Positions 1 through 64,000 of a stretch of 64,000 bases of DNA are shown here, in pieces (positions within the stretch are counted from its first letter, which is position 1; each line of letters opens with the position of its first letter). Below the pieces are notes generated by a model that was given only the letters and a program-made list of their open reading frames with translations, was not told the origin of the DNA and searched no databases. Location of the stretch: IMG/VR virus record IMGVR_UViG_3300044540_000246; one strand, written 5' to 3'. Position numbers and translations under genes: made by a program. Origin of the DNA: an uncultured virus (IMG/VR IMGVR_UViG_3300044540_000246). Lineage: Duplodnaviria > Heunggongvirae > Uroviricota > Caudoviricetes.

Positions 1-62
1 GTGATGAACAGTTTGTCGGCGTGAATGGCGGCGTTGTCAGCAAGGAAGGCGTCGATGCGCAT
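1..62 (-). CDS. Hypothetical protein, N-terminal fragment (runs off window edge)
   Basis: Manual translation MRIDAFLADNAAIHADKLFI from ATG at 62, co-oriented with the upstream minus-strand genes. Confidence 0.5.
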   Translation of the reverse strand, partial: MRIDAFLADNAAIHADKLFI

Positions 63-130
63 GAGCGGATCCGTTCAGAGGTCGAGGGGTCGGCTCCCTT
101 CATCGGGATCCCGCCATGTCGCCCCCCCCC

Positions 131-493
131 TTACCCGGTTGGCTCCGGCGCCGGGGTCTCCGTCGACGCCGGAGCGGGGATTCCGGTCGGAGCGGGAGAC
201 ACCGTCTCCGACGGGAACGTCAGTGGCGGCTCCCGCTCCCACCGCGCCATCACCGACGCGAACGCAAACAGGGCGATGGTCAGCAGTAAGCCGACCACAG
301 CAGCCAGCGCAAGGCGAGAACCCCACGACCAGCGTGTCTCCGACAGGCTGCGGCCCGTGCCGCCATGAAGCATCTCCATCACCGTCGGGGACCACTCCTC
401 GCCATCGAAGTAGCGACGGCCGCCAGTGTCGAGGTCGTCGTACCAGCCAGGTGGGAGCAACGGCTCCTCGGACTCGCGGCGACGGAAGGGCAT
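131..493 (-). CDS. DUF2510-like membrane protein
   Basis: PPGWYDD...RRYFDGEEWS motif, one TM helix, Pro/Thr-rich tail. Confidence 0.75.
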   Translation of the reverse strand: MPFRRRESEEPLLPPGWYDDLDTGGRRYFDGEEWSPTVMEMLHGGTGRSLSETRWSWGSRLALAAVVGLLLTIALFAFASVMARWEREPPLTFPSETVSPAPTGIPAPASTETPAPEPTG

Positions 494-526
494 GGCTGCG
501 TCATCGGCGTCCCCGCCGAGCTCCGC

Positions 527-1264
527 TTAGACTGCCGGCAACCCGATTTGCGGTCGGCCGTGAACGCGAGCCCAGCCGGCCGCAGTGACCGCCCGCAACG
601 CCTCGAACGCAACCTCGCTGGACATCTTCGACGCACCCGCGCGCCGGTCGGTGAACAGGACCGGGATCTCCTTCACCTGCGCGCCGAGCTGCTCCGCCCG
701 CGCCGCGAGATCGATCTGGAACGCGTAGCCCGACACCGCGACCGTGTCCAGATCGAGCCGGTCAAGCAGTGACGCCCGGTACACGCGGAACCCGCTGGTC
801 ATGTCCCGGATCCGGGACCGCAGCATGACGCGCGCATACGTGTTGCCCGACCGGGATAGGGCCTTGCGCCACCGCGGCCATCCGATGGTGCTGCCGCCGC
901 GACGCCACCTCGAGCCGAGGACCAGGCCGGCTCCGTCCGCGAGCGTGGCGCGCAGCTTCGGCAGGTCGGCCGGGTCGTGAGAACCGTCAGCGTCCATCGT
1001 GATGATGGCCCGATATCCGGCATGTAGCGCCCACGCGAAACCGTCCAGGTAGGCGCGCCCGAGCCCATCCTTGCCCGGGCGATGCAGCACATGAATGCGG
1101 GGATCGCCGGCGGCGTAGGAGTCGGCAAGGTCCCCGGTCCCGTCCGGGGATGCGTCATCAATGACAAGGATGTCCGCGTCCGGCGCCCAGCGGAGGACCA
1201 GCCCAAGCGTGACCGAGAGGCTGAGCGCCTCGTTGTACGTCGGAATGATGACCACAGTCCTCAT
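527..1264 (-). CDS. Polyprenol monophosphomannose synthase (GT2, Ppm1-like)
   Basis: VIIPTYNE, IDDASPDGTG, MDADGSH, DMTSGFRVY motifs; start trimmed to MRTVVIIP. Confidence 0.9.
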   Translation of the reverse strand: MRTVVIIPTYNEALSLSVTLGLVLRWAPDADILVIDDASPDGTGDLADSYAAGDPRIHVLHRPGKDGLGRAYLDGFAWALHAGYRAIITMDADGSHDPADLPKLRATLADGAGLVLGSRWRRGGSTIGWPRWRKALSRSGNTYARVMLRSRIRDMTSGFRVYRASLLDRLDLDTVAVSGYAFQIDLAARAEQLGAQVKEIPVLFTDRRAGASKMSSEVAFEALRAVTAAGWARVHGRPQIGLPAV

Positions 1265-1338
1265 CAGCAGGGCCCCTTCGTCGTTGCCGTCCCGTAGACC
1301 CCTCCCTATCGGGGTGGCTCGCCGCCCGCCGCACCGAC

Positions 1339-1947
1339 CTACAGGTACGACACCCAGTCCAGGCGCAGCTGCGCGACCAGCGCAACCAGTAGATACATGC
1401 CGACGACCACCAGCGGCGACCAGCGCAGCAGCACCCGCCCCGCCGCGCGCGCCCCTGCGCCGCCCAGCCACGCACCCGACGCCGCAGACCACGCCCACGC
1501 GACCACCATCACCGGAATGATCGCCGCCCACGTCGCCATACACCACGGGCACAGCGTCCCCAGCTCGAAGATCGACACGTACTGCAGCCACACAGTGAAC
1601 AGCCACGCACCAGACACCCCGACCGTGAAAGCGCGCCACCACCAGCGCGGGAACACCACCCCCGCCAGCACCGCAACCCCGACCGCGACCACAACCGGCC
1701 ATCCCGCCATCCCGATCAGCGGGTTCGGGAAGCCCAGCAGCGACCCCTGCCACGACGCGAGGTTCTTCCCGCACTGGACCAGCAGCGACAGGTCGCAGCT
1801 GGTCGGAACCTGAGGGTCGGCGAGCTGCCGCAACTTCTCCACCGTCAACGAGAACGCCGCCCACAGCCCAGCCAGGCCTCCGAGCAGCAGGACAGCACCG
1901 GCCACGAGCCGGGAGCGTGGCGAAGGGGAAGCGACCAGAACGTTCAT
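1339..1947 (-). CDS. Vitamin K epoxide reductase (VKOR) family disulfide-formation protein
   Basis: SCDLS...QC, GFPNPLIG, CPWC redox motif, several TM helices. Confidence 0.9.
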   Translation of the reverse strand: MNVLVASPSPRSRLVAGAVLLLGGLAGLWAAFSLTVEKLRQLADPQVPTSCDLSLLVQCGKNLASWQGSLLGFPNPLIGMAGWPVVVAVGVAVLAGVVFPRWWWRAFTVGVSGAWLFTVWLQYVSIFELGTLCPWCMATWAAIIPVMVVAWAWSAASGAWLGGAGARAAGRVLLRWSPLVVVGMYLLVALVAQLRLDWVSYL

Positions 1948-2181
1948 GCCGGAATCATCGGTCCGCCTCCGCCCGTGAACAGGCCCCTTTACCGGCCCCA
2001 GGCCCGGGAGTGGCGCGACTCCGACGACGACCACAGCAATCCCCGAGCACCGCCACCGCGGGCCAACGCCACGAATGCGGCAGCACGGCCACCCGAGAGG
2101 CCTGCGCGGACGGTCCACGCCTGCGATCTCGCACGTTAGGGCCCGAAGGCGACATCGCCCCTGACTGGAAGGCATCACCGC

Positions 2182-3207
2182 ATGGCAGGCAAGCAAGGCT
2201 TCAACGCCGCCAAGAAGGGCAGCGGCCAGGTCGGCTTCCAGCGGGTCCCCGTCCGCGCGCCGGCAGATCCCGGGAGCGCGCCGGTCCCATTCCCGTACAC
2301 CGCACTACCCAGCCCGGCTGAGCCCGCGACCGGGCTGCCAACGTTCGACGAGCTTCTCACCGAGGAGATGCGCGCCCAATGGGTCCACGAGCGCGCCCTG
2401 GTCATGGAAACCCTTGCCGAGGTCCCCGACACGACCGTCGACGCCTGGTACCTCACCCAGACCGCCGCCGGCCGGACCGAGTTCAACCTCGGCGTCGTCG
2501 CCGGGACCTACACCCAAAGCCAGGCCGGCCAGCTCGCCCAGCTCGCCGAGACGGTCACCAAGGGTCAGGAAGCGGTCCTGCGCCGCGCGGAGACCGTCTC
2601 CGCCGACCGAGTCCTGGACTTCCGCGCCCTCGTTGCCGACGCGCGGGAGAGTCCGTACGTGGCCACGACTCTGCAGAAGAACGCGACCAAGCAGAATATC
2701 CCCGAGAAGGTCGCCCATGCGTTCCTCGCCGACCGGACCGGCCTATCCGTCCTGCGGCTGCGAGACTCCGACACGCGACTGTCGGTCCGGTTCGACGACG
2801 ACGGGGTCGTCGGGGTGAACGTCCCCGCAACATCGGGGCAGTCCAAGGACGCCGACTTCATCATTGTCGTCCCCCGCCGCAACGGGACGACCCACGTCGT
2901 ACTCGCCTCCCACAAGCACGCCCGGGAGGGCGGCGGCCATCAGGATAACCAGAAGGCTGACGCGTTCCGGTTCCTCGCCAATGCTTCCGAAGCGGCGGCC
3001 GCCGGCCGCGACATCCCCGGCCTGGCCGACATAGTTGCCTGCACGATCGGACGGTCCGCCGGCCGGGTGACGTGGGAACCCGCCCTCATTCTCGACGGCC
3101 CGTACTTCGCCGGCGCTGCGGTCTACCCCGACGCGCGCCCGTCGATGCAGTCCCGGTTCGTCGGCAACAGCGAGCAGTTCGCCGCTTGGGTCACTGGCGG
3201 TAGGTAG
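2182..3207 (+). CDS. Putative PD-(D/E)xK restriction endonuclease-like protein
   Basis: KDADF...SHKHAREGGGHQDNQ resembles a type II REase active-site region; convergent with an adjacent MTase. Confidence 0.5.
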   Translation: MAGKQGFNAAKKGSGQVGFQRVPVRAPADPGSAPVPFPYTALPSPAEPATGLPTFDELLTEEMRAQWVHERALVMETLAEVPDTTVDAWYLTQTAAGRTEFNLGVVAGTYTQSQAGQLAQLAETVTKGQEAVLRRAETVSADRVLDFRALVADARESPYVATTLQKNATKQNIPEKVAHAFLADRTGLSVLRLRDSDTRLSVRFDDDGVVGVNVPATSGQSKDADFIIVVPRRNGTTHVVLASHKHAREGGGHQDNQKADAFRFLANASEAAAAGRDIPGLADIVACTIGRSAGRVTWEPALILDGPYFAGAAVYPDARPSMQSRFVGNSEQFAAWVTGGR

Positions 3208-3213
3208 CGGCCC

Positions 3214-4254
3214 TTACGCGGCAGCCGGCACGCCCGAGCCCGCCTCGCCGTGGGCGTGCCCCTCGACCTGGCAGAGGGCGTGGGACAGGATGATGCGCGC
3301 GTTCGCGAAGTCCAGGCGCCGGCGGAACTTCCCGTCCACTCGGACGCCCTTGAACGCAGTTAGGAGCACATCCTGTGTCCGGTCTCGCAGGCCGGCCAGG
3401 ATCGTGTTCGCCGCACCGATGACCGCAGCCGCATCCCGATGGCACAGGCCGTCGACCCGCACTCGCGACACTAGCCGAGCCGAGCTCTTCACCTTCGCGT
3501 CCGGGATCAGGTCCGGGTCGCAGAACCCGATTGTCGGCCCCGTGCTCGAGTCGATCGCTTTCAAGCCGACCTGCCCGTCGATGGCGTTGAACGTCAGCCG
3601 GTCCGCGCACGCGGTCGCTTCCAGTCCGCGTGCCAGGGCCGAGTATGGGCCCAGGGGCGCGCCCTGTCGCCACACCTGGAAGTCGCCGGTGCGCTCCCTG
3701 CCCCACAGGGCCAGGCACGTCGGCATGTCGGTGTCGTCGAACATCACGAACGGCAGCGACACGACCGCCTGCAGTCGATCGCGGAACTTCCCGCTGGTCA
3801 CGAACGACTCCGGGACGATCATCGCGACGTAATCGTGGGCGGCCAGCGCCAGCTCGATGCACGTCAGATACAGGCTCGCGTGGCCGCCGAACATGGCCCT
3901 GTTGACTTTGAGGCCCTTTCGCTTCGCGAAGTGGTAAGACAGGTACGGCGGGTTCGTGATGACGGCCGCGAACCCTGACGGGTAGTCCGCGATCGAGTCG
4001 CGGTGCTCGACCCCGGTCAGGGACGTGTCGATGTCGAATAGCGCCCACCGCGCGTCCAGGCCCGCATCGGCGACCAGCTTGGGGATCTGGCCAGTCCCGG
4101 CGAATGGCTCAGCGATCACCGCGCCGGCCGGCAGCTGCTCGAACCAGGCTCGGAACGGGGCGTAGATGAACGGGTTGCCTTGCGTGTAGAACGACCCGAG
4201 CTCGCGCTGCCGGTCGCCCGCTGTCGTTGTCCCCATCGCGGTCCGGTCCTTCAT
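3214..4254 (-). CDS. N6-adenine DNA methyltransferase
   Basis: GSFYT, EPFAGTG SAM-binding motif, ITNPPY catalytic motif. Confidence 0.85.
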   Translation of the reverse strand: MKDRTAMGTTTAGDRQRELGSFYTQGNPFIYAPFRAWFEQLPAGAVIAEPFAGTGQIPKLVADAGLDARWALFDIDTSLTGVEHRDSIADYPSGFAAVITNPPYLSYHFAKRKGLKVNRAMFGGHASLYLTCIELALAAHDYVAMIVPESFVTSGKFRDRLQAVVSLPFVMFDDTDMPTCLALWGRERTGDFQVWRQGAPLGPYSALARGLEATACADRLTFNAIDGQVGLKAIDSSTGPTIGFCDPDLIPDAKVKSSARLVSRVRVDGLCHRDAAAVIGAANTILAGLRDRTQDVLLTAFKGVRVDGKFRRRLDFANARIILSHALCQVEGHAHGEAGSGVPAAA

Positions 4255-4371
4255 CGCCGTGCCGCGGACTTCGCGGCGCCGGACCTGACATCGGCCCGCG
4301 CGGGGTGACGCACAGCAGCCCGATCGCCCCTCGGTGGTCGGCGCCTGTCGCGGATAGGGGACTGCACCTAG

Positions 4372-5283
4372 GTGCGCGTGAGAGCCGATGGCCTGCGCAT
4401 GATCTCCGCCGACGTCCTCGTGGTCGCGTCGCTGCGCCGCTGGGTCGCCGACGACTTCGCCGGCCCCGCGGCCGCCCGTGGCCTCCCCGTCCTGCACTCG
4501 TTCGGCCTTGACCTGCCCGACCTGTCCGGATACGCCGCCCCCGCCTGGTGGCTCCCGCTCGGGCACGCCGCAGTTCTGCGCCGTCACGGCGTCGACGTCC
4601 CCCTCGTGGCACCCGGCCCCGACTGGCTCGGCCGAGTCCCCACACCCGAGCTCGGCAGACGCGTCTGGTCCGGCACGCTCGCTGACCTCGCAGCCGGCAG
4701 CTCCGGATGGTCCGCCGGCTACGCCAAGCTCGCCGAAGCGAAAGCCGAAGACCTCCCTGCCGCATGGACCAACGACCTTGCTGGCTTTGTTGCCGACGCC
4801 CGCGCCGCCGGCGTCCCGGACGAGTCGTGGGTGCAGGTCTCCGACACCTACCTCGACCTCGACGTCGAAGTCCGCTGCTTCACTGTCGCCCGCGACGTGC
4901 TCACGACCTCCCCGTACCTGGTGCACACGGCCGCAGGCCCGGTGACCTGGAGCGAGCACATGGTCGACGACTCCCACGCCTTCGCCGCCGCCCGCGACGG
5001 TGCCCGGTACGCCGGCGAAGTCCTCGCTGCGCTGCCGACCGAGGTTGTCCCGCCCGCGATGACGCTTGACGTCGCACGTGACTCGACCGGCAGATGGCTG
5101 GTGCTCGAGGCGAACCCGGTGTCGAGCTCGGCCGCGTACGGCGCGGACATGGACGCGGTCCTCACCGCCACCCTCGCGGGGACCGACCTGGCTGCGGAGC
5201 ATCCACGTTGGGCGTGGCGGCCCGACCCGTACCTTGTTGAGCGCGCCGCCCGCCACCGCCCGCTGTACGCTCCGGTCCGCTGA
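4372..5283 (+). CDS. ATP-grasp domain protein (DUF4343/R2K-like)
   Basis: AKLAEAK, EVRCF, TLDVA...WLVLEANPVSSSAAYG. Confidence 0.75.
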   Translation: MRVRADGLRMISADVLVVASLRRWVADDFAGPAAARGLPVLHSFGLDLPDLSGYAAPAWWLPLGHAAVLRRHGVDVPLVAPGPDWLGRVPTPELGRRVWSGTLADLAAGSSGWSAGYAKLAEAKAEDLPAAWTNDLAGFVADARAAGVPDESWVQVSDTYLDLDVEVRCFTVARDVLTTSPYLVHTAAGPVTWSEHMVDDSHAFAAARDGARYAGEVLAALPTEVVPPAMTLDVARDSTGRWLVLEANPVSSSAAYGADMDAVLTATLAGTDLAAEHPRWAWRPDPYLVERAARHRPLYAPVR

Positions 5284-5459
5284 GCTCCCCTTGCGCTCCG
5301 GTCCGGCGAGAGCGCTGCCGCGCGTAGCGGTGCCGTAGCGCCGTGGTAACGGCGTTACGTGTGCGTGCCTCCGCCGTGTCGCAGTAGCGCCGTAATCCCG
5401 CCTTGCAGCAGGGCGATCGGGGCCCCTTCGATGTCGGCCCACTGCCGTACAGTAAGACT

Positions 5460-6482
5460 ATGCGCACCGAGAACGAGACCCAGCCGGAACGGCCTCAGCC
5501 GAACGCATACTCCCGCACTTGGGGCGGCTTCCGCCCCAGCCACGCCCAGCCCGGCGACAACGACCGCGTCGTGCTGCGCATCACCAACCCCGCCACCGGC
5601 GCGCACATCGAAGTGACCGACCCGCACACCGGCGACATCAGCCGCGTCGCCCTCCAGCACCTCGAGGCGCTCGGCTTCTACCACCAGCTCCTCAAGGACG
5701 AAGCTCTTGCCGCCCTCAACAGGACCCGGCGCGAGCCCGGAGCTCAGATGATCACCGCCGCAGGCCTCGCCCAGCACGGCGACCGCTACACCGCCGCATC
5801 AGGCACCCCCGGCGACGGCACCCCTTACCTGCGCTGGGTCCCCGCCCGGACCGTCATCGAGACACCCGTCTGGCAGCTCACCCTCCACGGCGCCGCCACC
5901 GTCACTCTCAACCAGGCCGCCTGGGACGACGCCACGGGTATTGCCGCTCTCGTCGGCCAGCTCGCCGACGAAGCAACCCTCCAGACGCTCCTTATCCTCA
6001 CCGACGCAGACGCCGGAGCCGCCATGGCCCGCCGTCTGAGCGTCCGCGCACTCCGCGCCGCCGGCACCCTCCCGACAATGAACCCCGCCACAATCTGGCA
6101 GGCGTTGAACGACGCCGGACTCGCCACCGGCGAAACGGAGTCCTGGAAGCGCGGCGTCGTCAAAGCGCTCCAAATCAACACCGGCGACTCCCGCGTCACC
6201 GTCGCCATCGCTGTCTCTAAACCGATCAGCGTCCACCGTTCCGAAAGGGGCGTGACATACCAGTCTCGCTGCGCCGAATGGGAAGCCGCCGTCGACGCAG
6301 CCGTCACCGCCGACAGCGCGTGGCGCACCCTCGACCTCCCGGCAGCGAACAAGTTCCGCCGGAACTCCACCCAGGCGTTCTGCCTGTACACCCGCATCCC
6401 CGCCGACCAGTGGCCCGCAGTCGACGCTGCCGCCCAGGACCGGCTCGCCACATTCGACCTGAAAGGAGGCCGAACCCTATGA
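5460..6482 (+). CDS. Hypothetical protein
   Basis: Long ORF with coding-like codon use; overlaps next gene start (ATGA). Confidence 0.7.
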   Translation: MRTENETQPERPQPNAYSRTWGGFRPSHAQPGDNDRVVLRITNPATGAHIEVTDPHTGDISRVALQHLEALGFYHQLLKDEALAALNRTRREPGAQMITAAGLAQHGDRYTAASGTPGDGTPYLRWVPARTVIETPVWQLTLHGAATVTLNQAAWDDATGIAALVGQLADEATLQTLLILTDADAGAAMARRLSVRALRAAGTLPTMNPATIWQALNDAGLATGETESWKRGVVKALQINTGDSRVTVAIAVSKPISVHRSERGVTYQSRCAEWEAAVDAAVTADSAWRTLDLPAANKFRRNSTQAFCLYTRIPADQWPAVDAAAQDRLATFDLKGGRTL

Positions 6483-7447
6483 GCCCCAGTACGATCGCGG
6501 CTGGCCCCAGCCGAGCCGTCCGCGCCCGCCTCGACAGGCTCACCGCCTCCCCCGAACCCCGCGACTGGCTCCTCGCCGCCCGGTCCAAGCACTGCACCAC
6601 CGAAGCTCTCACCGAGCTCGCTGACCGCATACAGACCCAAATCCGCAGCGCAGCCCAGATGGAATGGTCCGCCGCCCACATCCTCGCAGCCGTCCTGGCC
6701 CACCCCGCCTGCCCGCCCGCACTGCTCGACCAGGCCCTCGCCGAGGTCGACTCGACCGGCAGCTCGCTCGCCGGCGCGCTCTGGAACGGCGCGCTGTACG
6801 CTCACACGGCGTCCCGGAACCCGTCACTGACCCGAGCCCGGATCGTCTCAGCCCTCGACCGGCTCGCTTCCATCGACTTCTCGCAGCCGTACCGCCGCGC
6901 CCACGGCGAGCCCCGGTACGCCCGCATCCGCAGCAGCCGGCTCAACGCCCACGGGCTCTCCCAGACCCTCCTCGCGCACCCGAACACCCCCACCGACCTC
7001 CTTCGCGCCTGGCTCACCCCACCCGCCGCATGGGGCTCGTTCCGCGGCGGGGGCCCCTACGGCGTCGCCGGGAATCCGCACTGCCCGCCCGACCTCCAGC
7101 TCGAACTCGCCCGCCACCGGCTCGCGAAAGTCCGCAAAGCGCTCGCGGAGAACCTGAACCTCGCCGACGAAGCAGCAGCGATCCTCGTCGCCGACACCAC
7201 CGCCTCCGTCCGGGCGCGCATCATCCGGGCGGGCCGCGCCGACGCCGCGCTGCTCGCCGCATCCGTCGAGCACAACTCGACCTGGGTCCGCGCCGCAGTC
7301 GCCGCCACCACCGACGATCCCGAGACCCTCACCCGCCTCGCGATGGATCGCCGCCAGCGGATCCGTCGGCGTGCCGTCGCGAACGCGGCCGCCCCCGACG
7401 AGGCCCACGTCGCAGCCGCGCTCCTAGGTGACGCGAACAGCTGGTAG
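6479..7447 (+). CDS. Leucine-rich-variant/HEAT-like repeat protein
   Basis: Repeated AHPxxP, VRxAVA, NPxxP units; ends APDEAHVAAALL. Confidence 0.7.
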   Translation: MSPSTIAAGPSRAVRARLDRLTASPEPRDWLLAARSKHCTTEALTELADRIQTQIRSAAQMEWSAAHILAAVLAHPACPPALLDQALAEVDSTGSSLAGALWNGALYAHTASRNPSLTRARIVSALDRLASIDFSQPYRRAHGEPRYARIRSSRLNAHGLSQTLLAHPNTPTDLLRAWLTPPAAWGSFRGGGPYGVAGNPHCPPDLQLELARHRLAKVRKALAENLNLADEAAAILVADTTASVRARIIRAGRADAALLAASVEHNSTWVRAAVAATTDDPETLTRLAMDRRQRIRRRAVANAAAPDEAHVAAALLGDANSW

Positions 7448-7589
7448 CTCCTCCTCCATTGTAGCCCGAGCGTGACCGTCGTCGAGGCCTTCGGTGAACC
7501 GGCCGACAGGCTTAACCGCCAGTACTCATCCCGCGAACGCGGAAGCCCTTTGGTGAGGGCATGGAGCTTATGCGCGAGTGGTCGGAGGC

Positions 7590-9266
7590 TTAGGGCGTCG
7601 GCAGCGGGCTGACGGCCACGGGAACGAGCGAGCTTGTCATCGTCCCGTCGCCGAGCTCGCCACTGTCGCCGAGTCCCCAGCAGAAGAGGTCGCCGCTCGA
7701 CAGCGCACAGGTGTGGCTGGCGCCAGCACTGAGGGCATCCAAAGTCCGGGCGGCGAGCACTCCCGCGACGGATGTCTCTACTGGCGTACTCGATTCAGTC
7801 GTCGTACCATCCCCGAGCTGCCCTGTACTGTTCGCCCCCCAGCAGAAGGAGCGACTGTCAGCCAGCGCGCAAGCGTAGGACCCAGCCCCGTCTGCGGTTA
7901 CGGCGGTCACGATACGACCCGCGAGCACGCCAGCGGTGGATACCGAGACAGGGATGAGCGCGTTCGTTGTCGCGCCGTTGCCGAGGCGGCCGTTGGCACC
8001 CGACCCCCAGCAGAATGCTTGGCTGTCGGCAACCGCGCAGGTGAAGTTGGCGCCGGCTGCGATAGCGTTTACGGTGCGACCCGAGAGGACGCCCGCCACG
8101 GATACGGCGGTTGGTGTCGTTCGGTCAGTCAGAGCACCGTTGCCCAACCGTCCGTTGCCGCCACCGCCCCAGCAGAACGCGGCATCGTCAGCAACAACGC
8201 AAGTGTGGTTGCTTCCGACGGCGAGTGCTGTGACGGTGCGACCTGCAAGAGCCCCCGTCGTGTCGACCGCAACCGGGACGTTGGAGCTGGTGGTTGTTCC
8301 GTTGCCGAGACGACCATTGGTGCCCAATCCCCAGCAGAAGGCCTGACCGTCTGCGATGGCGCACGTGTGGCTGGTTCCTGCAGCTATTGCTGTCACTGTC
8401 TTGCCGGCGAGCACGCCCGCCGTGGAAACAGCAACGGGCGTGGACGAGTTCGTGGTTGTTCCATTGCCGAGGTTGCCGTTGGTGTTCGTTCCCCAGCAGA
8501 AGGCCAGGCCGTCTGCGACGGCGCACGTGTGGCCGGCGCCCGCTTCCACTGACGTCACAGTTCGTCCGACCAGGGCGCCTGGCGTCGCGGCCGCGATCGG
8601 GCTGGCTGCGACGCTTACCGCCCCGCCGGTGCCGAAAGAGCCTGCGACGTCAGCCCCCCAGCAGTACGGAGCACCTTGCGCGATCGTGCACGCCGCCGAC
8701 GGGAGGGATGTGAGGAGGTTCGGGATAGGTCCGGCAGGCACTACCGGGGTGATAGGCCCCAGGGGTGTCGTGCTTATGTCGCCGTTGACTTCGCAGCCGG
8801 CTGCCGCGGCCTGGTAGCCCGTCTCGGTGAACACGGCGACCTGCCCGTTGTTCGACGCGGCGAAGCACCACGTCAGGCCGGACATGCCCGACGCAACGAT
8901 CGTCGTCCCGCCGCTGACGGCGACCTGCTCGGTCAGGACAGCCGACGTTGACGGCGTCGGTGCATTCATCGTCACCGTCAGCGTCGCCTCGCCCGAGCTG
9001 GGTGCGCCGAGAGTGATAGCCGTGGTGGTGTTCGCGGGCGGGGTCCCGAAGTCGGTGTAGGAGCGCAGCTGCGTGGTGATGGTTGACGCCCAGGCGCGGC
9101 CGTCGCTGATGGCGACTGCGCGGCTGGCTTGACTTGTCTGGGACGCGAAGATGGGGATAGCGATGGCGGCGAGAAGTCCGACCACTGCGACCACGGCGAG
9201 GAGCTCGACGAGGGTGAAGCCGGCGCTGCGGCGAGGTCGGGTGAGCTTGACAAACATGTGGGGCAC
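7590..9266 (-). CDS. Prepilin-type (type IV pilin-like) protein with C-terminal RCC1 repeats
   Basis: GFTLVELLAVV class III signal; about six HTCA...AFCWG...GxLGNG repeats. Confidence 0.9.
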   Translation of the reverse strand: MPHMFVKLTRPRRSAGFTLVELLAVVAVVGLLAAIAIPIFASQTSQASRAVAISDGRAWASTITTQLRSYTDFGTPPANTTTAITLGAPSSGEATLTVTMNAPTPSTSAVLTEQVAVSGGTTIVASGMSGLTWCFAASNNGQVAVFTETGYQAAAAGCEVNGDISTTPLGPITPVVPAGPIPNLLTSLPSAACTIAQGAPYCWGADVAGSFGTGGAVSVAASPIAAATPGALVGRTVTSVEAGAGHTCAVADGLAFCWGTNTNGNLGNGTTTNSSTPVAVSTAGVLAGKTVTAIAAGTSHTCAIADGQAFCWGLGTNGRLGNGTTTSSNVPVAVDTTGALAGRTVTALAVGSNHTCVVADDAAFCWGGGGNGRLGNGALTDRTTPTAVSVAGVLSGRTVNAIAAGANFTCAVADSQAFCWGSGANGRLGNGATTNALIPVSVSTAGVLAGRIVTAVTADGAGSYACALADSRSFCWGANSTGQLGDGTTTESSTPVETSVAGVLAARTLDALSAGASHTCALSSGDLFCWGLGDSGELGDGTMTSSLVPVAVSPLPTP

Positions 9267-9379
9267 CTTGTCTTCGGGGCGGCGGACGGGTCCGAGATGC
9301 GCGGCGTTCCGCGTTGCGCGTCTATCGGCTTCCTGACGGCGGCGTTGGTCGTTGACCTGTTCCCGGCAGCTCTTCTACA

Positions 9380-9429
9380 GCACGACAGAAAGCCCCGACG
9401 CGAACTCGCGTCGGGGCTTTCTGTCGTGC
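9380..9429. terminator. Long inverted repeat, probable bidirectional terminator
   Basis: GCACGACAGAAAGCCCCGACGCGA-ac-TCGCGTCGGGGCTTTCTGTCGTGC just after the stop at 9439. Confidence 0.8.
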
Positions 9430-9438
9430 CGGGAACTC

Positions 9439-10950
9439 CTACTCGCTTGCGCGGCTCGTGAGCTCGTTAAGGATCGCTTCGGCCAGCTCGCGGAGCTGCT
9501 CGCTGGTCAGGTCGGACAGGTCGCTGTCGATGTCCGGGGTCTCGGTTCCTGGCATGCTCGGCTCCGCGCCCGCGCCGCTGGTGCGGGTGACCTCTTCGCC
9601 GTTCGCGTCGAACAGGACTGCGGAGCCGTCGGCGTCGATCACGGCGCGGTACACGACCGACTGCGACTGGCCGAGGCTCGCGACCCATGCACCGTCGGCG
9701 CCGGGCACGATCTCGAACACCCGCAGGCCGGAGGCCCAGTCCGGCATCCACGAGTATTCACTCTTCATCGACTGCACGATTGCGGTGTTCGCGACCCGTG
9801 ACTGCCCGTCGGGGTACCGGTACACGGTGACCGGGTTGCGTTCGCCGAACGTCGCCGTGGTCGAGTCGATCACCGACAGGGCGACGATGCTGGTCGAGTC
9901 GCCTCGCGGGGTCAGCGGGGTGACGTAGCCGCCGTCGCGCTGGCCAAGGAACCGCAGACCGAACTCGGCCGTGTTGCCGAAGTTCGGGTCGCCTTCGTCG
10001 CCGTCGGTTGTCTCGAATCCGGACCGGCCGAAGAGGTAGTCCCAGAAGTCGCTGGTCGCGTTCATCGCGGAACGCTGCGTCGCGGCGAGGCTGATCGGAT
10101 ACACCGGGCCGGGAAGGTCGCTGGTGTCGGTGACGATGTCGATGACGCCGGTCGAACCGTCGTAGACCGCAGCCCCGTACGCCGACCACGTGGGGAACCA
10201 GAAACCGTCGAGGGACTTGAGCGGGACCACGATGCGGGGCTCGCCGTCCTCGCAGTACGCGTAGAGGTCGCCGGCGTTGAACGTGACGTTGAGGGGCACG
10301 TTCGCCAGGACGAGGTAGTCAAGGCTGTTGTGCGGGAGCAGGCCGCCGGCCTTGTGGCGGGCCTGCGCGACGTCGAACTCGCACGACGACGTCTGCGCGC
10401 TTGTTACGTTGCCGTACAACGGCACGTCGTAGAGGCGGACCGCTTCGTACCCCTCGAGGAAGCCGCGGCGCTCGACCAGCGTCGACCAAACGCCGTGGGT
10501 GCTCTCGTCGACGAGGACCTTGCTGTTGGCTGCGGTTCCGGTCGTGTCGCCGAGGTTGCGAGTCGCGGACGCGACCGCGACGTCGTACGGGGCGCGGTCG
10601 GCGAAGTCGGGCACGGCTCGGTCGACGACCTCCACGTCGGCGGTGTAAATGAGGTCGGTGTTGTATGCGAACGCGGCACCGTGTCCGATGCCGACGATGA
10701 CGACGAGGGCGGCGAGGACGCCTGCGGCGAACCTGCCGGCGGACCCTCTGCTGGCGAACGCGTACCCGGCGAGGACGGCAATGGCGATGGCGAACGTGAA
10801 GAACGCCGCACCGCCGATGAGCGCCAGGGCGGCACCGTGCAGCAGCTGCGGACCCCACAGCCAGCCCAGTAGGGCGATCGCAGGGATGGCGACGGCGAAG
10901 AGGCCGAAGAGGCTGGACCTGCCGGAGGGTGATGAGCGGTAATACGTCAA
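9439..10950 (-). CDS. Hypothetical membrane protein with large soluble domain
   Basis: Three N-terminal TM helices followed by about 400 aa soluble region. Confidence 0.8.
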   Translation of the reverse strand: MTYYRSSPSGRSSLFGLFAVAIPAIALLGWLWGPQLLHGAALALIGGAAFFTFAIAIAVLAGYAFASRGSAGRFAAGVLAALVVIVGIGHGAAFAYNTDLIYTADVEVVDRAVPDFADRAPYDVAVASATRNLGDTTGTAANSKVLVDESTHGVWSTLVERRGFLEGYEAVRLYDVPLYGNVTSAQTSSCEFDVAQARHKAGGLLPHNSLDYLVLANVPLNVTFNAGDLYAYCEDGEPRIVVPLKSLDGFWFPTWSAYGAAVYDGSTGVIDIVTDTSDLPGPVYPISLAATQRSAMNATSDFWDYLFGRSGFETTDGDEGDPNFGNTAEFGLRFLGQRDGGYVTPLTPRGDSTSIVALSVIDSTTATFGERNPVTVYRYPDGQSRVANTAIVQSMKSEYSWMPDWASGLRVFEIVPGADGAWVASLGQSQSVVYRAVIDADGSAVLFDANGEEVTRTSGAGAEPSMPGTETPDIDSDLSDLTSEQLRELAEAILNELTSRASE

Positions 10951-11088
10951 GAGGTTCCTGTCTTTCGCGACTGTTGGTACAGGGGAACTCTACGCGAGTG
11001 GCGCGACATTCAGTCTCCTCATGCTTAACCGAGAAGGGTTGCTTTGCGCGGGATCAGCCTCACGGGGTTGACCTGGTGCCAGCTGCGC

Positions 11089-12303
11089 TCAGCGACGCGC
11101 CGCGACCGCAGCGCGCAGCGCGTCGACGAGCTCGTCGGACTCCCACGACGGGACGACCTGCAGGTCGACACGGCCCAGGTGTCCGTACGCGGCCAGCGGC
11201 CGGTACGTCGTGCGGGTCGGGTCGGTGAGGCCGAGCCGGTGGATGATCGCTGCGGGCCGCAGGTCGAACACGTCACCGATCGCGGCGGCGAGGAGCTCGT
11301 CTGCGACCATCCCCGTCCCGAACGTCGTCACGTACACGCCGACGGGCGCGGCCTGCCCGATCGCGTACGCGATCTGCACCTCGCACCGGGATGCGAGGTC
11401 GCCGGCGATGACGGTCCGGGCCACGTGCCGGGCTGCATACGCGGCCGACCGGTCCACCTTCGACGGATCCTTTCCGGAGAACGCGCCGCCGCCGTGGCGC
11501 GCTGCGCCGCCGTACGTGTCAACAATGATCTTCCGGCCGGTGAGACCGGCGTCGCCGGTTGGCCCGCCGATGACGAACCGGCCCGACGGATTGATGAGCA
11601 GCTCCGCGTTGATGCTGTCCAGCCGCGGGTAGCGGGCCAGGACGGGCACAATTACGTGGTCACGGACCGCGGTCACGATCTGCTCGTGGTCTATGCCGTC
11701 GTCGTGCTGGGTCGACACGACGACGGCGTGGACCGCGACGGGGACGTCGTCGTCGTACTCGACGGTCACCTGAGTCTTCCCGTCCGGGCGCAGCCACGGC
11801 ACGGTCCCGTCCTTGCGAACCTCGGTGAGCCGTCGCGCGAGGTCGTGCGAGAGCTGGATCGGGACAGGCATGAACGTCGCAGTCTCTGCGGTCGCATACC
11901 CGAACATCAGGCCCTGGTCGCCGGCGCCCTGGCCCGCGTATGGGTCCGTCGCCGCACCGGTCCGAGCTTCAAGGGAGGTGTCGACGCCGTCGGCGATGTC
12001 CGGCGACTGCCGTCCGACCGCGACGACGACGTCGCACGTCGCCCAGTTCAAGCCCTTCGCCTCATCGTCGTATCCGATGTCGGCGATGACGTTGCGCGCG
12101 ATCTGGGTCAGGTCGACGTTCGCGGTCGTGGTGATCTCCCCGCCGAGGAACACTCGGTTCCCGGTCAGGAGCACCTCGCACGCGACCCGTCCGGCCGGGT
12201 CCTGTGCGAGGACGGCGTCAAGGACCGCGTCGGAGATCTGGTCGGCGATCTTGTCCGGGTGGCCTTCGGTGACCGACTCGGACGTGAATAGGCGGCGGGT
12301 CAT
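11089..12303 (-). CDS. metK: S-adenosylmethionine synthetase
   Basis: [44 protein letters not shown]. Confidence 0.98.
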
Positions 12304-12440
12304 CGGGCCCTTCTTTACTGCTCGGCACCGCAGCAGAGCGCGCGGCGCAGGTTGAGTTCCTGGGGATGCGCCCATCGGCTCGTCACGCCAGTCCCGAGCC
12401 TTACGACAGTGCCACCCAGCCCGGGCCGATATGCGCTCCC

Positions 12441-13229
12441 GTGGAGCTCATCCCCACACCTGACCTGCCCGAGGAGAAACTCGTCGGCGGGAACGTGACC
12501 CCCGACATCGTCCGCGTCGGGAACACTGTCCGCAGGCCCGCCGGAGCGTGGACTGCTTCGGTCCACGCATTCCTCACTCACCTCGCCGATGTCGGCTACG
12601 AGCATTCTCCGCGCTCATACGGCCTCGACGAGAAGGGCCGGCACGTCCTCGAGTACGTGGACGGCGAACCGGGCGCCTTCGAGATCGCTGCACCTGCTGC
12701 AGATTGTACTGCCGTCGGGCGGATGATCCGTGACCTACATGACGCCGCCGAGTCCTTCCGCCCGCCCGTCGACGCGATCTGGAACGTCGTCATTCCGCCG
12801 CCAGGAGCCGATCTGGTCGTCCATCATGACCTCGCCCCCTGGAACACCGCCTGGGACTCCCGCGCCCGCCAGGGGAAGTTCTTCGACTTCGACAACGCAG
12901 GCCCCGGCACCCGCATCTGGGACCTGGCGTACGCCGCGCACGGCTTCGCCCGCCTCAGCCCGGCGAGCACTCCCGAGCAGGCCGCCGCTAAGCTCGCCGC
13001 CCTCGCCGACGGCTACCGTCTCGACGATGCGGGAAGAGGTGAGCTCATCGACACTATCCACGCCCGAATCTTGTCAATGTTCGAGCTCCTACGTCACGGC
13101 GGCGAAGTCGGGAACGAGCCGTGGGGCCGCCTGTGGGTTAAGGGCGAAGGTGTGGTCTGGAAGGCGAACGCCGACTTCTTCGCCACCCACTACGCGACAC
13201 TCCGCGACCGGGTCGTGAACGCAGCCTGA
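12441..13229 (+). CDS. Aminoglycoside phosphotransferase-family kinase
   Basis: GGN...[23 protein letters not shown]. Confidence 0.85.
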
Positions 13230-13270
13230 ACCACTTGCCGCACAGGGGACCTGTACGGTAGGCTAGGGGC

Positions 13271-13399
13271 ATGGACCTTCCCCTTGCCTTCCCGATCGCT
13301 CTCGCTGTCGCGTGGGTCACCCTCATTACGGTGAGCCTGCTCGCCACTCCCCCGATCGGACGCCATCGCGGCGTAGCCATGCACGGCCGCGGGAAGTAG
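13271..13399 (+). CDS. Possible small membrane peptide
   Basis: 42-aa hydrophobic ORF MDLPLAFPIALAVAWVTLITVSLL after an ACAGG promoter-like motif. Confidence 0.35.
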   Translation: MDLPLAFPIALAVAWVTLITVSLLATPPIGRHRGVAMHGRGK

Positions 13400-13436
13400 A
13401 CCTTCCGGCTCGACCGAGCACTCTGCGCGGGCGCCG

Positions 13437-14318
13437 ATGCACGACCCCGTGCCCATAAATGTCGCGACCTGGAACCTTCTCCACACGGACCTCGAACACC
13501 GCGATCGCCGGATAGCGGAAGCCGTCGCGCACCTGCGCGCCGCAGCTCCGGACATCATCCTGATCCAGGAAGCCGTCGTCCGGACGGAGCCGCCCATTGA
13601 CGCAGCCGCCGAGGTCGCTGACGCACTTGGGATGGCGGTCGCTTCTCGGGCGACGACGGGCTTCGCGACCACGCCTCACTCCACGACACGCAACAGGTCC
13701 GACACGGCAGTCCTCGCTCGATGGCCCTCCATCGACCGCTTCGAGGTCTCCGTCGATGAAGACTCCTCCGCCGCCGGCGCGACCATAAAGCACCCGACCG
13801 GACGGCCGATCGTCGCACTGTCCGCGCACCTTCCGTGGGGTGGTCGACGCGAAGGTGCTCGCCTGGCCGCGGCGCAGGCGCTCGAGGTGGCTGCCGCGGC
13901 GAAGGTGGCCGACCTCGAACGCGACCAGCCTGGCACCCCTGCGCCGCTGGTCGTCCTCGGCGGTGACTTCAACGCACTGCCCAGTTCATCCACCGTCCGC
14001 TATCTGACGGGCCAGCAGCCCGCGCTGGATGGGTCGAGCGCTTTCTGGGTCGACGCGTGGGCGACGGCTCGCGGAGAAGAGGTGGGCGCGACCATCGACC
14101 CGTCGAACCCTTGGGTTAGATGGACCGCCCTCAACTCCGGCGCCTCCGACCCGTCCGCGCTCCCCGCGCGGCGCATCGACTACCTGATGGTCCGGGACTG
14201 GGTTTATGGGCGGTTCGGTCACCCTGAACGGGTCGAGCTGCTCGGCGTCGACGCGCTGACTGGCGCGATCGCCTCCGACCATTATGGCCTCGTTGTCGAA
14301 CTAGCCGCCGACCGGTGA
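13437..14318 (+). CDS. Endonuclease/exonuclease/phosphatase (EEP) family protein
   Basis: ATWNL, LIQE, GGDFN, RIDY, SDHY; true start may be GTG 13449. Confidence 0.92.
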   Translation: MHDPVPINVATWNLLHTDLEHRDRRIAEAVAHLRAAAPDIILIQEAVVRTEPPIDAAAEVADALGMAVASRATTGFATTPHSTTRNRSDTAVLARWPSIDRFEVSVDEDSSAAGATIKHPTGRPIVALSAHLPWGGRREGARLAAAQALEVAAAAKVADLERDQPGTPAPLVVLGGDFNALPSSSTVRYLTGQQPALDGSSAFWVDAWATARGEEVGATIDPSNPWVRWTALNSGASDPSALPARRIDYLMVRDWVYGRFGHPERVELLGVDALTGAIASDHYGLVVELAADR

Positions 14319-14388
14319 CAGCAGCGTACGCCGTCACCCAGTAGGGGGTGCTGCAGGAGCTGCGCGAACGATGCCTCGCCGGCGACGA

Positions 14389-14697
14389 CTAAGACCGTGA
14401 GCGGACGAGCTCGGCGATAGCCGGCGGGGCGCCGTTGTCGAGCAGGTCCCGCACGACCCCCAAGGCGGCCTGGTATCCGCGGTCAACTTCGCCCGAGGCG
14501 CCGACCCATTGGCCCAGCAGCGTGAACCGTCCCAAGATCGCCGGCGAGTACACCAACGCGTCAACACAGTCGTCGATCGCGGTCAGGTAGCCGGCGCCAT
14601 ACTCCCCATCTAGCGCCCGGCTGGCATTGGTGCGCATCTCAGCTAGATGCTCGGCAAGCGTCTCTCGGGTCATCATTGGCGGCGGAACGTACGTCAT
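14389..14697 (-). CDS. Hypothetical protein
   Basis: 102-aa ORF filling the gap. Confidence 0.6.
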   Translation of the reverse strand: MTYVPPPMMTRETLAEHLAEMRTNASRALDGEYGAGYLTAIDDCVDALVYSPAILGRFTLLGQWVGASGEVDRGYQAALGVVRDLLDNGAPPAIAELVRSRS

Positions 14698-14783
14698 GGC
14701 TGAACGTATCGGCTCGCTCGCGATGGCCGTCGCCTGCCGATGACAGCCGCGCAGGGCTGACTATGCGCAGAAAGGGAAACGAC

Positions 14784-15098
14784 GTGCCGCTACTCAAATA
14801 CGAGAACAGGGTCCTCGCCGAGCTCGCCCGCCGTCCAGCTCCACCCCTGACGCCTCGTCGCGCCGTGGAGCCCGCGCTCACCGGCGTCGCCGGCGTCGCC
14901 GGAATGCTCGCCGCCGGCGACCAGTGCGCGGGGCCGCTGCTCGGCAAGGCATCCCCTCCCGCAGTTCCGCGCGCCCAGCCAGTTCCGCGGGCGACGCCGA
15001 AGCGCCCCGCGCTCGCTCCCCTCATCGAGGTCACTGTCGGCGTCGTGGTCCTGCCGTTCCTCCTGCTACTGCCGCTCGCGTCCTTGCGGGCTCTATGA
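14784..15098 (+). CDS. Hypothetical protein with C-terminal TM helix
   Basis: AAAGGG RBS before GTG; ATGA overlap with next gene. Confidence 0.5.
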   Translation: MPLLKYENRVLAELARRPAPPLTPRRAVEPALTGVAGVAGMLAAGDQCAGPLLGKASPPAVPRAQPVPRATPKRPALAPLIEVTVGVVVLPFLLLLPLASLRAL

Positions 15099-15754
15099 CC
15101 GCCGCAGCGGACGCTGGCGCCCCGCCGGTCGATGCCCCGTTCCAATACCTGTCGCTTTTGGAGTCGATCGAGTCGACCGCGGCGGCGCTCACCGCTCGCG
15201 CACGCGAAGCCGGATATGCCGAAGCGGCATCCCTGTTCGGCTACGCAGCGACTTTCTACCAGCAGGCGACCGGCGCACAGCGCGGTTGGTCTCGGATCGA
15301 GAAGCTGCTCGAGGACGGGGCTACGGTCTGCCGCGCAGCCGGCGATGAACGGCTCGCCCGGATTGCGGAGAACTTGGCTCGGACGGTTCGAATCAGCGAC
15401 GACGACGCCGCATGGCTACCCGCGGCACGGCCCGGCATGGAACCGCTCGGCTTCGAGCGCGGCCCCGGCCTGCCCGAGATATGGCTGCCGGTAGGGGCCC
15501 AGCCTACCGCTGGCTCACCCGCCGCCGGGCTGCTGGTGTCGACCTACCGACGCTACGACCACGTAACGTTGACGATCTCGGTCGCCGACTTCGCTAACCC
15601 CGGCCGGGCCGCGTTCTTCGGCACGGCCATCTGGCGCACCGTGACGCCGGCCGGGAAGATCCCTGACCACGTCCCCGCCATCCTCGCCATCCTCAACGAC
15701 CCGGACCTGCCAGTCCTGGCCATGCTGGCGCGAGGAGCTGCTCCGGCTGGCTGA
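15095..15754 (+). CDS. Hypothetical protein
   Basis: ORF coupled to upstream stop. Confidence 0.65.
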   Translation: MTAAADAGAPPVDAPFQYLSLLESIESTAAALTARAREAGYAEAASLFGYAATFYQQATGAQRGWSRIEKLLEDGATVCRAAGDERLARIAENLARTVRISDDDAAWLPAARPGMEPLGFERGPGLPEIWLPVGAQPTAGSPAAGLLVSTYRRYDHVTLTISVADFANPGRAAFFGTAIWRTVTPAGKIPDHVPAILAILNDPDLPVLAMLARGAAPAG

Positions 15755-15765
15755 GCAGCAGCTCG

Positions 15766-16296
15766 TCAGCGTCGACGGCTCCCAACCAGCGCCCAGACCA
15801 AAGACCAGCCGGCTGCGACCACTGTCATCGCGACGGTCGCAGCACCTGGAAGCAGACCCATCAGTAGGCCATACCCGGCTCCTTCTCGCGCAGTTCCGAT
15901 CGCGACGTTCCCGACCGTCCACGCAAGCAGCAGGCCGACCAGCGGCCACGGCAGCCACCACAGGTTCACCCTCCGGTTCGCAACCACCGCCGGAGGCGGG
16001 GCTCCGTCCCGAGGGCGCGGATAGGGCACGGTGGGTGCGGCTGCCGGTCGCGGCGGATCCCAACTGGATGCCGGCGTGGCGGCCGGTAGTGGCGCGCCGG
16101 GCGCCAGGAGAACGTCCCGCGCCTCGTTTAGCTGCGACATGAGGGTCTCCGCCGTCGCACGCGCCGGCGTCCCCTCCTCCTGCAAGTCGGGGTGGGCGAG
16201 CCGAGCGCGGCCGCGGTGAGCGCCGCGGATCTCGTCCTCGGTCGCGAAAGCGGGCACGCCCAGTAGCGCAGCCGCCGCCTCACGCGACATCGACAT
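15766..16296 (-). CDS. J-domain (DnaJ-like) membrane protein
   Basis: LLGV...EIRGA...AHPD...LNEARDVL, then two TM helices. Confidence 0.85.
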   Translation of the reverse strand: MSMSREAAAALLGVPAFATEDEIRGAHRGRARLAHPDLQEEGTPARATAETLMSQLNEARDVLLAPGAPLPAATPASSWDPPRPAAAPTVPYPRPRDGAPPPAVVANRRVNLWWLPWPLVGLLLAWTVGNVAIGTAREGAGYGLLMGLLPGAATVAMTVVAAGWSLVWALVGSRRR

Positions 16297-16497
16297 CCTG
16301 ACCTCCACACTCCGGGAGCTGACGCAGGGCGTCGGCATGACGCCCACCCGGGATGTGGTCAGCAAGTAGCGCGCGGCGGCCAGGGAACCTCGAGCGCTGC
16401 CTTCGAGCGTACCCCACCGACTGAACAGCTCATCTCGGACGGCATAGAAGAGGCCGATGTCGGCCGCCGGTCGATCACAAGCAGGGGGCCCTCCTAC

Positions 16498-17514
16498 ATG
16501 TCTTCGCACGCCGCAACGCTCACCGTCACCGGCGCCGCAGATCTGGCTGCCGTTGTCCCGCACATCCTCGGCTACCCGCCGAAGCGAGCCCTCACCGTCT
16601 GCCTCCTCTCAGGCGGGACGATGCGGGAAGTCGCCGCTTTCCCCTTGCTCGGGCTGCCTACTGCCGCAGATGGCCCCGCCGCAGCTGACGACGCAGCAGC
16701 GCAAATCGTTGACGTTATCGCAGGGCCGGACGAGACGTTCGGTGAAGTCGTCCCCCTCTGGTTCCTCGACTCCACCGATCAAGACCCCGGGCATATTTCC
16801 CGCGGCCTTGCGGCCGCCGCTCTGCTGCTCGCTGCGTTGCGCCGCCAGGTCGCGGCCACAGGGCCTGCCGTCGACCACGCCGGGCTGCTCGACGGCCGCA
16901 GATGGGTGACGTCGCTGTGTAGGACCGCCGACTGCTGCATCCCGTCTGGAGGAGCAACTGCCGACGCGGCGGCCGCGTTCCGGTTCCGCCGTCCGGCGCC
17001 GCTGCCGGATCGGAGCGCACTGCTGACCGAGCTCACCGAACTGTCGTTGGAATCGACCGCTGTCGCTGCCGCGCTGACGTCCGGGCTCGAACCGCTCGAC
17101 CCCGCCGCCGCCTTCGCGCTCCTCATCCGCCGCGCAAGGACCTCCGCCGACATCGCCGCTATCCTCGCCACCCTCCGCTGCGACCAGGCCCTCATCGCTG
17201 TTGCCGCTGCCGCGTCGTCTCCCGAGTCCGGCATTCCCGGACCGGCTGTCTATGAGCTCGTACGCGCCGCAGGGCCACTCCACCGTCCCGCGGCTGCGGT
17301 CGTCGCCGGCGCCGCCTTCTGGGCCGCTGGTGACGGGCCGCGCGCTCTCACTGCCCTCGACGTCGCCGGCGACGGCGCTGCCGCGCAGCTGCTCCGCGAG
17401 ATGGTCGAGGCCGGTGTGCCGCCCGCGCGAGTCGCGCGGAACCTGGTCGCTGTTGCGGCCGGGACCGGCAACATCCTCACAGCCTGCTGTACGCCGGCCC
17501 AGACCCGCCGATAA
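16498..17514 (+). CDS. DUF4192-family protein
   Basis: ADLAAVVPHILGYPP N-terminus; WAAGDGPRA...GVPP C-terminus. Confidence 0.8.
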   Translation: MSSHAATLTVTGAADLAAVVPHILGYPPKRALTVCLLSGGTMREVAAFPLLGLPTAADGPAAADDAAAQIVDVIAGPDETFGEVVPLWFLDSTDQDPGHISRGLAAAALLLAALRRQVAATGPAVDHAGLLDGRRWVTSLCRTADCCIPSGGATADAAAAFRFRRPAPLPDRSALLTELTELSLESTAVAAALTSGLEPLDPAAAFALLIRRARTSADIAAILATLRCDQALIAVAAAASSPESGIPGPAVYELVRAAGPLHRPAAAVVAGAAFWAAGDGPRALTALDVAGDGAAAQLLREMVEAGVPPARVARNLVAVAAGTGNILTACCTPAQTRR

Positions 17515-17573
17515 CGGCACCCATCCCACGCGGACGAGCAGCGCCCGCGGACGCATCCAGGAGGTCGCCACGC

Positions 17574-17816
17574 ATGCCGCAAAGCCCGGCCGCCGACGAC
17601 GACGTCCTGTACGACTACCGCGGGCGCACGTGGGATTCCGACGCGCTGGCTCGGTATCTGCTCGTCGAGTCAGGCGAGTTCGACGACGAAGACCGCGACT
17701 TCTACGCAGGTGCGCCCCTCGACGAACTGATCGGGACCCTCGCCGGGCGTTACGGCCTGAACCCCGCCGCCCTGGACGACTTCGACACCGACGTCGTCCC
17801 CCGCCCTACGGCGTAG
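17574..17816 (+). CDS. Hypothetical acidic protein
   Basis: GGAGG RBS, 80-aa ORF. Confidence 0.65.
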   Translation: MPQSPAADDDVLYDYRGRTWDSDALARYLLVESGEFDDEDRDFYAGAPLDELIGTLAGRYGLNPAALDDFDTDVVPRPTA

Positions 17817-18066
17817 GTCGCCGGGCCCGCTCGCCGGCGACCCAGGCCAGATACTCCTCGACGAGTCCGACTATCGATGCGTGACCTTGGTTCGCCTGAC
17901 ATTCCCAGCACCACCAGGGTCCGCCGGTGGCCTGCGCGACCTCTTCCGCGGAACGAGGATGGCGTCCGCACGCCCGGCAGCGGAACCCGCTTAAAGCCCC
18001 CAGGGCCTCACCGAGCTCCTCCTCATCCGCCGCGCCGTCCAGGGCCGATTGCGGCAGTGAGGTCAC
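17806..18066 (-). CDS. Hypothetical protein, possible Zn-binding (CxxC...CxxC)
   Basis: CRAC and CWEC; follows the RNA ligase gene. Confidence 0.55.
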   Translation of the reverse strand: MTSLPQSALDGAADEEELGEALGALSGFRCRACGRHPRSAEEVAQATGGPWWCWECQANQGHASIVGLVEEYLAWVAGERARRPTP

Positions 18067-18072
18067 GGCTGA

Positions 18073-19197
18073 CTAATCGGCGCCGTTGCTCGTCGTACGA
18101 AATGTGGTCAGCGCTGGCGGCTTCACTAGCTTCCATGCGGAGTCCGTCAACGCTTCGTCGCGGCCGTCCTCGACGAGGAACAGCAGCGACGCCCGCCGCG
18201 AGCTCGTCGCCGCGAGAGCGAAATCTTTACGGCTGTAGCCCGAGTCGAGGCTGGCGACGATCGCCGCATGCTCGTCGCGCGCCCCGCAAACGATCGCGGC
18301 ATGTTCGGCCTCGAGGCGGGCGACAACGTCACGCACCCAGCCGTGGAACTCATCTGGGGCGCCGGCGAATGCCTCCGCCGGCGCAATGCCCGCCGCGAGT
18401 GCCTCCCACACGTGACGCTCGTCCGTCTGAGTCAAGATGCGGTGCAGCTTCTTGTACTCGTCCCGCTTCCACTTCACCCGCACATCCCGATCCGGCTGCC
18501 ATAACACGTAGCCTTCGGTGTTCCCGCGGTCCGCCGCAGCGAGGACCTCCCGCAGCGTCGTGTACGGCAGCACCTCCACGACCGGGCCGGGCCAGCCTGC
18601 GGTAGCAGCATCGAGCGGGACGGTCCGGCCGGTGACGATATCAACCGCGCCAAGCAGGACGAGATCCTCGAAGGGGTAGTCGACCACGACCCTGTTGTTG
18701 TCGTAGACGATCTCGAACAGATACGTCCATGCCGGGTTCGGGATGAAACGGTCCGCGTACGCAGCTTTCCATCGCTCGGTCGCCCAGACGGCCTGCTCGG
18801 ACAGGAACCGGCTACGAGTCGCGAGCGCGTGACCGCCGTCCGGCAACGGGTGCAGAATGCCGAGCGACCCGTCAAGCTTGTCGAACACGACGATCTCCTC
18901 GTCCGGGTCCAGGACGGGCGCCTGCGGCTGGTCGACGTTGAAGAACTTCGGCCATGGCCGCGCGATTACCTCGCCGGTGCCCGCATCGATGATGAGTCCG
19001 CGGCAGGCGAGAGTCGCCGGGGTCCACACCTGATCCCAGACGGCAGCATCGGTGTAGTTCGCGATCCAGTAGGGCAGGTGCGGGTGCGTTTCGATCTTCA
19101 CCAGATGCCGCTCGACCGCGTCGCGAAAGTTGGCTTCCGGGATGACGTCGGAAAGCTTCGGCCGCGCAGGCGCGAGCTCGTGGGCGTGCAACGTCAT
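18073..19197 (-). CDS. RNA ligase, T4 Rnl1-like
   Basis: CRGLIID, ARPWPKFFN, motif I KLDGSLG, FEIV, EGYV, KWK; GGAAGGA RBS. Confidence 0.92.
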   Translation of the reverse strand: MTLHAHELAPARPKLSDVIPEANFRDAVERHLVKIETHPHLPYWIANYTDAAVWDQVWTPATLACRGLIIDAGTGEVIARPWPKFFNVDQPQAPVLDPDEEIVVFDKLDGSLGILHPLPDGGHALATRSRFLSEQAVWATERWKAAYADRFIPNPAWTYLFEIVYDNNRVVVDYPFEDLVLLGAVDIVTGRTVPLDAATAGWPGPVVEVLPYTTLREVLAAADRGNTEGYVLWQPDRDVRVKWKRDEYKKLHRILTQTDERHVWEALAAGIAPAEAFAGAPDEFHGWVRDVVARLEAEHAAIVCGARDEHAAIVASLDSGYSRKDFALAATSSRRASLLFLVEDGRDEALTDSAWKLVKPPALTTFRTTSNGAD

Positions 19198-19265
19198 CGG
19201 GTTCCTTCCATTCATTGGCCGTACAGTCCCCCTGTCACGCCCTACCAGGGCCGCAATGATGGCAG

Positions 19266-20225
19266 TCACGGGGTGGTGGGGATGAACGGTGGCATCCGTT
19301 CCGGCCAGACCCGGTCGTCTGGGGTCAGCGGCTCCAGCATGTACTGGATCCCGGTGCGCTCCTCCTCGAGGCCGAGCTTGATGCGCGCCTCCCGCAGGTC
19401 GTACGCGCGGATCACGACCGGCGGGTACGCCTGGTGCGCCGCCCTCATCGCATCCCGCGCCGGTCGCTCGCCCGGCCGGAAACCTTTCTCGCGTGTCTCC
19501 GCCATCGCTTCACGCTGCAACCGCCGCATGTCCGGGGCGCCGACCGGCGCGAACTCGAAGACGAACTCGCTGCGCGTCAGCTCCCGGGCGCAGCGCCCGA
19601 ACAGGTGGAGGAACTCCTCGAACGTCAGGATGCCCTGGATCGGGTCCCCGAAGTCGACCGCCCCGCTCCAATGTGGGTTGCCGACCGGGTTGCGGCCCTC
19701 GGCCGTCAATGACAGCGACGCCTGACCGTTTCGGTAGCGGAAATAGAACGGGTGGCCGTGCCATGACCCTTCGGCCTGGAACGGAACCGCGCCGCCGTAC
19801 TCCTGGAGCACCGCGCCCGGGAACAGTGCGGCGAACCTGGCTGAGTCATACATGGAGCGCACGTCACGGATCGCGCCCCGCAGCGCCCATACCTCAACCC
19901 CGCTGTCGACGCGGCCGTTGAGGTCGAACGGATTGTGGATCTCGTCCCCGGGACGCACATCGAACGTGGCCGACGGTTCAACGGTCGCAACGGCGACGGC
20001 GAGCAGCAGCTCGGCTCCGTCGCCGCGCGGTACCGCCCAGCCCTCGATGTTCCAACGGCCGTCACCGGGGCGAGCCCGAACCGCCACTCCCGCATTCTCC
20101 GAGACGAGCTCAACGCAGCCGTCGACGGCCCGAACAACCACCGTGCTGGCGCCATCCCACGCACGCACGATCTCGTCTGGGTCGTACGACCACCCTGACC
20201 GTGGCGACTGCGCTGCTGCTGACAT
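19266..20225 (-). CDS. Hypothetical protein within RNA-repair cluster
   Basis: About 320-aa ORF between PNK and ligase; contains PFQAEG...FYFRYR segment. Confidence 0.7.
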   Translation of the reverse strand: MSAAAQSPRSGWSYDPDEIVRAWDGASTVVVRAVDGCVELVSENAGVAVRARPGDGRWNIEGWAVPRGDGAELLLAVAVATVEPSATFDVRPGDEIHNPFDLNGRVDSGVEVWALRGAIRDVRSMYDSARFAALFPGAVLQEYGGAVPFQAEGSWHGHPFYFRYRNGQASLSLTAEGRNPVGNPHWSGAVDFGDPIQGILTFEEFLHLFGRCARELTRSEFVFEFAPVGAPDMRRLQREAMAETREKGFRPGERPARDAMRAAHQAYPPVVIRAYDLREARIKLGLEEERTGIQYMLEPLTPDDRVWPERMPPFIPTTP

Positions 20226-20248
20226 GCCCTCCGTCATCGGCCGCAGGG

Positions 20249-21589
20249 TCAGAACGCTCCGTCGGCGACCTGAAAGGTCGGTAGGCGCAGCTGACGACGC
20301 CAAAGGTCGATCATTTGGTCGCGGTCGTCGAGGGCGGCGACGATATAGTACTTTCCGGCGATGTGTTCCCGGAACAGCTCGTGCTTGACGATGAAGTCCG
20401 GGCGCACATCCCCTGCCGCACGCATGTGCAGCGGCAGTCCCGGGGCGACGTGCTCGGTCAACCAAGCGGCGGTCGCGTCGTACGCGGATCCGTCCCGGCC
20501 GGACATGACGGTGACGTGCTGCCCGGCCGCGAGCAGGGCGCGCACGACCGAGACGACCGCCGGGTTCGGCGCGTCCTCTCCGACACGCGCCCAGTCGAAC
20601 GGGCTCCGGTCCCCCATGAGGGCGAGGGTCCCGTCGATGTCGACGATGACGGTGCCGGGTAGGGTCGGGTCGTTGTCGTACGGGGCGAACTTCACCCCGA
20701 CGTGCTCGACGCCGTTCGGCGCCTGGTACGGGCGCCGGAGCTTCGCGGCCTGCCGGGCCATCCTGGCTAGCTCCTCAGCTCCGACGGTTCGTCCTCCGCA
20801 TCGTCCGCGACGCGCGTCGCGGACGATGCACTCCTCGACCGGCACGTCGAGGAACGTGTCGTCGACGATGAACTCAGCCCCTGCTGCTGCGGCGATCTTG
20901 TGCAGCTCGTGCACGGTCCGCAGCGCGAGGTTCGTGTTGTCGATGATGACCAGTCGGACGTTCGGGTCAGATAGTGCCGCGGTGAGCAGCGCGACCCGCA
21001 CGCCCGCGAGCAGGCCTGCGATGTTCCCTTCGCCGTGGCTGGGTCCGCCGAGCATCGACGTGACGAGGTCGTCGTTGTTGATGCGTACGACGGTCCCGGC
21101 CGGCGCGCCGGCGAGGGCCTTGATGGCCGCGGTGCTCTTCCCGGAGCCAGGCAGGCCGCGCAGGGCAACAACTCGCTTCGGCTGGTCGTCCGTGGGGACC
21201 GTCAACGCGGCTGGGATCGGGGTGGCAGCAGCCGCAGCGCGGGCGAGCGCACCGTCGACAAACGCAATGACGTCGGCCACTGCGCTGGTCTCTCCGGAGG
21301 CGGTCAGGGTTGAGCCGCCGCCGTCGAGGCGGACCGCGAACGCGTCATAGATGCCGGCGGGGCTCACTTCGACGACGGTGTGCTGAATCTCGGATAGCCA
21401 CTCGATCGACACGCCGCCATCCTCGATTGGGAACACGCTGGCTCGCTCGAGGCCATCGAGCTCGTCGAGGAGGACCCGCGTGGCGCGAATCGCAGCCGGA
21501 GCGACAGCGACACCTTCCCCTTCGAGCCAGCCGTCGGCGAGGCTGGCGAGGAAGTCGAGCCGGTCGGTGTAGTCGTGCTTGCTCGCCAT
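20249..21589 (-). CDS. Polynucleotide kinase/3'-phosphatase (T4 PseT-like) with N-terminal extra domain
   Basis: P-loop GLPGSGKST, DNTN; HAD motif DIDGTLA, SGR, DDRDQ, QVADG. Confidence 0.92.
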   Translation of the reverse strand: MASKHDYTDRLDFLASLADGWLEGEGVAVAPAAIRATRVLLDELDGLERASVFPIEDGGVSIEWLSEIQHTVVEVSPAGIYDAFAVRLDGGGSTLTASGETSAVADVIAFVDGALARAAAAATPIPAALTVPTDDQPKRVVALRGLPGSGKSTAAIKALAGAPAGTVVRINNDDLVTSMLGGPSHGEGNIAGLLAGVRVALLTAALSDPNVRLVIIDNTNLALRTVHELHKIAAAAGAEFIVDDTFLDVPVEECIVRDARRGRCGGRTVGAEELARMARQAAKLRRPYQAPNGVEHVGVKFAPYDNDPTLPGTVIVDIDGTLALMGDRSPFDWARVGEDAPNPAVVSVVRALLAAGQHVTVMSGRDGSAYDATAAWLTEHVAPGLPLHMRAAGDVRPDFIVKHELFREHIAGKYYIVAALDDRDQMIDLWRRQLRLPTFQVADGAF

Positions 21590-21633
21590 GAGAGGTGTCG
21601 GGTCCTTACTTGTCTGGTCGAGTCGGTACGGGG

Positions 21634-22317
21634 TCAGGGGAGGTGGGCGTTGCGGAACGCGACGAGGAACTCGTTGATGGCATCCAGGTCGGGCTGCTCA
21701 GGCAGGGGGCTGGGGGCGCCCGCGGCGGGAAATGCGGCCTCACGGGCGGCGTACTCGACTGCGATCGTGTCGATGTCCCAGGTGGACACGGCGGCGTAGA
21801 ACTCACGGTCGGCGACGCGTACGGTGAGACGCCCGGTGGTGTACAGCGCTTGCCCCTGCTCGATGAGGCGGAACAGGTGCCGGGCGTGCTTCGAGGTTCG
21901 TGCGCGGGTGTCTGAGGAGAACGAATCGCCGCGGGCGGACAGCTTCTTGAACTGGGCCTCGGCGTACCCGAGGTAGGCGTTGCGGACCTTCTCCCGGGAC
22001 AGGAACGCATCTCGGATCGAGATGAGGTCGGTGCCCCACTGCGTCTCGACGTCGTAGCTGTCGAGCCACAGCAGCTCGGAGACGGTCGGGTTGCACGCCA
22101 TTGCGAGGCGGACGAACTTGGCCAGTTCGTGGCGGGTGACGTCGGGCTCGTGGGACGCGAACGTCTCCGGGAGGACCCGGCCGACCTTCCACAGCTCCGA
22201 CGACGGGTAGGCGAACACGCCGAGGCGGTCCAGGTCCGACCCGGCGTGCGCGAGACCGTACGCGGTCGAGCCGACCACTCCGGTCAGCAGTTCGATCTGC
22301 TCCACTGTCTTCTCCAC
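21634..22317 (-). CDS. Pol-beta superfamily nucleotidyltransferase (RlaP-like)
   Basis: GSTAYGLA...SDLDRLGVF, NPTVSELLW, KHARHLFRL. Confidence 0.85.
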   Translation of the reverse strand: MEKTVEQIELLTGVVGSTAYGLAHAGSDLDRLGVFAYPSSELWKVGRVLPETFASHEPDVTRHELAKFVRLAMACNPTVSELLWLDSYDVETQWGTDLISIRDAFLSREKVRNAYLGYAEAQFKKLSARGDSFSSDTRARTSKHARHLFRLIEQGQALYTTGRLTVRVADREFYAAVSTWDIDTIAVEYAAREAAFPAAGAPSPLPEQPDLDAINEFLVAFRNAHLP

Positions 22318-22375
22318 ACCGAAGAGTATAGGCCCCCTGTACAGCATTCCGGACCGCGCTGTCGGCGCGGCGCGG

Positions 22376-22837
22376 TCAGTTCGAGGACACCCCTGTCGAT
22401 CCGAACCCGCCGTCCCCGCGCTCGGTCTCGTCGAGCTCCTCGACCTGAACCCATTCATCGAGCGCGACCGGCATCACCGCGAACTGCGCGATCCGGTCGC
22501 CGCGCTCGACCCAGGCAGTCTGCGACCCCAGGTTCACCAGGACGACCCCGACCTCACCGCGGTACCCGGCATCGACCAGCCCCGGCGCGTTCAGGACGGT
22601 CAGACCCTGCTTGGCCGCCAAACCCGATCGGGGCAGGACGAACCCGCCGTACCCGAACGGCACCGCGACAGCCAGGCCCGTAGGGACGACTGCACGCTCC
22701 CCAGGCGCGAGCTTCACCGAGACGCGGGCATGTAGGTCTACGGCGCCGTCGCCGGCCCGGGCGCGCCGCGGCGCTGGGAGGGTGGGATCTAGGAGGACGA
22801 AACGGGTCGCGGGGTCATGGTGCGTGCTGTTGGTCAC
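22376..22837 (-). CDS. dut: dUTPase
   Basis: PRSGLA, GLVDAGYRGE, GDRIAQ, RGDGGFGSTG. Confidence 0.97.
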   Translation of the reverse strand: MTNSTHHDPATRFVLLDPTLPAPRRARAGDGAVDLHARVSVKLAPGERAVVPTGLAVAVPFGYGGFVLPRSGLAAKQGLTVLNAPGLVDAGYRGEVGVVLVNLGSQTAWVERGDRIAQFAVMPVALDEWVQVEELDETERGDGGFGSTGVSSN

Positions 22838-22911
22838 GACGATGCCATCGGCCCCGGACTGGCCCGCCGGTTAGGGCCCCCTCGCACACCCACCACCGAA
22901 AGGCGCACCCG

Positions 22912-24594
22912 ATGGCTCACCGCGACCGCACCCTGCGCCACGCCCGCACCGGCCGTTTCGCCGGATCTCTGCCCGGCCCGGCGCCCACAGCACCGCCCGC
23001 CGCGCCGGTCCCCGCGCCTGCAAGCTTCGCCGCCATGATGCGGCTCAACCTCGACGCAGCCGCGCAGCACCTGGGCGTCGCAGATCGAACTCCGGCTGTC
23101 GACTGCCCCAACTGCGGCACCTCCCGCACTCGAGGCCAAGCCCACCGCTGCGCCGCGCTCGGCCTTGTCCCCGTCGACGGGCCGACCGGGAAGGTCCTCG
23201 CCGCGATTCGGCTGGCCGGCGGCCGCCCCCTCTTGGTCGGCGGCGCCGTCCGTGACGCGTTGCACGCACGACTCGGTGGGACCGCCCAGGCTGCGCCGAA
23301 GGACGTCGACATCGAAGTGTTCGACCTGCCATCGTTCGACCCCCTCATGCCCGCCCTGACCCGCCTGGCGCGCGTCGACGAAGCCGGACGCTCGTGGGGC
23401 GTCCTCAAGCTCGCCGTCGACGGGACCGACTTCGACATCTCCATGCCCCGCACCGAGACCAAGGACGGCGACGGGCACCGCGGGTTCGCTGTCTTTACTG
23501 ACCCGCACCTCGGCGAGGTCGAAGCAGCGGGCCGCCGCGACTTCACCATCAACGCGATGGGCTACGACCCCGAGACCGGCGAGCTCGTCGACCCGTACGG
23601 CGGCGCAGCGGACCTCGCCGCCGGCGCCCTGCGGCACACGACCAAACGGTTCGCCGAAGACCCGCTCCGCGTCCTGCGCGCCGCGATGTTCGCCGCCCGC
23701 TACAACCTCACCCTCGACCCCGCCACCGTCGAACTCGCCGCGTCGATCAGCGACCAGTTTGACACCATCGCAAAGGAACGCGTGTGGGGCGAACTGGTCA
23801 AACTGACCGGGAAAGGGACCCGCATCTCCGCCGGCCTCGACGTCCTCCACGCCACCGACTGGGAGCGGCACTTCCCCGAGCTCGCCGCCTGCCGCGACGT
23901 CCCCCAAGATCCAGCCCATCACGCCGAAGGGCCCGTCCACATCCATCTGGGCCTCGCCGCCGACGCTGCCGCCGCGATCGCCGAACGGGACGGCCTAGCT
24001 GAACAGGACAGGCACCTGCTCGTCCTCGCCGCCCTATGCCACGACTTCGGTAAAGCAGCGCCCGGCGGCACCCAGATCCACTACCGCGACAACGGGACGG
24101 TCGAGAAGATCACCAGTCGCGGTCACGCCCAGCTCGGCCGCGACGCCACCCGAGCGTTCCTGGTCCGCCTCGGCGCCCCTGAGAGGACAGTCCGCCGAGT
24201 CGTCGCGCTCGTCGGCGAGCACATGTCCCACGCCTCCGCAGACGGCACACCGACACCGACCGCTGTTCGTCGCCTCGCCCGCCGCCTCGACGCTGCCGAC
24301 CTGACCCTCCACGACTGGGCCCGCCTCGTCGAAGCGGACACATCAGGCCGGGGGCCGTCATCGAAGGCATCGCCCGCCGACGCGTGGCTCGCCGTCGCCG
24401 CACGCCTGCCCGCCGGCGGCCGCGCCGCTGCACCGCTACTGCGCGGGGAGGACCTTATCGCTGCCGGCCTGACGCCGGGCCGCTCATTCTCCAGCATCAT
24501 CTCCGCGTCGATCGCAGCACAGGACGCGGGCGAGTTCACCGACGCGGCAGGCGCCCGCGCCTGGCTTGCGCGGCATCTGGTAGGCAACGCATAA
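22912..24594 (+). CDS. cca: CCA-adding tRNA nucleotidyltransferase with HD domain
   Basis: VGGAVRD, KDVDIE, RRDFTINA, EDPLRVLR, CHDFGK. Confidence 0.92.
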   Translation: MAHRDRTLRHARTGRFAGSLPGPAPTAPPAAPVPAPASFAAMMRLNLDAAAQHLGVADRTPAVDCPNCGTSRTRGQAHRCAALGLVPVDGPTGKVLAAIRLAGGRPLLVGGAVRDALHARLGGTAQAAPKDVDIEVFDLPSFDPLMPALTRLARVDEAGRSWGVLKLAVDGTDFDISMPRTETKDGDGHRGFAVFTDPHLGEVEAAGRRDFTINAMGYDPETGELVDPYGGAADLAAGALRHTTKRFAEDPLRVLRAAMFAARYNLTLDPATVELAASISDQFDTIAKERVWGELVKLTGKGTRISAGLDVLHATDWERHFPELAACRDVPQDPAHHAEGPVHIHLGLAADAAAAIAERDGLAEQDRHLLVLAALCHDFGKAAPGGTQIHYRDNGTVEKITSRGHAQLGRDATRAFLVRLGAPERTVRRVVALVGEHMSHASADGTPTPTAVRRLARRLDAADLTLHDWARLVEADTSGRGPSSKASPADAWLAVAARLPAGGRAAAPLLRGEDLIAAGLTPGRSFSSIISASIAAQDAGEFTDAAGARAWLARHLVGNA

Positions 24595-24871
24595 GAGCCG
24601 GCGCCCACCCCTTACTGCGGGGTGAATGCCGGCTCTCCCGGAACCAGCATCCGCGTCACCGTCCAACACCCTTACCCACGTCGCGCCAGCGGGCGTTCAA
24701 TGCCAGCTGCGACGATCGAGGAGTGCGTTCAGGGCGGCGAAAGGAGTAGCTGCCCGGGGACTGCCGCAGCGCGGATGCTTCCCGACTGCTTACCTACGAC
24801 AATAGACACCTCCTCCGACATTCCCCTTGAGCCGATGGAAGGGCATGAAACTGGACCCCGGAGAGGACCCC

Positions 24872-25285
24872 ATGCCGACCGCACCCGCTCGTAGGACCCT
24901 GGCCGTCGTACCCCTGCTTACCATCGCAATCATGCTGGCTGGCTGTACCTCCACCCCCGAACCCGCACCGACCGCGGCACCCACCGAAACGGTTCCCGCC
25001 GATCGTTCCGTCACCGCCGACCTGAACACAGCCGACGGGAAGGTGTTCAGAATCTCGACCGACTTCGGCGCCCTCACTCTCCAAACCGACCCGTCCCAGT
25101 ACACCGACTGGACAGGCGTCACCGACAGTGAAGACTTCGTCTGGATCGAACCCGCCGGAAGCGACGGCGCCGGCGGCGGATGGCCCGCCCAAATCAAGGC
25201 GTACGGCGAACCGGGAACGACCACGGTCACTTTCACGCAAGCCAGCACCGGAACGACGGTGACCTTCACCGTTGTCGTGGAGTAG
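24872..25285 (+). CDS. Lipoprotein
   Basis: Signal peptide with LAGC lipobox; GGAGAGG RBS. Confidence 0.75.
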   Translation: MPTAPARRTLAVVPLLTIAIMLAGCTSTPEPAPTAAPTETVPADRSVTADLNTADGKVFRISTDFGALTLQTDPSQYTDWTGVTDSEDFVWIEPAGSDGAGGGWPAQIKAYGEPGTTTVTFTQASTGTTVTFTVVVE

Positions 25286-25366
25286 CAGCCACGAGCTATC
25301 TGGCCCTGATAGGGACGACGCCGGCCACGCAGCTTGGCCGGCCACTGACCTGGACCGAGACCTCAC

Positions 25367-25960
25367 ATGACCTCAACAAAACCCCCACGACCCACCCGCA
25401 ACCGGATGCGTGCAGCCAGCATCACAGTCATCGCAGCAATCGTCGCCGTCACCGGCCTCCCAGCCCAAGCGGCGGAAACTGAAACGCTCCCGCGCTCCGC
25501 AACCCCGATCCGTGGAATACAGAGCTTTGTCACTGCCGGAAGTGCCAACATCCCCGACGCGGAAGTCGCGACCTACACAGTCGAAACTCCGAAACTCGTA
25601 GCCAACCACTGGGTGGTTCCCGCCGAGACCGGTTCGGCCGCTTTCGACACTGCGCGCAGTCAGATCGGAACACCTTACGTCTTCGCCGGTTCGTCCCCGT
25701 CCGGGTTCGACTGCTCCGGCCTGGTGAAGTTCGCTTTCGCTGCAGTAGGCATTCAACTCCCCCACTCCGCCGGCGACCAAGCCCGCCTGGGAACGTCAAT
25801 TCCTCGCAGTGAAGCCCGCTACGGCGACCTGATCTACATGGCGGGCCACATTGGCTTCTGGGCAGGACCAGGACTCATCCTCGACGCACCCCAAGCAGGC
25901 GGAGTGGTCAGCATCCGCCCGCTGTGGACCGACGCCTACACCGTCATTCGGATCGGTTGA
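25367..25960 (+). CDS. NlpC/P60 (C40) peptidoglycan peptidase, secreted
   Basis: Signal peptide; GTPYVFAG...GFDCSGL, GHIG. Confidence 0.93.
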   Translation: MTSTKPPRPTRNRMRAASITVIAAIVAVTGLPAQAAETETLPRSATPIRGIQSFVTAGSANIPDAEVATYTVETPKLVANHWVVPAETGSAAFDTARSQIGTPYVFAGSSPSGFDCSGLVKFAFAAVGIQLPHSAGDQARLGTSIPRSEARYGDLIYMAGHIGFWAGPGLILDAPQAGGVVSIRPLWTDAYTVIRIG

Positions 25961-25969
25961 CCTCGGAGA

Positions 25970-26006
25970 CACGTACGGCGCCCGGTATGCGCGGGCGCCG
26001 TACGTG
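25970..26006. terminator. Hairpin terminator between convergent genes
   Basis: CACGTACGGCGCCCG...CGGGCGCCGTACGTG. Confidence 0.75.
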
Positions 26007-26017
26007 CGAGAGTCGAC

Positions 26018-26635
26018 CTAGGCGGCAGCGTCGAGGATCCGCTTACCTTCGTCTGTGATGCCGAACTCGATCAGAAGATCCACACCCCAGTCCGACCCCG
26101 CTTCCTGGATGAAGACCTGGACCGGCAGCCCCGTCGCCTTGGAGACCGTGAAGGTGAACTTCGCCCCGTCTGGGAGGCTTGTGATGACGACGGCGAAGTC
26201 GGCATCTTCGGCGACAACTTCGGACTCGAGCGTCGCTCCGGCATCGAGCGCAGCCTGAAGTCGGCCGAACTCGACGTACTGCAAAGCCGACTGGTCATCC
26301 TGCGTGGGGAGCGCGACCACGTTCGACGGGTCATCGAGGTAGCCCATCGCAACCTGCTTGCCTTGCGCGCGAGACGGGTCGTAAGCAACGACGGCGAGGC
26401 CGTTGCCGCCCTCGACCGGGGTGAACGTGATGCCGTTCTCTTGCAGTGACGCGATCGAGTCACCGACCAGTCGGCTGACGTCGCTGAGCTCGGCCGTGCT
26501 TGGGCTGTCCGACGGTTCGGCCGGGGCGGAGCTCGACGTGCCGGGAGCCTCGACCTGTCCGGGCGTGCAGCCGGTGAGGGCGAATACACCGGTCAGGGCT
26601 ACGGCGGTCAGGGCGGTGGCTGTACGGGCGCGCAT
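26018..26635 (-). CDS. Lipoprotein
   Basis: MRARTATA...LTGC lipobox; AAGGAG RBS. Confidence 0.8.
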   Translation of the reverse strand: MRARTATALTAVALTGVFALTGCTPGQVEAPGTSSSAPAEPSDSPSTAELSDVSRLVGDSIASLQENGITFTPVEGGNGLAVVAYDPSRAQGKQVAMGYLDDPSNVVALPTQDDQSALQYVEFGRLQAALDAGATLESEVVAEDADFAVVITSLPDGAKFTFTVSKATGLPVQVFIQEAGSDWGVDLLIEFGITDEGKRILDAAA

Positions 26636-26769
26636 GCGTTCTCCTTGAAGTGTGGGGTTCCGCTTCGTTATCGGCTCGAATGATGAAAGCGCGGTAACGC
26701 CGTACAGGTATGCTATACTCTTCGAGGCGGGATCTACCTGGGTCGCCGTCCAACACGAAAGGCACCGGC

Positions 26770-27282
26770 ATGGCACAACAGCGCAGCACATCCAGCGAGG
26801 AGACGACACCTCGCCGCCGCCCGCTGTTCGCCGCCGCCGTCGCCGCCGCGCTCGTCCTGCCGATCGTCAGCGTGCTTGTCACCGCAACTGTCCTCGCGGG
26901 TCAGCGTCCCGCAACTCAACTGGCTACACCCGGCCCGACGGTCACCAGGACCGCTACGCCCACGCCCGCCGAGACATCTCCTGCCCCCATCGTCACCGGC
27001 ATTCCCATCGAATCCCCGGACGACCCGCTGCTGGACCAGCTCACCACGGACCAGACGAAGATGCAGGCATGCAAGTTCTTCCTCGGCAACATCAACAGCG
27101 CCGAGTGGAGCACCACCATCGAACAGTTCGTATCCCTGTTCGCAACAGCCGCGACACTCACGACCGACGAGAAACTCAAGTCCATCTTCGACGCCCAGGT
27201 CGCCTACGCGACAAAGGCCGGCTTCCCCGACAACTCACTCACCGCCGACGCGGTAGATGCGTGCTCCTCCCCCGCATACTGA
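26770..27282 (+). CDS. Membrane-anchored hypothetical protein
   Basis: N-terminal TM, Pro/Thr linker, Cys pair. Confidence 0.7.
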   Translation: MAQQRSTSSEETTPRRRPLFAAAVAAALVLPIVSVLVTATVLAGQRPATQLATPGPTVTRTATPTPAETSPAPIVTGIPIESPDDPLLDQLTTDQTKMQACKFFLGNINSAEWSTTIEQFVSLFATAATLTTDEKLKSIFDAQVAYATKAGFPDNSLTADAVDACSSPAY

Positions 27283-27298
27283 CCCCCCCCTCCCCTCC

Positions 27299-27354
27299 GA
27301 GCGGACACAGCAAAGCCCTACCTCTCCACCGGTAGGGCTTTGCTGTGTCCGCTC
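27299..27354. terminator. 24-bp perfect inverted repeat, probable terminator
   Basis: GAGCGGACACAGCAAAGCCCTACC-8nt-GGTAGGGCTTTGCTGTGTCCGCTC. Confidence 0.8.
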
Positions 27355-27432
27355 ACGTGCCACGCCGATAGAGCAAGGAGGAATCCCGCCAACCGCGCCT
27401 AATGATGGACCACATTTCACACAGGAGAGAAC

Positions 27433-29556
27433 GTGCTGAACCGTAAGAATCGTGACAACGGCTTCACCCTCTTCGAGCTGCTCATCGCGATTGGTGTGGT
27501 TGCGCTGCTCGCTGGAATCACAATCCCGCTCGTACTCTCCCAAATGAATGCCGCAGCCCGCAGCATCGCAGTCCAGGACGGCGCTGCCGCCTCCTTCGCG
27601 ATCGCCACCATCACGACGGAGTACACCGACCTTGGCGACGCTCCCATAAACGACCAAACCGCTTTCACCTACTCCGCCGCCTCAAGGCAGCTGACCATGA
27701 CCTTGACGGGCAACGCCCGCCCGGCCAGCCCTCTCACGGCGACCGCCCGCCTCAATCTCACAGAAGGTTCAACGATCAAGTCCTCGGGACTGTCCGGAAC
27801 CGACTGGTGCATCACAATTGCCAACAACGGTCAGTACGCGACGTATACGGCAGCTGCAGGACTTATCGACGGAGCAAGCGACTGCGCCGTCGATGGCAAC
27901 GCGATCAGCGGCGGTGACACCTTCGGTCTCGGTCAGTACCTCGCCGACTCTTACCTGCCCAACAACATCTCACTGGACAGCGAAGGCAGCTTCGCCCCCT
28001 ACACCAGTAACCGAGTTACATGGGACGAGGGAGACCAATGCGATAACGGCAACAGCTACCAGGTCGCGCTGATGGAGAAAGACGGAGTAATCGGCACGTA
28101 CGCGGAGACCCCCGCCTTCCCCGGCGTCACCAATCTTTCCCTGCCCGCCGACTGGTTCGCAGACCAGATCTCACCAACGAACAGAGTTGGTACTTACGGA
28201 CTCCGTCTCCGAACCGTCTGCACCCTCGAAGGAGGGGAAACCGCAACCACGCAATGGACAGCAGTCCAACGATACTCGCCGGACCCCATCGTCGCGCCGC
28301 CCCTTTCCTCGGTCTCCCCATACGAGATCACCTGGCCGTCCTCGACGAGTTGCCCCACCAACTTCCCCGCGCAATACCGCGTTTCCCTCGTTCGAATTGA
28401 CGGCTCCACGGTCGGATCGCCATTCCAAACCTCGAGTTGGATTTCCGGGAACTCGTTCACCATTCCCACCAGCTGGATGCCGCAGTACGGCATCAACTAC
28501 GGCTTCACCGCCGTCGCCCGATGCCAGGACGCAGGCGGAACGACCACAAGCTACATCTCCGCACCCTCCGCCGAGCTCACCATTGGGCTCCCCTTCCGGC
28601 CCCCTCTCTCCCTGACCGGCGTAACCCTCGACAGCCTCGGAACAGGCGACTTCACCGCCGACCGCGTCAGATGGAACGCATCCACCTGCCCGGACGCCGG
28701 CGCCACCCCGTCATACTCCGCCACATTGACCACCCTCACACCCTCCCCGGTTGGCCAGTCCGGACCGCTCACCACAACTTCGTGGGACATGAGTGCGCTG
28801 CTAACAAAAGGAGCTGGCTACGGCGTGCAGGTTTCCGTGACCTGCACAGCATCGGGAGGCGTTGAAAGCGAATCCGTAACGACGCCGTTCCCCATCGACT
28901 GGATCAACGACCCCGATGGCGTCAGGACACTTGCTGTAACCATGTCAACGGTTACAAATCTGGGCGTTGACAACGATAAAATCGATCGCAATACCTCCGC
29001 GACCTGCGTCAATCTCTCCGTTCAGTACAGCGTTGCCGTCACCGATCTGGCGAACTCGGGCGCTACCGTCTACACGACATCGTGGCCGCAAGTTGACGAC
29101 GCGGTTGATCTCACCCACCCAACAGTCGGCCTTCTACAATCTGGCTACTACCAAGTGGAAGCACTCGCCCGATGCACTGATGGCAGCATCGTCTCCCCCG
29201 GCGCACCCTCAATCACTCCGCGCGTCTTCCTCACCCGCCCGTCCACTCCGGTCGCCTCACGACCCACCACTACGTCTATTCGCTTCGATTGGCCCAGTTC
29301 GGGGCCCGATGTCGTATTCGAATACTGCTGGCGCACGGCGTCTAACGTTGGTGCCATCACCGCCGGAAATGGCACCTCAAACAATTCTCTCACCATCACC
29401 GGACTTCCGGCCGGCGCGACCGCCGAACTCAAAGTGAGGGCGAACGTTCAGAACACAACCAACTACAGCACCATTTCGTACACCTCAACCATCGGTACAG
29501 ACACCGCGTCGTTGCGGCCGTGGAACACTCTCTCCGCCACGGCATGCAACCTCTAG
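27433..29556 (+). CDS. Prepilin-type protein with Cys-rich fibronectin III/Ig-like repeats
   Basis: GFTLFELLIAI class III signal; repeated W...C...Y.V...C beta-sandwich units; AGGAG RBS. Confidence 0.85.
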   Translation: MLNRKNRDNGFTLFELLIAIGVVALLAGITIPLVLSQMNAAARSIAVQDGAAASFAIATITTEYTDLGDAPINDQTAFTYSAASRQLTMTLTGNARPASPLTATARLNLTEGSTIKSSGLSGTDWCITIANNGQYATYTAAAGLIDGASDCAVDGNAISGGDTFGLGQYLADSYLPNNISLDSEGSFAPYTSNRVTWDEGDQCDNGNSYQVALMEKDGVIGTYAETPAFPGVTNLSLPADWFADQISPTNRVGTYGLRLRTVCTLEGGETATTQWTAVQRYSPDPIVAPPLSSVSPYEITWPSSTSCPTNFPAQYRVSLVRIDGSTVGSPFQTSSWISGNSFTIPTSWMPQYGINYGFTAVARCQDAGGTTTSYISAPSAELTIGLPFRPPLSLTGVTLDSLGTGDFTADRVRWNASTCPDAGATPSYSATLTTLTPSPVGQSGPLTTTSWDMSALLTKGAGYGVQVSVTCTASGGVESESVTTPFPIDWINDPDGVRTLAVTMSTVTNLGVDNDKIDRNTSATCVNLSVQYSVAVTDLANSGATVYTTSWPQVDDAVDLTHPTVGLLQSGYYQVEALARCTDGSIVSPGAPSITPRVFLTRPSTPVASRPTTTSIRFDWPSSGPDVVFEYCWRTASNVGAITAGNGTSNNSLTITGLPAGATAELKVRANVQNTTNYSTISYTSTIGTDTASLRPWNTLSATACNL

Positions 29557-29680
29557 GAACCCCACTTCCGGGCAGTGCGCCAGGCTTTACGAGAATGGCG
29601 CACTGCCCTGAAGTGGCCGGCCGGAGCACCACATCGAACATTCCCGGTCGGTGCGGCGGCAACCCCCAAGAAGCCCCCGC

Positions 29681-29995
29681 ATGAGCGACCCCGTCCTGGT
29701 CGTCATTACCGTCCCGAACGCCACCGCCGCCCACGAGCTGGCCGCCGCCATGGTTGAGCAGCGTCTCGCTGCTGCCGTGCACATCGCACCCGTCGCCACC
29801 GTCTACCGGTGGGAGGGCCGCGTCGTCCGAGACGACGAGCACACGGCGACCGTCCGCACCTTCGCTGACCGCATCGACGCGATCAATACCCTGATGCACA
29901 AGCTGCACCCCTACCAGGTGCCGCCCATCCTCGTGCACCCCGTCAACATCCCCTCACCCCAGTACGAGGACTGGATCCGCGCCTCCACCCGCTGA
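29681..29995 (+). CDS. cutA: CutA divalent-cation tolerance protein
   Basis: LAAAV, VYRWEG, LHPYQVP, YEDWI. Confidence 0.9.
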   Translation: MSDPVLVVITVPNATAAHELAAAMVEQRLAAAVHIAPVATVYRWEGRVVRDDEHTATVRTFADRIDAINTLMHKLHPYQVPPILVHPVNIPSPQYEDWIRASTR

Positions 29996-30123
29996 CCCCG
30001 AGGACCACAAGAGCCAACTCGGACGTGCCAACCGCTCCCCGCTCCCGGCCGTCCACCCGCCGCGACCGAGACCACGCCAGGATCCGCGGGAACTCGCGGC
30101 GACACGCCGGATTACCACCCCGT

Positions 30124-30420
30124 CGTACAGGGATGCTACACTCGGATAACCACGGGCCACTCCGACAACAAGCCGATAGGATGACCCAGCACCGCAACCC
30201 GCGGCGCACAGACTTCACGGAAGGAGGCAGCACCATGAGGACGAACTCCGTCACCATCACCGCAAGCGTCACCGCCTGCGCGATGAACGCTGCCGCCACC
30301 CAAACCCAGAACCTGGGATCGAAGCGCTTCCTCGGCACCTCCGGGCTCACGACCTGACCTGACCATCACACCAGGACAGTTCCAAGGGCCCCCGCCGACA
30401 GGCGACCGGGGCCCTTTCTC
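30124..30420 (+). promoter_or_regulatory. tRNA block 1 leader: promoter, 40-aa leader ORF (30235-30357), terminator hairpin (30384-30420)
   Basis: CGTACAGG-N5-TACACT; AAGGAGG RBS; AAGGGCCCC...GGGGCCCTTTCT; homologous to 39926-40205. Confidence 0.7.
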
Positions 30421-30678
30421 ATAGGTCCACCCAGTAGCACCCCTCAGACTTCACGGCCCTCCCGCGGGAGGCGCACTAGAACCACTTGACAACTCCACAG
30501 CGGACATGACGAATACGGGCCGACCCCACCGCGCCAACGGTGACCACGGGCAGGTCCGGCAACACACGTGGCACGCCAGACTCGACTCCCCACCATGGGG
30601 GGCGGGCGAGGGCGTTGCTCAACCGCACCCGCGGACGAGCACACCGAGACCTCGAGCGGACGGCCACTCTCGAGGCAC

Positions 30679-30747
30679 GCCTTCCGCGCCGGCGCGCGTC
30701 GGTCACTTGTAATGACTGGCTGCTCGGATCGACACCGAGGGGAGGCT
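30679..30747 (+). tRNA. tRNA-Thr(TGT)-like, degenerate D-arm and T-loop
   Basis: GCCTTCC/GGGAGGC acceptor; GGTCA-CTTGTAA-TGACT; CTCGG-ATCGACA-CCGAG. Confidence 0.55.
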
Positions 30748-30885
30748 CGACCCATAGACGCGTCTCGGTCCGAGCGCGATCGAACACGGGCAACTCTCAA
30801 AGCAGCAACCCGCCCACTACATCACCACCGGGAACAACGGGACAAGCAACGCGGAACCGCGAACCCGCGCATCGGACCAACACAT

Positions 30886-30961
30886 TGCCAGGTGCTCTGT
30901 TGGCAGGGGCAACCGGATTCTGACTCCGGGCACGACGCAGGTTCGATTCCTGCCCTGGCAG
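30886..30961 (+). tRNA. tRNA-Gln(CTG)
   Basis: CCGGA-TTCTGAC-TCCGG; GGTTCGATTCC. Confidence 0.85.
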
Positions 30962-31010
30962 CGGACCGGCGACGAGGTAAAGGCGCAGCCCCTCGTCGCC
31001 GCATCCCCAC

Positions 31011-31075
31011 AGCTCGCAGCGGATCGCACGGGACTCATAACCCCTACGCGCCAGGTTCGAATCCTGGGCGAGCTA
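31011..31075 (+). tRNA. tRNA-Met(CAT)-like, D-arm largely absent
   Basis: AGCTCGC/GCGAGCT acceptor; CTCATAA loop; CCAGG-TTCGAAT-CCTGG. Confidence 0.55.
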
Positions 31076-31076
31076 C

Positions 31077-31149
31077 GGTCGCATAGCTCAGTTGGTAGAG
31101 CATCTCGTTTACACCGAGCAGGTCGGGCGTTCAAGTCGTCCTGCGACCA
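31077..31149 (+). tRNA. tRNA-Val(TAC)
   Basis: Canonical cloverleaf, loop TTTACAC. Confidence 0.9.
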
Positions 31150-31160
31150 CTTCCGAGCGC

Positions 31161-31352
31161 CTGCAGCGCACAGGAGATAGAGGTTCGATTCCTCTCCACG
31201 TCAGCACGCCAACACCCCGCCTGAGAGGTAGCGCCCGGTTCAACTCCGGAACAGGCTCCGGAACCAGCAGCTGACGAGGTAGCTCAATGGCCCCAAGACC
31301 GCCCCCTGCCAGGGCGGACCCGCCCGCAGCGCGAGCGTACGCGAAGCTGCAG
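31161..31352 (+). ncRNA. Y-RNA (YrlA)-like circularly permuted tRNA mimic with insertions
   Basis: Order: closing stem, T-arm, closed acceptor-like helix, D-arm, closing stem with CGAAG bulge. Confidence 0.6.
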
Positions 31353-31388
31353 CCGAGAGGGATGGCAGGCACTCCCTCTCGGCAACTT

Positions 31389-31464
31389 GCCGCAATAGCT
31401 CAGTCGGTAGAGCACTTCCTTGGTAAGGAAGAGGCCTCGGGTTCAAGTCCCGATTGTGGCTCCA
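31389..31464 (+). tRNA. tRNA-Thr(GGT)
   Basis: Canonical, loop TTGGTAA, encoded CCA. Confidence 0.95.
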
Positions 31465-31465
31465 C

Positions 31466-31541
31466 GCTCGTGTGGCTCAGCTGGCAGAGCACCGCCTCGA
31501 CACGGCGGAGGCCCCTGGTTCAAGTCCAGGCGCGAGCACCA
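31466..31541 (+). tRNA. tRNA-Val(GAC)
   Basis: Canonical, loop TCGACAC, CCA. Confidence 0.92.
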
Positions 31542-31629
31542 CCCCGCCGACAGCGCCTCCGCCCACAGGAGACGCAGACAGCGGGACACCGCCGCCCGCA
31601 ACGCCGCCCAAGGGGTTGCGGGCGGCCCT

Positions 31630-31705
31630 GGGGATGTAGCTCAGCTGGTAGAGCGCGCGCTTCGCATGCGTGAGGTCAGGGGTTCGACTCCCCTCGTTTC
31701 CACCA
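31630..31705 (+). tRNA. tRNA-Ala(CGC)
   Basis: Canonical, loop TTCGCAT, G3:U70, CCA. Confidence 0.95.
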
Positions 31706-31739
31706 CCCGCCCGAGCGCAAGCCCGGACGGCGACCCAAC

Positions 31740-31812
31740 GGGGGCATAGCTCAGCCGGTAGAGCACCTGCATGGCATGCAGGGGGTCAAGGGTTCGAGTC
31801 CCTTTGCTTCCA
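31740..31812 (+). tRNA. tRNA-Ala(GGC)
   Basis: Canonical, loop ATGGCAT. Confidence 0.93.
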
Positions 31813-31909
31813 CTCCTTTGACCGGGCACGCGCCGCGACACGTAATCGCGGTCCAGGCGGCCAGGAGCGCAAACGGAAAGCCCCACCGTCCGAAGGGAAC
31901 GGGGCGCAT

Positions 31910-32000
31910 TCCGGTGTTGGTGCTGCTGGCAGGCACCACCTGACTGTTAATCAGGCGGGCGAGAGCCCCTCCGCAGGTTCGATTCCTGCCGCCGGAGCCA
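31910..32000 (+). tRNA. tRNA-Asn(GTT) with long variable arm
   Basis: CCTGA-CTGTTAA-TCAGG; variable hairpin GGGC-GAGA-GCCC; GCCA end. Confidence 0.85.
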
Positions 32001-32027
32001 CACCTCCGTTCGCCTCGGCGAACACAC

Positions 32028-32102
32028 GCCCGTCAAGCTCAGCGTTGGTGGAGCGCCCGGTTGAAGCCCGGGAGGTTGCCGGTTCGACCCCGGCGGTGGG
32101 CA
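32028..32102 (+). tRNA. tRNA-Phe(GAA)
   Basis: CCCGG-TTGAAGC-CCGGG. Confidence 0.85.
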
Positions 32103-32103
32103 C

Positions 32104-32190
32104 GGCTCTCTGGCGGAACAGGCAGACGCGCCGGCTTCAAATACCGGTGACCGTGAGGTCGTGCGGGTTCGACCCCCGCGAGAGCTACCA
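32104..32190 (+). tRNA. tRNA-Leu(CAA)
   Basis: Class II cloverleaf, loop TTCAAAT, CCA. Confidence 0.9.
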
Positions 32191-32215
32191 GTACCCTTGG
32201 CACGGGCGCGCATGA

Positions 32216-32301
32216 TCTCGAGTTGGTGCTGCTGGCAGGCACCACCTGACTGTTAATCAGGAGCCGCAAGGCCTTCGGAGGTTCGATTCCTCCCTCGAGA
32301 G
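32216..32301 (+). tRNA. tRNA-Asn(GTT) with long variable arm, second copy
   Basis: D and anticodon arms identical to 31910 copy; variable hairpin GCC-GCAA-GGC. Confidence 0.85.
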
Positions 32302-32354
32302 CGACCCGAGCTCCGGCTCGGACCCGCGGACCTCAGCGCGCACCCTGAGGGTAT

Positions 32355-32438
32355 GGCCCCTTGGCGGAACGGTAGACGCGCTGGTCTTAGGAACCAGTAT
32401 CGCAAGGTGTGCGGGTTCGAATCCCGTGGGGGCTACCA
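32355..32438 (+). tRNA. tRNA-Leu(TAG)
   Basis: CTGGT-CTTAGGA-ACCAG, CCA. Confidence 0.93.
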
Positions 32439-32511
32439 CCGTGCCGGCTCGCTGGCGCGAAGGATCGCAAGGTCCGACCGTTCGACGGCCCCGGCCGGCC
32501 GTCGAGCTTCC

Positions 32512-32583
32512 GCCTTCGTGGTCCAAGGGACACGACGCCGGTCTACGGAACCGGAGATTCAGGTTCGATTCCTGACGAGGGCG
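32512..32583 (+). tRNA. tRNA-Arg(ACG)
   Basis: CCGGT-CTACGGA-ACCGG. Confidence 0.9.
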
Positions 32584-32590
32584 CGCATTC

Positions 32591-32663
32591 GTCTCGTTAG
32601 CTCAATGGACAGAGCGCCACCCTCCGGAGGTGGAGGCTGCAGGTTCGACCCCTGCACGGGACA
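32591..32663 (+). tRNA. tRNA-Arg(CCG)
   Basis: CCACC-CTCCGGA-GGTGG. Confidence 0.92.
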
Positions 32664-32680
32664 CGCACGCCGCACCACGA

Positions 32681-32755
32681 TCCCCGCTGGTGTATTCGGC
32701 AGCACCCCTGCCTTTGGAGCAGGTAGACGAGGTTCGAACCCTCGACGGGGAGCCA
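32681..32755 (+). tRNA. tRNA-Gln(TTG)
   Basis: CCTGC-CTTTGGA-GCAGG, CCA. Confidence 0.9.
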
Positions 32756-32812
32756 CCCCACAGACCATCACGGCTCAGGCGCCACACGCCGGCCAGAACA
32801 GGAAGACTCACC

Positions 32813-33046
32813 ATGACCACCACCCAACCCCAGACGCGCGGCCGCGGCCGCCGCAACCACAGCTCGAAGCCCACCCAGGACGTCATCGTCGTCGGCGGTC
32901 AGAAGTTCAAGCTCGCCGACCTGCCTCTCGTCGCGTTCATCAAGACGTGCGGGCACCCCGGCCGCGACTTCGCCGTCCAGGCCGGCGACCTCGTCTTCTG
33001 CGACACCTGTCGCGAGCACACGAACGTCGCCCGCATCACCGCCTGA
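32813..33046 (+). CDS. Small putative Zn-binding protein inside tRNA array
   Basis: 77 aa, basic N-terminus, CGH...CDTC; AGGAAG RBS. Confidence 0.7.
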   Translation: MTTTQPQTRGRGRRNHSSKPTQDVIVVGGQKFKLADLPLVAFIKTCGHPGRDFAVQAGDLVFCDTCREHTNVARITA

Positions 33047-33089
33047 CCCGCCAGCGCTCACGCCAGGACGGGTCAGGCGCACCCATTCT

Positions 33090-33163
33090 GGCGTACTGGC
33101 CGAGCGGTCAGGCAGCGGCCTGCAAAGCCGTCCAGTCCGGTTCGACTCCGGAGTGCGCCTCCA
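33090..33163 (+). tRNA. tRNA-Cys(GCA)
   Basis: GCGGC-CTGCAAA-GCCGT, TCCA. Confidence 0.93.
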
Positions 33164-33164
33164 C

Positions 33165-33240
33165 GCGGATGCTGGGCGACTGGCCGCCCACCTGCCTTCC
33201 AAGCAGGCCCTAGCGGGTTCGAGTCCCGTCATCCGCTCCA
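33165..33240 (+). tRNA. tRNA-Gly(TCC)
   Basis: CCTGC-CTTCCAA-GCAGG, TCCA. Confidence 0.9.
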
Positions 33241-33331
33241 CCCCCGCACCACGCGCAGACCTCCGCGGAACGAGGTTAGGACGGCAACCTGCGCCCCCGC
33301 TCGACAGGGGAACCATGCGAACAGCCCCCAC

Positions 33332-33404
33332 CCCTCCGTAGCTCAGTTGGCAGAGCAGCCGGCTCTTACCCGGCGGGCCGCAGGTTCAAGTCCTGCCGGA
33401 GGGA
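33332..33404 (+). tRNA. tRNA-Lys(CTT)
   Basis: GCCGG-CTCTTAC-CCGGC. Confidence 0.9.
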
Positions 33405-33445
33405 CCGCCGTCGCGGGCGAGTGCGCTCGCCGATGAAAGACGATC

Positions 33446-33940
33446 ATGAAGACGTGCTCGCGATGCCGGCAGGACAAACCGCATTCGGACTTCCACCGAC
33501 ACTCCAGAATGCGAGATGGGCTGCAGCGCCAATGTAAGCAGTGCCGAGTGGAGATTAACCACGCGCACTACCTCAAGACGCGCGAAGCTCACCAAGCCGC
33601 GCGCCGCAGAGCCTCCCTGAAGGTTCGCGGCCGGAACAGGGCCATCGTCATGGAAGCCGCTCGAGATGGATGCGTGGAGTGCGGGGAGAAGGACTTCCGC
33701 GTCCTCGAGTTCGACCACGTGAGAGGCGTCAAGACGGCAGACATCTCGAAGATGATCAGCCACTCGGAGGAGCGACTCAGGGCGGAGCTTACCTTGTGCG
33801 AAGTACGATGCGCCAACTGCCACCGCCGTAAGACCGCCGAGAGAGCCGGCTGGTACAGGAACTGGACCGTAGGGGTCGAGGCGTTCGTTCCCTCCGATGG
33901 CAGTTCCACGCGATCACCCAACGTAGACGAGACGGGCTGA
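33446..33940 (+). CDS. HNH endonuclease with N-terminal Zn ribbon
   Basis: MKTCSRC...CKQC; CVECGE...LEFDHV...CANCHR. Confidence 0.9.
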   Translation: MKTCSRCRQDKPHSDFHRHSRMRDGLQRQCKQCRVEINHAHYLKTREAHQAARRRASLKVRGRNRAIVMEAARDGCVECGEKDFRVLEFDHVRGVKTADISKMISHSEERLRAELTLCEVRCANCHRRKTAERAGWYRNWTVGVEAFVPSDGSSTRSPNVDETG

Positions 33941-34010
33941 GAGCGGTCGATAGCTAGTAAGCCAGTTCTCCAGGCTGGCGGCGAGAGTTCGAATCTCGTC
34001 TTGTTGTTCC
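33941..34010 (+). pseudogene. Degenerate tRNA remnant
   Basis: Anticodon-like hairpin CCAGT-TCTCCAG-GCTGG and GAGTTCGAATCTC T-arm; no intact acceptor stem. Confidence 0.45.
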
Positions 34011-34039
34011 ACGCCATCTAGGGCCCCTGGGCGGCGCAT

Positions 34040-34115
34040 GCGGTCGTAGCTCAACTGGTAGAGCGTCGCCTTGCCATGGCGAAGGTTGCGGGTTCGAGTC
34101 CCGTCGACCGCTCCA
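34040..34115 (+). tRNA. tRNA-Gly(GCC)
   Basis: Canonical, loop TTGCCAT, CCA. Confidence 0.95.
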
Positions 34116-34174
34116 CGCCCTCCGCGGCCAAGCGGAGCGGTGACCGGTGCGGGATGCCCCTCGCGCCGCAACAT

Positions 34175-34247
34175 GCGGGCGTAGCTCAGCTGGCAGAGCG
34201 CGACCTTCCCAAGGTCGATGTCGCGAGTTCGACTCTCGTCGCCCGCT
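34175..34247 (+). tRNA. tRNA-Gly(CCC)
   Basis: Canonical, loop TTCCCAA. Confidence 0.95.
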
Positions 34248-34421
34248 CGCCCCGTGGCAGGTATCCGAGCACCTCAAGACCTCGGGATGCGTCACCCCGG
34301 CAGTCACGGGGTCATCAGCGGTCTGATGTAGCCATTGGAGCAGCTCGCCGGGCGGAGTACCGGAAGGAGCGCAGTGAGCGGCCGAGCAGGAGAGAGGGAG
34401 CCGACCTCGAGACCTGCGCAT

Positions 34422-34495
34422 GCCTCGTTAGCTCAACTGGTAGAGCAGGGAACTCATAGTTCACGGGCTTCCGGGTTCAAATCCCGGGCGGGGTA
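34422..34495 (+). tRNA. tRNA-Met/Ile2(CAT)
   Basis: Loop CTCATAG; Met versus lysidine-Ile not resolved by eye. Confidence 0.85.
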
Positions 34496-34554
34496 CGACG
34501 CCGGCAGCAGGGAACAGTCGGAGCGCACGCTCAGGCTCCTGTTGGTGGCGGCAT

Positions 34555-34631
34555 GCCGGGATAGCTCAGCAGGCCAGAGCGTCCCACTCGTAATGGGAAG
34601 GCCGCCGGTTCGACTCCGGCTCTCGGCTCCA
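34555..34631 (+). tRNA. tRNA-Thr(CGT)
   Basis: TCCCA-CTCGTAA-TGGGA, CCA. Confidence 0.93.
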
Positions 34632-34728
34632 CCCGACGCGCACCCAGGGTGCTGCGTCGGCCACTCTGACCCCACCGTCCGGTCGGAGGTTTCACCACCG
34701 CACGCACCACCGCGGGAGGACGGCACAC

Positions 34729-34811
34729 GTCGATGTGGCGGAATGGCAGACGCGCCAGCTTGAGGTGCTGGTATCTGAAAGGGTGTGAGAGTTCAAATCT
34801 CTCCTTCGACA
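34729..34811 (+). tRNA. tRNA-Leu(GAG)
   Basis: CCAGC-TTGAGGT-GCTGG, class II. Confidence 0.92.
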
Positions 34812-34840
34812 CGTAACACGCTCCGGCCAACGCCGGTATC

Positions 34841-34913
34841 GCCTCCGTAGCTCAGCTGGCAGAGCAGCTGACTTTTAATCAGCGGGTCGCAGGTTCGAAA
34901 CCTGCCGGGGGCA
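34841..34913 (+). tRNA. tRNA-Lys(TTT)
   Basis: GCTGA-CTTTTAA-TCAGC. Confidence 0.95.
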
Positions 34914-34961
34914 CCCCGAACCGATATAGCAACAGCCACGCGCACGGAAGAGAGCTAGTAG

Positions 34962-35126
34962 ATGACATCAGCCAGCCAATACGCCAGCGCTGCGCGGCCG
35001 CGGAAAGTAGCACGATTGACGTTGGCTGATGTTGCGCAGATCGTGTTGATGTTCGCTTTCGACCTCGCCGTCGCCGCCGGATTGTTTGCCGGCCTGGCTG
35101 TCATCGTCGCTACGGTTCTCCCGTGA
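34962..35126 (+). CDS. Small membrane protein inside tRNA array
   Basis: 54-aa ORF with hydrophobic C-half; GTGA overlap with next ORF. Confidence 0.5.
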   Translation: MTSASQYASAARPRKVARLTLADVAQIVLMFAFDLAVAAGLFAGLAVIVATVLP

Positions 35127-35326
35127 CCGGTCCTCGCATCGACGGCCGCACCAAGCACCTCATCTACTGCGAAGATTTCCACGATGCGGCGCGCGTAGCC
35201 GGCGCGATGGACCTGCACCTGAGCGCCTGGTGCTGGATCACCGACGTGAACGCACCCGCCGACCCGGTCGTGTTCACCCGCAACCCGAACCCGACAGCTG
35301 CGGCAGACACCACACTTCCCGCGTAG
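35123..35326 (+). CDS. Small hypothetical protein inside tRNA array
   Basis: 67-aa ORF coupled to the previous one. Confidence 0.55.
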   Translation: MTGPRIDGRTKHLIYCEDFHDAARVAGAMDLHLSAWCWITDVNAPADPVVFTRNPNPTAAADTTLPA

Positions 35327-35344
35327 CACCGCGCGGGACCCCTT

Positions 35345-35430
35345 GGAGAGTGAACCGGGCAGGGTCCCGGGACCGCCTCGAAAGCGGATCGAGCCGGCGA
35401 CGGTTTGGGTTTCGAGTACCTCGCTCTCCG
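35345..35430 (+). tRNA. tRNA-Ser(CGA), 8/4 type
   Basis: 8-bp acceptor GGAGAGTG/CGCTCTCC, 4-bp T-stem, long variable arm. Confidence 0.88.
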
Positions 35431-35437
35431 CGCACCG

Positions 35438-35526
35438 GGAGGATGAACCGACCAGGCGGTCGGGGCCGCCTTGAAAGCGGATCGAGCCGGCAACGGCTTG
35501 GGTTTCGAGTACTCCATCCTCCGCCA
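35438..35526 (+). tRNA. tRNA-Ser(TGA), 8/4 type
   Basis: GGAGGATG/CATCCTCC; loop CTTGAAA; GCCA. Confidence 0.88.
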
Positions 35527-35546
35527 CACCACAGCATCATCCCTTT

Positions 35547-35636
35547 GGAGAGTGAACCGGCCGGGGCGCCGGGCACGCCTGGAAAGCGTTGCGGACCCCA
35601 CGCGGGTCTGGGATTCGAGCTCCTCGCTCTCCGCCA
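35547..35636 (+). tRNA. tRNA-Ser(GGA), 8/4 type
   Basis: Loop CTGGAAA; GCCA. Confidence 0.88.
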
Positions 35637-35651
35637 CAGCATCATCCCTTT

Positions 35652-35738
35652 GGAGAGTGAACCGGCCAGGGTGCCGGCGCTCGTTGCTAGCGAGATGGGT
35701 CCTCCGGGACTGGGTTTCGACTACTCCGCTCTCCACCA
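35652..35738 (+). tRNA. tRNA-Ser(GCT), 8/4 type
   Basis: Loop TTGCTAG; ACCA end. Confidence 0.85.
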
Positions 35739-35836
35739 TGCACGTAGGGCAGGTAGCACGTTCGACTCGTGCGCGGGGGCGGTCCCCTAGACTGGCGGCA
35801 GCCGACCCTGGGAGTTCGACTCTCCAACGTGCAGCA
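35739..35836 (+). ncRNA. tRNA-like RNA with two T-arms and no canonical anticodon arm
   Basis: TGCACGT/ACGTGCA closing stem; GCACG-TTCGACT-CGTGC and GGAG-TTCGACT-CTCC. Confidence 0.55.
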
Positions 35837-35850
35837 GAACCTGGCTCAGC

Positions 35851-36046
35851 TCCCGTAGTGCCAGACGGGACGAGAGTCGCGCGGGCGCGAAGGCACTCCG
35901 CCGCGGTGCGATGCAGCACACCGACCAGCTGCACTGAGGTCGGCGGTCACCTTCCCGAGGCCGGGGAGATGACGCAGGAACACGGCAGTACCCGGCACGA
36001 GTGATGCATCTTCGGACTGCTCAACCCGGCAACCCCGACCGGCCTC
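35851..36046 (+). ncRNA. Candidate structured RNA with three tandem H-type pseudoknots
   Basis: Three stem-loops whose loops have perfect 6-nt downstream complements. Confidence 0.55.
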
Positions 36047-36050
36047 ACTT

Positions 36051-36122
36051 GCCTCGTTAGCTCAGCGGAAGAGCGTCCGGCTTCTAACCGGCGGGCCGCT
36101 GGTTCGACTCCAGCACGGGGCG
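36051..36122 (+). tRNA. tRNA-Arg(TCT)
   Basis: Loop CTTCTAA. Confidence 0.9.
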
Positions 36123-36157
36123 CTGACCGCCAAACGCCATGGGGCGGGCAACAGAAT

Positions 36158-36237
36158 GCGAGCGTATACCCTCACGCTGATAACGTGTCGAAAGGTTAGC
36201 TGGTGGCACGTGAGTTCGAATCTCACCGCTCGCACCA
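36158..36237 (+). tRNA. tRNA-Ile(GAT)-like, rearranged (no 5' D-arm, long segment after anticodon arm)
   Basis: GCGAGCG/CGCTCGC-ACCA; CACG-CTGATAA-CGTG; GTGAG-TTCGAAT-CTCAC. Confidence 0.7.
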
Positions 36238-36361
36238 CTCCGCAGATCCAGCAGTCAGACCACAGCCCCAGCGGAAGGGCAGCATGCAGTGGAGGTCTGA
36301 CCCCTGCGGTGGGCAGGGTCGCGCCAGGGCTCGGCGACAATCGGGCTCCCCACCACCTCAC

Positions 36362-36429
36362 GGGCTGCGCGCAGGGCGCGGGCCTCCCTTGCACGGAGGC
36401 CTTGAAGGGTTCGAGTCCCTTGCGGTCCA
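36362..36429 (+). tRNA. tRNA-Ala(TGC), short D-arm
   Basis: G3:U70 acceptor GGGCTGC/GCGGTCC; CCTCC-CTTGCAC-GGAGG. Confidence 0.7.
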
Positions 36430-36433
36430 CTCC

Positions 36434-36506
36434 GCCCGTGTAGCTCAGCGGAAGAGCTCCCGCCTCCTACGCGGGGAACGCCCCCGTTCGAACCGGGGCA
36501 CGGGCT
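36434..36506 (+). tRNA. tRNA-Arg(CCT)
   Basis: CCCGC-CTCCTAC-GCGGG. Confidence 0.88.
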
Positions 36507-36588
36507 CGAAAGTCGTCATGTCCGCTGCGGAGAAGTCGCCCTCCAGGTCTCGATGAATGCCGGTGCGAACAGGTATCCTGCACGGACG

Positions 36589-37575
36589 ATGATCCGTCAC
36601 CTGCCCACCCTTGCCGCACTGCTCGTCGCAGCCGTGCTGGCTTCTGCCGTGCCCGCGAACGCCGCCGGCGACAGCGGCAGCCGAGAGGGCGATGGCCGTG
36701 AGGGTCGCCCCAGCCCGCTCCTGCCCGGGTGGGCGCTGGACAGCATCGACGGGGCACTCGACGGCCGCTACGTGCTCGACCCGGCTTCGGCCGGGCAGGG
36801 CGTCGCCGTGTACGTCATCGACACCGGCGTCGACGCCAGCAGCACACAGCTCGCCAGACGGGTCTCGGGAGGGGTCTCGCTGCTTCCCGGCTCGGTCGGG
36901 ACGGGCGACTGTAACGGGCACGGCACCCGTGTCGCGCAGGCGATCGCAGGAACTACCGTCGGTGTAGCCCCGGCCGCGACCATCATCCCGGTCCGTGCGT
37001 TCGACTGCGCCGGCCGCGGCGACGGCGCCGGCATCGCGCCCGCCCTGAACTGGATCGTCGACCATCACCCTCCCGGTGAGCCCGGCGTGATCAACGTGTC
37101 CGCCGGCGGGTGGGCCGACCCGACCACCGACGCCGCTGCGCTCGCGGCGGTCCGCGCGGGGCTGGTCGTCGTCGTATCCGCCGGGAACACCGGCGGGGAC
37201 GCGTGCGACCGATCCCCTGCTCGCGTCCCCGCAGTCATTACTGTCGCCGCCGCTACGCCAGCAGGCGCTTACGCCGACTCCGCGACCGGCCGGTGCGTCG
37301 ACCTGTGGGCGCCGGGCGCGTCAGTCATCACCACGACCGACGCCGGCTACCGGCTTAGCTCCGGAACCAGTCTCGCGGCTGCATTCGTTGCAGGCGCGGC
37401 AGCTCGCTACCTGTCGGCGGACCCGGCGGCCTCCCCTGCCGACGTCGGCCGATGGCTGACCGACCAGGCGACGGCAGCGAGCGGGCCGACGGTCCCCGGC
37501 ACCGTCACTGCGACGCTGCAGCTCCCGGCAACGATCGCGCCCGTCCGCCACGACGTGCCCCGCGCTCGAATGTAG
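36589..37575 (+). CDS. Secreted S8 subtilisin-like serine protease
   Basis: Signal peptide; VIDTGV, NGHGT, SAGN, SGTSLA triad motifs. Confidence 0.92.
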   Translation: MIRHLPTLAALLVAAVLASAVPANAAGDSGSREGDGREGRPSPLLPGWALDSIDGALDGRYVLDPASAGQGVAVYVIDTGVDASSTQLARRVSGGVSLLPGSVGTGDCNGHGTRVAQAIAGTTVGVAPAATIIPVRAFDCAGRGDGAGIAPALNWIVDHHPPGEPGVINVSAGGWADPTTDAAALAAVRAGLVVVVSAGNTGGDACDRSPARVPAVITVAAATPAGAYADSATGRCVDLWAPGASVITTTDAGYRLSSGTSLAAAFVAGAAARYLSADPAASPADVGRWLTDQATAASGPTVPGTVTATLQLPATIAPVRHDVPRARM

Positions 37576-37703
37576 CGGCGCCTGCCGAGCGCGTCACGGG
37601 CATGCGACGCAGTGGCGGCGGCACAACTTCCGTCAGCCGATGTCGGCTCTGAGCAATAAAGTGAACCTGTACGCGCTTCGCGCGTCGGAACAGAAGAAGG
37701 ACC

Positions 37704-38585
37704 ATGAACGACACGCGCACCGCACTCCTCCCCACTGAGGCTATGCCGCGTCGTGTCGCGTTCGCCGGCGACTGGCACGGCAACACCATGTGGGCGCTCC
37801 ACTGCCTGCGCGAGCTCGCCGCCGCCGGCATTGACCGCATCTACCATGTCGGCGACTTCGGCCTGTGGCCCGGCGAGTCCGGCGCAGCATTCCTCCGCAA
37901 GGTCGACGCGCACGCCACCCGCTACGGCATCACCATCGACGTCACCCTCGGCAACCACGACGACTACGACCGGTTCGCGCAGCTTCGCGCCGACGAGGAC
38001 GGCTGGCTGCGAACCAAGCACACCCCCGCACTCCGGTTCGCTCCCCGCGGCCACACATGGGAGGACCACGGAGTCCGGTTCGCGTCCCTCGGCGGCGCCG
38101 GCAGCATCGACCGGAACCTCCGCACCGCCGGCCGCGACTGGTGGCCCGACGAAGCGATCGGTCGCGACGACGTCCGGACCCTCGCCGCCAACGTGACTGC
38201 GCGAGGCTGGGACCGAGTCGACGTCCTCATCACCCACGAAGCACCCGCCGGCCTGACCCGCCGCGGGTTCGCCGTCATGCCCCGCTGGGCAACCCCCGAC
38301 GTTCAGCAGTACTGCTGGGAGCAACGAGTCCGACTCCGCCACGCAACCGACCTGGTGATGCCGCACACCCTCGTCCACGGCCACTGGCACGAATGGCACC
38401 ACGACGAGCTCCACGGTGTCGGCCCCGGCGACTCAGGCGCAGAGTACGTCACCGACGTGTTCTCCCTGTCCGCCGACGGCGACGTCCGCAACCTCATCAC
38501 CGCTGAGCTCATCCCGTACGTCGGCGTGACCGACCCGCAGCTGCCGCTCATCTCGAGCGGCCGCGCCGCCCGCCGAACCGCATGA
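37704..38585 (+). CDS. Calcineurin-like metallophosphoesterase
   Basis: GDWHG, VGDFG, GNHD, THEAP, HGHWH. Confidence 0.92.
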   Translation: MNDTRTALLPTEAMPRRVAFAGDWHGNTMWALHCLRELAAAGIDRIYHVGDFGLWPGESGAAFLRKVDAHATRYGITIDVTLGNHDDYDRFAQLRADEDGWLRTKHTPALRFAPRGHTWEDHGVRFASLGGAGSIDRNLRTAGRDWWPDEAIGRDDVRTLAANVTARGWDRVDVLITHEAPAGLTRRGFAVMPRWATPDVQQYCWEQRVRLRHATDLVMPHTLVHGHWHEWHHDELHGVGPGDSGAEYVTDVFSLSADGDVRNLITAELIPYVGVTDPQLPLISSGRAARRTA

Positions 38586-39085
38586 CGACCGGCCAAACGG
38601 GCAGCGCCGACCGCCTCATGGACCTCGTCTGCGGCAGCGACCCCGCCGACCTTGCCGTCGTCGTCCAACGCGGTGACCTGCGGACCGAGCACCTCGAAGC
38701 CCTCGCCGAACGCATCGTGTCTACCTGGGCCACGGTCGACGCCACCGAAGGCGCCTACATCTGGCTCGCCGGCAGCCGGCTCACCCAACGCGGGAGCCTA
38801 CCCCCAGCCGCCATCGAGACCCTCGCCCGGCACCCCGACCCGAGCATCCGCGCCCGCATCGCCGACCGACCCGACCTGCCGGGAGCGCTCGCTCGCCAGC
38901 TCGCAGGCGACGACGACCCGAAGGTCGCCCGCTACATCGCCAACAACGCCGCCGTCGCCGAAGAGATCCGCATCCTCGCCGCCCTAAACGCAGCCAGCGG
39001 CGACAGACCCCGAGCCGGGACGCCATCAGGGGCACCTGCAACGCCGAGGCGCGCGCACCCACAGCCGACCGGAAATCAACCATGA
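38582..39085 (+). CDS. LRV/HEAT-like repeat protein
   Basis: LARHPDPSIRARIA, IANNAAVAEEIRILAAL. Confidence 0.7.
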   Translation: MTTGQTGSADRLMDLVCGSDPADLAVVVQRGDLRTEHLEALAERIVSTWATVDATEGAYIWLAGSRLTQRGSLPPAAIETLARHPDPSIRARIADRPDLPGALARQLAGDDDPKVARYIANNAAVAEEIRILAALNAASGDRPRAGTPSGAPATPRRAHPQPTGNQP

Positions 39086-39201
39086 CCATCAACCATGACC
39101 CGGATGACGCCCGCAACCTCATAGCCGCCGTACTCATCCCCTACGTCGGCGTGACCAACCCGCGGCCGCCCCTCCTCGCCCCTCCCGCGAAAGATCGATA
39201 G
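39082..39201 (+). pseudogene. Duplicated C-terminal fragment of the metallophosphoesterase gene
   Basis: DDARNLIAAVLIPYVGVTNPRPPL matches GDVRNLITAELIPYVGVTDPQLPL (about 38478-38550). Confidence 0.65.
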
Positions 39202-39203
39202 GC

Positions 39204-39659
39204 ATGCTCCGCCGCGCGCTCGACGCCCTACTCGCCCGCCCGCCCGCAGAGCAGGAGGGGGACTGGCTGTCGCCCCTCATCCGAACGGCGCCCTTCGCCG
39301 ACCTGGTTGAATGCGCCAACCGGGACGACCTCGAGCCCCACCACTACATCCTGCTCGCCGAGCGTTTCGCGACCCAACGAGCCGAAAGCGAAACGGAGAC
39401 CTACGAGGGCTGGTACTTCGCGATGCTGCTCCTCGACGACCCGAAGACCCCCGAAGAAGCGCTCCGCACCATCGCCAAGCGCGCCGACAGCACCCTCCTG
39501 CTCATGCTCGCCGGACGGAACGACATCCCCGACGACCTCGCCCTCGAGCTCGCCGCGCACCCCCTCTACGCCATCCCGGCCGCGATCGTCGCGAACCCGG
39601 CAACCAGCGACGACGCACGAACCATCGCCACCCTCAACCTCGGCGCCAACCAAACGTAA
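39204..39659 (+). CDS. LRV/HEAT-like repeat protein, paralog of 38582-39085
   Basis: DLEPHH..LAER; IVANPATSDDARTIATL. Confidence 0.7.
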   Translation: MLRRALDALLARPPAEQEGDWLSPLIRTAPFADLVECANRDDLEPHHYILLAERFATQRAESETETYEGWYFAMLLLDDPKTPEEALRTIAKRADSTLLLMLAGRNDIPDDLALELAAHPLYAIPAAIVANPATSDDARTIATLNLGANQT

Positions 39660-39925
39660 GAGCACATGAGGGCAGGTCCCCAGCAGAAAGCCACTCGGGG
39701 CACCACAGCGTTCGCCGACCGCATCGAGACGGAAGCGCGCGCCAACGACGCCGGCAAGAACTCCAGCCAGATGCGCCGCGCGCCGAACATGCGAAGCTGA
39801 TACCGGACATGACCGAGCGCCTCACCGAAGCGACCCCGGCCGCCACCAACCCAGCCCTCGGACGTGCCAACTCAACCCAGCTGCGCACGTCCGACGACAC
39901 GGCCTAAACTCGCAGGAACACAAGC

Positions 39926-40205
39926 CGTACAGGTGTGCTATACTCGTACCAGAGGCGAATGTGACGGGCCACCCGCAACAGACGCCGATAGAGCACCAGC
40001 ACATCAGCACCCCGAACCGCAGGAAAGGAGAACCGAGATGACCGAACGCTACGCCCACGTCATCCCGGCCTTCGTCGATCCTGCGCACGAGTGGCCCTAC
40101 TCGGCCGTCCCGAACGGGAGCTGCATGTGAAAGCCTGACCACCAGGCTCACCATGAAGCCGCCTCGCACGGGACCACACCCCGAGCAGGCGGCTTCAGTC
40201 GTTTC
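39926..40205 (+). promoter_or_regulatory. tRNA block 2 leader: promoter, 30-aa leader ORF (40038-40130), terminator hairpin (40154-40197)
   Basis: CGTACAGG-N5-TATACT; AAAGGAG RBS; TGAAGCCGCCT...AGGCGGCTTCA-GTCGTTT. Confidence 0.7.
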
Positions 40206-40226
40206 CGGACCACAACACAACAACGA

Positions 40227-40311
40227 ATGGGCGTCGCGTAGCGGCTATCGCAGCGGTCTCCAAAACCGCCGACCTAGGTCACCGTGGGTTCGAGTCCCAC
40301 CGCCCATGCCA
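40227..40311 (+). tRNA. tRNA-Trp(CCA) with long variable arm
   Basis: GCGGT-CTCCAAA-ACCGC; variable GACC-TA-GGTC; GCCA. Confidence 0.85.
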
Positions 40312-40336
40312 CACAACTAAACACGCACCACCACCC

Positions 40337-40413
40337 GCCGTGAGCGCTGGGACGCAAGGGAGGCTGTAACCCTCTCCCCACTGGGTAGACGAGTTCGATT
40401 CTCGGGCACGGCA
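40337..40413 (+). tRNA. tRNA-Tyr(GTA), short atypical D-arm
   Basis: GGAGG-CTGTAAC-CCTCT; variable arm; GAGTTCGATTCTC. Confidence 0.65.
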
Positions 40414-40434
40414 CGCACCACAACACAACACCGA

Positions 40435-40509
40435 CTGGCTGTAGCTCAGAGGAAGAGCGCCCACCTTGGGAGTGGGAGGCCCCCGACTCGAACTCGGGCA
40501 GCCGGACCA
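40435..40509 (+). tRNA. tRNA-Pro(TGG)
   Basis: CCCAC-CTTGGGA-GTGGG; atypical T-loop CTCGAAC. Confidence 0.82.
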
Positions 40510-40538
40510 CCCCCGAATGGGACATAACTCAACAACGA

Positions 40539-40612
40539 CTGGCTGTAGCTCAGCAGGAAGAGCGCTAGCTCGGGGAGCTAGAGGCCCGGCGGTTCGAGCC
40601 CGCCCAGCCAGA
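40539..40612 (+). tRNA. tRNA-Pro(GGG)
   Basis: CTAGC-TCGGGGA-GCTAG. Confidence 0.88.
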
Positions 40613-40645
40613 CGCACCACCAACAACTCAACACGCACCACATGA

Positions 40646-40721
40646 CCGGGTGTGGGGAAGCTTGGCCATCCCGCCTGCCTCGGACGCAGGAGTATCGCAG
40701 GTTCAAATCCTGCCATCCGGA
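40646..40721 (+). tRNA. tRNA-Pro(CGG)
   Basis: CCTGC-CTCGGAC-GCAGG. Confidence 0.9.
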
Positions 40722-40762
40722 CTCAACAACTCAACAATGAATAGCGCGCAACGCGCACGCAT

Positions 40763-40840
40763 GGTGGCCGTAGCTCAGATGGTTAGAGCGTCCGACTGTG
40801 ACTCGGAAGGTCGCGAGTTCGAGCCTCGTCGGTCACCCCA
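40763..40840 (+). tRNA. tRNA-His(GTG)
   Basis: G-1:C73, loop CTGTGAC, CCA. Confidence 0.95.
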
Positions 40841-40841
40841 T

Positions 40842-40914
40842 GCCCCCATCGTTTAGAGGCCAAGGACACCGCCCTTTCACGGCGGCGGCGCCGGTTCGAA
40901 TCCGGCTGGGGGTA
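40842..40914 (+). tRNA. tRNA-Glu(TTC)
   Basis: CCGCC-CTTTCAC-GGCGG. Confidence 0.93.
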
Positions 40915-40939
40915 CGAACAACTCAATAGTGAATGTCTT

Positions 40940-41013
40940 GGTCCCGTGGAGCAGTTGGAGTGCTCGCCACCCTGTCACGGTGGAGGTCGCCGGTTCGAGT
41001 CCGGTCGGGATCG
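40940..41013 (+). tRNA. tRNA-Asp(GTC)
   Basis: CCACC-CTGTCAC-GGTGG. Confidence 0.95.
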
Positions 41014-41044
41014 CAAGGCTCTTGGCAGGCGTGCTGGGAGCTCA

Positions 41045-41228
41045 GAGCAGAGACGCAAGGACGGTGGTCGCGCGACCGTCCGGCTCCTCCGGGGGTCGTG
41101 GTGTAAGGCGCTGGTCGAGGACGACGCATCCTCGGCCTGGCGGCACGGCGCCTCTGTTCGAAACCAAATTCTCAGGTAGGTGTGAGTAGAGATGCATTCC
41201 TGAGAAAGCGGGCGGTGGCTACTCACAC
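41045..41228 (+). ncRNA. Candidate structured RNA: multibranch domain plus strong pseudoknot
   Basis: GAGCAGAGACGC/GCGCCTCTGTTC closing helix; TTCTCAGG/CCTGAGAA crossed with GTGTGAGTAG/CTACTCACAC. Confidence 0.6.
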
Positions 41229-41242
41229 GCGGTTCGCGCTTT

Positions 41243-41313
41243 GGTTCGTTAGCTCAGCGGTAGAGCGCTCCCCCGTCAAGGGAGAGGTCGCGGGTTCGAG
41301 CCCCGTACGGATC
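41243..41313 (+). tRNA. tRNA-Asp(GTC), second divergent copy (C at position 33)
   Basis: CTCCC-CCGTCAA-GGGAG. Confidence 0.85.
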
Positions 41314-41397
41314 GCGCTCCATCCCGGCTGCGGATAGTGGGCGTGTCTCAGTTTCGAGGCGCGCCAGAAGGAGGGATGACTCTCGCGCAGCCGCTTT

Positions 41398-41474
41398 GCC
41401 CCCTTGGTCTAGTGGTCTACGACGCCCGGTTCTCAGCCGGGAGGTCACCGGTTCAAATCCGGTAGGGGGTACCA
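41398..41474 (+). tRNA. tRNA-Glu(CTC)
   Basis: CCCGG-TTCTCAG-CCGGG, CCA. Confidence 0.92.
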
Positions 41475-41484
41475 CTTGTGGCGA

Positions 41485-43386
41485 TCAGGCTTGCTCGTCT
41501 TCGTTTCCGGCCGGCGGGGTGAGCTGTTCGAGGGTGAGCCCGTATGCTGCGGCGATGAGGGCGTCGCGCTCTTGGCTGGTGCCTGCTTCGCGCAGCGCCG
41601 CGATCTGGTCGTTGGTGAGCTCGGGGATGGTGAAGCTGCCGATCTGCGGCTTCTGGTAGGCGAAGTAGCCGCCGTTGATCGGCGTGGATGTGTGGGTGAC
41701 GTAGAACCGGCATGCGGATGAGTTCAGGAACCAGCCGAGCACGTCGGCGGAGATCTGTCGTGGTGCGATTGCGACTCCGTTGATGAACAGGCTGTCCGGG
41801 TCGTCGTCACGGAGGAACCGAGGCGTCTTGGCGTACATGGGGGTGAGTAGCGTCGTTCCGAGCGGGGCGAGGGACTGCGTCCGGGCGTATGCGTACCAGG
41901 CCGCGTAGGTCTTCTTCCCCTTATCGCGGTCGGCGAGCTCATCGCGGCATGCGGTCAGGTATGCGTACGCGTTCGGGTACAGGTTCTGCAGGGTCGCTTC
42001 GTCGAGGATGACGGGGCCGGCGTCGGTGAGCTCGTACGGATACACGATTCGGGTCTGGTCCGTGTCGAGCTGCGCTTGGCTGGTCAGTCCGGCTACTTTC
42101 ACGCACCGGCGGGTGATGCCAGCTTCGAGGGCGTACGTGACTCCGTCGCGGACCTTGATGTAGGTGCCGTCCGGGTTGCGGGCGCCGTCGAGGAGGTAGA
42201 CGTCGTTGAGGTTGGTTGTGACGCCGTAGCGGATGTCAGCGAGGGCGGTGAGGGGCGTGTGCGCGGATAGCGCTGCGAGTGCGGCGGCGGCTGATGGCCC
42301 GGCGAGCCGCCACGGCTTCCCGTCCGGGAGGTCCGAGACGTGGTACGTCTGGGTCCGCGACGTCGCCCAGTTCGCGGGGAGGGTTGCTAGGTCAGGTAGT
42401 CCGGCGACATCGGCGTACCGCAGCTCGCCCTCTTCTCTGGCCTCGGGCGCTGCGAGGAATGTGACCGCCGTGTACGTCATCGCGTCGAACACTCGATGGT
42501 GGCCGAAGTCGACGATGTCGCGGACAGCGTCTGCGGTCTTCATCCAGCTGCGGAGACCCGACGCGGCGAACCCGCCCAGCCACGAGTTCGGGGTAATGAG
42601 TGCGACCTGTCCGCCGTCGGCTGCGGCCGCGTAGGCGAGAGGAAAGAACGGAAAGTACAGGTTGAAGTTGCCCGACCCGCACACGGCCGGGAATAGGCGC
42701 GCGAGACGAGCACGCTCGTCGACGGGCAGCTGTTGGTAGCGGACGTAGGGAGGGTTGCCGACGACGAGATCGAATCGGCGTTCGTGGGCGACGGTCAAGG
42801 CGTCGCCGACGGTGAGGTGCGGTGCGGGGATGACGGGGTCGCCGAGGGTCAAGCACATCAGCTCGAGCAAGGTCCGCGCCCGCCGGACCGAACCGGGTGA
42901 GATGTCGACGCCGTGGAGGCGGTTCGCGACTTCGTGCGGACGCTGCCCGGTCGCTGCGGTGAGCTGGGTGAGTGCCGCGGCGAGGATCGCGCCGGCGCCG
43001 ACGGTCGGGTCCAGGACGGTCACGTCCGCCAGGTCCCGTCCGGGGTTCGTCGCCGACCATCGGTGGACCGCTTCGCTGACAAGGAACGCGGTCACGGGCG
43101 CGGGGGTGAACACGGCACCGTACCTGGCTGCTTCGTTCGCCGGGACGAGCGTCTCGAACGCCATCACGACACCGTCGACCTCCCACGCTTCGACCGCCGA
43201 GAACGCAGCAGTTAGCTGTGGGTTCGCGGCGCTGACCGCGGCATGTACGGCGCCGCCGGGGGTCGGCGTGAGGCCGTGCGCAGCGCACCAGGCGGCGACG
43301 AGCGCCGCCTCTACTGCGTCGATCGGGCGACCGTCTGCGAGCAGCGCGCGCGTCGCCGAAAGCGGGGAAGCGGTCGCGCGAGTCAC
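41485..43386 (-). CDS. N6-adenine DNA methyltransferase (Eco57I/TaqI-like) with target recognition domain
   Basis: GAVFTP, LDPTVGAG, VGNPPYVR, WYAYARTQ. Confidence 0.9.
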   Translation of the reverse strand: MTRATASPLSATRALLADGRPIDAVEAALVAAWCAAHGLTPTPGGAVHAAVSAANPQLTAAFSAVEAWEVDGVVMAFETLVPANEAARYGAVFTPAPVTAFLVSEAVHRWSATNPGRDLADVTVLDPTVGAGAILAAALTQLTAATGQRPHEVANRLHGVDISPGSVRRARTLLELMCLTLGDPVIPAPHLTVGDALTVAHERRFDLVVGNPPYVRYQQLPVDERARLARLFPAVCGSGNFNLYFPFFPLAYAAAADGGQVALITPNSWLGGFAASGLRSWMKTADAVRDIVDFGHHRVFDAMTYTAVTFLAAPEAREEGELRYADVAGLPDLATLPANWATSRTQTYHVSDLPDGKPWRLAGPSAAAALAALSAHTPLTALADIRYGVTTNLNDVYLLDGARNPDGTYIKVRDGVTYALEAGITRRCVKVAGLTSQAQLDTDQTRIVYPYELTDAGPVILDEATLQNLYPNAYAYLTACRDELADRDKGKKTYAAWYAYARTQSLAPLGTTLLTPMYAKTPRFLRDDDPDSLFINGVAIAPRQISADVLGWFLNSSACRFYVTHTSTPINGGYFAYQKPQIGSFTIPELTNDQIAALREAGTSQERDALIAAAYGLTLEQLTPPAGNEDEQA

Positions 43387-43540
43387 GACCAGTCGTATCG
43401 GGGCCCTGCACGCCTCGTAGAGCGCCTGGCGCGCTCGCCCCCGCCTCAGCCCCGCGACGCCGCCGAAGGTCCGTTAGAGCATCGTCAGCGGCCCGCCAGA
43501 GCCGCATCCAGCCCCTCCGACAACAGGAAGCAGGCCATCC

Positions 43541-44116
43541 ATGGGCGCGACCCGCCACATCCAAGGCCCGGACGGGAAGATGGCCGGCTCGATCGGCGCC
43601 GGCAAGGACGGGGCACCCGTCTCGATGGACACGGCGGTTCTGCGCCACGTTCTGGACACCAGCGGCCTGAACCGCCGCGCCGCGGTCACCCTCAACGAGC
43701 TATATGAAGCCTACGTGGCGGAGGAAGCCCGGGTCGCCGTTCTCGAAGCCGCCCGAGCTGCCGAATCCGAGGCTGCTGAACGCGCCCGAACCGGGAGGGA
43801 AGCATTCTGGGCTGCGTTCACGCCCACACCCGGCACCCGCATCCCGCCGACGTACGAGTCCCACGAGCACTTGCCGATCGGGACAATCGTCAAGCTCGTC
43901 GAAGCAAACGCGGACAAGTACTGGAACGGAACCGCCCATGTGAAGACCGGCCCGTCGACGTGGGGCCTGCTCGCCCGGGGGCGTGTCGACGAGCTGCTTG
44001 ACGGCGACGTTGAAGACGCCATGGGGTTGGTCGCCCGCCGGGTAAACAATGTCTCCCCGTGCCCGTCCCGCCGGGACGGCGAATGGCAGATCCTCGCAGT
44101 CGTCCCCGAGCGCTGA
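43541..44116 (+). CDS. Hypothetical protein with N-terminal GKMAGS peptide
   Basis: 191-aa ORF, AGGAAG RBS region. Confidence 0.7.
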   Translation: MGATRHIQGPDGKMAGSIGAGKDGAPVSMDTAVLRHVLDTSGLNRRAAVTLNELYEAYVAEEARVAVLEAARAAESEAAERARTGREAFWAAFTPTPGTRIPPTYESHEHLPIGTIVKLVEANADKYWNGTAHVKTGPSTWGLLARGRVDELLDGDVEDAMGLVARRVNNVSPCPSRRDGEWQILAVVPER

Positions 44117-44146
44117 TCGGCTCCGGCATGGTTCGGGGCTTCAGTC

Positions 44147-45292
44147 CTACTTTCGGCGCCGGACCGTCAGCTTCGGAACCGTGGGGACCGGCGCGGTCGG
44201 AGTGTCGGTCAAGGCGGCGGCGATCTTCTCGGAGTCGCGCAGCAGCGACCCGGCGAGCAGTAGAGGCTGGGTCGCGTCGAGGTCCTTCACCTGAGCTGTC
44301 GCGCTGGCGTGCGCTTCGGCGAGGTTGAGCGCTTTCGTTGTCGTGTCGTCCAGTGGCGCGGCCGGCGCGGTCTCCGCGGAGACAGCTTGTCCGGTCAGCG
44401 CGGTCGCGGTCGCGGACAGGACCTGAGCGAGGCCGGAAGCAACGGTTTGAGGTAGACCGGCGACGTTCTTCTCAGCTGCGACCAGTAGGTCGCGAGCGAT
44501 GCTGTACGACGTCCGCGCAGCGACCTGCGCGACCTGAACCTGCGCAACAACCGCCGCAGCCTCCTCCTGGTCGACGAGCGGCGACCACAACGACGAACGC
44601 AACGCCGACTCGGCCCTGTCGCGCACGTCTGCGAGAGACCGCATGAGCTTCTCCGCCCGTTCGACCCACCCTCGAGCTCGCGTCTCGTCGAGCGCGTCAC
44701 CGGCATGCAGCGCCTCGGAGATCTCTTCAAGTAACTGCGCGGCATCTCGTGACGCCGTCACCGCTGCGGTCAGGGCACGTCGGTGCGGTTTGCCAGGTAG
44801 GACCCACAACGAAGCGACAACCGCGACTGCGGCACCGACCAGCGCGCCAAGGAAACGGGTCTCCACTAGCTCGGGGTCGAACGTCGGGCCGACGACCAGG
44901 ATGACTGTCACGCCCATCGCGGCGGCGCCCTCCTCTCCGAGGCGCAGCAGCCGCGCGAGAGCGAAGCTCGCCGCCACCAGAACCAAGATGACCCACGGCG
45001 AGTATCCGAAATGCACCGTCAGAATCATTCCCAGTGCGGCGCCCAGCAGGACTCCGACGACCTGCCGCGACGACTCCGCAGCGGTCTCGTGAAACGTCGG
45101 CCGGATCGAAACCAGCGCAATGATCGCTGCGACGGCGGAGTTCACATGCTCGAACGGCTCCGCGATCGCGTACGCGGCGGCGGCCGCGACGCTCGACCAC
45201 GCTGCCAGACGTAAGTAGGGCCGCCGCATCCACTGGCGGGCGCCGTCGACAGGGCGGCGAACCCAGGAGTGTCTAGGGGTTGAGGTTGTCAT
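44147..45292 (-). CDS. FUSC/aromatic-acid-exporter family membrane protein
   Basis: AAIIALVSIRPT...RQVVGVLLG; TM bundle then helical domain. Confidence 0.82.
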   Translation of the reverse strand: MTTSTPRHSWVRRPVDGARQWMRRPYLRLAAWSSVAAAAAYAIAEPFEHVNSAVAAIIALVSIRPTFHETAAESSRQVVGVLLGAALGMILTVHFGYSPWVILVLVAASFALARLLRLGEEGAAAMGVTVILVVGPTFDPELVETRFLGALVGAAVAVVASLWVLPGKPHRRALTAAVTASRDAAQLLEEISEALHAGDALDETRARGWVERAEKLMRSLADVRDRAESALRSSLWSPLVDQEEAAAVVAQVQVAQVAARTSYSIARDLLVAAEKNVAGLPQTVASGLAQVLSATATALTGQAVSAETAPAAPLDDTTTKALNLAEAHASATAQVKDLDATQPLLLAGSLLRDSEKIAAALTDTPTAPVPTVPKLTVRRRK

Positions 45293-45447
45293 AGCGGACC
45301 CCGACATCGGCCCTGCCTCGGACTCAGACGGGGCGCTGACCGCCGGATCTGAGCGGGTCGCGACCCCCGAAACCCGCCGATGGCCTCCCCAGACGCGCGC
45401 GGTGCCAACCGCACGCACCCCGGGACGAAGAAGAGACGAGACCCCCG

Positions 45448-47976
45448 ATGACCTGGAACGAGCGTGCGACCCGGATCGCTTCCCGGCGTGCCGCCCGCAA
45501 AGCCTCCCACCATGTGGCGGCCGTCCGTGCCGCCGGCGGCGAGCTCGCGGACCTACCCAGGCGTGAGCTCAATGCTCGCGCCGCCGCCCTCCGCACCCAA
45601 CTCGCAGCCGGAACCACCGTCGACGAGCTCCTCCCGCAGCTGCTCGCCCTCGCCGCAGAAGCGTCCACTCGAACTCTGAGTCTGACCCCGTACGACGAGC
45701 AAATCCTCGCCGCGGCCCTCCTGCATGGCGGCGCCATCGCGGAGATGAAGACCGGTGAGGGGAAGACCCTCGCCGCCGGCCTCGCCGCAGCCGCGAACGC
45801 ACTCGCCGGCGTCGGAGTCCACGTCATCACCGCGAACGACTACCTCGCCGCACGCGACGCCGTCACGCTACGACCGCTGTACGATCTGCTGGGCCTCACC
45901 GTCGCCGTCCTCACCCCCGGCGAACCAGACACCGACCGGCGCGCCGCGTACACCGCCGACATCACCTACGGCACCCAGGGGCAGTTCGGCCTGGACTACC
46001 TGCGTGACCGGTGCGTCCTCCGCCTTGACCAGCGACTCCAGCGGCCACTGCACTACGCGATCGTTGACGAAGCCGACTCGGTCCTCATCGACGGAGCACG
46101 TTCCCCCTACCAGCTCACCGGACCGTCCGACCTGCCCGACATCGACTACGGCATGTACGCCGGCATTGCCGCGACTCTCGACCGAGCCCTGCACGTAGAC
46201 ATCGACGACAAGACCCAGGCTCTGACGTTCACCGAGGACGGCATCACCCATCTCGAGCAGCAGCTCAGCGTCGACAACCTCTACGACATCGACCACGCCC
46301 ACCACCTGCGGTTCCTGACCAACGCAGCGACCGCGCAGCTGCTGTTCATTCGCGACCGCGACTACCTCGCCACCGACACCGACATCATTCCGATCGACCC
46401 GTTGACCGGCCGCCCAGGCCGCGGACGTCTCGGCAGCGGCCTACACCAGGCGCTCGAAGCGAAAGAAGGCCTCCCCGTCCGGCCGGAGACTGAACCGTAC
46501 GCGTCGATGAGTCCGCAGGACTTCTTCTCCTGCTACCCGAAGCTCGCAGGCACTACCGGCACCGCACTCGGCGACGCGGACGAGTTCTCCCGCATGTACC
46601 GCCTCGACGTCGCCGCAGTCCCCACCCACCGGCCCATGATCCGCACCGACCGAACCGACCTGGTGTACGCGACCACGCGCGCGAAGTTCGCCGCCGTCCT
46701 CGACGACATCGCTACCAGGCACGCCGCCGGGCAGCCGGTCCTGGTCGGCACGACCAGCGTCGCGAAGAGCGAGTACCTATCCCGCCAGCTGACCGAGCGC
46801 GGCATCACGCACGACGTCCTCAACGCCAAGAACCACGCCCGCGAAGCCGACATCATCGCCGACGCTGGCCGGCACGGGAAGGTCACCATCGCCACGTCGA
46901 TGGCCGGCCGCGGCGTCGACATCCTCCTCGGCGGCGACCCCTCCCGCCGAGCCCGGACGATGCTCACCGAAGCAGGCCTCGACCCCGACACCCTTCCCGA
47001 CGACGCACCCGAACGGACCGGCATCGAAGTTATCGCCCGGGCCGCTTGCGCCGACGAGCGAGAGAAAGTCATCGCCGCCGGCGGCCTTTACGTCCTCGGC
47101 ACCGAAAGGCACGACGCACGCCGCATCGACGACCAGCTCCGCGGCCGAGCCGGACGGCAGGGGGACCCCGGCGAGTCCCGGTTCTACGTAGCCCTCGACG
47201 ACGACATGATGCGCGCGTTCGGCAACGCCCGCCTGCTCGCGAAGGCCCTGACGACGCTGCAGACCAGTGACGAGGCCCGCCCGCTCGAATCGCCGGCCAT
47301 CGCCCGGACCATCGCCGCAGCCCAGAATGAGATCGAAGCCGCAGCCCGCAAGTCCCGCGCGTCAATGGTCGCGTTCGACCAGGTCCTGGCCACCCAGCGC
47401 GACCTCATCTACGGCACCCGCGAGCAGCTCCTCACCGCCGACCTCGACGGCCTGCGCGACGCGTGGAAGCAGATGCTGACCCGCGCCCTGGCCGCGCACC
47501 TCAACACCGCCGACCTCGACGACGACACGCAGGTCCTCGCCGGCGCGGCAGAGCTGTACCCGTCGACCCTGACCTCGGTCCACGTCGAAGCAGCCCGCGC
47601 CGCAACCCGCCGCACCGAGCAGCGCCGAGACCTTCTCGTCGACCTGTTCATCGACGATGCCGAGCAGCTCCTCGACCAGCGCTTCGCCGCCCTGGACCTC
47701 AATGAGCACGCGCAGGCAGCATTCCTGCGCCGCGCCCTGCTGCTGGCGATCGACCGCCGCTGGCACCGCCACCTCGACGAGATGCGGCAGCTGCGCGACG
47801 GCATCAGCCTCCGGTCCTACGCGAAACGGTCCCCGATCGCGGACTACAGCCGTGAGGGGTTCGACGCGTTCGTTGCGATGACCGACACTGCCGCAGCCGA
47901 CGGAGCCGCCGCCCCGTTCCAGCTCGCTCCCGCCCAAGCTCCGGCGCCCGCCATGCCGGCCGAGGCGACCGTCTGA
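45448..47976 (+). CDS. secA: Preprotein translocase ATPase SecA (divergent)
   Basis: EMKTGEGKT, IVDEADSVLID, GLHQALEAKE, MAGRGVDI, QLRGRAGRQGDPG. Confidence 0.95.
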   Translation: MTWNERATRIASRRAARKASHHVAAVRAAGGELADLPRRELNARAAALRTQLAAGTTVDELLPQLLALAAEASTRTLSLTPYDEQILAAALLHGGAIAEMKTGEGKTLAAGLAAAANALAGVGVHVITANDYLAARDAVTLRPLYDLLGLTVAVLTPGEPDTDRRAAYTADITYGTQGQFGLDYLRDRCVLRLDQRLQRPLHYAIVDEADSVLIDGARSPYQLTGPSDLPDIDYGMYAGIAATLDRALHVDIDDKTQALTFTEDGITHLEQQLSVDNLYDIDHAHHLRFLTNAATAQLLFIRDRDYLATDTDIIPIDPLTGRPGRGRLGSGLHQALEAKEGLPVRPETEPYASMSPQDFFSCYPKLAGTTGTALGDADEFSRMYRLDVAAVPTHRPMIRTDRTDLVYATTRAKFAAVLDDIATRHAAGQPVLVGTTSVAKSEYLSRQLTERGITHDVLNAKNHAREADIIADAGRHGKVTIATSMAGRGVDILLGGDPSRRARTMLTEAGLDPDTLPDDAPERTGIEVIARAACADEREKVIAAGGLYVLGTERHDARRIDDQLRGRAGRQGDPGESRFYVALDDDMMRAFGNARLLAKALTTLQTSDEARPLESPAIARTIAAAQNEIEAAARKSRASMVAFDQVLATQRDLIYGTREQLLTADLDGLRDAWKQMLTRALAAHLNTADLDDDTQVLAGAAELYPSTLTSVHVEAARAATRRTEQRRDLLVDLFIDDAEQLLDQRFAALDLNEHAQAAFLRRALLLAIDRRWHRHLDEMRQLRDGISLRSYAKRSPIADYSREGFDAFVAMTDTAAADGAAAPFQLAPAQAPAPAMPAEATV

Positions 47977-48626
47977 TGCCAGCCGTCGACCCGACCCTCG
48001 ACACCGAGACGCGCCTGTTCGCCGCCGGAGCGAGCTGGGTCCTCGGAATTGACGAATGCGGGCGCGGCGCCATCGCCGGGCCCGCCACCGTGTCCGTCGT
48101 CGCCGTCCATCCCGACCAGGCCGCCGCACCGGACGGGATCCGCGACTCCAAGGCGCTCAGCGCTCGCAAGCGCGACGCTCTCGACCCCGCCATCCGCGCC
48201 TGGGCGCCCATCCACGGCGTCGGCCACGCCTCAGCAGCCGACGTCGACGAGCACGGCATCAGCGCCGCCCTCGCGCTCGCCGCCGTGCGCGCCATCACCC
48301 AGGCTCGCGCGCGTGCCGACCACGCCCTCGTCGACCTGACTCACGCGACAGTCTTATTGGACGGCACCCAGAACTGGCTCGCCCACGCCGACATCCCGTA
48401 CCCGATCGTGCTGCAGGAGAAAGCCGACCGGGACTGCTTGTCCGTCGCCGCGGCCAGCGTTATTGGGAAGGTTGAACGGGACCGCGATATGACGTCGCTC
48501 GCCGCCACCCACCCCGGCTACGGGTTCGAAGGCCACAAGGGGTACGGCGCCGCCGGACACTACGCAGCAATCGCTGAGCTCGGCCTACTTCCCGGCATTC
48601 ACCGGGCCACCTGGATCCGTCGCTGA
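47976..48626 (+). CDS. rnhB: Ribonuclease HII
   Basis: GIDECGRG, RDSKAL, VAAASVIGKVERD, HKGYG. Confidence 0.93.
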   Translation: MPAVDPTLDTETRLFAAGASWVLGIDECGRGAIAGPATVSVVAVHPDQAAAPDGIRDSKALSARKRDALDPAIRAWAPIHGVGHASAADVDEHGISAALALAAVRAITQARARADHALVDLTHATVLLDGTQNWLAHADIPYPIVLQEKADRDCLSVAAASVIGKVERDRDMTSLAATHPGYGFEGHKGYGAAGHYAAIAELGLLPGIHRATWIRR

Positions 48627-48649
48627 CCAACGCCGTTAGGCATGCCCGC

Positions 48650-48889
48650 ATGCCAGCTAAGCGCAATGCCAAAGGCCAGTTCACGGCCAACCCGTCCGGG
48701 GCGAAGACCACCCCGGCGGCGAACAGGCGCGCGCCCGTGGAATTCACCCCGACCGCGAACCCCGCCTACGCCGAAGGGATGCGCCAGCTGCGCTCCTCCG
48801 GCGCCGCGGGCGCACACCTCGACGGGCGTCAGCGGCGCGCTCGCACCCGTTCTGCGGCGCTCAGCCGGGCGTTGCGCGAACAGAACTGA
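48650..48889 (+). CDS. Small basic protein with N-terminal RNAKGQF peptide
   Basis: 79 aa; LRSSGAAGAH...RTRSA. Confidence 0.65.
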   Translation: MPAKRNAKGQFTANPSGAKTTPAANRRAPVEFTPTANPAYAEGMRQLRSSGAAGAHLDGRQRRARTRSAALSRALREQN

Positions 48890-48916
48890 CACCCCCCCCC
48901 GGCCGATGAGGCCGGC

Positions 48917-49252
48917 ATGAATGGCAAGCCGCCCGGGGCGGGGCAGGTGAACACCCCGCGTGGACGCCGTCTCGTGCAGCTGCATTACGAGCTCGCGACC
49001 GGACGCTGGTTCATTCGCCGGCCGTGGCTGCCTCAGGTTGTCGGCATCGTTCTCGTCGCAGCCGTCGCACTGTCCACGGCTATCTTCGTCGGCTTCGGTG
49101 CCGCGTACGACGCGCGACTGTTCATCCTCGCCGCCCTGTTTGGGACTGTTCTGCTCCCGTTGAGCGCGTACTGGCTCAAGCGCGCGATTCGGTTCCGACG
49201 CGCGATCGTCCGCGCCTACCGACGTGATGGGATCGACCTTGCCCGCCGGTGA
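48917..49252 (+). CDS. Hypothetical membrane protein
   Basis: Two TM helices. Confidence 0.65.
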   Translation: MNGKPPGAGQVNTPRGRRLVQLHYELATGRWFIRRPWLPQVVGIVLVAAVALSTAIFVGFGAAYDARLFILAALFGTVLLPLSAYWLKRAIRFRRAIVRAYRRDGIDLARR

Positions 49253-49303
49253 GTATGTGTTCCCGGCGTCGCCCCAACGGACCCCGAGGTCGATGAGTTC
49301 CCT

Positions 49304-49852
49304 ATGACCGCCTACCCATCCGCTCGCCGGTGGTCGGCGCGCGCGGTCCTTATCCTCAACGCCTCGTATGAGCCGCTGCACGTCGTCAGCGTCACCAAGA
49401 GCATTACAATGCTGCACCGCGGCGTCGCGGTAATAGAAGAAGCCGACCCGGGGCGCGCGTTCGGCCCTTACCCGACCCCGCGGGTCCTGCGCCTAACCCG
49501 CTACGTTCACGTCAAGCGCGCGCCGCTGGCATGGTCACGCGTCAGGGTCCTCGCCCGCGACGGCAGCCAGTGCGCGTACTGCGGCAACAGGGCGTCCACG
49601 GTCGACCACATCATCCCCCGCTCCCGCGGCGGGCATCCTACGTCGTACCTGAATACCGTCGCTTGCTGCGGGCGCTGCAACAACCGCAAAGGGTCGAAGA
49701 CGCCGGAAGAAGCCGGCATGCAACTGCGATACGCGCCCTACGAGCCATCTCTCGCCGACCTCTTCCAGGTGCAGCTTTCCGTCCCGGCCGGATCGGAGCG
49801 CCTGGCGCCCGAGAGTGTCACAGCGCCGTCGTTCGTCACCTGCGCCGCCTGA
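49304..49852 (+). CDS. HNH endonuclease (McrA-like)
   Basis: LILNASYEPL, RDGSQCAYC, TVDHIIPRSRGG, CCGRCNNRKG. Confidence 0.92.
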   Translation: MTAYPSARRWSARAVLILNASYEPLHVVSVTKSITMLHRGVAVIEEADPGRAFGPYPTPRVLRLTRYVHVKRAPLAWSRVRVLARDGSQCAYCGNRASTVDHIIPRSRGGHPTSYLNTVACCGRCNNRKGSKTPEEAGMQLRYAPYEPSLADLFQVQLSVPAGSERLAPESVTAPSFVTCAA

Positions 49853-49882
49853 CGCCACACCGGGAACATAGGAGACCTCAAG

Positions 49883-50575
49883 ATGCCCCTTCACCGACTC
49901 GGCGACCCTGCTGCCGCGATCGCGCCCGACCGACGGGCTGAACATCCGCGCCCAACCCCGGCTCCCGCCGAGCTCGCTCCGTGGGAGCTTCCCACTGACT
50001 CCGCCCCGCCGAAGGAGGGTAACGAGAACGGCCGCCGGCGCCGTCGGACACCCATCGAGGACATGTCCCACGATGAGCAGGTTGAGCACGCAAAGACCAT
50101 CTGCCTGAACACCCTTACGATGGTCGCCCGCACCCGCTCGCAGCTCGCAGACAAGCTTGCCGAGAAAGGCGTCCCGGACGACGTCGCCGAGGAAGCGCTC
50201 AACCGCCTCTCCGAGGTCGGCCTCATCGATGACGCCGCGTACGCGCGCACCTACGCCGCATCCAGACATTCAGGGCGCGGTCTCGCCGCCGGCGCCATCC
50301 GCCGCGAACTGTCCCGCAAAGGCGTCGACGCTGAGCTCATCGACGACGCCGTCGAAACGATCGACTCGGACGCGGAACAGAGCCGCGCCATCGAGCTCGT
50401 CCGACGCAAAGCCCCCTCGACCCGCAACCTGGAACGGCAAGTCCGCACCCGCCGGCTCGTCGGAATGCTGGCCCGGAAGGGATACAACGGATCGATCGCT
50501 TACGGCGCTGTGCGGACCGTCCTCGACGAGGAACACGGCCAGTCCGACGACTATCTCGAATCAGGGGAGGACTAA
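49883..50575 (+). CDS. recX: Regulatory protein RecX
   Basis: RTRSQL, GLIDDAAYA, IRRELSRKGV, LARKGY. Confidence 0.92.
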   Translation: MPLHRLGDPAAAIAPDRRAEHPRPTPAPAELAPWELPTDSAPPKEGNENGRRRRRTPIEDMSHDEQVEHAKTICLNTLTMVARTRSQLADKLAEKGVPDDVAEEALNRLSEVGLIDDAAYARTYAASRHSGRGLAAGAIRRELSRKGVDAELIDDAVETIDSDAEQSRAIELVRRKAPSTRNLERQVRTRRLVGMLARKGYNGSIAYGAVRTVLDEEHGQSDDYLESGED

Positions 50576-50580
50576 CAGCA

Positions 50581-50910
50581 ATGCCCAACAGGACCTACAC
50601 GCTACGATTCCCCGACAAAACCCCGCCGCTAACCCTCGACCAGCGGCAGCTCGACACCCTGCTCGACCGCGGCCAAACGCACCTGTCAGCGAACCGTGGG
50701 GCGGTGAACTCGACCCGCCTCGAAGTCGCCGACGACGGCGACGACGGCGAGAGCGTGGTGCTCGCCATCCTGACCGCGGACGATGCGGGCCCTGTCGAGC
50801 ACAGCGCCCGGTCACTGACGACCGAGGAGGGTGGCATGCTACTGTCTGCCGCGCTCCGCGCCGCCATCGCCCGGCCCATCGAGGGGGAGAACCGGTCGCC
50901 AGTGCTTTGA
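50581..50910 (+). CDS. Hypothetical protein
   Basis: 109-aa ORF with GGAGG RBS. Confidence 0.65.
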   Translation: MPNRTYTLRFPDKTPPLTLDQRQLDTLLDRGQTHLSANRGAVNSTRLEVADDGDDGESVVLAILTADDAGPVEHSARSLTTEEGGMLLSAALRAAIARPIEGENRSPVL

Positions 50911-50981
50911 CACCGGATCGGCGCACTCCTACCCTCCTTAAGACAGCCCTCATGTCCGAGCTCTGGAAGGCGCCCCCCGCG

Positions 50982-51503
50982 ATGGCACAGCGAACAGTGA
51001 CCGTGTCCGACCTATCCGGGAAGCCGGGAGCCGAGGCGGTGACCTTCGCTTTCGACGGCACCGCCTATGTCATGGAAATCACCGCGGCCGAGAAGCGCGC
51101 TTTCGCCTCCGTCCTTAAGCCCTACCTCGGCATCGCGCGCCCAGTACCAGCCGCCCGTGCCGGCGTACGGCCTCGCGGCCAGGCCCCTAAGCCCGTCGTG
51201 CAGCGCCTTGGCCGTCCCGTGCCCGCACACCTCGAAGGTGACGCGCCGGCCCCTGCCCCCACGCGAGCAACGAAGAAGACCGCCGTAAAGAAGACGCCGG
51301 CAAAGAAGACGCCGGCAAAGAAGACGCCGGCAAAGAAGTCCGCAGCCAACCGGCCCGCCCCCACCGCCGGCATTCCCGCGCCCGCCGCGACCGTCCGCGC
51401 CTGGGCCGTCAGCAAGAAGATTCCCGTGCCCGACCGGGGCCGGATCCCCGCCGACGTGATGGTGAAGTTCGAAGCAGCTCACCCGGTCCGCGCCGGCCGC
51501 TGA
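50982..51503 (+). CDS. lsr2: Lsr2-family nucleoid-associated protein with KKTPA repeat insertion
   Basis: MAQRT...FAFDGTAY N-domain; VRAWA...RGRIP AT-hook C-domain. Confidence 0.88.
   Translation: MAQRTVTVSDLSGKPGAEAVTFAFDGTAYVMEITAAEKRAFASVLKPYLGIARPVPAARAGVRPRGQAPKPVVQRLGRPVPAHLEGDAPAPAPTRATKKTAVKKTPAKKTPAKKTPAKKSAANRPAPTAGIPAPAATVRAWAVSKKIPVPDRGRIPADVMVKFEAAHPVRAGR
51288..51338 (+). repeat. 15-bp tandem repeat encoding KKTPA x3
   Basis: AAGAAGACGCCGGCA repeated three times. Confidence 0.9.
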
Positions 51504-51566
51504 CCGCGCCCCAGTACACCCTCCCTCTCTGCTGGGCGGCCACCCCGCCAGCCCGATAAGTGAGAG

Positions 51567-52607
51567 GTGCCCGAACCTGACCGCCGAGACCGACCGCCGC
51601 TGACCCGCGCGCAGGCCCTGCGCGACGTCACGTTCGACGTCGGTTGGGTGCTGGGCAACCTGGCCGCATGGACCGTCATGGGCCTGCTTGCCGGCCTGCC
51701 GGCGCTCACAGTCGAGTCCCAGCTCCGCACATTCATCGCGCTCGCAGCCGACGCCATCGCAGAGTCCAGCCTCGGCTCGTTCGACGCGACCGCCCGCGTC
51801 GGCCTATCAGTCACACTGGCGCTGACGACGATGACCCTAACCCCGCTGCTCTGGCGGGTCGTGTCGCAGCCCCTCATCCTGCGCGCCCTGCTTGCCGCGA
51901 CCGTCCAGCTCCTCGCCGTCAGCGCCGCACTCCTATTCCCGGCTCCCGGCGTCGGGTCCGTCGTCGCGCTTACCCTCGCAGGAACCGGCAGCATCGGATG
52001 GATCCTGTGGTCAAAGAAGTGGAGGGGCGCCGGCGTCGCACCCAGCCCTCTCGCGGGTGTCCTGCGACCGGAGATCCGGCCCGGCCAGATTTGGTTCGCC
52101 GTCGTCGTCGGCACCGCAACGACCAAGGTCCGACCCGTCATCGTCCTGGGCCGACCAGAAGGCTCAAGCCGGTGGACAGTGGCGTACCTGACCACCCAAG
52201 AGCCCCGCCCTCACCTCGCCGAGCACTACATCGAAGTCCCCCCGGGCGACTTGCGCGGCCTGCCGAAGGGTAACTGGGTCTCGCTACGCGACCCGCGCAC
52301 CCTACCCCGCCCAAAGTTCCGCTCCTACAACGGACTCGCGCCGGCATGGCTGTACGAAGCCGTCTGCTCGGCGGTCGGCGTCGACGCGAGCTCGGCCGCC
52401 CTAACCATCCCCGAAGCGCACGCCGGCGAGCAGGCGGGCCCGGTCGAGCGGTTCCTGCGCCGTGGGCTCATGCTCGGCAGCGCGGAGTCGCGCGACGTCC
52501 TCGCGGCGATGAACGAGAACCTCCGCGCGCTCCTTACCCAGGATGTATTCGGCGACCGGCCCGGACGGGCGACCCCGGCGCGGCGGGCCGGCCAACGCCG
52601 CCCGTAA
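51567..52607 (+). CDS. Multi-TM protein with C-terminal PemK/MazF-like domain
   Basis: About four TM helices then IRPGQIWFAVV...KVRPVIVLG...VAYLTTQ. Confidence 0.6.
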   Translation: MPEPDRRDRPPLTRAQALRDVTFDVGWVLGNLAAWTVMGLLAGLPALTVESQLRTFIALAADAIAESSLGSFDATARVGLSVTLALTTMTLTPLLWRVVSQPLILRALLAATVQLLAVSAALLFPAPGVGSVVALTLAGTGSIGWILWSKKWRGAGVAPSPLAGVLRPEIRPGQIWFAVVVGTATTKVRPVIVLGRPEGSSRWTVAYLTTQEPRPHLAEHYIEVPPGDLRGLPKGNWVSLRDPRTLPRPKFRSYNGLAPAWLYEAVCSAVGVDASSAALTIPEAHAGEQAGPVERFLRRGLMLGSAESRDVLAAMNENLRALLTQDVFGDRPGRATPARRAGQRRP

Positions 52608-52624
52608 CCCGTCCGACTCGCAGC

Positions 52625-54970
52625 TCAGGCGGCGTTCGCGACCACGACCTGCCGGCGGGCGAAGATCAGCGACGCGTCACCGTCCGCACCTACCGCGTCG
52701 ACAACTACGGATGACCCCGGCCCGTACTCCCCCGACAGGATCCGGTCAGCGAGCTGGTCCTCGAGCTCACGCTGGATAACCCGGCGCAACGGACGCGCAC
52801 CCATCACCGGGTCGTAGCCGACCGCGGCGAGGTGCAGCTTCGCCGCGGTGCTTACTTCCAGCGTGACACCACGGTCCGCGAGACGCTCAGCGAGCGAGGC
52901 CAGGAACAGATCCACGATCTCGGTGACCTGCTCCTGTGTCAGCGGGCTGAACACGACGACCTCGTCGATGCGGTTGAGGAACTCCGGACGGAACGAGACC
53001 TTTAGGTCCGCATCCACCTTCGCCCGCATCCGCTCATAGTCGGCCACGTCGTCGCCAGCAGCGGCGAAGCCGACCGGGACGCCGCGGGACAGGTCTCTCG
53101 ACCCCAGGTTCGTCGTCATGATCACGACGGTGTTCTTGAAGTCGACGACCCGGCCCGCCGAGTCCGTCAGCCGGCCCTCGTCGAAGACCTGCAGGAGCGC
53201 GTTGAACACGTCCGGGTGGGCCTTCTCGATCTCGTCGAGGAGGACGACGCTGAAAGGCCGCCGGCGGACTTTCTCCGTCAGCTGGCCTCCTTCCTCGAAG
53301 CCGACGTAGCCGGGAGGAGCGCCGAACAGCCGAGCAACGGTGTGCTTCTCCCCATACTCGCTCATGTCGACGGCAATGAGGGCGTCGTCTGACCCGAACA
53401 GCTGCTCGGCCAGCGCCTTCGCCAGCTCTGTCTTTCCGACCCCGGTCGGCCCGGCGAAGATGAATGAGCCCGTCGGACGTTTCGGGTCTTTGAGTCCGGA
53501 CCGGGACCGCCGGATCGCGCGAGCGAGCGCCGACACGGCCTGCTGCTGCCCGATCACGCGCCCGTGCAGCTCGTCCTCGAGTGCGAGCAGACGCAGCGAC
53601 TCCGCCTCGGTCATCTGCGCGACCGGGACGCCGGTCGCCTCAGCTAGGACTGCTGCGACATCGCCAGCGCCGAGCTCGACCGGGGTCCCGTCCGACGCGG
53701 CGAGCGCAGCGCGCGCGGCCGCCTCGTCAAGCAGGTCGAACGCCTTGTCGGGCAGGAAACGGTCGGAGATGTAGCGGTCGGAGAGCCGGACCGCGGCCTC
53801 GATCGCGTTGTCGGAGATCCGCAGCTCGTGGTGCTCCTCGTACGCGCGGCGCAGCCCCGAAAGGATCGCGACGGACTCTTCAACCGTCGGCGGGGCGACC
53901 TTCACTGGCTGGAAGCGCCGTTCGAGCGCGGCGTCCTTCTCGATGTACTTGCGGTACTCAGCCAGAGTCGTGGCCCCGACCGCGCGAAGCTGGCCGCGGG
54001 CGAGCAGCGGCTTGAGGATGTTCGCTGCGTCCATCTGACCCTCCTGGCCGCCGGCGCCGACGAGGGTGTGAAGCTCGTCGATGAACACGATTGCGGCAGG
54101 GTGAGTGAGCAGCTCGGCGACGACCTTCTTGAGCCGCTCCTCGAAGTCTCCGCGGAACCGGGTCCCGGCGACCATCGCAGCGAGGTCGAGCGCGAACACC
54201 TCCGCCTTCGCGAGCTTCGTCGGCACCTGTCCGGCGACGATACGCTGAGCGAGCCCTTCGACGATCGCCGTCTTCCCGACGCCGGGCTCCCCGACCAGGA
54301 CCGGGTTGTTCTTCGTCCGCCGAACCAGGGTGCGGATCACCCGGTCGAGGACGTCGTCACGGCCGATCACGGGGTCGAGCTCGCCGGCCTTCGCGCGCGC
54401 GGTCAGGTTCGTCGCGTACTGCTCAAGCATCGATTTCGTCCCCGACGGCCGCTGCTGGCGGGCGGGGCGCGCGGCTGCGGTCCGCTCCTCGGACTGGCCG
54501 GCTGGAAGGGTCTCCCCGTGAGCGGCCGCGCCGCTGCGCTCAGCGAGCACTCGAAGCGTGGCCTCCCGGACCGCGCCCGCGTCGACGCCCCACGCGGTGA
54601 GGAGCTGGCGCACTAGGCCGTCCGGGTCGCGAAGCAGCCCAAGGAGGAGGTGCTCGGTCCCGATATAGCCGTGCCCGAGGCCGAGAGCCTCACGCAGCGA
54701 AAGCTCGAGGATCTTCTTCGCCCGAGGGGTGAACGGGCGGGCATCTTCGCCGGTCGCCTCGCCGGGGCCGATCAGTTCGGCGACGGCTTCAAGCGCCGCC
54801 GTGTGCGTGATGTCGCACTGGGCGAGGGCGGCGCCGGCGACCGAGTCCGGGTCGTTCAGAAGGCCGAGGAATAGATGTTCGGTTCCGATGTATTCGTGCC
54901 CGAGCGCTCGTGCGCTCTCCTGTGCGGCGACGATGACGGACCGGGCGGAGTCAGTGAAGCGCTCGAACAA
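52625..54970 (-). CDS. clpC: Clp protease ATPase (ClpC-like N-domain, no middle coiled-coil)
   Basis: (M)[37 protein letters not shown] start after GAAAGG. Confidence 0.93.
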
Positions 54971-55121
54971 GTCGGACCAGCCTTTCGTTCCTGCGGCCAT
55001 ATGCGCAGCCGCGACGGCCCCCCTATCGGGGCCGACCCCCGTTCGACGGCGGGTCGGAAACGCCGATGCCAGCCTCGTGACAGCCCCGGATCGTGTTCAG
55101 AATCCAGCCGGTCGCGCAGCG

Positions 55122-55376
55122 ATGAGACGCTCTGTCGCCGCGGCCGTCTGGTCGTTCTTCCTGCCTCCTGTCGGGGTGGCGCTCGGAGTTCGGGCGCTCC
55201 GCGCCGCCGGTGACGGGCCGGCAAACGGACCTGTCCGCGCCGCCGCGTGGACGGCGATCGTCAACGGCGCGATCTCGTGCGTGACGTGGGCTGTCATCGC
55301 CGCCGGGGCATGGTGGGCGGTGGGCTCGGGATGGTTCCAGCGACTTGCCGACGAGCTGAGTCGGCTGTACTCCTGA
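55122..55376 (+). CDS. Small membrane protein (DUF4190-like)
   Basis: Two TM helices, LPPVGVALG..AL. Confidence 0.55.
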   Translation: MRRSVAAAVWSFFLPPVGVALGVRALRAAGDGPANGPVRAAAWTAIVNGAISCVTWAVIAAGAWWAVGSGWFQRLADELSRLYS

Positions 55377-55382
55377 CCGGGG

Positions 55383-56273
55383 TCAGGCCGCCGCCGTTGC
55401 GGCGGGCCGCGCCGGCGAGACGAAGTTGGTGACGAGCACCTCGCGCACCTGATGGACCGTCGTGCCGCGCCCGGCGGTGTACGTTGCCGTCATGTCCCAG
55501 ATGCGCTCGTCGGGGAAATGGCGAGCATAGAACCCGTCCCCGATGTCCTTGTTCGAGTATGCAAACGGGCCGTCGTGGGCGCGCAGATGGTCAATAAGGC
55601 GCACCTGGTCCGCTTCTGTAAACCCGCCCTGGTAGTCCACTACGGAGTCCCGGTACGGCGGGTCCGCATACACGAAGTCGCCCGGGCGGAGTGGGACGTC
55701 ACCGAAGTCGCCGGCGAGCAGCGTCGCCCGACGCAGCAAGACCGCGACCGCTCGCACACGGCCTTCGTCGAAGAAGCCCGCCTTCTGTAGGCAGGTGCCC
55801 GGCGGTGTCGAGTACCGCCCGTTGCACTTGATGTACGCCTTCCACATCCCGTTGAAGTTCGTCTGCAGCATGAACAGCAGCACGCCGGCCAGCCTGGACG
55901 GTGCCGTGGCTTCATGCCGCTGCGTGTACTCCTCGCGCAGTTCGTAGTAGAACGCCTTGCGCTCTTCCGGCGTCTTCGGTAGCCAGGCCTGGACGCAGCT
56001 CCTCCATGCCGCGATGGTCGCTTCCTCTTCGTCGGCGAGCGAGCGGTACAGCAGCATTAGCTCGTCGTTCCCGTCGTTGATGACCAGCTCAGCGTCCGGG
56101 AACCGCTCCGCGACCCATAGGACCATCGTTAGCCCGCCGGCGAACAGGTCCACGAAACGAGTGACCCGCTCGGGGAAGAAATGAGCCTCGTACCCGGCCA
56201 GCATTCGCTGCTTCGAACCCGCCCACTTGAATAGCGGAGAGATTTGCGTGCGTGTCGCCAACGGTCTGACCAT
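55383..56273 (-). CDS. Dam-family (D12 class) DNA adenine methyltransferase
   Basis: KWAGSK, DLFAGG, YADPPY, EVLVTN. Confidence 0.92.
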   Translation of the reverse strand: MVRPLATRTQISPLFKWAGSKQRMLAGYEAHFFPERVTRFVDLFAGGLTMVLWVAERFPDAELVINDGNDELMLLYRSLADEEEATIAAWRSCVQAWLPKTPEERKAFYYELREEYTQRHEATAPSRLAGVLLFMLQTNFNGMWKAYIKCNGRYSTPPGTCLQKAGFFDEGRVRAVAVLLRRATLLAGDFGDVPLRPGDFVYADPPYRDSVVDYQGGFTEADQVRLIDHLRAHDGPFAYSNKDIGDGFYARHFPDERIWDMTATYTAGRGTTVHQVREVLVTNFVSPARPAATAAA

Positions 56274-56404
56274 GGCGACGCCATCGGCTTCGGAGCTGCT
56301 CTCCGCGCCAACGCAAGTACGTCAGGAATGTCGGACAGGGGAACTATCCTGAATGGGTTGTCGCAATCCGCGACGCCTCAACGTCACCTACGCAGGAGGT
56401 ATCA

Positions 56405-56551
56405 GTGACCGACCGCAACCCCGTCACCAGCGCCGGCGATGCCGCGGCACGCAGCAACGAGCTGTACGCCCAGTACTCGCCCCGAACGGCAGAGCAGGCT
56501 GCCCCTCTCGACCCGGCGAACGAGTCGAACTGGGGTCCGGCGCCCTTCTAA
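56405..56551 (+). CDS. 48-aa peptide ending NWGPAPF
   Basis: Strong AGGAGGT RBS before GTG; promoter ACAGG-N5-TATCCT at 56335-56350. Confidence 0.55.
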   Translation: MTDRNPVTSAGDAAARSNELYAQYSPRTAEQAAPLDPANESNWGPAPF

Positions 56552-56636
56552 GTCGAAGGACTGCCGTCAGCCGTCCGAACCTGCCCGTACCGTCGGAGCT
56601 CCACAAGCTCCGATAAAGGGCTCCGAGGTGAGATCA

Positions 56637-57284
56637 ATGGCCGACATGACCGCCGCTGCGGGCGACGCTTTGCCGCGCCCCCACGCCGTACTGCACTCGT
56701 CGAAAGTGGAAGCCCTCCTTAGCGCTGTCGGCTCCAAGGACCAAGACGCGCTTGATCGGCTCGGCTCGCCCGCAGCGTTCGACCTCACCCTCGCCCCCGG
56801 CTGGCATATCTCCCTACACCCTCTTCAAGCGTCCGCGGCCGACTACGCGATCGCTTGGAACCAGTACGAGCTGCTTCTCGTCGCGGCGATCGAGAGCGGC
56901 GCGCTCGCGCTCCCGGACGGCACTGAGGTCGACATCGAAGAGATCGAGCCCGGACGAGCCCGACTCCTTATCCGTCCGACGGCGCCGCTCGCCGTCACAC
57001 TCGCGACCGATCCGTTCACCGTCGCCGACATCGCCGCCTCGGCCGCCCCGGACGGCGACGGGGCGGAACACGCTTTACTTGTTGACGCGGCCTGGCGGCT
57101 CGGCTCCGCCCTTGTTGAGCTTTACGCCGCCGCACTGCCCCTGCTTGCCGACTACTCCACTGACCCGAACTTGCTTGCCGCGATCGCGGACACGAACGAT
57201 GCTGGCATCCGCGCCGCTGCCCTGCGTAACCCGCACACGCCTGAGCGCGCCCGCATCATGGCGGCGCTGCGCACGGAGGTCTGA
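56637..57284 (+). CDS. Hypothetical protein with C-terminal LRV-like repeats
   Basis: GAGGTG RBS; ends ALRNPHTPERARIMAAL. Confidence 0.7.
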   Translation: MADMTAAAGDALPRPHAVLHSSKVEALLSAVGSKDQDALDRLGSPAAFDLTLAPGWHISLHPLQASAADYAIAWNQYELLLVAAIESGALALPDGTEVDIEEIEPGRARLLIRPTAPLAVTLATDPFTVADIAASAAPDGDGAEHALLVDAAWRLGSALVELYAAALPLLADYSTDPNLLAAIADTNDAGIRAAALRNPHTPERARIMAALRTEV

Positions 57285-57345
57285 CTGCCCGGCGAATCAG
57301 TAGCCACTGTGGCTGCTGCCGCAAGTCCGGGCCGATGAGCGGGCT

Positions 57346-57768
57346 ATGGACGCGCCCGCCGGCCCCGAGAGAGGCGCACTGCGCGCCCTACGCGCCGCTT
57401 GTAGCCTCTCCGCGTGGTCTGGTAATGACGGGGAGTGCCAGTGGTGCTCATCGCCTCTGCCGGCCGGACGGCGTCGGACGTGGTGCTCAGATGGCTGCCG
57501 GCGAGCGTTCGAGCGCAACCACGTCTGGTCGATAGCCCGCGCCGCCGCTCGCCGCCGCGACCGTTATGCCTGCCGTTCGTGCGGAACGGGAAAGGCGGAC
57601 GCCGCCATCGAGGTAAACCATGTGGTTCCGGTTGCTGGGGCCGGGTACGGAGTGTCGTGCCGGCACCATTTGACGGGGCTCGAGACGTTGTGCCACGACT
57701 GCCATGTGCGGGTGACTGCAATGCAGCGGGCCGCCGGCTTGCTTCGCAGCGCCGCAGGCCCGACCTGA
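57346..57768 (+). CDS. HNH endonuclease
   Basis: CQWC...WCSDGC; RDRYACRSC, EVNH, LCHDCH. Confidence 0.88.
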   Translation: MDAPAGPERGALRALRAACSLSAWSGNDGECQWCSSPLPAGRRRTWCSDGCRRAFERNHVWSIARAAARRRDRYACRSCGTGKADAAIEVNHVVPVAGAGYGVSCRHHLTGLETLCHDCHVRVTAMQRAAGLLRSAAGPT

Positions 57769-57868
57769 GGAAACCTCACCCATTGGGGCTTCGGCGAAGA
57801 CACGTCAGCCCCCGCAGCCGTAGGTGAGGCGTGCGGGGGCTGGTCGGACCATCGGCCCGACCCGAGCC

Positions 57869-58921
57869 TCAGAGCACCGCGCCTCGGTTGATTTCCAGCT
57901 GCGCGGCTTCCCGCCCCGCCGCTGTCGCGACCGACCCCCACGTCTCCGGGTCGATCCGGGTGAAATACCGCACGCCGCGAGGTGCCTCGTAGTCATACCT
58001 GCCGGTGAACCCGCGAGGAAGCGGCAGGTCCACCTTCCGCCAGCCCGCTCCGACGAGCGCAGCCGTGACCTGTTCGTGCCACTCCTCGTTCCAGTGGCGG
58101 AGCACGTCATTCTGGAGCGGCGTGCTTCTGTTCGTGCGGGTGCCGGGGATGCGCGGCGCGCCGACGACCGCGACGGCGACCGGCACCTGCACGCCTTCGG
58201 ACTTGATCGTCAGGACGCGGCCACGCGGCGCGCCGTACTTGTCGTCCTCGAACCCACGCGACGCCGCATCGAGGCGGTTGGCCTGCAGCACTCGTCGGAC
58301 CTTGCCCAGGTCGATGCCGGGAAGCTGTCGGCCGCGCCGCAGTTCGCGGGCGAGGATGCGGGAGCTGAGCGCGGCGATGCTGTCCCCGTCGATGAGGCCG
58401 CCGAGGGCGAACAGGCTCTCCGGGTCGTCCATCGCCTGAACCAGGGTGGTCAGCCCCTCCGGGTCATCCCAGGCGGCGAAGCCGAGCTGGGCGGGCGAGC
58501 CGTGCAGCTGTAGAGCCCAGCCGCCCTCGGCAGCCTGGTGCCGCACCGACTTCAACTGGAACGGCATCCAGGTCAGGACGGGGGTGCCGTCCTCCGGGCT
58601 GCCTTCGTGGCTGCCTGAGACGTAGGCGGTGAGGTAGTTGCCGCCTACTTCGAGCTTCCGCAGGCCGAGGGCGGTGGGGTTGAGTGCGGCGAGCCGGATC
58701 TCGTTCAGGGCCGTGTTCAGGGCCTGGTTGGCGCGGGCAGAGTGCGTTGCGAGCGCCTCGAGGAACTTCTGCGGGATGGCAAGGGTCATCCCGTCGTCGG
58801 TGACGATCTCGATGCCGCGCTCGCCGGTGCGGGGGTCGTTGATGACGGGGGTGATGGCGAACGGGGTTTCCTGCTGGGGGTTCAGGGGCAGCGGTCCGGC
58901 GGGGATGTTCAGCTCGAGCAT
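57869..58921 (-). CDS. Hypothetical protein
   Basis: 350-aa ORF with coding-like composition. Confidence 0.7.
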   Translation of the reverse strand: MLELNIPAGPLPLNPQQETPFAITPVINDPRTGERGIEIVTDDGMTLAIPQKFLEALATHSARANQALNTALNEIRLAALNPTALGLRKLEVGGNYLTAYVSGSHEGSPEDGTPVLTWMPFQLKSVRHQAAEGGWALQLHGSPAQLGFAAWDDPEGLTTLVQAMDDPESLFALGGLIDGDSIAALSSRILARELRRGRQLPGIDLGKVRRVLQANRLDAASRGFEDDKYGAPRGRVLTIKSEGVQVPVAVAVVGAPRIPGTRTNRSTPLQNDVLRHWNEEWHEQVTAALVGAGWRKVDLPLPRGFTGRYDYEAPRGVRYFTRIDPETWGSVATAAGREAAQLEINRGAVL

Positions 58922-59040
58922 GACCCCAATCTACGGGGGACCTCCGACACTCGGATGCCTGTAAATCGTTGGGCTGTAAGGGGTTTCGGCCCCACCCTCC
59001 CCCTGGGCTGATATTTGCTCAGTTCTGGCCTGGCGGCCGT

Positions 59041-59787
59041 TCACCGACCCGGAGCCGGCGCGGCGGGCTCCCCGAAGCGGGCGTTGAGATCCCGCAGCAT
59101 CGCCGCGATCAGACGCAGGTCCTCAGCCACGTCACCCTCCCGTCTGCCGCCTTCACTATCTGAGATCGTCCAACGACCCTGCTCGAGCCGGTGCGCGCAC
59201 GCCTCGAAGAACCGCGCCGTGTACGCCGACGCCGCCTGCGGCACCGACGCGAACGGACCGCGCACCTCGACCGGGCCGCTCTGCCCGCGGAGCGTCAACG
59301 TCTCCTCCCCCTTCGCCGGCGCCGTAACAGCGAGCAGCGTGGACAGGCGCCCCGTGTAGCCCGCAGTGAGCAGCGTCGCGTGCAACGCCCAACGGTCGGC
59401 GCTGTTCGCGAACGCGACCGTCGAACACATCACCAGCGTGTGCGCCACCATCGTCGCGACCGCGACCGGCAGCGGAATTCGGTTCTCGTGCTCCCACGGA
59501 TCCGAACCCGGCCGCTCCTCCGCGATGCCCAGCAGCAGCTCCGCAACCACCCCGTCCGCATGCTCATCCATCCGCCCTTCGGAGGCAGCGATGAACTCTT
59601 CCAGCGAGGTGAATCCGGACGCGCGCGCGGTGCGCGCGACCCACTTCGTGATCGCGCCGACGGCATCGCCCGCCGGGTAGAACACGTCCCAGTCCCGCAA
59701 CCGTTCGTCGACGAGGTCGTTCAGGTCGGAGACGAACCGGGCCTGCGGGCTGAGGTACTCGCGGCGGGCGCTGCTCTGAGTCGTCAT
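59041..59787 (-). CDS. Hypothetical protein
   Basis: ORF from MTTQSSARR. Confidence 0.7.
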   Translation of the reverse strand: MTTQSSARREYLSPQARFVSDLNDLVDERLRDWDVFYPAGDAVGAITKWVARTARASGFTSLEEFIAASEGRMDEHADGVVAELLLGIAEERPGSDPWEHENRIPLPVAVATMVAHTLVMCSTVAFANSADRWALHATLLTAGYTGRLSTLLAVTAPAKGEETLTLRGQSGPVEVRGPFASVPQAASAYTARFFEACAHRLEQGRWTISDSEGGRREGDVAEDLRLIAAMLRDLNARFGEPAAPAPGR

Positions 59788-59871
59788 GCCCTCATCCATA
59801 GGCGCGCCCGCACCTCCACCCGCCCCCGTTAGGTACCTCGCCGACCCGGAACGCGGCAGCGGAGGTGACCC

Positions 59872-60372
59872 ATGGGGACAGCTGAGCGTCTCCGCGACGA
59901 GCGGACCGGCCAGTTCCGCGGGTCCCGCGCCGGCGCGGGAGGGCTCCCGCTGGCCCCGTCCCCGGCACCGCTCCTGTTCCCGTCCGCGCCGCAGGCCGCC
60001 TCGCCCGGCATTGAGCTCCCAGCCCTGGACGACACCGCCAGGGTTCAGGGCCTGCGCACGCTCCTGAAGGCCGAGCATCCCGGACTGGTTCTTGACCTGA
60101 GCGGGCCCGACCGGGGCGGTTTCGTCACCCTGTCGCTCATCTCGGTCCCCCGCACCCTGCGCGGCACAGGTGTTGCGACCGCCGTCATGGGCCGGCTGAC
60201 GGCCGAAGCGGACCGGCACGGCTGGACTCTCGCTCTCAGCCCGGACTCGTCGTTCGGGTCGTCGAAGGCGCGCCTGGTCGGCTTCTACGGCCGGTTCGGG
60301 TTCACCCCGAACCGGGGTGGCACTCGCGACTTCGCCACCCGCGAAACGATGATCCGACGCCCTTCTCGGTGA
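59872..60372 (+). CDS. GNAT-family acetyltransferase with N-terminal TGQFRGS peptide
   Basis: VPRTLRGTGVAT AcCoA motif, LVGFYGRFGF; GGAGG RBS. Confidence 0.8.
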   Translation: MGTAERLRDERTGQFRGSRAGAGGLPLAPSPAPLLFPSAPQAASPGIELPALDDTARVQGLRTLLKAEHPGLVLDLSGPDRGGFVTLSLISVPRTLRGTGVATAVMGRLTAEADRHGWTLALSPDSSFGSSKARLVGFYGRFGFTPNRGGTRDFATRETMIRRPSR

Positions 60373-60378
60373 CCGACG

Positions 60379-61014
60379 TCAGCGGACCTCGGCGCGGAGC
60401 AGGGCAACCATGACTCGCACATCGTCGGGCAGGTGAATGCTCCCGGCGGCGGCCGCGAGCACCTCGGGGAAGTCCGCGTAGCTGGCGACGGCGTGCTGCG
60501 CCGCACCACCGGGGCATGCCGGGTTCTCCAACGCGACGGCTACCACTCTCATGGCCATCACCCGGAGGGTCTCCGTCTCTTCGGATGCGACGGCCGACGC
60601 AAGGACGACGTCGAGCAGCTCTGGGTCGCGGGTATGCGCGACTGCGAGCATCCGCACGTACGGATGGAAGTCCGTTCCGGTCGCGAACGCGGCCAGCGCC
60701 CACTCGGGGCAGCCCGGCGCCACGATCGACGGGACCGGGTCCGCAACCACCCGAGCGGGAAGCGTCCGGGCCGGTCGAGCTCGCCACCAGCCCCACGACC
60801 GCCACGACGTTCGCGGACCCTGCGCGGGGACCGCGCCGCTCTGCTCGCGCGCGTCGCGGGCGCGGGCGTACCACTTCGCTTCGTTGTACCAAAGGGCCGG
60901 GACCGACGATCTGCGGACGTGGTCCCCCTGCTGCTTCACCCACGCCTCAAGCTGGCTCCGTCGCCGTTTCGCGGCATGCCGGGCAAGAGCCGCCAGCTGC
61001 GCGTCGACCGTCAT
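60379..61014 (-). CDS. LRV-like repeat protein (tandem paralog A)
   Basis: GCPEWALAAFA...YVRML..AHTRD; ends HLPDDVRVMVALL. Confidence 0.75.
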   Translation of the reverse strand: MTVDAQLAALARHAAKRRRSQLEAWVKQQGDHVRRSSVPALWYNEAKWYARARDAREQSGAVPAQGPRTSWRSWGWWRARPARTLPARVVADPVPSIVAPGCPEWALAAFATGTDFHPYVRMLAVAHTRDPELLDVVLASAVASEETETLRVMAMRVVAVALENPACPGGAAQHAVASYADFPEVLAAAAGSIHLPDDVRVMVALLRAEVR

Positions 61015-61637
61015 TCGGCTTGCGAGAGCAGCGCGGCCATCACCCGCGCCTCTTCCGGCAGGTGCGGGCTCGCCGCAGCCGCGGCAAGGACGTTCCGGTT
61101 ATCGCTGTGGAGGGAGATGGCGCGCAACGCGACGTCTGACGGGCAGGCCGGGTTCTCCACGACGACCGACGCGACCCGCGCCGCGGAACGCGAACAGTCG
61201 CCGACAAGCCGTGCGAGCAGTCCCCGATCTCGGGTGTGCGCAGCGGTGAGCATCCGCACATACGTGGGGCCGTCCGTGTCGAGCGCGAACGCTGCCAGCA
61301 CCCACTCCGGGCAGCCTGCAGCGAGGATCGCCCAAACCGGGTTAGTCGCCACATCCCGCGGCAGCTTCTTACGGGGGTGCGAGTTCCATCGGGTCCAGCG
61401 CCGCGGCCGGTCCATGCCGGGAGCGGACCCGATCGTCACCATCGCACGTGGCGCGGTCGCGCTGTGGTAGGAGCGGGCTTCGGCATGCCAGAGATGCTGG
61501 TTCGCCGAACGGAGCACGTGCTCACCCTGACCGGCCAACCAGCTCTCGAACTCGGCCCGCTCATGTTCCGCGATGTGCTTCGCGATCTCCTGGAACCAAC
61601 GACTCTGCGGGTTCACCGCGAGCCGCCCCATGCCCAT
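61011..61637 (-). CDS. LRV-like repeat protein (tandem paralog B)
   Basis: GCPEWVLAAFA...YVRML..AHTRD; ends HLPEEARVMAALL. Confidence 0.75.
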   Translation of the reverse strand: MGMGRLAVNPQSRWFQEIAKHIAEHERAEFESWLAGQGEHVLRSANQHLWHAEARSYHSATAPRAMVTIGSAPGMDRPRRWTRWNSHPRKKLPRDVATNPVWAILAAGCPEWVLAAFALDTDGPTYVRMLTAAHTRDRGLLARLVGDCSRSAARVASVVVENPACPSDVALRAISLHSDNRNVLAAAAASPHLPEEARVMAALLSQAE

Positions 61638-61722
61638 GTCCGGCGAGCGCAGCTCCCGACGGATGCGGCCAGGAATGAAGCGCTCATGGTAGACCTATGG
61701 GCGCCCGCCGCCGGTCACCGCA

Positions 61723-62364
61723 TCAGACGGCATCAAGTGCCGGGAACGGGTAGCGCTTGCGGGTGATCGTTTCCTTCTCGACCACATCCAGGTGCACCCC
61801 GTCGGCCCACTCCGGGAACTCGCGCCCGTCGAAGGCGACATCGCGCAAGTAGGAGGCGTTCACGAGCACCAGGTGGACGTTCGCCGCAATCGAGCCGTCG
61901 GACCGCTCGAGCGGCCCATACAGGCACGGGTAGCCGGTCAGCAGCCGGACTGCCTGCTCGTCGTGTAGACGCACGCCACACTTCTCCACAAGGTACGGCT
62001 TGAGGATCTTCTCGGCGTAGTCCTTCATCAGCCAGTGCGCCTCGTCATACTGCTGCTGCTTCGGCCCGCTGAACACCAACCCGGTCCAGACCAGCCACGG
62101 CAGCGCGCCAAGGGCGAGAACCAGCGCCGGAAGCTCCCACAGCTCCAGCTCGGTACGGTTCCCGAGCACGAACGGGATCGGGTCTAGGGTGACGAGGAAC
62201 TCCCCAAGGCCCCACAGGGCCCCGATGACCAGCAGCGACGCCAGCCACGCACCCAAGCGCAGACGGCCCCGCTCGGCGCCGTAGTTCACTGCGGGCAGCC
62301 GCAGACCGTCCCGGGCCGTCTTCCCCGACAGGTACGCCGGCAGCGCCTCAGTCGTCTCGGTCAT
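61723..62364 (-). CDS. Hypothetical membrane protein
   Basis: Two TM helices, GAAGGG RBS. Confidence 0.7.
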   Translation of the reverse strand: MTETTEALPAYLSGKTARDGLRLPAVNYGAERGRLRLGAWLASLLVIGALWGLGEFLVTLDPIPFVLGNRTELELWELPALVLALGALPWLVWTGLVFSGPKQQQYDEAHWLMKDYAEKILKPYLVEKCGVRLHDEQAVRLLTGYPCLYGPLERSDGSIAANVHLVLVNASYLRDVAFDGREFPEWADGVHLDVVEKETITRKRYPFPALDAV

Positions 62365-62448
62365 CGGAACCGCCCTTCGCTCTGGAACGACTCCAAAGTA
62401 GCGCCCTGCTCGGACATTCCCCCTGTCCAGCGAGCACGGCGACGAGCC

Positions 62449-64000
62449 CTACACCGCGTCCGGTCCGAGCAGCGCGCGGATCTCCGCCGCGAGATGTCCG
62501 GTCCCAGCCACCTTGAACTGGTCGCCGAGCGCCATCCGGACCACCGCACCGCCCTCACGCGCCATGACCAGGTGAACCGGACGCGACCCGGGGAACTGCT
62601 CGAGCAGCTCCTTGAACGCTTCGACAACCTCGACGGTCAGCGCCGTCTCCGCGACCTGGACCACGATCGGGTCCGTCCGGCCGTCGTCGGCGACGGCCGC
62701 CGCGGGAGCGTCCACCGGGGCCGGCTTACCCTCCGCGACCGCAGCCGCGGCCCGGTCGTGCTTGCGCTGCGCCGCAGCGAGGTCCGGCTGCGACACCGAC
62801 TTCACCGCGAACGTCGTCGACCCGTCGTCGCGCTTCTCGACCCGTCCGGTGAACGTCAGAACCGCGTCACGGACCAGCAGCTCCGACACCTCCGCGTACG
62901 TGCGCGGGAACACGAACACCTGCATCGAAGCGTCCAGATCCTCGACCGTCACGATCGCCCACGGGTCGCCGGACGCCTTCGTCGTCTTCTTCTCCACCGC
63001 CGAGATGAGACCCGCGATCTTCACCTGGTCGGTCGGAGGGTGCTCCGCGTCCCGTAGGTATGCGATCGGATGCGACGACAGCTGCTCGACAGCGCCCGCG
63101 AACTTCGCCAGCGGATGCCCCGACACGTACAGGCCCAGGACCTCACGCTCGCGCGCGAGCTTCTCCCGTTCGTCCCATTCCGGGATGTCCGGGATCGTCA
63201 GCTCGAACGCCGGCATCTCGACCGCGTCGTCGCCGTCGAACATCGACAGGAGATCTTCGCCCTTGCCCAGGCCGGCCTTCTTCGCCTTCCGAGCCTTCTC
63301 GCACGCCTCCTCCAGCACGAACGACAGCGACGACCGCGTCAGGCCGAACGAGTCGAACGCTCCCGCGAGGTTCAGCGCCTCGACCGCCTTCTTCCCCGCC
63401 AGTTGCGTGTCCGCGCGCATGAGTAAGTCGACCAGGTCCTTCGCTTTCCCATCAGTGCGCCGCTCGACCAGCCACGCGCTGATGCCGCCCTCGCCGACGC
63501 CCTTCACCCCGATCAGGCCCGTGCGGATGGCGTCACCGACGGCGGTGTAGTTCAGCTCCGACTCGTTCACGTCCGGGACGAGGACCTCGATCCCCATCCG
63601 GCGGCACTCCCCCAGATACAGCGCGAGCTTGTCCTTGTTGTCCGCGTTCGTCGTCAGCAGCGCAGCCATGTACTCCGCCGGGAAGTTCGCCTTCAAATAC
63701 GCCGTCTGGTACGAGATGAGCCCGTATGCCGCCGAGTGGCTCAAGTTGAAAGCATAATCCGAGAAGGGGACCAGGATCTCCCACAGCGCTTCGATCGCGT
63801 TGTCGGAGAACCCGTTCGCGCGCATTCCGTCCCGGAAACCCTCGAACTCCTTCGCGAGTTTGACCTTGTCCTTCTTGCCCATCGCACGCCGCAGCAGGTC
63901 AGCCTTACCCAGCGAGTACCCCGCCAGGTCCTGCGCGATCTTCATCACCTGCTCCTGATACACGATCAGCTGATGCGTCTTGCCTAAGATTGGGGCGAGC
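62449..64000 (-). CDS. dnaE: DNA polymerase III alpha subunit, C-terminal part (5' end outside window)
   Basis: YQEQVM, ADLLRRAMGKK, YAFNLSHSAAY, EREVLGLYVSGHPL, OB-fold. Confidence 0.96.
   Translation of the reverse strand, partial: LAPILGKTHQLIVYQEQVMKIAQDLAGYSLGKADLLRRAMGKKDKVKLAKEFEGFRDGMRANGFSDNAIEALWEILVPFSDYAFNLSHSAAYGLISYQTAYLKANFPAEYMAALLTTNADNKDKLALYLGECRRMGIEVLVPDVNESELNYTAVGDAIRTGLIGVKGVGEGGISAWLVERRTDGKAKDLVDLLMRADTQLAGKKAVEALNLAGAFDSFGLTRSSLSFVLEEACEKARKAKKAGLGKGEDLLSMFDGDDAVEMPAFELTIPDIPEWDEREKLAREREVLGLYVSGHPLAKFAGAVEQLSSHPIAYLRDAEHPPTDQVKIAGLISAVEKKTTKASGDPWAIVTVEDLDASMQVFVFPRTYAEVSELLVRDAVLTFTGRVEKRDDGSTTFAVKSVSQPDLAAAQRKHDRAAAAVAEGKPAPVDAPAAAVADDGRTDPIVVQVAETALTVEVVEAFKELLEQFPGSRPVHLVMAREGGAVVRMALGDQFKVAGTGHLAAEIRALLGPDAV

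Follow-up and report, generated by a model that had tools for sequence, protein, structure and literature searches.

Two tRNA-Asp(GTC) genes of a phage tRNA array are separated by a 228-nt spacer that folds in a strand-specific manner and that, to judge from sequence searches, belongs to no known RNA family. We favour, with moderate confidence, the explanation that this spacer is a co-transcribed passenger, a structured spacer RNA of the tRNA operon which would be freed by tRNA processing in the way of rnaC and rnaD of bacteriophage T4. The spacer is a real feature and its RNA is probably released by tRNA trimming, while its function and the knot in its 3' part are unproven. The sequence features, the strand-specific folding, the setting within a phage tRNA array and the lack of a match to a known family are directly established.

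The DNA analysed, 64,000 nt in all and hereafter called the window, looks from its gene content like a phage genome. It has a GC content of 68%. ARAGORN places 35 tRNA genes within 30886-41474, every one of them on the + strand, and 30 of these are supported by Rfam at threshold. Phage-like genes for a T4-type RNA ligase, a polynucleotide kinase-phosphatase (PNKP), RlaP and a CCA-adding enzyme occupy 18073-24594, and an HNH endonuclease gene lies within the tRNA array itself. Further genes of the window encode a SAM synthetase, DUF4192, RNase HII, HNH endonucleases, RecX, a Clp ATPase and two DNA methylases. The SecA of the window matches a phage protein family, and the nearest cultured relatives of its DnaE-type polymerase and metallophosphoesterase, at 30-48% identity, are phages of Saccharomonospora, Streptomyces, Rhodococcus, Microbacterium and Mycobacterium. 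Window sequence is contained in five DNA sequencing runs and, among the runs listed, in no RNA run; three freshwater metagenomes, perhaps its source, contain it in full and two other runs contain a small share. The latter, also from freshwater, yielded near-identical 151-nt pieces over 41100-41335 and thus carry the same strain. Neither a diverged copy of the spacer nor a variant inside it was found in the contigs of four runs.

The spacer lies in a tightly packed part of the array with the local order Pro, Pro, Pro, His, Glu(TTC), Asp, 228 nt, Asp, Glu(CTC). The other spacers of this sub-array measure 1-123 nt, and 228 nt is among the longest gene-free intervals. The features of the locus, as predicted or read from the sequence, are the following.

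40940-41014, + strand: tRNA-Asp(GTC) number 1 (ARAGORN; Rfam tRNA 56.2 bits)
41015-41242, + strand: spacer of 228 nt separating the two tRNA-Asp(GTC) genes
41017-41042, + strand: H0, a hairpin of 11 bp including G-U pairs (MFE fold; pair probabilities 0.68-1.0)
41045-41159, + strand: multibranch domain of 115 nt with three hairpins (MFE fold identical to the centroid; z -3.19 on the + strand, -1.51 on the - strand)
41045-41056 / 41148-41159, + strand: closing helix of the multibranch domain, with 10 Watson-Crick pairs, one G-U pair and one A-C mismatch (pair probabilities 0.58-0.91)
41059-41081, 41082-41097 and 41101-41146, + strand: hairpins inside the multibranch domain (MFE fold)
41160-41168, + strand: A/C-rich linker GAAACCAAA, single-stranded (unpaired in the MFE fold)
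41169-41206, + strand: S1 hairpin, 8 perfect bp and a 22-nt loop, with arms TTCTCAGG (41169-41176) and CCTGAGAA (41199-41206)
41180-41228, + strand: S2, 10 perfect bp, with arms GTGTGAGTAG (41180-41189, within the S1 loop) and CTACTCACAC (41219-41228)
41229-41242, + strand: 3' tail GCGGTTCGCGCTTT, a small GC hairpin followed by CTTT abutting tRNA-Asp number 2
41243-41315, + strand: tRNA-Asp(GTC) number 2 (ARAGORN; Rfam tRNA 60.3 bits; no encoded CCA)

The original prediction, made from the sequence by eye, had placed an ornate RNA between two tRNA-Asp genes, and both genes are recovered by ARAGORN as well as by Rfam. The first has no encoded CCA, its discriminator G being followed by CAA, and is 86% identical to its counterparts in Microbacterium phage A3Wally and Mycobacterium phage Tonenili (blastn). 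Hairpin H0, which begins 2 nt past this gene, was omitted from that earlier reading. The outer helix that had been described as enclosing several hairpins does close three of them in the MFE fold, where it forms 8+3 pairs, but it is imperfect on account of its mismatch and G-U pair. The only ORF lying entirely within the spacer (41042-41197, - strand, 51 aa) has a GC3 of 0.65. ORFs of the window were accepted as genes at a GC3 of at least 0.75 and mostly attain 0.8-0.9, and given the low GC3 of its ORF the spacer is non-coding.

A search of the whole window with Rfam 15 at gathering thresholds returned tRNAs only. ARAGORN and the Rfam tRNA-clan models found no tRNA, tmRNA or tRNA-like structure in 41015-41242. 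When the threshold was relaxed to E <= 10 over 40900-41500, no match appeared to GOLLD, ROOL, raiA, OLE, tmRNA, Y-RNA-like or ribozyme models, and the one match touching the spacer was dauA, on the - strand (15.9 bits, E 9.5). A relationship to GOLLD, ROOL or ribozymes, which the original prediction had raised, is therefore not borne out. A report on GOLLD and ROOL presents them as structured phage-borne RNAs often found near tRNA islands (PMC12286853), and Morgado and Vicente report that about 81% of Mycobacterium tRNA arrays contain a structured RNA of ~430 nt (PMC5966550). GOLLD and ROOL, known from phages and prophages, are much larger than the spacer (about 580 to over 800 nt), and their models match neither the window at gathering thresholds nor 40900-41500 at E <= 10.

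The folding of the spacer depends on the strand. Its + strand reaches -108.5 kcal/mol (z -3.10; 0 of 200 shuffles equally good), versus -77.4 kcal/mol for the - strand (z -0.53; 62 of 200 shuffles equally good), and an independent repeat of the shuffling gave z values of -3.34 and -0.66, respectively. The sub-parts of the spacer also fold better on the + strand in each case, as with the H0 sub-region 41015-41044 (z -2.9 on + and -1.1 on -), save for 41169-41228, whose helices are pure Watson-Crick. The asymmetry of the spacer stems from G-U pairs and is what would be expected if RNA structure were selected.

Strong strand-specific folding is, however, a property of the array and not peculiar to 41015-41242, since 6 of the 16 array spacers of at least 52 nt have a + strand z of -3 or lower (31542-31629, -6.5; 34497-34554, -4.9; two others, -3.6 and -3.5). 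The structure of the spacer may thus reflect a general property of the GC-rich spacers of this array. Such equal folding elsewhere speaks for an alternative in which the spacer is a neutral junction, left behind when the tRNA modules ...His-Glu-Asp and Asp-Glu were joined, that is transcribed and discarded, its hairpins arising from GC-richness and pressure for compactness and its repeats being coincidental. Compatible with this scenario, the 3' halves of the two tRNA-Asp genes agree at only 78%, so that the pair does not represent a recent duplicate, and 11 nt of the spacer, at 41230-41240, match the 3' end of tRNA-Asp number 2 together with its trailer, a hint of duplicated junk. Conversely, a strand asymmetry of ~31 kcal/mol is hard to obtain from composition only, the length of the spacer stands out in so compact a sub-array, and a real RNA gene occupies the same slot in distant relatives (see below). 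We take a neutral junction to be a tentative possibility that deserves to be kept in mind.

The main claim of the original prediction was that the spacer RNA ends in a perfect 8+10 bp pseudoknot. The repeats themselves are as described: S1 and S2 are each 100% complementary, both by direct reading and in a repeat search. Their arms follow the order S1-5', S2-5', S1-3', S2-3', with connecting stretches of 3, 9 and 12 nt, and since they interleave, the two helices can form jointly only as a pseudoknot. The accompanying remark that this region is richer in AT also proved correct, the GC content of the 3' part of the spacer being 0.53-0.55 versus 0.65-0.72 in neighbouring sequence. Yet the crossing repeats by themselves are weak evidence. 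In simulations under a first-order Markov model of the window, with loops of up to 40 nt, crossing perfect 8+10 bp pairs arose at a mean of 0.117 per 64-kb window and at least once in 5 of 60 simulations, a frequency that suits a neutral junction; the real window holds exactly one such pair. In the nested ensemble the pair probability of S1 is about 0.9 (0.66-0.93) and that of S2 about 0.07; by itself S1 is worth -9.9 kcal/mol and S2 -14.0 kcal/mol. Over 41160-41242 the S1-containing fold, which is the MFE, has -27.6 kcal/mol versus -25.1 kcal/mol when S2 is forced, a difference of 2.5 kcal/mol, and the nested folds that compete with the S2-containing one equal or exceed it in stability. As modelled, the thermodynamics allows a pseudoknot, a switch or S1 only. 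We hence speak of S1 and S2 as a putative pseudoknot or as alternative folds, unproven and suggested by two perfect repeats of a kind attainable by chance.

That the two nested folds are nearly isoenergetic, and that the 3' part of the spacer is less GC-rich, would agree with a regulatory or punctuation element between transcription units, be it an S1/S2 switch, a terminator, a processing stalk or a 3' promoter for the Asp-Glu pair. The surrounding sequence makes this quite improbable. The interval 39600-41800 contains neither a promoter-like (sigma-70-like) site nor, on the + strand, a terminator-like site in the form of a GC-rich hairpin plus T-run. No T-run follows the S1 or the S2 helix except the CTTT abutting the tRNA, and a similar ...GCTTT stands at the end of the tRNA-Glu(CTC) leader. 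Moreover, the arms of S1 and S2 do not overlap and so are not mutually exclusive by sequence.

The crossing order of S1 and S2 is also that of P1 and P2 in HDV-like ribozymes, nested double pseudoknots in which P3-L3, of ~13 nt, lies between P2-5' and P1-3'. A self-cleaving ribozyme of the HDV-like theta type, aiding tRNA maturation, is accordingly one more candidate, although we find it hardly credible: the 9 nt between S2-5' and S1-3' leave no room for P3/L3, and no Rfam HDV-like or other ribozyme model matches at E <= 10. Theta ribozymes are described as HDV-like ribozymes that adjoin phage tRNAs, with the cleavage site abutting the tRNA (PMC10879173). The spacer shares with them a crossing two-helix topology, in its case putative, and the proximity of phage tRNA genes, but its supposed cleavage site, 41169, is 154 nt away from the upstream tRNA instead of abutting a tRNA end.

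Homologues of the spacer were sought by sequence and by gene context. With 40900-41500, 36500-44400 or the spacer alone as query, blastn against 50,697 phage records returned just tRNA matches or chance matches of 19-30 nt, and against plasmids just tRNA matches. An exact 21-mer of the pseudoknot had 0 matches in IMG/VR, and the best blastn match of the spacer among 351 retrieved loci had E 0.1 and spanned 55 nt. In 401 sampled actinomycete genomes (the class of Microbacterium) BLAST with the spacer produced no full-length match; 106 genomes had matches of ~20-83 nt, most below 60 nt and the best of 43.7 bits, which is chance level. A pattern for the 3' half of tRNA-Asp retrieved one unrelated single tRNA from IMG/VR. 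The neighbouring protein genes were no better guides. SecA had at least 600 matches in genome contigs, the best 80 of them at 37-47% identity with no relative found, and 25 loci in IMG/VR at 32-46% identity. The adjacent methylase, used as a single query, found no locus in IMG/VR, whereas an alignment of 24 methylase homologues led to 80 metagenome loci and 38 IMG/VR loci; the best 12 of the 80 metagenome loci have 0 tRNA genes and hence show no synteny. DnaE found 2 loci in IMG/VR, in records without tRNA. Across the SecA, methylase and DnaE searches, the proteins recovered have at most 50% identity and no common tRNA context. With no homologue of the spacer found, the pseudoknot is without covariation support, and the negative outcome in the searched phages, IMG/VR, retrieved loci and 401 genomes fits a neutral junction as well.

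A separate observation came from the synteny of the gap after tRNA-Asp, namely a family of pseudoknotted RNAs of ~245 nt supported by covariation. Its members are found in the Microbacterium phages A3Wally, Big4, Zooman, Cece, Pumpernickel and one more, in Streptomyces phage WRightOn and in at least 12 IMG/VR contigs. The six Microbacterium phages are jumbo phages of 186-195 kb with the gene order Pro, Pro, Pro, His, Met, Asp, a gap of ~246 nt, Asp, Glu(CTC), Glu(TTC). Their gaps are mutually alignable, and RNAalifold on these six sequences predicts 72 pairs, 21 of them with compensatory changes; at the four loci searched, the gaps have no Rfam match at E <= 1. Small CDSs are annotated across the element in Big4 and one more Microbacterium phage, but in A3Wally, Cece and Pumpernickel that frame is interrupted by stops, which means that the element does not represent a conserved coding sequence. 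In WRightOn, a Streptomyces podophage, the member fills an unannotated 244-nt gap after tRNA-Asp, at 17341-17584 of the phage record, in an otherwise tight cassette and has a GC content of 68%. The covariance model of the central domain (R2) scores 39.9 bits there (E 3e-7), and R3, which like R1 represents the 3' domain, scores 78 bits (E 4e-21), all E-values from these models being rough. Neither the slot nor the family occurs in the tRNA arrays of Tonenili, Trina and Sixama; in Tonenili a tmRNA is situated between tRNAs, an instance of a non-tRNA RNA in an array of this sort.

A pattern built on two invariant motifs of the family drew 116 stretches from IMG/VR, of which 80 were retrieved and most proved to be chance matches, and the central-domain model then confirmed 12 IMG/VR loci with E <= 5e-4 and 4 more weakly. 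At 12 of the 16 IMG/VR loci scanned, two tRNA or tRNA-like genes of the same strand flank the element, which takes up the ~243-350 nt, mostly 243-270 nt, between them, and the slot varies, following Asp, Leu, Glu, Gln, Trp or Ala. The motifs comprise two copies of UUAGCGG (CUUAGCGG and GCUUAGCGGC.AAC), plus GGCAA.UGCUGAGG (GGCAA...CUGAGG). The IMG/VR members were recruited by the twin motif, and its invariance is to that extent by construction.

The domain alignments of the family were fitted to the covariance model, which favours the structure, and the following counts are to be read in that light. Covariation is strong on these alignments. In the 3' domain (14 sequences) 10 of 12 pairs show both-side changes, and the share of paired cells is 97.0% versus 46-58% with slid partners; in the central domain (16 sequences, 15 distinct) the figures are 22 of 31 pairs and 90.5% versus 35-55%. 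The closing helix P1 joins the 5' end, after a hairpin P0, to the 3' end, and its GAGUA/UACUC covaries to GAGAG/CUCUC. P7, the penultimate hairpin, has a loop with complementarity to hairpin P2 further upstream. Each of the 14 members examined carries a perfect complement to this loop, 5-6 nt long; in 11 of them its best position is nt 45-50, the P2 apical loop, and the complement exists in 8 different sequence versions. Any single match is unremarkable, being reached by 8-64 of 200 shuffled loops, and the evidence for the P7-P2 pairing thus comes from the constant place and the co-change and not from individual matches.

The spacer resembles this family in several respects. It too fills a gap between two same-strand tRNA genes (228 nt, against ~240-270 nt), and as in the six Microbacterium phages and WRightOn the slot follows tRNA-Asp in a syntenic sub-array. 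In both, a hairpin stands directly past the upstream tRNA, the 3' end lies a few bases before the next tRNA, and a hairpin near the 3' end has a loop that joins a pseudoknot, putative in the case of the spacer. These resemblances raise the question of whether the spacer is a very diverged member, in which the long-range closing helix has been re-wired into a local pseudoknot. Besides the similar slot and length (228 versus ~246 nt, within Pro-Pro-Pro-His-x-Asp-gap-Asp-Glu(CTC)), likenesses picked out by eye point in this direction: both start with CAA past the discriminator and continue with a hairpin, both have a hairpin of 7-8 bp with a loop of 20-25 nt some 60-75 nt before the next tRNA, and in both a 3' CUACUCAC pairs with an upstream GAGUA(G).

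The models, nevertheless, give a different answer. A search with nhmmer and the six-phage alignment yielded no match in the spacer, and R1, R2 and R3, run over the whole window with filters off, gave no spacer match at E <= 10. Confined to 41000-41260, they reached best scores of 2.0 and 2.4 bits, against 39.9 and 78 bits in the positive control WRightOn, whose member of 68% GC the same models detect. Both UUAGCGG motifs and the GGCAA...CUGAGG motif are missing from the spacer. The 5' partner in its GAGUAG/CUACUC pairing lies inside the S1 loop, at 41184-41189, whereas that of the family lies at the 5' end (P1, of the GGAGAG/CUCUC type), and the pseudoknots differ as well, the putative one of the spacer linking a hairpin loop to the 3' tail and that of the family linking the P7 loop to the P2 loop. 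By all the tests run, which compare sequence and modelled structure, the spacer is not a member of the ~245-nt family, and the re-wired, very diverged member seems to us unlikely.

The shared location suggests a further reading, which we consider doubtful but worth stating. In this group of actinobacteriophage arrays the slot after tRNA-Asp might be a conserved docking slot for a functional RNA freed by tRNA processing, with the spacer and the ~245-nt family as two occupants, unrelated or unrecognisably diverged, that do the same job; selection would in that case have maintained a genuine S1/S2 pseudoknot. If so, both occupants would be built on a 3' hairpin with a pseudoknot-locked loop, and while the phage infects its host they could act on tRNA metabolism, perhaps by offering a decoy or scaffold to anticodon nucleases of the host or to the repair and CCA enzymes that the phage encodes.

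Our preferred explanation, that of a co-transcribed structured spacer RNA, has a precedent. The tRNA gene cluster of T4 includes rnaC and rnaD (species 1 and 2), small stable RNAs of ~120-140 nt. The spacer would be similar to them as a structured, non-coding, non-tRNA RNA lying on the same strand among phage tRNAs and presumably released by the tRNA-trimming enzymes. At ~228 nt it is longer, and the two are likened by position. A transcribed and processed RNA is favoured by the mid-array location on a single strand, with neither a promoter-like nor a + strand terminator-like site in the vicinity, by the strand-specific fold and by the presence of an RNA gene in the slot of relatives. The original suggestion of a functional ncRNA or processing element is thereby partly supported, in that setting and fold favour a transcribed, processed RNA, but no homologue was found that would support function.

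Co-transcription, excision, stability and role of the spacer RNA are what we infer for this locus. In the proposed sequence of events, the spacer would be transcribed from the + strand together with the tRNAs as part of a long phage tRNA precursor, in which it is predicted to fold into compact, stable modules, namely H0, the domain of three hairpins and the S1 hairpin, the last either by itself or knotted with S2. Cleavage by RNase P at the 5' end of tRNA-Asp number 2 (41243) would set the 3' end of the spacer RNA, while tRNA-Asp number 1 would be trimmed at its 3' end and then receive CCA from the phage-encoded enzyme. The product would be a free RNA of ~228 nt, or else the spacer would merely insulate or punctuate the precursor. 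Its most likely role may be local, keeping the neighbouring tRNA-Asp precursors folding independently, with stable ends that would resist exonucleases. A trans-acting role for the freed RNA is possible.

Phage tRNA arrays are commonly annotated as tRNAs plus empty gaps. The present case adds evidence that such gaps can hold RNA genes which leave the precursor through ordinary tRNA trimming, the spacer RNA being an orphan of a kind already seen in other phages. The ~245-nt RNA, unannotated in general and labelled as a small protein gene in two phages, is testable in cultured, published phages, and its function would bear on the likelihood that the spacer of the window matters.

The tRNA arrays of actinobacteriophages harbor a structured RNA family of about 245 nt, sited between same-strand tRNA genes. 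Its traits are twin UUAGCGG motifs, a closing helix and helices with strong covariation, together with a loop-loop pseudoknot which likewise covaries. No Rfam match to the family was found in the four loci tested. Members were identified at the following positions (L numbers designate loci):

L227:2579-2824, Microbacterium phage A3Wally
L228:666-912, Microbacterium phage
L229:1274-1519, Microbacterium phage
L230:1532-1771, Microbacterium phage
L231:601-846, Microbacterium phage Zooman
L232:677-922, Microbacterium phage with masked name
L357:2888-3131, Streptomyces phage WRightOn
L271, L315, L282, L292, L290, L249, L272, L276, L237, L275, L242 and L257, IMG/VR loci, about 1063-1310 in each

WRightOn and four of the six Microbacterium phages carry no annotation of this RNA; the deposited records of the remaining two Microbacterium phages give it as a small CDS. 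The A3Wally record (83225-83707) also contains gtc-anticodon tRNAs deposited as Val and one ctc-anticodon tRNA deposited as Leu, where the anticodons indicate Asp and Glu, respectively. Further long gaps without genes occur within the arrays (L231:381-600, L271:1847-2112, L275:2032-2276); in Zooman, an additional 220 nt separate tRNA-Asp from the family RNA.

An A/C-rich leader motif, AACAACTCAA, is present in three exact copies within 300 nt in the last sub-array of the window (40622-40631, 40725-40734 and 40917-40926), and allowing up to one mismatch yields four matches in the window versus 0.61 expected. The motif also adjoins tRNAs in A3Wally (L227:2900-2909), the masked phage (L232:998-1007) and an IMG/VR array (L315:2191-2200), and may represent a processing or promoter signal common to these arrays.

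With respect to fold strength on the + strand, the short spacers 31542-31629 (z -6.5), 34497-34554 (z -4.9) and 32439-32511 (z -3.5) out-fold the spacer of the original prediction (41015-41242, z -3.1); spacer 34116-34174 has a z of -3.0. T-arm-like GGTTCGA(A/T)TCC stretches were observed in spacers 30963-31076, 31151-31388, 33407-34039, 36124-36361 and 40312-40434, the first with an apparent acceptor stem and CAT anticodon loop. All five could represent atypical tRNAs, or remnants of tRNAs, overlooked by ARAGORN and Rfam. ARAGORN calls two tRNAs of 87-91 nt (31910-32000 and 32216-32302) whose anticodon, GTT, is that of Asn and whose variable arm is long; neither is called by Rfam at its gathering threshold. 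Among the tRNAs called in the array, none is for Ser, Tyr or Ile. An HNH homing-type endonuclease gene (33446-33940) lies within the array, flanked by tRNA-Lys and tRNA-Gly.

Elsewhere, the phage-like window encodes a full-length SecA (45448-47976), matching a PHROG of unknown function, and two large proteins (7590-9266 and 27433-29556), each bearing a prepilin-type N-terminal methylation motif and one of them RCC1 repeats. Upstream of the array resides a tRNA-repair and maturation module (18073-24594):

18073-19269, - strand, T4-type RNA ligase
20249-21589, - strand, polynucleotide kinase-phosphatase
21634-22458, - strand, RlaP
22912-24594, + strand, CCA-adding enzyme with HD domain

The presence of this module suggests a counter-measure against host anticodon nucleases.
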